Assembly (NCBI RefSeq): GCF_024521635.1 | Contig: NW_026250437.1 | Span: 186,001-250,000 of the forward strand | Direction of reading: 5' to 3' | Source: Tricharina praecox | Taxonomy: Eukaryota | DNA length: 64,000 bases | In this document: piece by piece, positions 1-64,000 of the stretch | How the letters are laid out: the number at the start of each line of letters is the position of its first letter | Numbering within the stretch: position 1 is the first letter of the stretch | Made by a program: the position numbers and the translations under genes | The notes under the pieces: generated by a model | What the model saw: the letters and a program-made list of their open reading frames with translations, nothing else | Databases searched by the model: none | What the model was told of the DNA's origin: nothing

Positions 1-3
1 AGA

Positions 4-2976
4 TCACGCTGCCCGCCTCCTCGCAGCCTCAAAATGACTCGCCAACTCCCTTAGCGCCGCGCCCATACATGGCGTAATACCCCCTGTATTATCTCCCATT
101 AGCCATGATTCCCCCCTCCCCCACCAGCACGCGGACCGCCGTGGGAAAAACTTACAAACCCAAGTGTCATCCATCATCGTACTCCAGAGCAGGACAATTT
201 CCTTCGCTAGGCTTGTATCGTTGGAGATCTCGATATCGACGTCTTGCAGCAGCGTGCGGATCTCGCGGAGTACCTCGGACTCTTCGTGGGTCAGTGGCGG
301 TTGAGTCTCTACCGTGTGAGTCCATTTTGCCAGGAGGAGGACTGTGGACGTTAGTTAGTAGTGTAGGTGGGATTCATGAAGGGGAGGGGTGAAATACTCC
401 CGCACCAGCCCGTAAGACAGTGTTCAATCCCCCAATGCAGTGCCGCCGTGCGGCGTACGAGTACATATCCGACCTTGATGGGCTCGTGCAGAACCTCATA
501 GACAGTTCTGATCAACCTGATGAGTTCGGGGTACCTGACCAACGGCTGCGCTACGAACGCGGCCATCGCGCCGGCCACATACGCGCCATCGTGCGCGTGT
601 AAGAGGCTCTTGCTCGGAAAGCCAAAGTCGTGCGCAAAGTGCCGGACATGTGCCAGACGCAGAAGTGAGACGACATTGAACGGGAGCGGCGAGTCCGGGC
701 TTGACGGTTTCAGCTCGCTCTCGTGGCGGCCGAAGAAAAGAATTTTTCGACAGCGGCTCAAAATTCCTTCTGCGAGACGGGAGAGTTCTTGGCCGCTTTG
801 CTCACGTCCCCACATCATGGCGGAGCATTGGCCGGATAACCAGAGCTGCGAAAGCACGCCGTGCATCAGTGCCAGCGCGCCGAAGGCGGGTATCGTGCAG
901 TCGGGCGGGAGGTCAAGTGGTTTGGCAAGGAGGATGTGGTCGATGCAGGATTGGTAAGAGAAGCTATGCGGATATCGTGCCGCAATTTCAGCCCATTCCT
1001 GGCCTGGTGCCGCTTCCCAGAGCTCTTCGGCACAAGGAAGCTCCTCGTCCAGGTCCGAGACTAGTGTCGAGACCGGGTAGGAGAAGGTTATGTTCAAGAG
1101 GCTACCGAAGACGAAGATTCCGTAGCGGATCCGTTTTGCGGTCTCCCGCTGTATCCAGGTGTGCCAGTCGGAGGTCTCGGTATCAAAGGGAAGGGGACGG
1201 TGATGGGATATTGTTGTATTTGCTCGGAAGTACTGCCGACAGTTAAGTATGGCACATGTAACGGTGGGGGAGAGGGCAACCCACATTGACCACCACTGCC
1301 TGCTCCAATATTGCTTCCTCCTTCAATATCGGATCATTGCTCCACGCACCAAAGCATGCACACAGCAGCCGTGTCTGTATGATCCATAACATATCACTCT
1401 GCGAAGGTTGCATCTCCCTTTTACTAGCCTGAGTAATCTCGTTAGTCACATCACCCCCACTCGCAGAAACCGGGAAAACGAACGTGATCCACCAGCTTCT
1501 TCGCCCAATCCCGCAGCGTCCTTGCCCTCTTACGTTCTAATGAATATAGTGCTCCAATGCTGAGCATAGCTAATGTCACTGGAGCAGGTGATGACCCAGG
1601 ATCAAACGACGGGCTATGAACGATCGGCAGATGCTGATGAAATGCGGTGAAGTACGTGGCCAGCAATCGCCGTAGGGTGTCCCTATTCGGCAGCACGAAG
1701 CCCTCCACCAACTCTTCCGGATATCTGGCCTTGATCCCCGCAAACATTGAGTCCCGCGTCGCCGCATCCACCTCGGGTCGCGCAAGTGCGGCAGCCGCAG
1801 TGCGAAAGCGCATCTTTTTCTTCGGCCCCCCTGATGAGGTCGCAGATATCGAGGGTGTTCGTGGACATGCGCCGCCGATGGTGTGAGGTGTGGCGACTTT
1901 TGGACTGCTAGTGTGTCCGTACAGTACCCCGTCGTCATAATTGTGTTGGTGCTGAATAGCCAGACCGGCAGGTGACTCCGCCGCGGAAACCGAGAGTGGG
2001 CTCAGCATTCCGCCGTCGTCAGATAGTGGCAACGCGTTCGGATCAAAGTCGCACATCAATCCCATGAACTCGGACGAAATCCAGGGCGCGAGCCCGGGGA
2101 AATCGCTGCCGAACACGGACAGCAACGGTGGATCGGGGTATCGACTCAGTGCCTGCTGCTGCTCTTGTGGGCTGGTGCCGTCTTGCGGATGGTACGACTG
2201 TGGGAACTCGAACTCTCGCGCATCCTGGCTGTAGCCGTAACGCGGAAGACCTTCACCGTGGTGTTGGTGCTCATGCTGCGGCTGCGGCTGCTGCTGAAAC
2301 TCGTGCTCGTGCTGAGGCATGTCCGCCGCTGATATCGAATTCTGTTGGAGGAGCTCGACGAGATGGTTTTCGCTGACGTTTGGCTGGTGAGAATGCGCCG
2401 GCGAATCGTTGGATGCACTTTCTGGATTGTCCGTCAAATCGTCATGGGTACCATCTTCAACCGTCCCGGTGCTCTGTTCCCGCTCTTGATTCCCCATCTG
2501 TTCTTCTCGAGACTTGTTCCTTGTGCCGTTCGCAGACCGCTGAGCTCGTTTCTTGATGATTCGGGGTTTATCGTGTAGAGTGCGCTCATGCCTTGTTACC
2601 AAATCCCTACCGGTCAACCCGCTGTCAGCTGCAAGCTCCTGCCGGATGTGAAATAGGAGTAGTATTCACTTTCTCGAGAATGACGCGCCGCAGAAAGAGC
2701 AAGCAAAAGGTTTGTCGGATGTATCTGCAGCCACGAGCCAGAAAAAATCAACACTCCGATCCTCCGAATTGCGAGACGACCAATTAAGCTCCAGGGGAGA
2801 AGATTACGGGCTCTCTCGTGTCGTGCCAGGTGCTCTCCACGCTTGAATATCGCGTCGCAATGCCGACAGTTGTATGTCCTCTTCGGTCTGCCGGTCTTTG
2901 CGGGCGGCGGGGCCGGAGCCCGAGCTGTGGTGTGTGATGTGGTCTCGGCCATCGTTGTGGTCGCTATGGCAGCCAT
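4..2976 (-). CDS. Transcription factor with two C2H2 zinc fingers plus a fungal-specific TF (MHR) domain; Adr1/AmdX/Rsf2-like architecture; multi-exon
   Basis: Spliced reading gives finger 1 YNCRHCDAIFKRGEHLARHERA and finger 2 KPFACSFCGASFSR-DLVTRHERTLH. Fungal_trans-type segments follow (YFTAFHQHLPIVHSPSF, AMLSIGALY, WIQRETAKR, ELPCAEELWEA). The last exon GITPCMGAALRELASHFEAARRRAA ends at TGA 4-6. GT..AG introns with CTAAC/CTGAC-like branch sites link the ORF pieces. Confidence 0.85.
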
Positions 2977-3550
2977 CTTTCGGGAAGGGAAGAGAAAAGG
3001 CGATTGGAGAGGTCCGGAACAGACGACTACTAGACAGGAGAAGGATCATGAAGCTCCGAGAGTCCGTCGAGACAGGAAGCGAGAGGCTAAGAACCGGCCC
3101 TAACCCTCCATATTCGTACTCGGGGGTTTTAGAATCCATTACGGGGATGGACCGGCCGGCGTCCACCAATGGTACCGCGGCCCTTGCTGATCATTAAAAC
3201 CCGCTATCTTGGTAAGCCAATCTAGACGAAATCTGGAGCGAAGCTGCACCTGCGCGGCGCAGAGTGTTCGGAGAGGGGAGCTGGATGCACAGCATGAGGA
3301 GATCAACAGGCCGGCGGAACCCGAGAAAGATATGTACGGAGAGGAAGGACGGACTTGGGAGAAATTGAGAGATGAGATGAGATTTTGAGACATGAAGTAC
3401 TCCGCTAGGGATGGGAGGGGCCATTATGTACCAGCCATTGAGTTAAGGTTCTATGGATACTGGAAAACATCGGACGGCACGCTGGCGTCGCAGTGGGGCA
3501 TCCTATGCAAAACGAGACGAATAGTTACTCTATCCAGTAAGCTCGTCTAT

Positions 3551-4486
3551 CTAGAGTATTGTACATACTCGCTCCATCTTACCTGTCTTCACCTTTCCAC
3601 TCCCCGCCAGCGGCCAAACCATCTTCCCTCTGTTCTCCATATACCAACCCACATCGTGCGCCAGCAGGACATTCACATCACATAACTCCAACAGCCCTCT
3701 GATCTTCCCCAACGTCTCCTCCGCCATTTCCTTATCCTGATGAATACACCCACATCCGCCGCCCTCCACCGTCCACGTCCCGATCTCATTCTCTCCCGTC
3801 AAAATCCCCCTATCATGCGCCGCATCACCGCCCAAATACCACCACCCCTCCCTCGTCCTAACCAGCAGATTGACATGCCCCATCAGATGTCCAGGAGCAT
3901 CGACGACGAACACGCTCCCGTCATCAAACAAGTCCTGCATCCAGAACCCCGCAATCATCTTCCAGCCAGCGGCTTCACCAGCGACCGTGAGCTCGACGGT
4001 TCTTTCCCGCGGCAGCAAGCCGCGCTCGAAGTTGCTGTGCGAGCCGCCGCCGGGAAGGCCGTGCTCCAGCAGGGCTAGACTTCCAGCTCCGACAAGGAAC
4101 TGTGCGCGTGGGAATGCGGAGGGACGCCCTATGTGGTCCCAGTGCACATGGCTCAGCACCACGGTGTCTATCTCGTCCGGAGTGATGCCTAGCGAGGCGA
4201 GAGAGAGGGTGACATCGGGTGTTGTGGTTACCGGCTGGCGGGAGACAATGTGCGCTTGGATCGGAGTGGAGTACTCGCTGATCGGATTGCGGATTCCTAG
4301 GTCGAAGACGAGCCGCCCGTGGGAAGGGTGTGTGATGAGGAACGAGAGTGACGGGACTGTGGTACGGTCGGTGGGTGAGGCACCAGAGATGAAGAGGTGT
4401 CGTGGGAGCGTTAAGTGGCCGGCTTCCAGTGCGTGGAGGGTGGTGAAGGATTGGTTTAGAGATGCGGGAGGGAGGGGAGAGTTCAT
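3551..4486 (-). CDS. Metallo-beta-lactamase-fold hydrolase (AHL-lactonase-like subfamily)
   Basis: Single 311-aa ORF with LVFDLG, SHVHWDH (HxHxDH), DAPGHLMGH, LGGDAAH and LLAHD metal-ligand motifs. Confidence 0.9.
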   Translation of the reverse strand: MNSPLPPASLNQSFTTLHALEAGHLTLPRHLFISGASPTDRTTVPSLSFLITHPSHGRLVFDLGIRNPISEYSTPIQAHIVSRQPVTTTPDVTLSLASLGITPDEIDTVVLSHVHWDHIGRPSAFPRAQFLVGAGSLALLEHGLPGGGSHSNFERGLLPRERTVELTVAGEAAGWKMIAGFWMQDLFDDGSVFVVDAPGHLMGHVNLLVRTREGWWYLGGDAAHDRGILTGENEIGTWTVEGGGCGCIHQDKEMAEETLGKIRGLLELCDVNVLLAHDVGWYMENRGKMVWPLAGSGKVKTGKMERVCTIL

Positions 4487-4614
4487 GGTGGAGATAGGCA
4501 GAGGAAGTTGATGGCTTTGGGCAAGCTATGGTGGGCAATTACCATAGAGCCCGGGGTCTAGAGATGCCCCTTTTCTGTGTCCCATACTCAGAGCTCGACG
4601 GTCTGACCGAAGAG

Positions 4615-5164
4615 GTGGGGTTGGCGTTGTCGATTAACAGTCCCAGGCCCGAAGACCCACACATATCAGGCTACGAGTTTGACTAAACTACGCTTCTATT
4701 CGATCGGGGCTTGATCATGAAGTCGCTGTTACAATCAAGCAGAAATATCTCCAAAGACAGCTGATTTTACGCCTGGTGTTGTCAAGGCTGGACCGATGGC
4801 TCCACATACCAGTGATCAACTACCTACTATCAGAGCCCACAACCGCCAATTGCTACGAAGGAAAACTCTCGCCCCGAGATATAAACGGAGAGAGATGTCT
4901 GTTCTGTCCCACTTGCTGTCGTAGATATCACATGACGGACTTTTGATATTCGCTTCCACAGACAAGTCGTTGCGCGTGAGCAGGGGTAGCTGTGGGGCAA
5001 TATCTAGTACAGCTAGTGGGGCATTTAGTCTATAGTAGTGGTGGGAATCTCCATGTACTTTGTGGGGTAGTAAATGTAGATCTTACGCGGGGTATCTGAT
5101 ATTCCAATCCCACCGATACATATGTTTGTGGGGTGCCGGCGTGGTGCTAACGTGCTAGGTGGGG
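4615..5164. promoter_or_regulatory. GTGGGG box cluster in the divergent hydrolase/dehydrogenase promoter
   Basis: GTGGGG at 4615, 4992, 5016, 5062, 5128 and 5159, plus GCGGGG at 5087. Confidence 0.6.
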
Positions 5165-5275
5165 AGAGCCAATGGTGGTGTACGGTAACACCTCAAAATG
5201 AATGGAAGCTGAAGCATCAATTGAACGAGGTCACTCTAACCATCAATTTCACAGTACAATCAACAATAGTGAGCG

Positions 5276-6357
5276 ATGGCAGAATCAATCTACCCACCCT
5301 CGATAGGCTTCATTGGACTTGGGGCAATGGGCTATCCCATGTGTTCCCAGCTCCGCCAGAAACTACCGGTCACCACGCCGCTGTATATTTTCGACGTCAA
5401 TGCCGCCGCGCTTACACGTTTCACCATCGAGCACGCGAATAGCGGTCCCATTACCGTCTGTTCGTCTGCGAGGGAAGTTGGAGAAGCCGCTGTATGTACT
5501 ACCATTCGCTCTCAGCGGTGTAACTACCACTGATCATTTGACAGGACACAATCATATCGATTGTCCCGGAAGGCACGCACGTCGAAGCGGTGTACCTCTC
5601 GGCGAGCGGCCTACTGCGTGTATCCAACCTGGCGGGAAAAACACTAATCGACTCCTCGACGATCGGGGTGTCAACCTCGACCTCGGTGTCCTCGTTTATC
5701 CCCGCGGGCACGCGCTTCCTCGACGCGCCGGTCTCCGGCGGCCCCATGGGCGCCGAAAAGGGCACGCTGACGTTCATGGTCGGCGCAGCGGAAGACGCGT
5801 TCTTCACTGCGCGGCTGCGCCCGCTGCTAATGCTGATGGGGAACAATATCTTTGCTTGTGGAGGCCCAGGATGTGGCCTCGCTGCAAAGCTGTGCAATAA
5901 TTACCTCTCCGGATTGATCGCTGTGGCCACAAGCGAGAGCATGAACCTCGGGTTCGTCCTTCCATCCTTCAGTCCTCCCGCCCAAACTAACACACTGTAA
6001 AGCATGCGCTCAGGCCTAGATCCCGCCGTCCTGCACGCGATCTTCAAGACCTCGACAGCGCAGAACTGGGTCAGCGACAGCTGTAATCCCGTCCCGGGGG
6101 TATGTCCGGAAGCGCCGCCGAGCCGGGGGTACGAGGGCGGCTTCAGGGTCGAGTTCATGAGGAAGGACTTTCAGCTTGCCGTTGAGGCGGCGGAGCAGGT
6201 CGGTGCGAGGCTGGAGCTGGGGGAGGCGGGGCTGAGGGTTTATACTGCTGCTAGTAGGGATGAGAGGTTCCGCGGAAGGGACTCGAGAGTGGTTTATAAG
6301 TGGCTGGGGGGAAGGGATCCGACGGTGGCAGAAGGAGGGAAGGAGGCAGAGATGTAG
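5276..6357 (+). CDS. 3-hydroxyisobutyrate dehydrogenase / beta-hydroxyacid dehydrogenase family, NAD-binding; 2 introns (about 5493-5545 and 5952-6002)
   Basis: IGFIGLGAMG Rossmann motif, DSSTI, DAPVSGG, catalytic Lys in AAKLCNN, C-terminal YEGGFRVEFMRKD. Confidence 0.9.
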
Positions 6358-7197
6358 TTATGACGGCGGGATACATATAGAACGGGAAACCTCTTTCTTC
6401 ATGTCAAACTCTCTCCCATCTAGAGTTCATTCTCTAGGTTTCTAGTGATATCAAGTGATACTCCATAGTGGTGACCTCTGATTATTCCCGCAACCGCTCT
6501 TCCGCCTACGCACTGGGACGCAATGGAAAACCCATGAATAGATGTGTGATTTCTGTAGAATCCGAAGTATCTGCCATACGTTTCTTCAAGCAATGAAAGT
6601 GCCCGCCGAGAAAGCCGTGCGAGTGATCGTATATGATGTTGCAATTGATTAATCTTCAGAATCAATCTACTGACAGGTTAGGGTGAATAGAGCACTCCAC
6701 ACAAAGGTCTCAGAATGGTGGGCAAGTGATACAATTGGAACTCCAGGGATGTACCTAGGTGCAACACGAGGAGTGCGTGGAGTCTACACAATGGACAGAT
6801 TCCCAGTTGAAGCAAAAGCAGCTTACCGTGATGATGGATTTCTAGATACTAAAGGAAAACACAGCAATTCTTGCAATAAACGTAAACACACGAATCACGA
6901 TAATGCCAGCACTCGCCCGAAATCAATCCACTTTTGCCATGTCAAGGTCCTTCATCGCAATCTTAGCCACGTAAAGTTCCTAGCTCAACCTCTGATGTTA
7001 CAGCTTGGAATTGCGAGTCGCTAAGTACAACGTCACTTGAATGGGGCGGCGAGTTTCTACTGTGTTCTGCATCCGAAGCACGTCTAAATGCCTCCCATTC
7101 ATTTGATTCATCTCTTTAAAAAGATACATACAAGCACCAGAGAACAGACGGATATGAAACTACAAAATAAAGCAAAAGAAGACAAAACCCCCACGCT

Positions 7198-8587
7198 CTA
7201 CGCCGAAAAATCCTCATCCAAAAACTCGTTCATCTGACTTGCCATCATTATGCTCGTCTCCTTCGGCTTGGTATTGAGCGCACGGAAAAACTCATCTCTG
7301 GACTCCACCACCGTTGGATCTTCCGAATGCAGCCGGAGCTTGTTCTCCATACTCTGCGGATTCGAGTACTCGACGAAGGCCTTCCTCCGCACATCGCCGT
7401 ACCGCCGAAGCAGCTGGTCGGACTTGTCGGCATCGCCCTTGACCAGCAGCCGGATTAATATAGTACCGAGCGCTGCGGCATCCATGAGTCCTGTCGTGAG
7501 TCCGAGGCCGCCGATGGGGTTGTTGGACTAAGTTTGAGATATCAGTCATGTATCCTCTGCAAAGTTTCGAGCGAAGAACTTACGTGTGCAGCATCTCCCG
7601 CGAGAATGATTCTTCCGACAACATACTCCGCCGCGACCCGTTGATGCGCCCAATACGGGCTCGCATTGAGGAGCTCACACTCCTTCCTCTCCTCCGCAGT
7701 ACCGGGCAGCAGCTCCGCGAACTTGGCCGGTATCTGCTCCAGGATTTTATCGTCGGGCACATCCGTTCTTACACCGAAGGCGACCCTCCAGATCCCCTCC
7801 TCGGGCTTCCCCGTGCGCGCAACGACCGCCCAGTCCTCAGGGTCGACGATCATATTTGCCGTCGGGAAGTTGTACTTATCGAAACCGGGATACTTAACAT
7901 TCGTAGCGACGAAGCGGAAATCATCCCACGTAGACCCTTCGAAGGGGATACCCAGGCTCCTGCGGACACTGCTCCCGGCACCATCACACCCGACCACATA
8001 ATCGGCCGAAAACCACTTCTCGCCGCGATTTGTGACCATGCACACACGGACCTTGTCGGCGTCCTGCGTTGCGCCCGCGAAGCGGTGCGAAAATCGGATG
8101 CCGAAAGTCGGACATAGCTCGGCGCGCTTCTGGATTATCGCTGCAAGCTGGTGCTGCCCCATGTGGATACCCGCGTAGTCGAATTTGTTGACGCCCTTGG
8201 GCACCACCGAAAGCGACATCCGCGCAAGGACTTTGTCGCCTTTGCCGGCTGGCGTGCGAAACACGACGCCGTCCGAGTTGATGTGCCCCCCGTCGATCAC
8301 GTCTTGCAGGAGTCCGACTTTTTCGAACTCGTTGAGGACGACGGGCATGTAACTGGGGAATGTTAACTGTGGTCTGAAAGATGGGGGGAGAGATGTGCAT
8401 ACGTCGTCGCCCGTGGGGATTGCATGATCCCTCGCTCGCCCTCGAGAACAAGCACGTCGATGCCCTCGCGAGCTAGCTTTAGGCCGAGGAAGAGACCGGT
8501 CGGCCCGGCGCCGACGATGATGACCTGGTGGTGCTCATGGTCGGTTGGCGGCACGGCTGGATGGAGGTGCGTGTTGAAGCTGGGCAT
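7198..8587 (-). CDS. FAD-dependent monooxygenase (aromatic-ring hydroxylase, PheA/TfdB/FAD_binding_3 type); 2 introns
   Basis: VIIVGAGPTG (GxGxxG), VVGCDGAGS (DG motif), and ILAGDAAH spliced to SNNPIGGLGLTTGLMDA (GD motif). Confidence 0.9.
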
Positions 8588-8752
8588 ATTTGTGTGAGAG
8601 AATTATGAGATGGGGAAGATGATGTGTGTAGACTCTGCTGGATGGTCAAGGTTGAGGTCGGATTGATGTTGCATTATATGCCTATAAGCATCAGGTCGAT
8701 CGTTTGCCTCTATGAAGTCTCCGCGATATCATACGGCCCTCCCGTTGCCGAC

Positions 8753-8997
8753 GTGGGGCGATCGTGGGGAAGTGGGGCGCCGGCGTAAGGGTCTTCCGTT
8801 CCCCTTCCGTCCCCGCTCACTGCCATCATTCCAGCATCCGAGATGACAGGTGGGTGGACTCCCTTGCATACGCGATTGATCTCCACGTTGTTAGTGACAC
8901 GAGCATAAGGCTTCAGTTGAATGTGGGGAGTGCTGCTCGGCTGCGCATTTGGTGGGGTTCTCCACACTACATACTAGTAGCACATCCGATACCCCAC
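8753..8997. promoter_or_regulatory. GTGGGG/CCCCAC box cluster in the divergent monooxygenase/P450 promoter
   Basis: GTGGGG at 8753, 8764, 8772, 8923 and 8952, and CCCCAC at 8992. Confidence 0.6.
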
Positions 8998-9129
8998 AAC
9001 GAACGACTGACATGGTTCGGGCCGCCACCATGAAGTGGATACAGGAAAGGCTTCGGTATATAGTATATTCCGGACACCGATACTTGTGCTGTGTTTGTCA
9101 GAAGAATATCAGGCTATCGTAACGGCAAC

Positions 9130-10995
9130 ATGATGGATTCTTTCAAGTCTCTTACTGTACCGGCTACTCTTAATCCTCTGGCACTTGCAGCGACAACGCT
9201 GAAAGGATATGCTTTGCTCGGGATCGTGGGCGTGGTGGTACGAAACACAGCTCCCACCTTCAGTGAACTAAAACTTGGCTAACAACAAACAGCTGGTAGC
9301 ACTCCTCACAAAATTCCTCACCTCCGACAAACGACGAAAACACCTCCCACCGGGCCCAAAGGGTCTGCCTCTCATCGGGAGTCTTCTAGAATTCGCCGAA
9401 TCCGACGAAGTCCCCAAGAAGGTAGAGGAATGGGCCCGAAAGTATGGCGATATCTTCCATCTCCGGCTAGGCCAGACGGATTACATCTATCTCAACACGC
9501 CGGCTGCTGTTAAGGAGTTGATGGATAAGCGAAGCTCGAAGTATTCTTCGCGGCCCTTTCTACCCATGGCGTTTGGGGTCGTGTCCGCTTTTCGGAGGAT
9601 GCTGTTTATGGAGTATGGGCCTGAATGGCGGGTGAGTCTCTCCACTTCCACCTGCAAGTTGTGTATCTAACGTGGTGGATGTCTAGAGCCAACGCAAACT
9701 GGTGCACAACCTCCTCAATATCCGCCGCTCGATCTCCTACCAGCCTGTCCAAGACTTCGAGTCCAAGCAAGTGATCTTCGACATGCTCGACAACCCCTCG
9801 GGGTTCTACGACCACAACCGCCGATACTCCGCCTCGGTAATAATGCTCGTAACCTACGGCTACCGCGTAACGAGCTGGAATGACCCCGTGGTGCAAGAGA
9901 TCTACAGCGTACTCGACAACTTCACCAACATCTCTGCACCCGGCGCCTTTCTCGTAGACTCCTTCCCCTCACTCGCCAATTGGCCGCAATGGCTCCTCGG
10001 AAACTGGAGGAGCAAGGGGCAAGCCATGTACGAACACGACAGCAAAGTCTACCTCAAGCTGTGGCGGCGGCTGAAGTCGGAAGTCGACGCGGGCACCGCT
10101 GCAGAGTGCTTCTGCAAGGACTTCTACCTGGCCGATCCGAGCAAGAATGGTATTGATGAGCTGGGCGCGGCGTTTGCGGCCGGTGGATTGGTCGAGGCCG
10201 GCTCCGAGACCACGTCGACCACGCTCAATAACTTTATCCTGGCCGGTCTACTGTTTCCTGAGGCGATTGCAAAGGGACAGGATGAACTCGATAGAGTTGT
10301 GGGTAGCGATCGGCTGCCTACATGGGACGATGAGCAGAACCTACCTTACATTCGCGCGATGGTTAAGGAGATCCTCCGGTGGCGGCCCGTCAACAAGTTT
10401 GGGATGAACCACGCGCTGAGCGAGGACGATTGGTGGAATGGATACTTCCTGCCGAAGAACTCGGTTGTCATGTTGAACTGGTGGTATGTCCCCCGATAGC
10501 AGCTATTGAATGTGGCAAGTGGAACTTACATGAAGAAGGGCTATCCATCGCGACCCAAAGAAATGGGAAAACGCAGATCAATATATCCCCGAGCGGTACC
10601 TGGGCGTGAATGAGTCAGCTGCCGACCTCAGTACCGCAGCAGACCCGAACGGCCGCGACCACTGGAGTAAGTCCTTATCTACATCCCCCAAATCACCTAC
10701 TAAAAAACAGTCAGCCTACGGCGCCGGCCGCCGCATCTGCCCGGGAATCCATGTCGCCGAGCGGTCACTATACATCAACATTGTACGGTTCGTGTGGGCA
10801 TTTGATCTGCACAAACCCGTGGATGCGGCTACGGGTAAGGAGATAGAGCCGACGATGAGTATGGTTAGGGGATTCCTCAGCACGCCGAACCAGTTTGGAG
10901 CCGATATCCGGCCCAGGAGTAAGCGCCATGCCGAGGTAGTGAGAAGGGAGTGGAGTAACGCGCAGAGGGAGGGGTTGAAATGGAGTCGAGACTAG
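9130..10995 (+). CDS. Cytochrome P450 monooxygenase (CYP64/OrdA-like clan); about 4 introns
   Basis: N-terminal TM segment, PPGPKGLPLIG hinge, I-helix EAGSETT, K-helix EILRWRP (ExxR), PERY, and heme motif YGAGRRICPG. Confidence 0.92.
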
Positions 10996-11220
10996 GACAT
11001 GTTTGAGGGCTGTTTTTCTTGATTGGGTTATGTAACTATAATTGTAACGAGATGGCGAAATTGCAAATCTCACTCGGTCCGATTTGTCAAAACGATCAAG
11101 TGAAAAAAATAATAGTGATGCAACTATAGTACCTATTACGGCATTTACTATGCCGCTGGAAGGCAAATTGAAACTTTCAGCTCCTCCCCTCTTCGAGTAT
11201 CGAAGGTGCTATACACATGA

Positions 11221-11658
11221 CCCCACGAAACCTACCGAGATCGTGACATCCCAATGTACTATACGTACTGTTTCGTTCCAACCCCATGGCTCTGGGTGGG
11301 GTAGTCATGTATATGGAGCTCCGTTATCCTTCAAGTTGATCTTCCCATCCACACTATTTTCTCCGCATGAACGTCGATCTCCATGAACCGCAATATCCCA
11401 CTGCCAATAGCTGTCAGCGTATGACCGTTCCCGTGATTGGCCAGTCCCTTCAATTCTAGGTCCAGGCCCCACCCAACTGGAAGGCTGCACATGTATTCGG
11501 GCCATATTTTCGGTTATTGGAGCAGTCCGGTGCTCATGTAGCCCACGAACTTGGAGTGTCCCACATTGTGGGGTCGACTCGCCAATTAACCATAGAATAA
11601 GCGAACTCTGGGGTAACTATGGAGCACAGTGCACACGAGAACCCCACAAATACCCCAC
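11221..11658. promoter_or_regulatory. GTGGGG/CCCCAC box cluster upstream of the MFS gene
   Basis: CCCCAC at 11221, 11467, 11642 and 11653; GTGGGG at 11296 and 11568. Confidence 0.6.
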
Positions 11659-11802
11659 AATATCGTCGCTTTGCAGTCCAGTGACGATGTTTGCTTTGTC
11701 CTGGCAGTCGATCTCTGGTGAGTGAGTGATGGAGTATATATCCCACCGTAGTCGAACCGAAGTGGTACGATGATTAGCCACCAGCAATCACAATCAATCA
11801 AC

Positions 11803-24347: not shown

Positions 24348-25012
24348 ATGCGTCTTCTAGCCACCCTCGCGCCGCTCCTGCCCTTGGCTCTCGCGCACGG
24401 CGGCGGCCTTCACGACCCACACGACAAGCCCGACCCGTCCCTCCCCTGGGCGGAACGCCACATGATCTCAGAGCACCACATCCTGAACTACGACGCGGGG
24501 GCGTTCTTTTCCCTTCACGACTTCAACAACGACGGGTATCTTGCACGCGACGAGCTGCTGCGCACGTACGGTCTGGAGTCCGTCGACAATCCGCCACCCG
24601 CCGGACATAAGTCACCCGACGAGATCTGGGAGACCGTCAGGAAGCTGGTGGGCCCCCGCGATGCAGACAGGATTAGCAGAGAGGAGTGGGCGAAAAGTCA
24701 GGTCGTACTCCCAGATTTTGGAACGGGACCCGGACATCATGGCGATGATGAGTGGGAGTATGAGATCCATCATTTTGAGAAGTTCCATTCCGACGATAAG
24801 GAGGATGGCAGTGATATGGTCATGCATCCGGAGGATGCGGAGCATGTGAGTTTTCTTGGTGTGGCGGGGATGAAGTGATGTTGACAGTGGGACAGTTCGC
24901 CCATCACGAGAAGGAGGATAAGGAGGCGGCTAAGGAGGCGGTCATGGAAAGTCTGCAGATTAACGAAGCCAACATCCCGCGTAAATTCAGGGTGCAGGAG
25001 AAGGGTAAATAA
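24348..25012 (+). CDS. SSP120: Secretory-pathway EF-hand protein, Ssp120-like; intron 24846-24895
   Basis: Signal peptide, WAERHMISEHHI, FFSLHDFNNDGYL EF-hand, LPDFGTGPGHHGDDEWEYEIHHFEKFH, and C-terminal NIPRKF. Confidence 0.85.
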
Positions 25013-25165
25013 GTTTATGACGATGGATGAATGATTGTGCCGCTTTCGGACGGGGCTACTAGATGATGGTTGATATCCGGGGACGCCCACCATACTGTGG
25101 GTGTCGGTCATGTAATGTAATGTTGAGATGTATCTGTAAGTATGTACAGTCTATACGATGCTATT

Positions 25166-26512
25166 CTAGACGCGAATATCAAAAACGCAGTGCAGTACGC
25201 CAGGTGCAAACGTTTTGACCTTCTCGACATGTTCACACTTCACCTCCGCACCCCGCATCCTCTTGAAATCCTTCACAATCCCCTCCCTCATATCCTCCAC
25301 CTGTTTCTCCCCAACATTCTCATGCACATGCGCACACCCTCCCTCCTCCAGCAGTTCCGTTGCCACAGGCCACGCACCACGACTCGTCGGCAGCAAGCCC
25401 AGATTAACATGCTTGACCCTCCTGCCTCCCATCCTCTGTACCGCAAATTCATTGCTCTCCTCAAACACCACGACCTCCTCGCCCGCATCCTCAGCCTGCA
25501 CCCACTCCTTGCCGTGCTTTACAACCCTACACGTCCACCCATTCATCTTGCAGCCCCTCCGCAGCGCCTCCACACTCCACGGATTAATCTCCCAGCACCA
25601 CACACGCTTCGCTCCCGCGCGGAGGTAGCAGAGCACGAAGTACCCGATGCCCGCGTAGAGGTCTGCTATTTCTTCCCCGCGCACAGAGGGGAACGACAGG
25701 ACTCGCGCCTTTTCGCGGATGTTCCCGCGCGAGAACATCGTGTGCTCCGGCGCCCACGTCTGCTGGATGCCGTGCTGCGTAGTCGTCACCCAGAGCGCGC
25801 TGGTGAAGTCGTCGGAGGCGGTATAGGTATGCGTATGTACGTCGACGGGTGGATGCAGAAAGACTAGGCGGGAGGGAGAGCGCATCGTGCTCGCCGCATC
25901 GATTGGTGCGTTGCGCGCGATGTGTGTTACGTTGTGGGCTGCGGCGAGAAGTGGGAGCAGCGAGGGGTGCGCGGCGAGGTAGGTGCTCCAGGCGGGGGTG
26001 GTGAAGGCATCGCTGGGGAGTAGCAGGAGCGGTGGGTACACTGTGCTACGTTTCGGGGCTGTGGAAAGGAGCGTACTGCTGTCGGAGGTGGGATGTGAGG
26101 TGATGTACTCGTGGAAGAAAACGTGAAGCGGGGAACGCGAGGTCGGGAGTGCCGTCTCGGATAGCGCGGCGGAGATGAGGGCGTACGTCTCCACCGGCAA
26201 TCCGATGAGTTCTATCGGCGGAGGAGAAGGGAGAATAGCATCCATAGGATGATTCGTGGGGAGATTAGTCGCGATATGGTAGACATGATCGCCTTCCTCT
26301 TTTTCGTTGTCGGGAGTGGGGGTCGATGACGTGGGGTCGTTGAGCCGCCGCCTTCTCTGCAACCGTGAAATGGACTTGCCCCACAAACGCTGTGACTCGA
26401 GCCAATTCTTGGCGACCTTCACGTCTACCGCACGAGAAACGACGACGGCTACGATATTGCTAACGGAAGCAAGATTCTCGATTTCTTCGTCGGAGTGTAA
26501 GGAGGTGGACAT
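25166..26512 (-). CDS. TRM12: tRNA wybutosine-synthesizing protein 2 (aminocarboxypropyltransferase)
   Basis: QTWAPEHTMFSRGNIREKAR, SAM motif DLYAGIGYF, WEINPWSVEAL, HVNLGLLPTS, HVHENV and KVKTFAPGVLHCVFD. Confidence 0.9.
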   Translation of the reverse strand: MSTSLHSDEEIENLASVSNIVAVVVSRAVDVKVAKNWLESQRLWGKSISRLQRRRRLNDPTSSTPTPDNEKEEGDHVYHIATNLPTNHPMDAILPSPPPIELIGLPVETYALISAALSETALPTSRSPLHVFFHEYITSHPTSDSSTLLSTAPKRSTVYPPLLLLPSDAFTTPAWSTYLAAHPSLLPLLAAAHNVTHIARNAPIDAASTMRSPSRLVFLHPPVDVHTHTYTASDDFTSALWVTTTQHGIQQTWAPEHTMFSRGNIREKARVLSFPSVRGEEIADLYAGIGYFVLCYLRAGAKRVWCWEINPWSVEALRRGCKMNGWTCRVVKHGKEWVQAEDAGEEVVVFEESNEFAVQRMGGRRVKHVNLGLLPTSRGAWPVATELLEEGGCAHVHENVGEKQVEDMREGIVKDFKRMRGAEVKCEHVEKVKTFAPGVLHCVFDIRV

Positions 26513-26514
26513 CG

Positions 26515-27617
26515 ATGGACGCGTTCCGGGGGTTCGTGCAGAAGTTTGGAGTCGGAGGGGTCGGTGGGGGTGATGGCGGATACGGACGGCCGAGGTTTGG
26601 CTCTACGAACCCCCGCGTTCTGAGCTCTCTATGAAATATACTGAACAGTCATAGTAGCAGCAGCAGCAGCACGGCAGAAATGTCCGTCGTCTTCCATCCA
26701 GCAATCCAAATCACACAACTGACAATCACGCAATAGCCTCGACACCCACCTCCCCCTCACCAAGTCCTTTGTCTCAGAAACGTACGTCTCCCTCCACTTC
26801 ACCTAGCTATCACTCATCTAACGATTACTTCGCAGCCTCCCCCGCGCCCCGATCCTCGCCGTCGCCAAATCAAATGCCTGTAAAGCCACGGAAGCACATG
26901 CGCTTGTCCGGCGTGTCGACGAGCGCATCGCCTCACACGCTACGGCCGCCGCAGAGCTAAAGGAATACGTATCGCAGCTATCGTCCATGAGCGCTGATAT
27001 CGACGTTGCCGCGAAGCAAGCCAGTGCGTACTCCCCCACACCTCCCCGTTCCTTGAACTCTGCTTATGCGAACAGAATCGATACAAACCCAGCTTCTCGA
27101 ACTGGAAGGCATGCTCTCCTCTGCCGGAAGCGGCGAGTTGATTGAGTTACAGGCCGCCGAAGACGCACGGTTTGAGGCCGTTGCCCGCGAAAAGAGGAAG
27201 AGGCTTGCGGAGGTACAGAGGGCGTACGATGAACAGCTTGAGGCCTTCCAGAAAGAGCGGGTGAAATTATTGGCAGCCCAGGGAGGTACGGCTGGAAAGG
27301 GAAAGGGGAAGAGGCGGGTTTTGCCTGTCGGACGGGGCCTGGAGGAGGTGGCTATTACTACTGACGAAACGGCGTCGGGGCTGGAGGATTTCTTTGGGGG
27401 GAGTGACGAGCGGATAGGAGAGCAGAACGAGGCCGTGCCGGCGGAGAGTACGAGTGATTCCAGGAGAGTGGGGAAAGGGAAACAGAGAGAGATCAAGCCC
27501 GCGGAACGATCTAGACCAACGGCCGCGGCGCCAGCAAAGAAGAAAGGGAACCATGCTATCATGGCGGATGAGGATATCGACGAGGAGGAGGAAATGATGG
27601 CGTTTTATGGACGGTGA
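26515..27617 (+). CDS. Coiled-coil protein, possibly a dysbindin-like BLOC-1 subunit; 4 introns
   Basis: Frame-consistent model with donors at about 26595, 26682, 26781 and 27025: MDAFRGFVQKFG...AEILDTHLPL...AELKEYVSQLSSMSADID...EKRKRLAEVQRAYDEQLEAFQKE...LEEVAI...LEDFF. Confidence 0.6.
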
Positions 27618-28025
27618 TTCGGTAGAACTTTCCACGCAATCCGGCGATGGGTAATGGGCATAAAGGGAGCGCTCTGTTGGGCGGGCTGGAAACCACCACT
27701 GCTAGTCACTCGCTCAGAATCCAGTCCAAACATATTCAACATGAACGATCCACTCGTGATCATGATATCGCGGATCTTCGTTCGCAGCCCTCTCGACTGC
27801 TGAACTGTGTTAGCAACCCTAGTAGGAGAGGGTTCAGGAAACTTTACTACTTGATGCATGTATTCAACGGAAACGTGGAGCTCAAAATGGCATACTACAA
27901 CTTTATATTTCGTTCTAGTTCAAAGCTATAAACCACGACCACTCTTCTAGCTGCTCTCGCCAGTCCGCATCCACAGCCTTCCTCACCACCAACATATATA
28001 TCAACCCTCTACCAACGCCGTCTCT

Positions 28026-29003
28026 ATGTCACAGCCCAACGACCACCACCACCAACCGGATGAAAGGGACGAGATTGAGACAGAAGAATTCAAAGTTACC
28101 GCCGTGAGCCCAGCAGTTATAGGAAGCGGCCCCGACATCAAATCACCACATCCGTCGCCTACCTTTCCGCACAGATCTGTGATCAGGGATAGCCCATACA
28201 GCTTAGAGCCAGCAAACGAAGCCTCCCAAGAGGACCCCATAATGGATATACCCTTCCCACCTTCGCTACCTGCGGCTATGGACAGGAAATCATTATCACA
28301 TTCACCTTTCCACTACAACGACGAGGAGGAATACGTCTCTGACCCCGAGCACCAATCCGAAGATTCAGACTGGGACCACCTCTCCGCAGCAGACACACCG
28401 CCCACCGGACTGACACAAGATATCTACACGCCCACGGACCGAGCAATCGCGCAGACGCGGCGCCTAGCCAGCACAGCCGTTTCCACCGCCACCGCGGCAG
28501 CCACGCAGCTGCCCACGCTGACGCAGCCGTTCCTCGCCGCGGCGCGGAAGCTATACACGAACCTCACCGCCTCCACAGCGCCCGTCGACCCGCGCGACCT
28601 CCGCGCCATCCTGCCTGCTCCATACCCATCGCAGCGGACTATCCGCACGCTCGAGGCCCGCGGCCTGATACGAGCCCCGCTGTACCATCCCGCGCTGGAG
28701 CGCATCTTTGCAACGATCAGCGTGGCGGCGATGAAGTTGTATCCACTGTGGATGCGGCGCGACGGCGGGGGGTGGTTGTTGTATTTTTTTGGGAGCGAGG
28801 GGGAGAGGTGGTGCGGGTGGATCGTCGCCACGGGGAATGGAGAGCAGTGCTGGTGTGCGGATCGGGAGGGGTTTAGGGAGTGGGTTAAGGGGGGGTTGGG
28901 CAGGGGACGCAAGGCGCCTACTGGGAGGGGGTGGAAGGCGAAGGTGGAGGCGCTCGGAGAGGAACTGGAAGGCGTGGATTGGGGGGAGGGATGGGTTTGG
29001 TAG
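28026..29003 (+). CDS. Hypothetical protein (acidic disordered N-terminus, Trp-rich C-terminal domain)
   Basis: 325-aa ORF with a C-rich leader and coding-like composition; no family recognised. Confidence 0.6.
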   Translation: MSQPNDHHHQPDERDEIETEEFKVTAVSPAVIGSGPDIKSPHPSPTFPHRSVIRDSPYSLEPANEASQEDPIMDIPFPPSLPAAMDRKSLSHSPFHYNDEEEYVSDPEHQSEDSDWDHLSAADTPPTGLTQDIYTPTDRAIAQTRRLASTAVSTATAAATQLPTLTQPFLAAARKLYTNLTASTAPVDPRDLRAILPAPYPSQRTIRTLEARGLIRAPLYHPALERIFATISVAAMKLYPLWMRRDGGGWLLYFFGSEGERWCGWIVATGNGEQCWCADREGFREWVKGGLGRGRKAPTGRGWKAKVEALGEELEGVDWGEGWVW

Positions 29004-31860
29004 TGGGGTTGCGGATGTATGTGATGTGAGGCTTGTGATGTTGCCGCGAAGAGTACGAATCCCACCCACTCGACCCGCAGTCCGTAAACCCCTTCGGCTG
29101 CTTTTTGGTTTTGGTTTTTTGCTCAGATATGGAGTCTCTGTTCTTGGTTGCAACGATATAGGATTAATATTTTAAGGTTATGCATTTGGGTTTGGATAAA
29201 ACGGGAGTAGTGGGCGTTGATGGGTGCATGTGTGGCTGAAGAATTTGTACGCCATAATGACGGTACAATCACGAATAGGCCCGGAGCAGTGGTTATGGAT
29301 TTATTTCTGCGGTGGAGCCTATAAGGCGCCCTTCCTACTGACTAGTGAATACATTTATGAGATTACGGCCGCCGTGAGGCTGGTAAGGATGGTCGTCTGA
29401 ATGTGTCATAGCAAATCACTCGCGAAGACGTAAGAAACCTCTAATTCTACATACGTTGGTTCCTGACTACTCGTATGAACACACATGAGAAGGAAGTCAC
29501 ATTGAGCCGCTTGGAGAAAGTTGGGTTGGACAGTGCACATGGAGATGGAGTGTGTAGCTATTGCTATGATCTTGGTAGATAGGTCACATGCAATCAATGA
29601 GTAAACGAAAAAAACACTCGTATGCACATGCGAACGCACTTCTGATGTACCGTATCGGTTTGTCTGGGTATGCAGTGGCGGTGCAACGGACTGAATGAAT
29701 GTATGACAGCGGGGATTCCACCTCGGCGCTCGGCGGAGCGAGCTGGAATGGCTGGTTATTTGGTGGGCTCTCTCTCCTATAAAGTTTGAACGCACTTCAA
29801 TGGTTATGGCTGCTCGCGTTGAATAGAACTTCTGAGTGGCGGGAGAAGCTAAGAGCCTGGTTCTTGCGCAGTGCTGATCGGGTCACGAGTGTGTACACGT
29901 GGAAAACCTCCCGTGAGTGTTGTTTTCCCTGAAGGTCTACCATGGTGGGACGGCAGCCTCAAGAGTATGCACAAATGGGAAACCCCAAACACAGCCAGGC
30001 TGGCGAAGCACGAGTTTGAGGCAACAAGAGCCAACGTGCGTGCGTGTTCCGAAAGTTGGTGGGCGTTGTGGTATTGGCTGTTCTGGCTGGGTTGTCAGCT
30101 GAGTCGTTCTGTAGATTTGCAAAAAAAAGTATTACCATAGCAGTGCGGTGGTCGTGCCCGGTGCTCTGATGGAACATGGATTCTCGTTGGAGTTGTAAGT
30201 TCCGCTGTCCGGGATGAAGAAAATTTGGAAGGCTCTGGTTCGTGACTCGTGAGTGACGAGGTCCGCTGGGGAGTTGGAAGTTGTGACAGTGATACAGTCG
30301 ATCGGTTGCTGGAAGTAGTCGGTCGAAGAAGTCGATAAGTTGCTCCCATACGGTAGGTGCGTCAAGGAGTCCGTCAAAACGCCCCACATATATGATCCAC
30401 GCTCACTGCACAGAACAGCAGCCACTCAAACCAATCACTCGCTGCTGTCGAATCCTTGTCATGGCCGGACCACGTGGAAATGACCAACACGCATACCCTG
30501 CACCGCCACTGGATACCTTGTAACATCTACTGTATGTAGATACAGTTGGAAGTTGGAATTGTGAAGCGGAACGACGAATATGTGAAGGAGGGAAATGCCT
30601 CCACTGATGAGTCGAGAGCGAGAATCGTTCGGGCGAACACAACACCTTCCTCCTGTGCTGAGTCGCTATTCCGTCAGAATCGAGTTTGGAGGAATGGTGG
30701 ACTTTGAGTGTCTCCAGCGAGTAGTGGTGATGGTTACCAGTTCAAAGAATGACTCGTGCCAGTGGGCACTGGCAGCATCCAGCTTCCAGTAGGTACCCAA
30801 ACATCAACCTGGTTCTCACTGCTTTCTTGTAAAGGGTCTTGAGTTCCGAAAGGATCTCAGAAAGTGTTTCAGATGACCATCTCATGATTTGACGATTGAT
30901 TACCGACGAAAGTACCTGTGGTGAGATTACAGCCGAAATGGACACTCTTCCCTACGGCCTAGCAATCTCCATTTATATGCGCAAACCCCCACTCTTCTCC
31001 TATGTCCTATCTCCTTGCCTGTCAAACACCTTCTATGTAGGTAAGCACGGCTATCTAGGATCATTTCGTGGGAATAGACACGCGGCGATGCGGCTTTAGA
31101 TGTCCCGAACCCATTGCTATGACTCCCTTTCGCAAGATCCTGCCTCATTGCGTTTGGCCATATCTGCCGTGTCATAAACCTGGGCCAGCTTTGAAATGCG
31201 TGGGAACAACAAGAAGGTAAATGAAGGTCGTTCTCTTGAGGTTCAGGCAGTGCAAAAGTTCCCAAGATGTAGATGTGATAGGCTTGTACACGGCATTATA
31301 CAATCACCTTCAAATGGTAGCGTTGTTTCTGGGTGCGGCGGCAAGGGGGCTGCGGGGATCCGGAGATGAGGTACACAGATGGTGCATGGAGAGTAGCTAA
31401 CTAGAGTTGCAACCTTGCTGCTGATATCCATGGCCATGATTTGCAAACGCTATTTCATGTAAAGTCCATCTATTTCGTCATCGCACACGACCTACCACAA
31501 CCACCGCCACAACCACCGCAGCCTCCCCCTCCCCCTCATCCTCCTCCTCATCTTTTCCGCACCGGTAACCACTCCGCCAGTATTGCCTCCGAGACGTGTT
31601 ACCCCCGAACAAGAAAAGCAAGACGTTCTTCGGAACCGCAGCTCCGACGGCCTTCCCCGCTTTCCCATAGCTCTAGCACCTCCATAGCTCCGACTGCTGC
31701 TATACCACCACCCGCCTGCGAGTGAAGCCTGCCTGCACGCCTTATCCTACAGCTTCACAACCTTGTCGCATACCGTTCAACGACTCTCGATCCCAATACT
31801 CTTGCATCGGGCTTCACGTCGGCATTTTCGGCTTGGATACACCTACAAGATCCTTTGAGC

Positions 31861-34800
31861 ATGGCGTCTACCCCAGCTGGGGGCGAGCTCACCTCAAGGG
31901 CAACACCATCCCCGCTCAGCAAATCCCCCAGCATCTCCATCGACGATGGCACCGGCTCACCGCCACATGTGGAGCATGACACGGAAGACCCGCAGTCCAA
32001 CGATCGCCGCTCGGTCAGTCCCAAGTCGACGGCGGCCGGAATAATCCTGAAGGACTCGATCGTGACCTCATCACAGCTACATTCTCCGTTGACCATCACG
32101 ACGCCGGTCAAACAACCTGCGAACGGGCCGCGAAGCGCTCTCTTCGACGACCACGTCGCGTCCGCACACGTTCCCGGGAGTCTCCACCTCGCGCCCGACA
32201 GTACGATTCAACGGCTCGTGGAGCGCCAGGGGTATGTTACGTTGATCCGACAGCTTGCCGAAGACCTTGCGCACCGGGATCGCGAGCTAGTGAGCTTCCG
32301 GCGGAGAGCGGAGGAGCGCGAACGAACGTTGAAGCGGATGCTGGTCGAGGTCGAGGTGTCGAATGCGGATATCGAGAAGCGGCTGGCAAACTGCGCGATC
32401 CAGAGGGACTCCTCGCGTGATCCTATGAGGAATGATGGGGATGAGACGAGTTATACAGAGAGCATAGATGAAATGATGCATCAGGCCTTGGGCGAGGAAG
32501 ATGCGTTCAGCATCGCCGACGACGCGAGCGGGTTGAATATCTACATGGATGATGACGGCATGAAGGAGGACACGGTTACGCCGAGGTCGACGCTCCGTGT
32601 GCCACCTGCTGCTGCTGCTTCTTCTGCAAAGATCGAGAGGGACACGGATTCAGTGTCGTTGAACTCGAATGCGTCCAGAAAAAGCTCGACGAGAGGGTGG
32701 AAGGGGTGGATTGTGGGGCAAGGAGCTGCTAATGGTCGCGACGAGGACACCAAGAGAGCTCGAAAAATGTCCGTTGCCGGTGGTACGGTGAAGAGAACAT
32801 CGATATCGCCAGAAACCTCTAACCTACCACCGGGAGAGGCCAGCCCAATTCCCCGTTCGAGCTCTCGGGCATCTCTTGCATCCATGAGATCAACCTCCGC
32901 GAACATTAACCAGAAGTCCGGTCGGGTCATACCTGCAGCATCCATCTACACCCAGCACCATTTTGCCTCCGACCAATCGAAGGCACCGTCACAGACAGAA
33001 AGCGAAACCGCCAGTGCAGCACAAAGGAGATCATCCAACTCTGTCGCTCATTGGGCGCTTCGACTCGTTTCCCAAACACCTCCCGCCGACCAACCAGAAC
33101 CTCCTACGAGCCCAACCCGGCGGCGTTCACTTAGTACCTCTGAAGGACCCATGGAAAGCTCCAAACGTAGGGGAAGCACGAGTACGGGGGACAGTCTGCA
33201 GCGGGTCAAAGCACGTAACTCCGTGGCGGCTCCCGGACGCGGCCGTGCACCGTCGACCACTTTCTTCCAAGACCTTCGGGATACGGCGGAGCGTATTGTG
33301 CCCCTTTCGCAGAGCAAGGAATCCAAGAAGCCGTCGGATGAAGCGGGGCCGGTGGAGATGGACATGATTGTCCCACACGAATCGCAACCCCCGACCCTTC
33401 TGCAAGGCTGGAATCAAGAGTATTCCCACGACTTCCTCACCGATCGCTTCGGATTCATTTACGACAAGAAGCAAAGATCGGTTTCCATTAAGGGAGCAAA
33501 TTCCATCGAAGGGTCGTATACCGAGAGGAAGCAATCCGACGAGAGTGCCAAGAACAATGTCATTCCGGAGGAGCCCATGGAAACGTGCACATCGCCAGAA
33601 TTGGACACGACGCTGTCGGAGTGGTCGGAGACGATTTATGGACCTTCTTCGTTTTCCGTTATCCAGCATCCACCTCTTCCTCCTTCGGCACCGAGACTGT
33701 TGACTAAGCCTGCCGATGGCAGTAAACCAGCTCACTTGACGACATCACTTGTGGAACGACTCTCTCGTCCGAGTGCTGCCATCTCGTCACCCACAACAGC
33801 GACCAATGCCGTTTCAGAGGCCTCGTTGGCTATCCGACCACAGATCACACCCGTAGGCACGTCAACAGCGGAAGAATCCACGGTTCGTTTGCTTCTCGGG
33901 CAACTATCGGACCTTCACGATTCCCTGCAGCATGACCGGTCCCTCAAATGGAACGAGTTTCTCCGTAAAGTCCGTACGGAACGCCGAAAAGGCGACGACG
34001 AGGAGAATGGGATGCCGGAGACACAGATGGCAGACGGGGAACTTATCGGCGTGGCGACGCTGGGAACCGAGGGCCGTGGAGGAAAGCAAAGATGGAAGGA
34101 ATTCAGTAACCTTGTCCTGGGCGGCATTCCGGTTGCATTCCGGTGGAAAATCTGGACCGAGTGCTCGGGCGCCACAGCAATGAAGGTTCCGGGTTACTAT
34201 GATGATCTGCTTCAGAATGGCCACGACGATCCAATTGTGATCAGCCAGATCGCTATGGATATCAATCGCACGCTGACGGACAATATTTTCTTCCGCAAGG
34301 GCCCGGGCGTGTCCAAGCTGAAGCAGATCTTGCTAGCATACAGTCGCCGGAACCCGGAAGTTGGGTACTGCCAGGGGATGAATATGATCGCCGCCAGTCT
34401 GTTACTCATCATGCCGAGTGAGGAGGATGCATTCTGGGTGCTGTGCTCGATTGTTGAGAGAATTCTGCCAAAAACTTACTTTGAGCCGAATCTCTTGGCT
34501 TCGAGGGCAGATCAAGAGGTATGGCCCTTCCTAACTGTGCAAATTGTCGTGTGCTGAACTGATCGTTTGGTAGGTGCTGAAACACTTTGTCGCCACCATC
34601 CTCCCATCACTTCATACCCACCTCTTGGACCTCGGTGTCGAGCTCGAGGCATTGACATTCCAATGGTTCCTGAGCATCTTCACGGATACCCTCGCGGCGG
34701 AGGCATTATTCCGCGTCTGGGATGTGATACTTTGTGTTGCCGGCTCGGTCTTCCTCTTCCAGGTGGCGATTGCACTACTGCGACTGAACGAGAAGGCGCT

Positions 34801-35137
34801 ATTGCGTTGCGAGAGTGCCGCCGAAGTGTACAGCTACCTTAATGGCGGGATGATACATCAAGGGATCAGTATCGATGGGCTCATCAGGGAGTCCGACGGC
34901 CTCAAGAATCTCATTCGCAAGCCTGAGGTGGATAAACGACGCGAGATGGCGGTGAAGAAGGAACTGGGCGGTGAAACTATGGAGACCGAGAGGAGCAACT
35001 CGACTGTTACCGAGAGCGATGTCGGCCCGCTCGATGTCGATGGTGCCGGTAAAAGGCCACTCGCTGCGATTGCCGACGAGGGCGAATCCCCGGGAGTGGC
35101 TGCTTCCACTTCTAGGGAGGCGGATGGTGTGTCATAG
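31861..35137 (+). CDS. TBC-domain Rab GTPase-activating protein; intron about 34519-34573
   Basis: N-terminal coiled coil, LTDRFGFIY, GGIPVAFRWKIW, IAMDINRT (IxxDxxR Arg finger), GYCQGMN (Gln finger), QWFLSIF and RVWDVI. Confidence 0.92.
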
Positions 35138-37609
35138 ATGGCACTGCACTGGGGGAACTGGCATGGGAATCAGGATGGGAATCGGATTGGGATACATAAG
35201 AATATTGATGCTGGGGCGCGATAATAAGACTTGGGGCGTTTGCGGATTCATTTTTTCTTTCTTGTTTGGGCTGCTATCTACCTCTTTGTTGCTAGGTACT
35301 TCTGTTTTATTGCGGCGGCGGGGATTTGTTTTTAGTTTTAGTTTTGGATCAGCGAGCGGGCGAGCGTGCGTTGGTTTGCATCATTAGGTACATGGTACAT
35401 TGTATTGCTTAGCGGGGGATGTGGGGGGGGTTTTTTGTTGTGCATGTATGATATCTAGAGTTTTACATCGGTTTTCACATGGGCTTTCGTTTCTTCACTT
35501 GCAGTGCACACCAGCTGAGCAGCCTGAGCTGAGTAAGGCATGCTAGCGTGCTAGCGAGCTAGAGTAGGGTGGAAGTGGCGTGGTGTGGCGTGGGGTGTCG
35601 GGCGTGGGCGTGGGGCGCGGGCCTGACTTATCAGCGATTCAGCGGATGTTGCTCCCGGCCAAAGGGCTGGGCGAAGGGCAGGACACGAAGGACACGACGA
35701 AAGAGCCGGACAAGACCCACGTTAAGCCGTGGGGGTGGTTTACGGTAACTTCTATGTGCTCAAGACTCAAGAGAATCTTCACGATAACTACAGGAAGGGT
35801 ATTTCGCTGACGAACTACGACAAGTATCCGAAGAAAGGCAGCACCGATGGGGGTGGAGATGGTGGATCGATTGAGTTTGAGTTTCGACCTCATGCACGCG
35901 CCACAACCACACAATTCACAGTTGGCAAAGGCGAAGTCAGTACCGTACTCTACATCCAAAGAGAGGGGGAAGCATGTTCATAAGGAAAGAAGACCTCGGA
36001 AATCGGCAGGCAGGCAGTTGCAGTTGCCTTCCCCTCCCCAGTGCCCACCCCCTCCCAGTCTCAGTCCAGGGGCCCAGCCAGCCAGCCAGCCAGCCGGAGG
36101 TACAGCCGCGACCTAGCCGCAGTTTTTTTAAAAAAAGTCCGGGGCCGTCCGGCGTCCACTCTCCACTCTGCGCTGCGCGGTGGATCTCGTGCATGCGCTG
36201 CTGCTTTTGTGAGGGCTTGCATCCCACAAGCTCCAACGCCTGACCTGACACCCGTAAGGTGGAGTAGAGTAAGCGGGCAGGGCGCGATTGAGGGGAGGGG
36301 GAAGGGGTGAATGAGGAATACATGAGAGGAAACAGGAAACAGGCAGAAAACGGAGGGGATTGGAGAGTGGTGACTGGTGACTCTGAGAATCGGATGGAAG
36401 GTGCCTAAGGTAAGGAAAGGACAGATGTTTCGCTGGCTGGCTGGACGACGGCACAAAGACTACCTGCGGTGTCTACAGTACGGACCAGTACGGGCTGGTA
36501 AGGACTAGCACGCGATGAGAAGATGAGTAGATGGTGACAAACAAGACGACATGGTGCTGAGAAGGGGATGATGATGACGAAGAAGGGGAGGAAGGGGAGA
36601 AGGGGGAAAAGAGAAAGACGAAGAAGTAGAATAGTGAGAATCGCATTCATGCTTCAAAATCAACAAGCTGATTAACTTCTGACTTTAACTGTATCTATCA
36701 GCATTGTAAGTTCCTTACATACTCCCTTACTACATAGTCGCCTTGGCTCTCCATCCTCCGTCCTCCATCGACCACTCACATTCCCACTGCCCAGCACTCC
36801 CCTCCCACCCCTGCCTCCAATCCAAACCCAACATTCCACTCGCGCTGCTTAGCAACCCACAAAGTCGCCCGTTCACTCACCAAATTCCTGGCTGTTTCCC
36901 CGTCTCAAGTCGCATCCGTCAACTCCTCCGCTTTCGCGCACTACATACCAACCCAAGAACAGAAGAGTCAACTCTCAAGACCTGAACCCACATGCTCTAA
37001 GAAAAGATACCTGCCCCATCCGAGAATACACCGACCACCACCTGTGCACCGCCCACTGCCGCTACCTCCTCCCATCACCCAAACCACCCATTGCCGCTAC
37101 CTCCCATCCGAACTCCCGCCCGCGACGAGGTCGACGCATCAAACGCAAAGGCCGACACTCCAACACACATACCTATACTCACAGCTCGTAGCTCGACAGT
37201 CAGACACACAATTCTCCCTTCACCACTCTTTCCTCGTTCTTTCTATCGCTCCCTACACCTACATAATCCCACGTTCCCTGAGATACCTACCGGTTGCCTC
37301 ATCTACCTAGCCGATCGGTATACTTGACAACCCAACCCACACTGCATCGCCAAAGCCAGTACCCCCCGTACTTTTGTGTCGCAGTAACGGCCAGCACAAG
37401 CACAAGCACCTTCCACGCTTGCCTGTCCACTTGCAGTCAAGAAGAAAAAAAAAAGATCATTCTCCTTTCACCTTGTACTACTCGCATCAAGCCTCGCAGC
37501 CAGCTCTCGTCTTCTGGCCCGCGTTCAATTCGCTTCCGCACGACGACAACGACGATATATCGATAAACTGGCGACCACACCAGCTCCGCGCTGCCACTCT
37601 CCCTCCCTA

Positions 37610-39856
37610 ATGACACAACTCTTTGGCGGATCCTCGTCGCCGTCATCGACGAGCTCGCACGATCGGAAGGCCACGCTCACGACACCACCGTCGTCGTCGA
37701 AAGGACACATGCACTTTGGCGGGGGGGCGGGCGGCGGAGGAGGAGGAGGAAGTGGTGGTGGTGGTGCTGGTGGCGGAGGATCGACATCGGCTGCGGCACA
37801 CGTCGGCTCGAAGCTAAGGAACTTCTTTCGGATAAATTCGTCGAGCCATTCGGGGAACAATGAGATGTCTGGATCGGGCCATGGCCACGGCATGAGTGGT
37901 GGGAGTGGTGGGAGTGGTGGAAGTGGAGGAGGAGGGTTACGACCGAAATCAAGATTTCTTCGTGGAAGGTCGACAAGCTCCGCCAGTCAACTGGATCATC
38001 CGACCGATATCTCGCCCACGGCAAATGCGAATCCATATTTTGCGCACCAGGGCCAGCCGGCACTGCGACATCACAACCACGACTCCGCTCCAAGTTCGCC
38101 ACCGGACACGCCGTCGTCGGCGGAGAAAGCGGCGGCGGCGGCGGCGGCGAATGGAGCGGATAAGACGACGGATAGTGGAAAGGCGGAATTGGCAAGGAAG
38201 CTCAGGAGGGTGGCGTCCGCGCCGAATGCTCAGGGGATGTTTACCAATGGTCAAAATCCGGACGAGGAGGTCCCGGAGGTCCCGCCGATTGGAGTCATAC
38301 CTAGCGGCTCGAATAACAATAGCACCGGGAATCTGCTGGTGCCTGGCGATCCGGCGGTAGATCGGTTACGAGGGCAGGCTTTTAGGAGGACTTATTCCAG
38401 CAATTCAATCAAAGTCAGGGATGTGGAGGTCGGTCCTGGGAGCTTCGATAAGATTAAACTGCTGGGCAAGGGAGACGTGGGCAAGGTGTATTTGGTGCGG
38501 GAAAAGAAGAGTAGTCGGTTATATGCGATGAAAGGTGGGAGATTCTTCCCCCCTCTGGATCATGTGTGCACGAGTACTGACTGTCAGTGTAGTTCTGAGT
38601 AAGAAGGAGATGATCAAGCGCAACAAAATCAAAAGAGCTCTGGCGGAACAGGAGATTCTGGCTACCAGCAATCATCCGTTCATCGTCACATTGTACCACT
38701 CGTTCCAGTCGGAGGACCACTTGTACCTGTGTATGGAGTATTGCAGCGGAGGAGAGTTCTTTAGAGGTAGCATACCCCCCATAAGCTTAGCACCCGGCAT
38801 CAATTAACAATGTGTGCAGCACTACAAACTCGACCAGGCAGATGCATTCTGGAGGACGATGCTCGCTTCTATGCCGCCGAAGTTACTGCTGCGTTGGAGT
38901 ACCTCCATCTGATGGGTTTCATCTACCGCGACCTCAAGCCGGAAAACATCCTGCTTCACCAATCGGGACACATCATGTTGTCGGACTTTGATTTGTCGAA
39001 ACAGTCCGATCCCGGAGGAGTGCCGACCATGATTGTCTCACGCTCTGGTGCGTCGCAATCCTCGCTGCCGATGGTGGACACCAAATCCTGTATCGCCAAC
39101 TTCCGCACCAACTCCTTCGTGGGAACCGAGGAGTACATAGCGCCGGAGGTGATCAAAGGATGTGGCCACACTAGTGCTGTGGATTGGTGGACGCTTGGTA
39201 TTCTGGTGTATGAGATGCTCTTTGGAACCACGCCGTTCAAGGGCAAGAACAGGAATGCTACATTCGCCAACATTCTCCGCGACGACGTTAGCTTTCCGGA
39301 GCATGCGGGGGTACCTACAATATCGAAGTCAGTCTGCACCTTCGTTTCCATCTTGTAGACTTCGTTGACTGACGAGAATAGTAACTGCAAATCCCTCATC
39401 CGCAAACTGCTAGTCAAGGACGAGAACCGCCGACTCGGATCCAGAGCGGGTGCGAGTGATGTCAAGGGACATCCGTTCTTTAGATCCACGCAATGGGCGC
39501 TACTCAGACACATGAAACCGCCGATGATCCCGAATGCCGGCCGCGAGGTCGATGCCGTCAACTTCCGCCCGGTCAAGGAGAGCGAGAGCGTCGATATCGG
39601 CGCGGCCAGAGTACAGACTCCCAGCACGCTGCGCGCAGATATGGAGACACCCGGCGAGAAGGAGGTCGATCCGTTCGAGGAGTTTAACTCTGGTGTGTAT
39701 TATGTTTTCCATCTCTCCGCCACGATAAATACTGACATGTACCCAATAGTCACCCTCCACCACGATGGAGAACACGATGCTGGCAACCATGCGCACATGA
39801 GAAGCAGCGATGAAGATAATGCGAAACCACCGAAAGGAAGCATGAGAAGACGTTAG
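37610..39856 (+). CDS. nrc-2: AGC Ser/Thr kinase Nrc-2 / Fpk1-Kin82 flippase kinase; 4 introns
   Basis: [49 protein letters not shown] (DFD typical of this subfamily) and [15 protein letters not shown]. Confidence 0.93.
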
Positions 39857-40707
39857 TTGCGTACTTATTGATTCGTGGTTTGCGTATTATTCTTATTTTT
39901 TATTTTTTATTTTTTTTGTGTAGTCCCCCCCCCCCCCCTCTCTCTCTCCTTTTTTCTCTTTTTTGGGTGCGGGACGGAGCGGATATCATCTCTTACGGCC
40001 ATATTCTGAATTGATTTTTACGTGGAGGACGGGGACGAGGCGTGGGAAGTGGGAAGCGGGATGTGGGATGTTGCGGATCGATTGCAACGGAATGCAGATG
40101 GAAATGGGATGCGATGATTCGTTGAATGGTGGGAATTGTGGGGACGGTGGGAACAGTGAAACAGTGGGAATGGAGGGGATCGCACTTGGGCGGGGGTGGA
40201 TATGTCAATTATCGTATGGAGTTTAGATACCTAAGTAAGTACTTCTATGTGGCTTACGATTGTGATGGTGGTGATGGTGGTGAGGTCGTGACAGCACGGG
40301 ACGGTACGGTGGCGATACCTTGCACACCACACACAGCAGAGTACCATACAAGTACCGACAGAGACAGACAGAGACAGAAAACAATACATTTGACGCCCGC
40401 TGGTAAAGTAAAGCAAATCAAAGTAGGTAGTATACAGAACAGAACAGCGCCGTGTATAAACATGAAATGTGAAATATGAAAGGAAAGCAACACTCCCACC
40501 TCGTCCGATATGCGATCATATCCTCTTCCTCCATACTGTTGCGCTCGGGGTATACAGGGTACATGGGGTCGCTTTCGGTGCAGTCGGGGATGTCGAGGAT
40601 GATGGTGATGATGGTAGGCTGTTGGTAGGCTGGTGGATCGGTGCGACGAGAATACTGGAATACCATACATGAGCGTGATATGCATCGGCGAGAGTCGAGA
40701 GTCGAGA

Positions 40708-41105
40708 TCAATTCTCCCGCCACTTATGCCCGCAAGTAACACACTGCGCACACTGCGATCAGCCCTATGCAATTCCCCTCGAGTGATGAGTATTTGACTC
40801 ACCTTATAAAACGTAGTCATAGGCTCATCGGCGCTTCTGATCTGGACCATATAGAAGTACGCCCTCATGCCGTTTTCACAGTTCGCATCAGGACATTGCG
40901 CGTCAGTCTGGTCGACATTGTCCCACGCCCCGTCGCCGCCCATCACGTCGTCGACTTCCTTGCGCTTCATCGGCTTGCGCTCGTAGTACTTGCGTGTCAG
41001 AAGGAATTGGTACGGGCACGTCCGGCATTCGAGTCGGTTGCTGGCGCTCGAGGGGCAGCGGGATACGGTCAAAGTGTTGGAGCATTGCGGGCAGAAGAGG
41101 AGCAT
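40708..41105 (-). CDS. RPC11: RNA polymerase III subunit C11; one intron (about 40744-40802)
   Basis: MLLFCPQCSN...CRTCPY zinc ribbon, and QIRSADEPMTTFYK spliced to CVTCGHKWREN*. Confidence 0.95.
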
Positions 41106-42127
41106 TGTGTGGTTGTTGGGAGGGGGTGCGGGCGAGGGGGGGGAGGAGGGGCGCAGGTGGAGGACGTGGAGAGGTGGGTTGGTGGTGGTGGTGCGCGCAA
41201 GTGGGTGATGGTGGTGAGGGAGCGTGGTAGCGGTGGTGATGGGACGTGGAGAGGTGGTGGTCGTGGTGAGGGAGCGTGGTGGTGGAGGACGTGGAGGGGT
41301 GGTCGTAGATGGGTGAGGTTTACGGCCGGTGGTGGGGTGGAAGGTATGGTCGTTTTTTTCGAGCCGCGTGAGTTCGTGTGTGACTAACTATAGTAACAGC
41401 TAACAACTCTAGAGTCTAAACACGCGACACGTGACCGTAGAGGTTCACGTCGCGTCACTCGCTCACTGCAGCCCAGATCGGAGAAAAATTGACACAGTTC
41501 GGTAGCGAAAGTAAAAGAGGACTTGGAAAGTTTAGAGTAGGATCTCTAATTATCACACACAGAAATCAAGATTCAAGAAACAAAGAAGCTTGGAAAATGG
41601 AAGAATTGCACCGAACACTTTGCAACATGAGAGACTAGCAATAGATATTCACGACCACACCGCTCATCGATCCTCACGGTACGGTACACTATCTGTCCCC
41701 ACGCAGCTCCCTTCCGCTGGCTCGAAGCATATAGTCGCCGCCGACGACCGCCGCCCCCTCTCGTCGCGCACGATTTTCGCCATTCGACGAAATCGAGGCG
41801 GACTAAACCGATGGTTGGGTTGTTCTAACTGTTAGCTTCCTTGGAATCAAGCCCTTGGTTGGGTGAGATACGTTTGAGTCTTGGGCACGAGCGATTCCAG
41901 TCCGCTGCTACTTTCCGAGGGGCACTTAGAAAGCGTGAGGAACGTTGAAGCTTGAGTTTGAATGTGGTAACTGCTCCGCTCAGAGTGTCGGTCGAAAACT
42001 AAACCTCTGTTGGTTACATCAAGTTACTTCCTCTCGTCGTACATATCCACCGGGGAAGGCATTACCCCCTCATCTCAGCGAACTACCCGCCGGCTCCTTC
42101 CTTCCCTCCTTCCTTCCGAACGCCCAG

Positions 42128-42258
42128 CACCCATTCGCCTATAGCGGCTTGTGCACGGGACTGCGGGTAGCCATTCGAGAGTCCGCGAGAACAGAGAACC
42201 GAGATTCTGGAATGGATATCCACAATCCCGTACACAAGCCACCACAGGCGAATTGGTG
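42128..42258. repeat. Long inverted repeat / fold-back (53-bp arms, 25-nt loop)
   Basis: 42128-42180 versus the reverse complement of 42206-42258: 43/53 identical with no gaps. Confidence 0.85.
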
Positions 42259-43174
42259 ATGGGTGCATACTGCCTAGGTTCTGGGAACTGCTCCCGAGAG
42301 GGGTGGGGGGAGGGGGGTATGGCGCTGGGATGGGTTCGGGCCTTTCGTTACAGTCACAGTCCCCACCCGTCGTCGTCGGAGAAGGACATATTGAGAGGTA
42401 TTTACATAGGACGCTCGGTGACGCTGGCCGCTCGCGTCTGCTGGAGCCAGGTCGGCCACAGATATACGTACCTCGTCCTGCTCGTCTCCTGCCGAGACTC
42501 TCGATTCTCACCTGGACCGTCCTTTCAATCTCAATATCTGAAGGGGAGAACGCGAACAGGACATCGCGCACTCCAATGGACTTCTTTTTGTGGTCAGTTG
42601 CGGAGGTTGGGCGTCGAAACGCTACCTAGTGGTGGAGCTTGAAGGGGATTGTAGTATGATAGCGAAAGGACCTAGCCCCAACTGTAGGACACGACCGCCT
42701 GCAACTTATGTATTCGCGGGGCCAAAATGTCTGTCCCAACCCCACTCATGGGCAATCCATGACTCGACCGCTGCTCGACCAATAGACAGCGGCTATGCAA
42801 GCCACCGGTTGTAGCAGGGTGTGGGGATGACTTCTCGGCGCCGCGAGGAGAGTGGTCACTGGTGCCGAGCCTCGCTTGCGTCTGCATCCCTGTTCCGGAT
42901 GTGAAGCAGCGTGCTGGATATTTATGTATCACTCGGCAGGTCGTTCTTTATGGGCACATCCGTGTTCTTGACATCTGTGATAGCTTGACAAAACCATTCG
43001 ATGCTTGCTGTACAGCTCTGGGGATATGGGATCCGGCATGCATACACCACCGTCACACCCCAGAGTAGACAGTCTACCCTTCAAATGGACAGGCCGTCGT
43101 TACAGACATCAATAAGACTACATGCATGCCATATGTGTTCCGTCATCCAGTAAAGATGAAACCCCCCAATACAA

Positions 43175-44361
43175 TCATACCCTTGAAGTGAAAATCACTG
43201 GCTCTCCCAGTTTACCCCCATAAATTTCTTCCAAAAACTGATGGCGCTGAACCGCGCCCCTGAAGGTGGCCAACCTCTCATCGCCCTTCGCAAACGCCTC
43301 ATAAAGGCGCGCGACATTTGCCGCCGGCCCGACGTTTCCGCCATCATCCACCTTCACATCCTGAATCTTCCCATCGGCATCCTTGATCCTGACCCTGATA
43401 TTGTTCGACATGTTCAAGAACACCGACGAGCTCGTGATCTCAACCTCTCCCTTTGTTCCGTAGATGTACCATCTCAACGCCGGCTCGGACGGGTCGAATT
43501 GGGGCCCCCCGCGGAGCGAGAATGAGAATGTTACGCCGGAAGTCAGGAAGCCGTGCAGGTTGATGTGATCAGCGGTGTTTTTGGGCGCGGCGGCGGAAAT
43601 CACCTCGCGCGTTTTCCCGTCGACAATGGTGATGGTCTTGAGCTGGTTGGCGAGGAGTGATTGGAATGAAGTGATTTCGCCGAGTGAGGTTTGAACAAGG
43701 TCGACCACTGCTACGGTGAGCACCACTGTATGCGATCCAAGAGAAAAAGAGGAGACGGCTTACAGTGTCCGAAGTGGATAGACACGATGCTGCCGCCAAC
43801 CTTGGAATCCAAGAAATACGCCATTCCCTGCGTCTCCACTGGCGCCATTTGCGACGCGGCCGCCACAACAGTAGAGCTGAGAACACCTCCGATCCTGCCG
43901 CTCTCCACGATGCCACGGATAGTATCCACCAGGGGCTCCACCCTTCCCTGGAGGCCCACAACCGTCTTCACGCCCTTCTTCTCGGCCAGTGCGGCCAGCT
44001 CCTCCGCCTCATCGATATTCCTCGCCAGCGGCCACTCGACATACGCCATCTTCCCGGCCTCGAGCGCGGGCTTGACAAGATCGTAGTGGGTAGCGACATT
44101 GACCGAGACGACGACGAAGTCGACGTCGGGGTCTGTGGCGAGCGCCGCCGGACTACCGTACACTTTTGTTTTGGCGGGGAGCTTGTACGCGGCCACGACG
44201 GCCTCGGCCGCTGCAATGCTCGAGTTGCAGATCGCTACTAGCTCGTACTTTTTCTGCCCCGCGCCCGACAGCAGGTACGGTAGGTGCGTGGAGTTGGCCC
44301 ACGCATGGGGGTTGGAGCCTGAGGCGCCCATCAACCCGACGCGGATACGGGGTGCTGCCAT
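43175..44361 (-). CDS. Gfo/Idh/MocA-family oxidoreductase (Gal80-like fold); one intron (about 43710-43763)
   Basis: IRVGLMGAS, DPDVDFVVVSVNVATH, YVEWPLA, TVVGLQGR, IHFGH and YGTKGEV. Confidence 0.9.
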
Positions 44362-45927
44362 GTTGACTAGTAAGCGATACTGAGGTGATTGCGGTTGGTG
44401 TTGGGATGGTCGCGGTTGATTTGCGATGACTTTGAGAGATATGAAACTGTGGGCCTGGTTTTGTTCTTCCTGGAGAAGAAGCAACTTTATATTGCTTAGT
44501 TCTTCAGCTCGGGGTGGGGTGAGCACCGGCCAATGGAGTTCCGGTCCGGCAAAGCTTCGAAAATTTCAAGCTCCGGCTTAGAAATGGTCAAGCGCCGGCT
44601 TAGAAATGTTTGAGGATCGGCAGAGCGGCGGCAGATGGCGTAATCGGTTGATCGTTCAAGCGAAACTAACTACCGGTAGCCCGGGTTCCGGCATCTCGTC
44701 GCATCCGCTTGGGAGGTTAGTTAGTTAGCCCTCATGCATGCATCCAACACGCCCAAATCCATGCATAGTTTTCTGCTCGTCGAATCTCAATAACAAGACC
44801 AAGGTACCAGTATCATCATCTGCCGAACCCGTGGGCTCCTGGGTTTCGTCGAACGTCATCGCTCGCCCGCCTCGCGTATGCAGCTCCGCAGGGCTAACAT
44901 CGCCGCCCTGAAGGACTTGGCACCGACGTGAGTACTCTACCTATCAAGGTAGAAAAGTGTCTGCGGTCGTTACTCGAGACATGCTCGAAGGGCTCTTGTT
45001 GATATGCTATGAAGGTGGGCTAGAGAAACCGACCTATCAGGAGCTGATGCAATTGGTGGGAGACGACGGCCGGGGCGCAATATATCCGGTTTCGCAAGTT
45101 GTGTGTGATTAACGCCCTCCCCGCGCGGTGAGTCCAGTCCCTGCAAGTGGATTCAGCGGACAGCGTCTAGTTTACTAGAGCAGTGAGAGTCCCGCGACGG
45201 GTATGGACAACTGATGAACTGATTCAATTAGGTGAAAAGCAACGGAAGAAAAGGAGGCCTATCGTCTATGAACCTTTTGAGGATATCTGTGGTGGTTGAT
45301 AATAGGTGCGTCTGATGTATTGAACAAGAGACTGACCGACTATGTAGACGAACATAAAAGCAGTATCAGAGGACATTTCAACGTTGAGAGACGGCATCAG
45401 GTCTACCCGCCTTCACATCTTGGTCTCACCATAGTTACCGCCGCTCGCCGCCCGCCGCTTACTGCAACACGGAGGCGCCCCCGCCCCGAATCCCACACTA
45501 GGGAGCTCAGTTTGACTCAAGAGAGGGACGGCGATGGCTACATGGACGGTCTATTGCACGCCGTCCCGTCTCGGGCCGAACTGGACGGTCTGCCGAAGGC
45601 TGGCGCTGCGAGTTGAGCGTGGGTGCTCGCCCTCTGATCCGGCCGTCTCGGCTTAGAACAGAATAGGCAGCATAAATAAGCATTGCACTTAACGAGTCGG
45701 ATATGTTCAAGCAAGTACGTTACGATGGTAAATCTCTGGATTCGAAATAGCAGAGTCCACGAATGTACGGTAGTAGGCAAGACTTCGGGACTTTGGTTCT
45801 CATGTTCTACAGTCTACAGGGCTGCATCGCCACTACCAGAACGGCAACCCATCCCAACCCGACAGCTACACCTCATGTAACAACCACTCCCACTGGTTAC
45901 CCCTTAAATTCAACCTCATCCATCACT

Positions 45928-46997
45928 TGGATCGTAACTTTAGACTTAGAGTTCCAAAATGGCCACGCGACTCCACTCAACCCGGAAAATCTCCAAAAGT
46001 AGGCCAGAATATGTCCAAAGAATTTGCGGAGAGAGTTGTTCTCTTGGTTCGTGGCTACAATCTAGTGAATTTTGAAAGTTTTTCACGCTTGTGATTGAGG
46101 TTTTAAACGAGAAGAGGCGCGAGAGATCTTCGCCATCTGGCAAGTCGCAATTTCAGATACAAACTTGCCCCATTCAGCACAAAAATCGTCACCTAAATAA
46201 TGAATACTCTGGGGGCAAAGAGATGATACATTAAAAGCCCTTGACGGTCATCAACTTTCCAAAAGACAAAGCACCGATGAATAAATGCTGCCGCACGGTA
46301 TATCACTCGCTGAAACCTGGCAGACAGATAAATCACACCTCTGATGTCTCAAAACAAGTCCTGGAAGCCCTGATTTCACCAATCTTTCTCTACAGCACTA
46401 CTCTATCGCATTCCAAACGTCACATCGCCAGCTGCCCTGTCGTGGAAGGCTATAGAAGCGGTCCAAGTGTCCAAATTCTTCTCGAGGAGACGACATTTTT
46501 ATTCTTCCATATTTACCTCTGAGGGTTGCTTATGATCTTCAGTATTGCTACGAAAGGTAACCCAGAATAAATCCTATTTTTAAAAATGTTACGATGGCAT
46601 AGACCGCCGGACAAAAATTAGCCTCGTTTTGAGATGACGAAAAATGTCGACATTTGCGTCCAAAACCCAATGATCGCGTAAGGTCTGGGGGGCGCCGCTG
46701 CGTCACATCAATTTCTAGAGTGGCTACATCATATTTTATGAGTTCTAGGGGTTGAGGGCAAGGGTCATGTGGTGGTGGGCCAGTATGGTCGTGGAAAGTT
46801 AATTTGCGCTTCTGGGTGGAAAGCTAGCCTTAAACCATCATTAGAACTACCATAATATGATTGAAACCCTTTATTCGTATCTAAAGAAAAACTCTATCTA
46901 GTCACAGCCCTACTCCGGGGTGTTGGTGGTGCGACTGGGTGGGTGGAGGAGTGGCCATTTCTGAGGCGATTTTGGAACTCCAGCGCGTTACGATCCA
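45928..46997. mobile_element. Probable non-autonomous DNA transposon relic with imperfect terminal inverted repeats (about 1.07 kb)
   Basis: Left end TGGATCGTAAC..GAGTTCCAAAAT..GGCCAC..CTCCAC; the right end reverse-complemented gives the same blocks in the same order. Interior is relatively AT-rich and non-coding. No TSD seen. Confidence 0.55.
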
Positions 46998-47219
46998 TAG
47001 GATAGCACTGATGATAACGGGGGGTTCTTTGCCGCCACCAGCAGCTGCAAGAAGTCGAGAGTAATAGGAACGAGGTTGAACTTCACTGGAAGATTCTTTC
47101 GCAACTCTGTTGGAATACCTACATATATGAGTAGTGGCACCGCCGCCGAGGAATTACACCGTGGGAATCCGCGGTTACGCTTAAGGTGCAAATTTCACAG
47201 GGTAGTACCTACCTATGTC

Positions 47220-47419
47220 GACGGGCTGCGTGTACAGCTCCTCTAAACTCGATAGGGAGCGGAAAAGCCTCAAAACAGGCTGTGGACATTGGAGACGATC
47301 CTCGGTCAAAGTGTGATACCTGGGCTGGTGTCAAGTGGGCGGCAAAAATCCGGGATATCGCGGAGATCGTGCGGAATCTACACATGCATAAGGTATCACT
47401 CCTAGTGTTGTACCAGTGA
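47220..47419 (+). pseudogene. Frameshifted fragment of a HeLo-like N-terminal exon (fourth paralog remnant)
   Basis: DDPRSKCDTWAGVKWAAKIRDIAEIVRNLHMHKVSLL matches DDPKSKFGIWDRGKWAAKDQDIAKILRNLQMHKTSL of the gene at 54891. Confidence 0.8.
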
Positions 47420-47802
47420 AGATGGTAATGGCCCTTGGTGGATCGCCGTGGCGGCCGTACGTGTTTTGGAAGCCAAAAGATCTGAGTATCTCCTACGTAT
47501 GAATATCGTGCCTTGGATCCAACGAGCATATATATAGAGGGCTCGAAGCGATTTACCTAGGTATTGTAGCGCTGCGCATTGGCACTTGAGTCGCTGATCG
47601 GACGACATGGTACAAATAGTATCCGCTTTGATTGATTGTCTCTACACGGTGAATCCGTGGAACGTGTGCAAGATTTGATACATAGGTGCCACCGATACCA
47701 TGCATGATGTGCGCTTACAGCCGCACATCACGAACCCCGTGATCGCCTATGAACACCCTCTGCCCACCGGACCACGAGCGTCAACCGGCCACTACTTCCA
47801 CG

Positions 47803-50092
47803 ATGGACCCTCTTTCGATTGCCCCATCGGTAGCATGGTTGTTGCAGGTCGGAGCCAAGGTCATCGGCTTTCTTTCCACCGCGATCGACGCCCCCAGCAC
47901 TGCCCGCAACACTCTCGTAGAAGTACAAGCACTCCACGGGATATTTCGCTAGCTGGACGACTTCATCGTAATTTTCGCCCAACAGAGCATAGCTCGCAAA
48001 TCCAGGATTGCAATCGACGACCTGGTTGTCATCCTGACGGGCTGCGTGTGTAAATTCTCTGAGCTAGATAGGGACCTCAAAGGCGTCAAGACGGACTACG
48101 CCTACAGCACCAAATATCAGTTTCGGCCTTGGGACAGCGTCAAGTGGGCAGCCAAAGAACAGGATATCGCCAAAATACTGCGGAACCTACAGATGCATAA
48201 GACTTCGCTGAATCTATTGCTGTCGGTTTATGCATGGTTAGTCTAGGGTCCCGTCGATGATACTTCCCCGGGGCTCCACCCAGCCCTTCCCGAAGCCTGA
48301 TCTCTTTCGCACACGGCCAACACGTGCGTACGAATAGTTGCTGATACAGAGCTTATTACCTAGTGCATCAACTCAGCAACTGCAACCCGACATGAAAGAA
48401 CTGAAGCAGTTCATGGTGACAGTCAGGGAGGCGGTCCCGGACCTTGTCGAGCGTATAGCAGCAGCAACTCCTCTTGAGCGTAACGACGATGCATTGCTAG
48501 GCCTTTCGGCAGCATCTGGACACGGCTTTTGCAGAGTTCTGGCTGAGACTCGGGTATAAAAGAAAGCGGCTATGGACTCATCAGCTAGTTCTTTCAAGAC
48601 CACCCGCACGACGGAATCCAAATAGTCTCAGCTCACCGGTCTGAGCCTGGCCCAGATATCGAATATATCCGTCCTCTATCTTCCGGTATACAGTTGCGAG
48701 CTGAATAACGGCAGTATGTATGACCAGGGGAAAACCGGCGACAGCGGGGCGCAACTACAGAGCATCACGGGTGGGTTGCTCTCCTTAGGAAGGATTAAAA
48801 AGCCATGGAAACGCCACCGCAAGATCACCACCACCACCACGGTTCGGCATCGCTTGGCCCCAGTTACAGAGCAAGTCATTACACTACACGAAGCAGCTCG
48901 CCAGGGAGATGACATCACGGTCAAGGCTCTTCTACAAACGCCAGGTGTCGACGTTGAGTCCCGGGATGGCGAAGGCTTTACGCCACTGCACATAGCGGTG
49001 TACATCGGACACGTAGCTACAGTGCAGCTACTTCTCGACCGGAATGCCGATGTCGACGCTAGGTTCGACTCCGGCTGGACACTACTTCACTTAGCAGCCC
49101 GCTACGGACATAGACCTACAGTGCAGCTACTGCTCGACCAGAATGCCGACATTGAAGTCAAGTAAAACCGGCATGCTACGGCATTGCACTTAGCGGCTCA
49201 GTACGGACACATAGCTACAGTGCGGCTACTGCTCGACCGGAATGCCAACATCGAGTCCACTAACGATAAAGATCGGACACCGCTTCACCTAGCAGTCGAC
49301 AAAGGATCCACAGCTACAGTGCGGCTTCTGCTTGACCGCAATGCCGACATTGAAGCCAAGGGAAAACAAGGTTTTACAGCGTTGCTCTTAGCGACCAAAA
49401 GCGGACATATAGATAGAGTGCGGCTGCTGCTCGATCGGAATGCCGACGTCGAAGCCACGGACCACAACGACTGAACATCACTTCAGTCAGCAACCCGCTT
49501 CGGACACACAGCTACAATGGAGTTACTGCTCGACTGGAATGCGGACATAGAGGTGATGACCATCCGAGGATTCACCGCGTTGCACATGGCGGCTGAGGAC
49601 GGAGACACAGCTAAAGTACAACTACTGCTCGACCGTAATGCCGACATCGAAGCCAAAGAAAACCGGGGTTCTACGCCGCTGAACATAGCGACTCAACAAG
49701 GACACACAGCTACAGTCCAGCTACTACTCGACCGGTGTGCCGAGGCCGTGGACAACGACTGGACACATGTTCACCTGGCAGTCCAGAACGGACATGCAGA
49801 TGCATTGCAGCTTCTACTTAACCTGGGTGTCGATATCGAAGCCAAAGGCAAATACGACCGGACGCCACTTCACGTGGCGGCGCTTTATAAGTGGGATGCT
49901 ATAATACAACTACTGCTCGACCACGGTGCTGTTGTCCACGCCAGAGATAGGCACGGCTGGACGGCTCTGCAACTAGCCGAAAATAATGGGCACGAGGCCA
50001 CGGCACAGCTGCTTCGACAGTTTGCAATTGGCACCCCTAAGGAGGACCAGGCTGCGGTTGCTGGTTCGGTTTCCCGGAACAGGCGCAAATGA
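47803..50092 (+). pseudogene. HeLo-like-N + linker + about 12 ankyrin repeats, copy A; five in-frame stops; intron 48237-48363
   Basis: MDPLSIAPSV start; stops at 47950, 48557, 48623, 49163 and 49472, with the frame otherwise preserved. Confidence 0.85.
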
Positions 50093-50784
50093 CGACGCCG
50101 CACGATTGGTATGATACTATTAGCAAGATGGGCAGCTGTCGGACCTGTACATAGCAGTAGAAACAGTGTAATACATACTGGCTTCGCTTCCAAGTTCCAA
50201 TTCACATTTGTTGCCCGAGCTAGGTACTCAAGATAGCCCGCCACCGAGCGGCCACCTCATCGCCGAAAAGTGCGCAGCAAACCACGACCTTCTGCTAATC
50301 CTCCGGTAACAAGTCGGAGCTGAGGATGTGTGAGGTGAGAACAGGCACTGCCGAGGGGCGGCATGTGGCGAGCACAGATAGGTAGAATCACACATTATAT
50401 GGTGGTGCCGTATGGCGAGCAGCCTGCAGGCCCCCATGAATACCTTTTGAAGCACTGTAGGTAGTGCCCGGAGGGTGAAGCAAAACATCCTATTGTACGT
50501 ACGAGGTCGAACGAGTGACTGGCAAGGTGAGGTGCACCGTGCGAACCCATATGGCCGGATACCCATCAGAACGGGTTTCTCTAGGACTGTCGTAGTTATG
50601 ATTCTCAGGCCAAGGGCAAGTCGTGGCCACCACCGTCATATCGCCGTAAGTGCCAAAGTAGTTGCTCCCGCACAAATCTCATTAACTATATCTCACTCGT
50701 TTCGCTGCTGCCTGCTGGTTTATGACCGTAATGGGACTAGTGTGTAGATCATAGTCACGTGACGTGGGCGGCTGGCCGCCACCA

Positions 50785-50882
50785 TCGGACTGGGACCAAC
50801 CCTGTCAGGCGCCACCTCGGACCGGACGGACTACCTCCAAACGGTCTGGACGGCCGTTCGGGCCGGACTACGGAGCACACTG
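50785..50882 (-). mobile_element. Solo end of a hAT-like element between copies A and B
   Basis: Reverse complement reads CAGTGTGCTCCGTAGTCCGGCCCGAACGGCCGTCCAGACC, similar to 22046 onward; GGAC-rich. Confidence 0.5.
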
Positions 50883-51164
50883 TCCTCGGCATCGCTAATG
50901 CGAGATCCCCGTGGATCATACTCTGGTTGGTCCCGAAGGATATTACTAATGCGACAACCTAGAGTATAAGGAAGACCGGGCGTCGCACAAGGCTGCCAGC
51001 AGCGAGGGGAACACCTAGAGGGATGGGGGTGGTGGGGGCGGGTGAGTGACCCGACTCCGCAACAGGCCGCCTACTGTGCATACCAAACACCACGCCGCGC
51101 GCACACCGACCTATCGTCCGTCCTCCAACCTTCGACCGCTTACATACAAGCTGCCGTTTCCTCG

Positions 51165-53821
51165 ATGAATCGCCTCTCGGTTCCCGCATCGGTCGCGGGG
51201 CTACTGCGGGCCAGCACAACGATCATCAGTGTTATCTCCGCCGCCGTCGACGCTCCCCGCACTGCGCGTAACGTGCATGACGAGGTGCAAGCGCTGCACG
51301 CGATTCTCCGGCAGCTGGACGACTGCATAGTCGGCCGTTTCGCCGAGCCGGAGAGCATGGCGCGAAAATCGCAGATCTATGTCAACGATCTGGTCGTTAC
51401 TCTGGCCGGCTGTGTGCGTACTGTCTCGGATCTGGATAAGGAGCTTGGGGGTGTAAGGGCGGCTGGCAGCGGCAACAGTAATAGGCCTCAGCGTAGGCGC
51501 TTGGAGGGTGCTAGGTGGGCCGCGGAGGATCCGGATATCGCAAAGATACTGCGGAACCTGCAGATGCTCACGATAGCTTTGAGCTTGTTGCTGTCGGTGT
51601 ACACATGGTTAGTCCTGGGTCCTCACCGATGTGTGATGGCAACTCCCATACCTAGGCGACACCCAGCCGTTTAAGGCGGATTGATGATCTCTCTCCCGTC
51701 CAGCCGTTGCGTTTCTACGTATCACTGCTGACAAAGATTAGTACTTCAACGCAAAAACTGCAAGACGCCATGGCAGAACTCGAGCAGTCTCTGACAGCTG
51801 TCAGGAAGACGTTCCCGGACGTCGCAGAGCCCATGATAGCAGGAATTCTAGCGGAGACTAGGGAATACACCAAGGCGTGGAAGAACGATTCATCAAGCTC
51901 TTTCGAGACCACCGGCACGATGGATTCCAAATGGTCCCAACGTACTGGGCTGAGCTTGGCGCACATCTCAAAAATATCGTTCCTCTGTCTTCCTATATCC
52001 ATTTCGGAACTAAATAATGGTTACATGTATGCCCAGGAGAAATCCAGCGACAGTGTGGTGCAACTTCGCAATATCCGGAGTGCATGGCCCTCTGTGGAAG
52101 GACTTCAACGGCTACGGATGAGCGGCAGCACCATCACCACCGTTATTCGACACCGCTTCACACCCGTGAACGAAAGGGTCACTGCGTTGCATGATGCAGC
52201 TCGTAAAGGAGATAACGCCACTGTCGAAGCGCTTGTACACAGGCTGGGCGTCGATGTAGACTCCCGGGATTGGGAAGAAGAAAGTTCGGCGCTGCACAGG
52301 GCAGTTGTTTCAGAGAAGATCGATACTGTGCAGTTGCTGCTCGAACTCGGGGCTGATATCGAGGCCACGGAACCCGACGACTGTACACCGCTCCATCGGG
52401 CGGCACAAAACGGACAAACAGCTATAGTGCAGCTACTACTCCACCGCGGTGCCGATATCGAGGCTAAGGATAACGTTGGTTCCACGGTGCTTCACACGGC
52501 CGTTGACCATGGGCGTGCAACTACAGTGCAGCAGTTGCTCGACCACGGTGCCGGCATAGAATCGAAGGACAACAACGGTTGGACATCACTTCACCGGGCT
52601 GCCTGGAAAGGTCATCTACATACAGTAGAGCTGCTGCTCGACCTTGGGGCCGACATCGAGGCGAAGACCAACAGCGGTCACACGGCATTTCATCGAGCAG
52701 CTTGGAACTGGAACACTACGACAATCCGATTACTAATCGACCGTGGTGCCAACATCGAAGCTACGACAAACCGCGGTCATACGGCGCTTCGCCGAGCTGC
52801 CCTGAATGAGCTCACTAGTGGTACAGTGCGGCTACTGCTCGCCTGTGGTGCTAATATCGAGGCAAAGGGGAACAACAGTCATACGGCGCTTCACCGAGCA
52901 GCTTTGGACGGACACATAGCTACAGTGAAACTACTGCTCGAACTTGGTGCCGACATTGAGGCCAGGACCAACACCAGTCACACGGCACTCCACCGAGCGG
53001 CCTTGCACGGGCACACCACTATAGCGCAGCTACTTCTCGACCGAGGAGCCGACATCGAGGCCAAGGCAACCAACGATTGTACGCCGATCCACCAAGCGGC
53101 ACAGAGTGGGCACACAACTACATTAAGGTTGCTGCTCGAATGCGGTGCTAACATCGAGGCTAAGACGAAAAGTGGTCGTACGGCCCTTTACCAAGCGGCC
53201 CAGGGCGGATACACAGTCGCAATACGGCTACTTCTTGACCGAGGTGCTGAAATTGAGGCCAAGACCGATGAGGGCTTCACGGCACTGCTCACAGCGGCCT
53301 ACGAAGGACACGGAGCGACAGTGCAGCTACTGCTCGACCGGGCTGCCGATACTGAGGCTACGACGGATCTGGGCTTTACCGCGCTGCACGCAGCGACTCA
53401 GAACGGGCACATAGATACAGTACAGCTGCTGCTCGACTCGGACGCCGACATTGAGGCCAATCAGAGCGGCAACTGGACACCGCTTCACCGAGCGGTCCAG
53501 AACGGACACATAGCTACAGTGCAGCTACTACTGGACCGCGGCGCGAACATTGAGGCCAACGCCAACAGCGGCCACACGGCGCTTCATCGAGCGGCCATGA
53601 ACGGGAATCTAGCCATAACCCAGCTGCTGCTCGACCGTGGTGCCGACATTGAGGCCAAGCAGAGCGGCGATTTGGCGCCGCTTCACCTAGCGGCACAGAA
53701 CGAACACACGGTTGTAGTGCAGCTACTACTCGACCGCGGTACAGACATCAAGACAAGGGACAAGGACGGCCGGACACCGCTTCACCGGGTGTCACGTGAT
53801 GGGTTCCCTGATATATTGTAA
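51165..53821 (+). CDS. HeLo-like-N + linker + about 17 ankyrin repeats, copy B; intron 51608-51741; premature stop truncates the final repeats (ancestral end about 53992)
   Basis: MNRLSVPASVAGLL...RWAAEDPDIAKILRNLQ, with TALHRAA..GH....LLLDRGADIEA repeats. Ankyrin-like sequence continues in frame past TAA 53819. Confidence 0.75.
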
Positions 53822-54890
53822 TTGCTACTCGACCGCGGAGCTGACGTCCAGGCCAAAGATCAGTACTGTTGAACGCCGCTGCCCCTAGCTGTAGAGAATG
53901 ACAATCATGCCGCAGCACAGGTGCCGCGTGGGCTAGAGGCTATAGACACTAGTGGCTCCAATACGCCCGTGCTCCCCATCGGAACTTCGTAGAGAGACCC
54001 ACGAGGTACGCCTGCTGGGGACATGGACTGACTACGAGACCACGTGATACACAGTACATAGTAGTAACATTAGTAGTCGTACATAAGAGTTGTGGCAGTC
54101 GCAGCGGAGGATCGGGATGGGAATGCCGTAGGTACGTGCGAGTGGGAATTTCTTCCGTACTCTCGCCTGTTGAATAGGTATTTGTATATTACATTCGCTG
54201 CCGGGTGGTTCGAGATCGCTATGCCCCACAGGACTCCTAGTAGTTAGCTGCCCCCCGGCTGTGACTGGGAGTTGTCTGCCACCACCATGGGAGGAGGGAT
54301 GTAGGATAGATGGGCGATCAGATAAGATAGGAGGATGAGCTAGTCAGATCGGTGTATCCGAATGGTAGGGAGAGCCGAACTAGCCGGATCGGGTGGCACC
54401 AAACGTTCTAGGCAGCAGAGGAGAGCCATATTCGATGGTTCTTCGAAGTTGAATACAACCCCAACTTTTCCATCTTGTTTATTTTCACCGTTCCCTCTGC
54501 CGGGCTATGTCATCATACCCGCAGTACGCCAGACATGGAGCCGTACGATTAGCCTTCGATATTTTGAGAAGCGTTCTGCACACGATTTAGGTTCGCAATC
54601 CGCCACCACGTGCACCACCGCCGCCGCGTCCGACGGACTCGGTGTGCCTTCTGGCGTCCTGCCCGATGTGTCCAAGTGCTCCGGCGGGTTTTCAAAAGAA
54701 ACGTTGCCAATGGCTGCATGCCGCTCGTATCTAGCTACCGGTACCGCTAAGCCACGAGGCTCCTAGATAGGTGTTTCGCAGGGCTGTGCATCTGCGGGGA
54801 ATATTGTGGTATATAATGACACTGGATCTCTACCACCAGCCGGCGTCCAATAGGTAGCTCACTACACACCCATACTTTGGTTAGCAAGTC

Positions 54891-57225
54891 ATGGACCCTC
54901 TTTCGGTTGCAACGTCAGTTACGGGACTATTGCAAATCGGAGCAAAGGTCATCGGGCTCCTTTCCACCACTATCGACGCTCCCAGTACCGCGCGTAACGT
55001 GCTCGCCGAGGTCAAATCACTGCACGCGATCTTTGGCCAGCTGGAGGACTTCATAGTCCACTTCACTGAGCAGAGCATGGCCCGGAAATCTAGAATCTAC
55101 GTCGAGGATCTGGTCGCTACTTTGACGGGCTGTGTGTGCACTTTCTCCGAACTCGATAAAGAGCTCAAGGGCCTCAAGACCGACCACAGCGACGATCCCA
55201 AGTCCAAGTTTGGTATCTGGGATCGCGGCAAATGGGCGGCAAAAGACCAGGATATCGCGAAGATTCTGCGAAACCTGCAAATGCATAAGACATCTCTGAG
55301 CCTGTTACTCGGCATTTACACATGGTAGGTCCAATAATTTCCGGTTTATCCCCCACCTCTTATGCCCCATGACCGCGTGTATGTACATGCTACAGACATT
55401 TACGGTGTACCTTAGTTCGTCGACGCAGCAAGTGCAACGCGACATGGCCGAACTGAAACGATTCATGACGGCAATCATGGAGGCGAATCCGAGCCTCGAG
55501 GCGCGCATGGTGGATGCTTCGTCGGGGGATGATGATGTATCCTCGGTTCGTTCCCGAACTTCGATCCTCTCCACAATATCGGAAAGGTGCTTTCGCCATT
55601 TCTCAACCGAGCATGAGCAGACTCCGGTTGAGAATGGAGTGAATAAACAGGCAGCCGGAAATTCAGCAATCGGCTCTCTTAGGAGCATCCGAACGTCGGA
55701 TTCTAGGTCGAGCCAGCTCAGTGGGCTGAGCATGGCCCAGATTCCGAACTTATCGATCATTTGTCTTCCAGTAAATATTTCCGAGCTGAACAATGGCGAC
55801 ATGTACAGCCGGAGCGGGAGGGAAACTGGTGGCCGCGTGGCCGGAGAGGGGCTCATTGTGGGGCAATTGCAACGGCTTCGAAAGGGCAGCATCAATCTTA
55901 CCACCTCAGTTCGATATCACATGACACCCTATAGTTCCAGGACGTCTCTGTTACACGCCGCCGCTGGCAGGGGAAACACCATCGCCGTCATGTCGCTCGT
56001 ACAAAGTCTGGGCCTCAGCATCGAGGCCATAGACACCACTGCAGGAAGAACTCCGCTTCACTTCGCAGTCATCAACGGGCATACCGATACAGCGAAACAC
56101 CTACTCGACCAGGGCGCTGACATAGAGGCCGAGCAGGCGGAGGCGTCTCGGAGGCCGCTTCACTTAGCGGCTTGGGGCGGACACACAGCTACAGTGCAGC
56201 TTCTTCTCGACTGGAATGCCGACATTGAAGCCAAGGAGCTCCACGGTTTTACGGCGCTGCAGTTCGCGGCTCAGATGGGACACACAGCTACAGTGCAGCT
56301 ACTGCTCGACCGAAATGCCGGCATCGAAGCGATAGATAATGACTCCTGGACATCGCTTCACCACGCAGTCAGAAACGGACACACAGCTACAGTACAGCTT
56401 CTGCTCGACCGTAATGCCGATATCAAAGCCACGCGATTCGGGGGTGCTACGGTGCTGATCGTAGCGGCACATTACGGATCCACGAATACAGTGCGGCTAC
56501 TGCTCGATCGGAATGCCGACATAGAGGCCAAGAATGACAAAAGTTATACGGCACTACTCGCAGCGGCTGGAGACGGACACACAGCTACAGTGCAGCTTCT
56601 GCTCGACCGGAATGCCGACATTAAAGCCAAGGAGCTCCACGGTTGTACGGCGCTACAGTTGGCGGCTCAGATGGGACACACAGCTACAGTGCAGCTCCTG
56701 CTCGACCGGAATGACGACATAAAGGCTACGACGAAAGACGATTTGACACCGCTTCATCTGGCAGCCCGGAACTTTGACCCAGATACAGTGCAGTTACTGC
56801 TCGACCGGAATGCCGACGTACAGGCTACGACGAAAGACAACCGTACACCGCTCCACGAGGCTGCCGCGTACGGAAGATACAAGACATTGAGGCTATTGCT
56901 CGATCGGAATGCCGACATAGAGGCCAAGACCAGCCGGGGTCTCACAGCACTGCTCATAGCGGCTGAGGGCGGGCGCATATATGCAGTGCGGGTACTGCTT
57001 ATCTGGAATGCCGACATAAAGGCCACGGATAGAGACGGCTGGACAGCGCTTCACCTGGCGGTCCAGAGCGGACACACAAGTATAGTGGATGAACTGCTCC
57101 GCCGGAATCCCAACATAAAGGCCAAGACCAGCCTGGGTCTCACGGCATTGAATATAGCCACTCAAAAGCGCTATTCAGATATCGTGAAGCGACTGCTCAA
57201 AGCGATTGCTGCCATGGAGGAGTGA
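54891..57225 (+). CDS. HeLo-like-N (fungal STAND N-terminal-like) + linker + 13 ankyrin repeats, copy C, intact; intron 55325-55415
   Basis: MDPLSVATSVTGLLQIGAKV...DAPSTARNVLAEV...LTGCVCTFSEL...KWAAKDQDIAKILRNLQMHKTSLSLLL, then 13 TxLHxAxxxGH-type repeats; no internal stop. Confidence 0.88.
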
Positions 57226-58406
57226 GACCGACGATAAGTACAATTTGTCGCTGTTTCCCTTGGCTGCCGTTAGCGGGAACGCGGCTAATTGCTACTGGAA
57301 TGCAGGTGTGCCAACGTCGAGGCATAGTCCAAGATCGGTTGAAGAGGGCGAAATAAGAGGCCGGATGATGGCCGAGAATAGGAGTTTTATGTAAGGAATG
57401 AAGATGTCGTTTGGGCGGATAATTTTTGGGGATGAGGTGGAATGAACGGTTTCTCTAGTTATCCCACGAGTGACCAATCATGCCGCACACAGGCGGTCCC
57501 TGTGTCCCTCCGACCCCGGCTGGGCCGTATCGACCCTACTCTACTCTGTGGCTACTCAAAGTATAGTACCTAGCTCCGCATCCACTACAGGCTGCGATTG
57601 ACCGTTCGCCTTTCGTACTGCCGCTTCGATCCGCTTCACATCAAGTTCCAAGGGGGAGGGAGGGCACAGAGGAACCGAGGAACAGCCTGCGCTGATACCC
57701 ACGCACGGGCGAGTGCGTGGAGGTACCCAGGGATGCCGAAGCGAATACGCCGGTTGAGATTATATACTCTATGTCCTGTACGATGCACACTCGACGCTCC
57801 GAGTCCGAGTCCGAGTCCGGGTTGCGCGAGTGCCAGTGCGTGATCGCGCCGAGGGGTTGGACTGGTTTTCGCGCGCTTGACGCCGTCCGGGAGGAGGAGA
57901 GAGGATTCGCACGAGTTGAGTGCCCCAGGGCCGAGTCCGTATGCACATACTCTACATATCCTCCGCCAACCAAACCAGAGTGCGATCGCAGCGGGCAAAC
58001 AGCATCTTCACACGCAAGCACTCACTCTTTTCCACAACTGGACGGGACGGTCACGAACCCCGCCCGATCCGACACAAGTTACAACCACCACCAACGCGCG
58101 TTTGGAATGCGGCGAGGCATGGGCGGGGTATGTATCATACAGGTTGTAAGAGAGCCTGGTCCAACGCGACCAGTCATCTCCCGCCAGCGAGGAATGTGTT
58201 TGGATCGATCTTGAGGACACGGGACACGGGACAGCGAGCGAGGGAGGGAGGGCTGTAGCTTCTCTTGGACGACAGATGGTGGGTCTTCTGATTCGAGAGT
58301 GTAGCCGTGGTTCTCGGCGCAGAACATACCCCAGCCCTGGGGGGCCTTAGACATGATGCTTATCCGCTTTCACAGAGCAGCTAGAACTATCCTGGAGCGA
58401 GAACGA

Positions 58407-58433
58407 CCCCCCCCCCCCCCCCCCCCCCCCCCC
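58407..58433. repeat. Poly-C tract (27 nt)
   Basis: Uninterrupted C run. Confidence 0.95.
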
Positions 58434-61400
58434 ACCCTCAATCCACTGGAGTCCCGCCGTCACATCATAGCCAATAGGTAGCAGCCAAAGAGTGGAGGTG
58501 GAGGGGCGAGACGATACGATACGAGGCGAGCCGCTTCCCCACTACCTACTCTAGAGCAGCTAGCCAGCTTAGCTAGCTGAGCACACTCGCAGCCCGCCCG
58601 TACTGCACTGGCACTGCACTGCAAATCTCACGGTTCAAGATTCTCAGCTCCGACGCTCAATCTGCTGTATTCAGAGTAGTGCATGAATGTGCGCAACGAT
58701 GCGCAACAATAGATAGAGAAGAGGGAGGGGAATGGTAATGGAGACTAACTAAACGGAGCGGACCAGTGTCCCACATCCGTGCAAGATCACGACAACCACA
58801 ACAACAGCTCGGATAGCGGCTTGCCTGAGACAACTAACAAGCGGCGACTAAACTCCACCTCCACCACACCTCAGGAGCCCCGCTCGGGAGTGAACAACGG
58901 GCGAAAAGAAGGAAATCACGTCCCCGACGCCCGTGTTACGTCGATATCTAGCGGCAACGATATGAAACAAACGCACATTACCACCTACTGGCAGCAGTAC
59001 TGCGCCCGTTGACGCGAGGCGAGATGCCCTGACCTTACCACATACCCACATATCGACCTAGAGTACATACCCATCTCATCTCCAGCATCCGCGCGCCAGG
59101 GTGAATTTCTGGGGAAGCCCAGTCCAGTGCAGTCCAGTGCAGTCAGGACGCGGGCGGGAGGGGAGGGGAGGGGAGGGGATGGGAGGGGATGGGATGCATG
59201 CGAGATCTAGTTACTACCGAGCAAAACATGGAGTATGATAGTAGATAGAGATATGATCCGCGCGGCTGAACCCATGGACAGCGGGCTTACGGTGCAGTTG
59301 CGGGGCGAGAAAACTATAAGTCCCAATGCGTCAAGGTGGCGTCTAGCAGAAGCAAAATTGCACTTCAGGAATGTGGAGTGCATGCATACGGTATCTACAC
59401 ACGTACATAGAATACACATGGGCATGGGCATGAGCACGAGCACGGGCATAGGGTGGTCAGCGGGGAGGAGCTGGGTGCATCGCGATGGTTCTGATGCCTT
59501 TTGGCGAGGGTTTTCACCATGAGAATTCCAATTACAAGTCATCCAGAACTAGACTCGGCACTGAGCAACATCTGCAAATTTCGCTGCGAGTGTGTATGTG
59601 CGTACCTGCTGTAAGTACCTGTACATTGGTACTTGTGATTTGACCGGTGTTTGTTCCCGTGAGCAGATATCTCCCATACCATACCAACTATATACATGCA
59701 CGCCCTCGCCAAGTATGTACTTCAGAGACACGCAGAACCCGGGAACGAACGGCAGAGGAATTCGTACAATACATGCATACATAGGATTCGACCTCTTGAG
59801 CGACTCACAGCCCATCACTCCGGCCTGGAACCTGGCGAGGCAGATTCGACTCGATTCGATTCGCCAGGCGAGGCCTCGCGAGGCCTCACTTTTGGCCCCC
59901 AACGCGCAAGTTCAACGCCCACGGATCCGAGTGGTTCGGATTGACGAATTGGCGAAATTCAAAACTCATGCAGCATCCGTGCCGATGTGATGTGATGTGA
60001 TGGGACAACATGATACATATCTCAGCTACATAGGTGCGGACGTAGGTAGGTGGGCTAGCGATCAGGCGTCCCCCCTCCCCCACTTCACCTATAACATCGA
60101 GCCGGCAGGGAAAAACGAACGAACGAACGAACGAACGAAAGAACGAACGAACGGATACGGTATCTACGGATGCAGTTGGATCATGACAGCTCACGCCATG
60201 TACTCTACATCTCAACATACGTGTATGTAGCTACCAGATACCTATGATAGGTAGAGTACAATTAGGCTACCGTTTATCACACCCGCACCTGCACCATCCG
60301 TGCCGTATCATGTATGTAACTAGAGCTATGGAGACTCGTCGCATTGATCAAGACCATGGTGGGCGGCCACGACCGCGACCGTGACTGCCCCCAATCCATC
60401 ATTATATTGCGCTACATATGATAGTTTACATATAACCAATCGTTGATCATCTTGCGTGATTTCGTGCTGCAATAGTTACAGTAGTTAGCGAACCCCCCTC
60501 CCCCCGTCCCCCACCAGGCCCCTCCCCCTACCCCCAGCTCTGTAGAATAGTATAGTAAATACCAACAGCTCCGTTAAGTAGAGTTCCAACAGCTCCGTAG
60601 ACCAGGTATGTATCCAGAGGAGAAACCAACAGAGCTCAACATGTTGGATCTATCTAACATCTCATATCATATCATATCGCGTTCCGCCTTGTCCCGTCCC
60701 GTCCACTTCGACTTGAATTCGCCCCATCTTCTCTCACCCTCACCCCCACCCCCATCTCCCCCCATATCCATATCCATCCTAGGTACTCTACTAGTTATTA
60801 GAGCTAGTTAGTAGAGTTAGAGCCGACAGGCACGCGAGGGGTGGCGACTCGCGAGAACGCAGACCGACCGCAGAACGCAGATTAGCGAGCCTCGCATTCG
60901 TCCTCGTTCCCTCGCTTGGCAGGCAAAGTGCAAAAGGAAGAATGAACGAATGGCGAGGGTCGATGAAGCGCCCTGCCACTGTGCCAGTCCGTGTCGTGGA
61001 AAGAAAATGAAATGATTTTGCGAGTCCGTCCCTCGCAATGGGGGCGGAAGATTCTTTCCGATACTCTGCACAGTGCACAGTGCACACGGCGCACTCGACT
61101 CCTGCGCAGGAAACCACTCCGTTTGATGGACCAGCAGGCGCCTTCGACGACACGACGACAACGACGACAACGACGACGCGAATGCGTGCATAAGTGAGTT
61201 TATGCACTGAGGAGAGCAAGACTTGCAGACTTGCAGACCCGCAGAGCGTATGCATCGAATACATATCTCCAGTAGAGTACAGTAAATCCCGACGCGACGT
61301 GGAGTCGTGGAGTCGTGCAGTCGTGGACTAGCAGGACAGTTTCTGCACAGCGGGCGCTTAGAAGTTATCTAGAGCTCGGGTCCGGGTTCATCCATCCATC

Positions 61401-61872
61401 CATCCAAACCATCCTTCCTTCCATCGTGCAGGCAGGCCCTGGAGCTAGTTGCTCGTAGAAGTAGTTTAACGGGCCACGAGAAAGCTGCAGCACCAGCACC
61501 AGCAGCAGTACCTAGACCGGCGGGCTGTGGAATCTGGATTGTTCTTCGGGGCGGGGTACGCGTACTCTACATACACAGAGTACATGAGAAGGGTGGGGAG
61601 GGGGAAAACGGTATGTAGCGACTGATCGCGAAAGCTGCTCTAAAGCTAAAGTATATCATACTTACATTGATGCCTATTTTTCCTCGGCGGCGGCAATCTC
61701 ACGATACCGTACCGCTGATGCGCTGATGCGCTGTTAATGCCGATGCGGATGATGCATAACCTACTACCTACGGAGTATAGGAGGTATGTATGCATACCTC
61801 TTCTGTTGTTTGTAGTATCTAGTGGTGGTGGTGGTGGTGGTGGTTAACCATCGGCCGTGCTTGCAGTCTGAG

Positions 61873-61947
61873 GAAACAGAAACAGAAACGCACACAGAGA
61901 AACAGAAACGCACACAGAGAAACAGAAACGCACACAGAGAAACAGAA
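61873..61947. repeat. 20-bp minisatellite (AACAGAAACGCACACAGAGA x3 plus partials)
   Basis: Three perfect units at 61881-61940. Confidence 0.95.
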
Positions 61948-63197
61948 TTGCATACAGCACAGAATCCCAGACGATGATGATGCAGCTGTCTTGTGCTTGC
62001 AGCGAGTGCTCACAGAACAGCGAGTTGCCCAGAAAAGTAACCTCGGTCTTTTGGTCGTCGGTCTTCGCCGCTCACGCGTCGACATGACGCTAGCGAAAAC
62101 AAAAGCAGCAGGCACTTCCGGTCCCACCGGTGAACAGAGCAGAATAGGTAGAACAGAACAGGACAGGAAAGAACAGGAATGAGAAAAAAAGAAGGAAAAA
62201 GTAAGTCGGGTCGGTGCCCGGGTGAGGAATGGAGGGGAGGGAGGGGAGAGATGGGGGGGAGGGGGCCGTCTCGCTACCAAACATTACGACACATAGATAG
62301 AATGTAGATACCGGTCGGCGGTAGATGTCTGTTGGTTGTGTATGTGTGACGGCGTGACCTCTTTCTGTCATCAGCTTGTGAGAGTGCACTTTTGTTTGCG
62401 ATGGGTTTCGGGTTCGCATTGGTAGGTGGGTACTTGGGTACTTGGGTACTTGGGTACATGGGGAATCATCGTTGCTTCACCGGTACCCCAGTCCTCCAGT
62501 ATGTATTCCAATACCGCACCATGCCCTCGCTCCCTCGCAGAGTCTCGCAGAGGCTCGCACAGTCTGCCTGCAGTATCCATCATAGTACCCGTAGAGCTGG
62601 ACCGGTGTCCCCACTCCAGCACATCATGAGACTCCGTCCAGCTGCACGTACGTACCCGCCGGCAGCGCCTACGCCCTCTTTTGTGTCTTTTGTCTTTGAC
62701 AACGGCCAGTCGTGCCCTCCCCTCTGCGGCGGCAGTTCCCAAGCACAGGCTCCGTGTACCGTAGCTGCGCCGCTGCGCTGCAGGGTCGTGGAGAAGACAA
62801 GCAAAAGAGAAGGAAAGAAAAGAGAAGGAAAGAAACGAAAAGCACACAGCAGCAGCAGCAGCAGCAGAAGCACAAGTTGTACGGTGGTATGGACGGTGGT
62901 ATCCGTGAGTTACTGCATACCTATGATGGGTGCATTCAAACTTTTCTCTGTGCATATCATATGTCAATATGCGGGGCCTGTGAGCGACTCGAGTCTCGGG
63001 TTCGTTTGCTCGCCGCTCGATGCTTCGGCGGCAAATACTCAGCTTTCAAGAGCAAAGAGCAAGAGCAAGAGCAGAGACAGGGCTACTGACGAGCGTGCAC
63101 GGTTATTGACTACACGCACGCACGTAATCTACCGGTGCCTTCTCACTCGCATCGCTTGGTTGCTGCTTGCTGCGTTGCTGTACTCGATCGGGCGGTT

Positions 63198-63270
63198 GCT
63201 TCTTGCTTCTTGCTTCTGCTTCTTGCTTCTGCTTCTTGCTTCTGCTTCTTGCTTCTGCTTCTTGCTTCTG
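63198..63270. repeat. CTTCTG/CTTCTTG compound microsatellite
   Basis: Alternating GCTTCT and GCTTCTT units. Confidence 0.9.
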
Positions 63271-64000
63271 GCGCATGTGCTTTGCTTCGCTGAAGCCTGA
63301 AGCCTGAAGATGCATCGCACACCGCACACCGCACACCGCGCACAGAGCAGTGAGCGCGCGAGAGCTCGAGCTCGAGCTCGAGAGAGGAGCAGGAGGAGGA
63401 GGAAGGAAGGCAAGGAACCGACCAGTCCAACCGGCACCTCACCAGCAACCAACCAGCAACTCCCGTGCGCTCTCCACCGTGCACACTGCAAAAGCTTGAG
63501 AGAGGGTGCACACTTCTTACACACATTCCGCACCACACCGGATCGCCTCACCTCGCATCGCATCGCATCGTATCGCCGCCCAATTTCCTGGTCCTCGCCA
63601 TGGCATGGCATGGGCTGCTCTGCTGCTCTGCGGCGCTGCGAATGCGAAGCATGAAGCCAACATGATAGCACAACCACTGACCACCGACCACGGACCCACC
63701 TGTAGCGCTTCGGAAGAATTTGCGATTCCCCCCCTCAGTAACCATGTGGCCATGTGGCAGTGTCAATCGGCCACACCGCGACGATAACCGGATTACACCC
63801 GCACCGCAGTGTTCAGCCCTGACCTGCTTTGCGCGCGACGAGGCCAGCAAGCAGGCCAGCAAGCAGGAAAAAAAACAAACGGACTGGAGCAGTGGAGTAG
63901 TTACCTTGTGGAGCCTTCGCGGTGCCGTCGCTTGGAGCCACCCAGAACCGGAGTTTGCAAGTACCATACATGCAATACTCAGATCCTGCCCCATGTCTTC

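What the first reader, a model, noticed from the sequence alone, without database searches (positions are those of the whole stretch)
47220..57225. Tandem array of NOD-less HeLo-like-ankyrin genes: candidate minimal fungal immune or cell-death receptors in birth-and-death evolution
Seen: four same-strand paralogs (fragment, pseudogene, truncated, intact). The three full-length copies share a roughly 145-aa MDPLS-type N-terminal domain, one intron at the same codon (TG|T, Cys), a conserved linker motif, and 12 to 18 ankyrin repeats. There is no Walker A motif and no room for a NACHT/NB-ARC domain. Known: HeLo/HeLo-like domains are membrane-targeting death effectors (HET-S, HELLP; related to MLKL/RPW8) normally activated via an NLR NOD module or an amyloid motif, and ankyrin arrays are NLR sensor domains. 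Inference: a two-part sensor-executioner that bypasses the NTPase switch. I do not know of a functional description of this architecture; it is the best candidate for an undescribed system in this window.
Basis: partly seen in the sequence, partly recalled or inferred. Interest (0 to 1): 0.82.

Follow-up and report, generated by a model that had tools for sequence, protein, structure and literature searches.

The report
Tandem HeLo-like–ankyrin genes without a NOD
A soil fungus carries a tandem row of four related genes (two expressed, one truncated, one dead, one a scrap) that join a predicted membrane-attacking "HeLo-like" head directly to an ankyrin-repeat tail, a widespread but functionally untested protein design that may act as a self-contained cell-death switch.

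Summary
Window 47221-57225 (+) holds four paralogs: a 190-bp fragment, a pseudogene with 5 in-frame stops, a copy cut short by a premature stop, and an intact 747-aa gene. Transcript contigs from two studies skip exactly the predicted introns of the last two copies.

Each full copy has:
- a PF17111 (PigL_N, formerly Helo_like_N) N-domain;
- a conserved linker motif;
- 12, 13, or 16 plus a partial ankyrin repeat.

There is no Walker A motif, no NACHT/NB-ARC match and no room for one.

The design is not rare. PF17111 is now named after PigL, and Monascus MpigL is listed as an ankyrin-repeat protein. The roughly 285-aa N-module has 1584 representative relatives across Pezizomycotina. In 149 scanned, it is fused to ankyrin, RhoGAP, Cdc24-GEF, Ras, G-alpha, kinase, SH3 or CRIB domains, and never, through that module, to a NOD.

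So this is not an NLR that lost its NOD. It looks like an MLKL-style two-part protein. The fold match to the MLKL four-helix bundle (Z 13.1) is suggestive, not decisive. No function has been tested. I rate it a new member of a catalogued but uncharacterised family, of moderate interest.

The parts
47221..47410 (+). Copy A: fragment of the N-domain, matching D residues 79-139. It has no start and no repeats.
   Evidence: tblastn hits at 47221-47277 and 47285-47410; ORF text.
47803..50092 (+). Copy B: pseudogene. Exon 1 is 47803-48236, the intron 48237-48363, exon 2 48364-50092. It has 5 in-frame stops, 12 ankyrin repeats from 48869, and Trp in place of the family's conserved Gly12.
   Evidence: The family HMM matches residues 1-306.
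48626..48721 (+). Conserved linker motif of B (SQLTGLSLAQISNISVLYLPV...ELNNGSMY).
51165..53821 (+). Copy C: transcribed, spliced and truncated, 840 aa. Exon 1 is 51165-51607, the intron 51608-51741, exon 2 51742-53821. It has 16 ankyrin repeats plus a cut 17th, from 52169.
   Evidence: RNA-type contigs skip the intron (X1 depth 29.7; X2 record 8 of 3236 nt).
51935..52030 (+). Conserved linker motif of C.
53822..53926 (+). Relic of C's lost C-terminal ankyrin repeats. It is in frame behind the premature stop and contains a second stop.
   Evidence: Translation and tblastn against the B and D C-termini.
54891..57225 (+). Copy D: intact, transcribed and spliced, 747 aa. Exon 1 is 54891-55324, the intron 55325-55415, exon 2 55416-57225.
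   Evidence: Contigs X1 record 3 (1708 nt) and X2 record 9 (1547 nt) skip the 91-nt intron.
54891..55536 (+). HeLo-like (PF17111) helical-bundle domain of D, about residues 1-185, interrupted by the intron. Helix 1 carries the conserved residues S5, S9 and G12.
55711..55806 (+). Conserved linker motif of D (SQLSGLSMAQIPNLSIICLPVNISELNNGDMY).
55933..57222 (+). Ankyrin array of D: 13 repeats. The second helix and loop are nearly invariant. The hairpin and first-helix positions vary.
57238..57305 (+). 68-nt GT..AG intron, starting 12 nt behind D's stop codon. Transcript contigs skip it.
   Evidence: table 5; sequence.

Best explanation
**What it is (shown).** The locus is a tandem, same-strand family of genes for two-part proteins. 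Each has an N-module of about 285 aa and a C-terminal array of 12-17 ankyrin repeats, with no nucleotide-binding domain. The N-module is a PF17111 HeLo-like helical bundle of about 185 aa, then a Ser-rich stretch, then a conserved motif of the form SGLSL..IS.ISv..LP...ELNNG.MY. Copies C and D are transcribed and spliced. C has lost its C-terminal cap to a nonsense mutation. B is dead and A is a scrap.

**How it most likely works (inferred).** I read it as an MLKL-type switch without an NTPase.
1. At rest, the helical bundle is held inactive by the linker and the ankyrin array.
2. A ligand or partner binds the variable face of the ankyrin repeats, or the protein is clustered.
3. This releases the hydrophobic, small-residue-rich first helix (S5, S9, G12).
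4. That helix targets the plasma membrane and permeabilises it, giving a cell-autonomous death or defence response.

The locus evolves by duplication, divergence and loss, as recognition genes usually do.
For: **Domain identity**
- PF17111 hit on D exon 1: 28.4 bits against a cut-off of 27.2.
- PF17111 hit on the spliced relative P0001: 32.0 bits over residues 39-221.
- ESM Atlas: nearest clusters are PF17111/SesA at 0.96.

**Fold**
- The AF2 model of D exon 1 has pLDDT 86.9 and four long helices.
- By VIA-align, MLKL 4btf_A scores Z 13.1 (rmsd 2.4 A over 100 residues, rank 3 of 48161) and the MLKL N-domain 6ux8_A Z 11.6.
- Plant immune coiled-coil or N-terminal domains also appear: Sw-5b N-terminal Solanaceae domain (SD) 11.1, NRG1.1 CC-R 10.6, MLA13 9.6.
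- The same set appears with the P0001 model.

**First helix**
- It holds three of the seven most conserved residues of the family: S5 94%, S9 91%, G12 94% of 117 sequences. Positions 8, 16 and 17 are also mostly small residues.
- Its 19-residue Kyte-Doolittle maximum is 1.56-1.69.
- A glycine zipper in this helix is reported as required for HELLP membrane targeting (bioRxiv 10.1101/839308, a passage citing Daskalov 2016).
- The pseudogene B has W at G12.

**Published homology.** Helo_like_N aligns with the MLKL executioner domain (PMC9815663 passages).

**No NOD.**. In addition, none of the 36 neighbouring ORF translations scanned matches NACHT or NB-ARC.

**Expression and splicing.** Shown for C and D in runs of two studies.

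**The module is conserved.** An HMM built from 116 relatives, without window sequences or P0001, matches D 1-283, B 1-306 and C 1-176 plus 183-284.

**Partner domains in relatives look like binding or pseudo-enzyme modules.** I read these against catalytic motifs recalled from memory.
- 1 of 1 kinase partner has NFG in place of DFG.
- 4 of 4 G-alpha partners lack the switch-II Gln.
- 2 of 2 Ras-like partners lack a canonical DxxGQ.
- 0 of 7 RhoGAP partners has the G[ILVM][FYL]R arginine-finger motif.

This pattern parallels MLKL's pseudokinase.

**Ankyrin variability.** It is concentrated in the hairpin and first-helix positions.
Against: - No function was tested here, and the searched literature gives none for any NOD-less PF17111-ankyrin protein.
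- The Pfam hit is borderline. C exon 1 alone scores 15.6 bits, below the cut-off.
- The fold match is not exclusive. IncA (Z 13.6), a ciliary protein (13.2) and dynactin (12.7) tie with MLKL, and the tool warns that Z up to about 13 is common for helical bundles.
- Foldseek found nothing at E <= 0.001.
- A profile search of PDB sequences found neither MLKL nor HET-s.
- The ankyrin repeats are only 69-78% alike at DNA level, not the >85% of hypervariable NLR repeats.
- Transcript contigs of X1 and X2 differ from the window at 0 and 2 places over C and D. No polymorphism is therefore shown, though how these sources relate to the window is unknown.
- The name-giving relative, MpigL, sits in a pigment gene cluster, which is not an obviously immune setting.
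Confidence: 0.4

Rival explanations
1. The N-module is a non-lethal membrane anchor or localisation module. It tethers scaffolds and regulators (ankyrin arrays, GAP/GEF-like, GTPase-like and kinase-like domains) to the cell cortex. On this view the ankyrin proteins are cortical adaptors in polarity or signalling, not death switches.
For: - The partner domains in relatives are nearly all of kinds that act at the plasma membrane or polarity site. Counts out of the 149 scanned are RhoGAP 7, CDC24-CH 7 (4 of these also match RhoGEF and 2 also PH_10), PH_10 alone 3, G-alpha 3, Ras 2, SH3 2, CRIB/PBD 1 and GIT_SHD 1.
- The Ras-like partner P0101 keeps its G1 and G4 motifs but has no C-terminal CaaX box. 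The N-terminal helix could replace a lipid anchor.
- The first helix is hydrophobic and its small residues are conserved.
Against: - Many partner domains lack catalytic residues, so they are not ordinary working enzymes.
- The family is hugely paralogous and fast-diverging: 1584 representatives at the 50% identity level.
- Tandem copies here are only 38-50% identical in the linker.
- The locus holds a pseudogene, a truncated copy and a fragment. Housekeeping adaptors are usually single-copy and conserved.
- The experimentally studied relatives of the domain (HELLP, HET-S, MLKL) are killers (review passages).
Confidence: 0.25
2. The genes are decaying leftovers of former HeLo-like-NACHT-ankyrin NLRs that lost their NOD and now have no function.
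For: - The locus contains a fragment, a pseudogene and a truncated copy.
- HeLo-like and ankyrin are common N- and C-terminal modules of fungal NLRs (PMC4986451 and PMC12258605 passages).
- Distant relatives occur in a STAND-type context. P0159 is named a NACHT-domain protein. P0158 has sub-threshold AAA_16 and TPR hits.
Against: - D is fully open. C and D are transcribed and correctly spliced.
- The N-module-linker-ankyrin layout recurs in 13 of 149 representative relatives. The same N-module with other partners recurs across Pezizomycotina. No NOD is reached through the N-module.
- The linker carries its own conserved motif, not NOD remnants.
Confidence: 0.07
3. The genes are PigL-like accessory proteins tied to secondary metabolism, acting for example as a regulator or self-protection factor of a nearby biosynthetic cluster.
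For: - The Pfam family is named after PigL of the Monascus azaphilone pigment cluster, and MpigL is co-regulated with that cluster (PMC6431638 passages).
- The window has P450, FAD-monooxygenase, metallo-beta-lactamase-fold and fungal transcription-factor ORFs at 351-10496.
Against: - Those ORFs lie about 37 kb or more from the array, with unrelated genes between them: VWA, tRNA methyltransferase, RabGAP, kinase, TFIIS-type and GFO/IDH oxidoreductase.
- None of the ORFs scanned matched a core biosynthetic enzyme family such as PKS, NRPS or terpene synthase.
- Most relatives carry signalling-type partners, not metabolic ones.
Confidence: 0.05

Closest known systems
PigL / MpigL of the Monascus azaphilone pigment cluster (namesake of Pfam PF17111 'PigL_N')
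   Same: The N-terminal domain family is PF17111, and MpigL is described as an ankyrin repeat protein (PMC6431638, Table 3). UniRef names relatives of the window proteins 'Azaphilone pigments biosynthesis cluster protein L N-terminal domain-containing protein'.
   Different: I did not fetch or scan the MpigL sequence, so its exact architecture is taken from names only. It lies in a biosynthetic cluster, and the window array does not. Its function is also unknown.
HET-S / HELLP (fungal HeLo and HeLo-like death effectors controlled by amyloid templating)
   Same: Both have an N-terminal HeLo(-like) helical domain with a hydrophobic first helix needed for membrane targeting (review passages). In both, a flexible region and a short conserved motif follow the domain.
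   Different: HET-S and HELLP end in a prion-forming amyloid motif and are triggered by an adjacent NLR. Here the C-terminus is a long ankyrin array. No NACHT or NB-ARC ORF was found among the 36 neighbouring ORFs scanned. I did not test the linker motif against amyloid-motif models.
Fungal HeLo-like-NACHT-ankyrin NLRs
   Same: They use the same kinds of N-terminal and C-terminal modules (PMC4986451 and PMC12258605 passages).
   Different: The window proteins have no NOD: no Walker A motif, no Pfam hit and no room. Their closest relatives have none either. NACHT occurs in 1 of 149, and that protein matched only through its ankyrin end.
MLKL (animal and plant necroptosis or immunity executioner)
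   Same: It is a two-part design without an NTPase: an N-terminal four-helix bundle, a linker, and a non-catalytic regulatory C-terminal domain. There is fold-level similarity (Z 13.1 and 11.6). One relative of the window proteins, P0093, joins the same N-module to a kinase domain with NFG in place of DFG.
   Different: No sequence-level match was found. The C-terminal domain here is an ankyrin array, not a pseudokinase. No activating kinase or trigger is known.
Arabidopsis RPW8/HR locus (non-NLR resistance genes with a HeLo-related domain)
   Same: NOD-less genes with a HeLo/MLKL-related N-terminal domain lie in a tandem cluster that shows recent duplications and variable C-terminal repeats (bioRxiv 10.1101/839308 passages).
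   Different: It is a plant system with short proteins, and its C-terminal repeats are not ankyrin. Here the duplications are old, and variation between strains was not measured.

Membership tests
Pfam PF17111 (PigL_N, formerly Helo_like_N; HeLo-like N-terminal domain) | Profile match at or above the curated gathering score (27.2 bits) | tested here: met
   D exon 1 scores 28.4 bits. The spliced close relative P0001 scores 32.0 bits over residues 39-221. C exon 1 alone scores only 15.6 bits. I did not submit the spliced C and D proteins to Pfam.
Pfam PF17111 (PigL_N, formerly Helo_like_N; HeLo-like N-terminal domain) | The domain sits at the very N-terminus of the protein | tested here: met
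   The match starts at residue 1 in D. It also starts at residue 1-3 in nearly all relatives.
HeLo / HeLo-like / MLKL 4HB superfamily | Four-helix-bundle fold like the MLKL N-domain | tested here: inconclusive
   MLKL 4btf_A scores Z 13.1 (rmsd 2.4 A over 100 residues) and 6ux8_A Z 11.6. They tie with unrelated helical bundles such as IncA at 13.6. Foldseek found nothing at E <= 0.001.
HeLo / HeLo-like / MLKL 4HB superfamily | Hydrophobic N-terminal helix with a glycine-zipper-type small-residue motif | tested here: inconclusive
   S5, S9 and G12 are conserved in 91-94% of 117 sequences, and positions 8 and 16 are mostly small residues. The Kyte-Doolittle maximum is 1.56-1.69. The spacing is S-x3-S and A-x3-G-x3-A, not a strict GxxxG. 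I know the motif's definition only from a secondary citation.
HeLo / HeLo-like / MLKL 4HB superfamily | Membrane targeting and cytotoxicity of the released domain | not testable with these tools
   This needs expression experiments.
Fungal NLR / STAND receptor | Central NACHT or NB-ARC NTPase with a Walker A motif | tested here: not met
   B, C and D have no [AG]xxxxGK[ST]. Exon 2 matches only ankyrin families. The linker is 105-135 aa, and the NACHT model has 167 positions.
Fungal NLR / STAND receptor | C-terminal repeat domain (ANK, WD40 or TPR) | tested here: met
   Ank_2 scores 386 bits on D and 362 bits on C. There are 12-17 repeats.
HET-S/HELLP-type amyloid-controlled effector | C-terminal amyloid signalling motif (HRAM, PP or sigma) | not tested
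   No motif models were at hand. The protein continues into a long ankyrin array instead of ending after the motif.
HET-S/HELLP-type amyloid-controlled effector | Adjacent NLR gene carrying the matching motif | tested here: not met
   None of the 36 ORF translations scanned across the window matches NACHT or NB-ARC. Only ORFs of about 105 aa or more were scanned, so short exons could be missed.
MLKL family | C-terminal (pseudo)kinase domain | tested here: not met
   The C-terminus is ankyrin only. A relative, P0093, does carry a kinase domain.

The most novel reading that the evidence does not exclude
The 285-aa N-module may be the killer half of a widespread fungal effector-triggered defence system that needs no NOD. 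It would be fused in cis either to ankyrin sensors, as in this array, or to catalytically dead bait copies of the cell's own polarity and signalling proteins. Those baits would be RhoGAP-, Cdc24-GEF-, Ras/Rho-, G-alpha-, kinase-, SH3- and CRIB-type domains. Binding or modification of the C-terminal bait or sensor by a toxin or effector from a bacterial, fungal or viral antagonist would release the HeLo-like bundle to attack the membrane. This would be a fungal counterpart of MLKL and of plant integrated decoys, without the NLR. The reviews I read list only two contexts for HeLo and HeLo-like domains: on NLRs, or on effectors controlled by NLRs (PMC10197012 and PMC12881547 passages).
Probability: 0.15. 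Interest if true: 0.85.

Novelty: new member of a known kind. Interest (0 to 1): 0.5.

Why it matters
Work on fungal HeLo-like death domains has centred on two settings: NLRs, and amyloid-triggered partners of NLRs. This locus is an expressed, well-resolved example of a third setting, in which the domain is joined directly to a binding array with no NTPase switch.

The family survey made here shows that this third setting is common in Pezizomycotina. Its C-terminal partners often look like pseudo-enzymes of the Rho, Ras and G-protein signalling machinery.

If the N-module is a killer, these proteins would be fungal analogues of MLKL. They would offer simple two-part constructs for asking what fungal cell-death domains sense. 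If it is not a killer, the family is a new kind of membrane-tethered adaptor. Either answer can be reached with ordinary expression tests.

Tried and rejected
- **Repeat-induced point mutation as the cause of B's stops: rejected.** The stops are a mix of TAG, TAA and TGA. The composite RIP indices are normal (B: TpA/ApT 0.95, (CpA+TpG)/(ApC+GpT) 1.11), GC is not lowered, and the paralogs are only 67-72% identical in exon 1.
- **Whole genome of the window:** none is held. No genome-wide family count could be made.
- **Word-index search with D's linker:** 2271 candidates, none at E <= 0.001.
- **Word-index searches with the N-domain:** 2 hits and 17 hits. This is far fewer than the exhaustive HMMER search, so they do not measure family size.
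- **Foldseek against the PDB with both models:** nothing at E <= 0.001.
- **HET-s HeLo:** no entry appeared in the 50 rows shown of either VIA-align list. This does not exclude it.
- **Profile search of PDB sequences:** only insignificant hits, the best E 0.07 to influenza M2 transmembrane peptides.
- **Sequencing runs:** no listed holder is on record as RNA. X1 and X2 are treated as transcript-derived only because their contigs lack the introns.
- **RNA cover of A and B:** X1 and X2 contigs do not cover copy A. Over B they give depth only in three bins: 48036-48419 (31.9 and 36.2), 49188-49571 (1.42, X1) and 49572-49955 (0.65, X2). The listed contig at 48174-48180 differs from the window. This is no evidence that A and B are silent.
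- **Joint 48861 -> 56289 in X3:** one contig with only 23 nt on one side. It is too weak to call a deletion allele.
- **Earlier findings of this scan:** three look-ups returned nothing.
- **The paper I recall as the source for HELLP (Daskalov 2016):** not held under the id I tried. It is cited only through passages in other papers.
- **Literature searches for a functional description of NOD-less HeLo-like-ankyrin or other fusions:** none found. Subscription journals and supplements were not searched.


Full report
**Observation**

Stop-to-stop ORFs and tblastn of the D N-domain against the whole 64-kb window show exactly four related stretches. All lie on the + strand:
- a fragment at 47221-47410, equal to D residues 79-139;
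- copy B at 47803-50092;
- copy C at 51165-53821;
- copy D at 54891-57225.

No further copy or ankyrin array lies elsewhere in the window.

Gene models built from the sequence have one GT..AG intron each, of 127, 134 and 91 nt. Each intron splits a Cys codon as TG|T.
- D is open and 747 aa long.
- C is open for 840 aa. Its frame continues as an ankyrin repeat past the stop at 53819-53821 and then meets a second stop, so C has lost its C-terminal cap.
- B has five in-frame stops and no frameshift.

None of the three proteins has a Walker A motif. Repeat counts are 12 (B), 13 (D) and 16 plus a cut 17th (C).

**Expression**

One search for public runs found seven holders. I laid four of them on 46500-58000.
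- Contigs of X1 and X2, from two studies, join 51607 to 51742 and 55324 to 55416. They skip exactly the predicted introns, and the sides are long (X2 record 8 is 3236 nt; X1 record 3 is 1708 nt).
- The two metagenome DNA runs, X3 and X4, carry no such joints.

X1 and X2 are labelled RNA only as a guess. The intron-less contigs are what show them to be transcript-derived. C and D are therefore transcribed and spliced as modelled. A further 68-nt GT..AG intron (57238-57305) lies 12 nt behind D's stop codon.

**Domains**
- Pfam places D exon 1 in PF17111 (PigL_N, the former Helo_like_N) at 28.4 bits against a cut-off of 27.2. C exon 1 alone reaches 15.6 bits. Exon 2 matches only ankyrin families.
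- The closest named relative is P0001 of Tricharina praecox, 76% identical to D. Its public gene model has the same splice junction. Its PF17111 match (32.0 bits) covers residues 39-221, which reaches about 40 residues beyond the intron position.
- ESM Atlas neighbours are PF17111 and SesA clusters of Ascomycota.

**The family**

An exhaustive HMMER search with alignment A1 found 1584 representative proteins at E <= 0.001 and 692 at E <= 1e-10. A few of these match only the short ankyrin end of the profile.

In most of the best 150, the match starts at residue 1 and runs through the linker to about profile position 300. I scanned 149 of them with Pfam: 74 at E <= 1e-5 and 75 at E <= 1e-6. P0002 was not scanned.

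| Domain found in the 149 | Number of proteins |
|---|---|
| Ankyrin | 17 |
| RhoGAP | 7 |
| CDC24-CH (4 of these also match RhoGEF, 2 also PH_10) | 7 |
| PH_10 alone | 3 |
| G-alpha | 3 |
| Ras | 2 |
| SH3 | 2 |
| PBD/CRIB | 1 |
| Pkinase | 1 |
| FHA | 1 |
| ubiquitin | 1 |
| GIT_SHD | 1 |
| HET | 1 |
| NACHT | 1 |

A few proteins carry more than one of these domains, so the rows overlap.

- Of the 17 ankyrin proteins, 3 have the N-domain and ankyrin in one protein, 10 have the linker plus ankyrin, and 4 matched through ankyrin only.
- The one NACHT protein, P0073, matched the query only through its ankyrin end.

Named members come from Pyronemataceae (Wilcoxina, Geopyxis, Sphaerosporella, Trichophaea), Geoglossum, Xylaria, Gaeumannomyces, Fusarium, Oculimacula and lichen fungi. 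Two more distant hits lie in a STAND-type context:
- P0159 is named a NACHT-domain protein.
- P0158 has sub-threshold AAA_16 and TPR hits.

An HMM built from 116 relatives, without window sequences or P0001, matches D 1-283, B 1-306 and C 1-176 plus 183-284. The conserved unit is therefore an N-module of about 285 aa. It includes the linker motif at 55711-55806 in D, 51935-52030 in C and 48626-48721 in B.

Many short public proteins of the family end in '..TW' plus random residues. This is what reading through the same intron position would give.

**Structure**

AlphaFold2 with 132 sequences gives D exon 1 a pLDDT of 86.9. The model has four long helices (3-25, 32-56, 71-96, 110-143) and one short helix. 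The P0001 model adds two further helices after the intron position.

Foldseek found nothing at E <= 0.001. VIA-align against 48161 chains gave the following scores:

| Chain | Z |
|---|---|
| IncA | 13.6 |
| a ciliary protein | 13.2 |
| MLKL 4btf_A (rmsd 2.4 A over 100 residues) | 13.1 |
| dynactin | 12.7 |
| MLKL N-domain 6ux8_A | 11.6 |
| Sw-5b N-terminal Solanaceae domain (SD) | 11.1 |
| NRG1.1 CC-R | 10.6 |
| MLA13 | 9.6 |

The P0001 model gave a similar list. The tool warns that such Z values are common for helical bundles. The fold evidence therefore agrees with the published link between HeLo-like domains and MLKL (PMC9815663 passages) but does not prove it.

The first helix carries the family's most conserved residues (S5, S9, G12) and is hydrophobic. 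A glycine zipper in that helix is reported as needed for HELLP membrane targeting (passage in bioRxiv 10.1101/839308).

**Evolution of the locus**

The copies are old. They are 51-64% identical in the N-domain, 38-50% in the linker and 47-49% in the ankyrin part. They share no non-coding flanks at blastn sensitivity.

Repeats within an array are 69-78% alike at DNA level. Variability sits in the hairpin and first-helix positions. I found no RIP signature. Birth and death is a fair description, but recent turnover and balancing selection are not shown.

**Context**

I scanned 36 ORF translations across the window. They gave ordinary fungal genes and no NACHT or NB-ARC.

**Interpretation**

These are not NLRs, because a defining feature was tested and not met. 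Their nearest relatives do not suggest that a NOD was lost. They belong to a large Pezizomycotina family in which a HeLo-like N-module is joined directly to a binding or regulatory domain.

In the few partners I read by eye against recalled catalytic motifs, the partner looks catalytically dead:
- the kinase has NFG in place of DFG (1 of 1), and all 4 G-alpha partners lack the switch-II Gln;
- both Ras-like partners lack a canonical DxxGQ;
- none of the 7 RhoGAP partners has the arginine-finger motif.

This layout is most like MLKL, which has a four-helix bundle, a brace and a pseudokinase. I therefore favour an MLKL-type latent membrane-attack protein whose ankyrin array is the sensor, with confidence 0.4. 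The main rival is a harmless membrane-anchor module (0.25).

The reviews I read list only NLR-borne and NLR-controlled HeLo or HELL domains (passages in PMC10197012 and PMC12881547). Six full-text searches found no functional account of the NOD-less fusions. The architecture itself is already in the databases, however. PF17111 is named after PigL, and MpigL is listed as an ankyrin repeat protein.

**Verdict**

The locus is a new member of a catalogued but uncharacterised family. Interest is moderate (0.5). The wider pattern of partner domains is the part most worth following up.

Noticed in passing
relatives P0039, P0056, P0062, P0083, P0097, P0100, P0119 (RhoGAP); P0075, P0110, P0112, P0157 (G-alpha); P0082, P0101 (Ras); P0093 (kinase): The same N-module is fused to signalling-type domains that seem to lack key catalytic residues. 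The kinase has NFG in place of DFG. The G-alpha partners have no switch-II Gln, and Ras-like P0101 has Leu where the catalytic Gln should be. None of the 7 RhoGAP partners has an arginine-finger motif. I read these by eye and by regular expression against recalled motifs, with no control set.
   Followed up: partly
window 54891-54975 (first helix of D) and the family profile: The MDPLSVAASVvGLL start of the family gave weak, insignificant profile hits (best E 0.07) to the transmembrane helix of the influenza M2 proton channel. It is a curiosity that fits a membrane-inserting helix. It is not evidence of relatedness.
   Followed up: no
window 57238-57305: Transcript contigs of X1 and X2 skip a 68-nt GT..AG intron that starts 12 nt after D's stop codon. 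Contigs continue to at least 58000. This could be a 3'-UTR intron of D or part of an overlapping downstream transcript.
   Followed up: no
window 47903-47991 (copy B): Contigs of the soil metagenome run X4, at 90% likeness or more, carry C instead of T at 47950. That turns B's first stop TAG into CAG. They carry a dozen other differences nearby (table 3). A related allele, paralogue or species without this stop therefore exists in that sample.
   Followed up: no
window 54474: Contigs of X1, X2 and X3 all run on into unlike sequence behind 54474, between C's transcript end and D's start (table 7). This may be a structural variant or a paralogous locus.
   Followed up: no
window 48861 and 56289: One X3 contig joins B's ankyrin region to D's and skips 7427 bases. 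Only 23 nt lie on one side (table 5). It could be a recombinant or deletion allele, or a repeat artefact.
   Followed up: no
alignment A3 (P0007, P0012, P0017, P0025 and others): Many public 'proteins' of 144-161 aa are exon-1-only calls that end in ..TW plus unrelated residues. They read through the same intron position, which suggests the intron site is conserved across the family.
   Followed up: partly
window 351-10496: This stretch holds ORFs with fungal transcription-factor, metallo-beta-lactamase, FAD-monooxygenase and cytochrome P450 domains. It may be a small metabolic gene group, about 37 kb or more from the array.
   Followed up: no
relative P0101 (Xylaria bambusicola): The Ras-like partner domain keeps its G1 and G4 motifs but ends without a CaaX prenylation box. 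This would fit the N-terminal helix serving as the membrane anchor.
   Followed up: no
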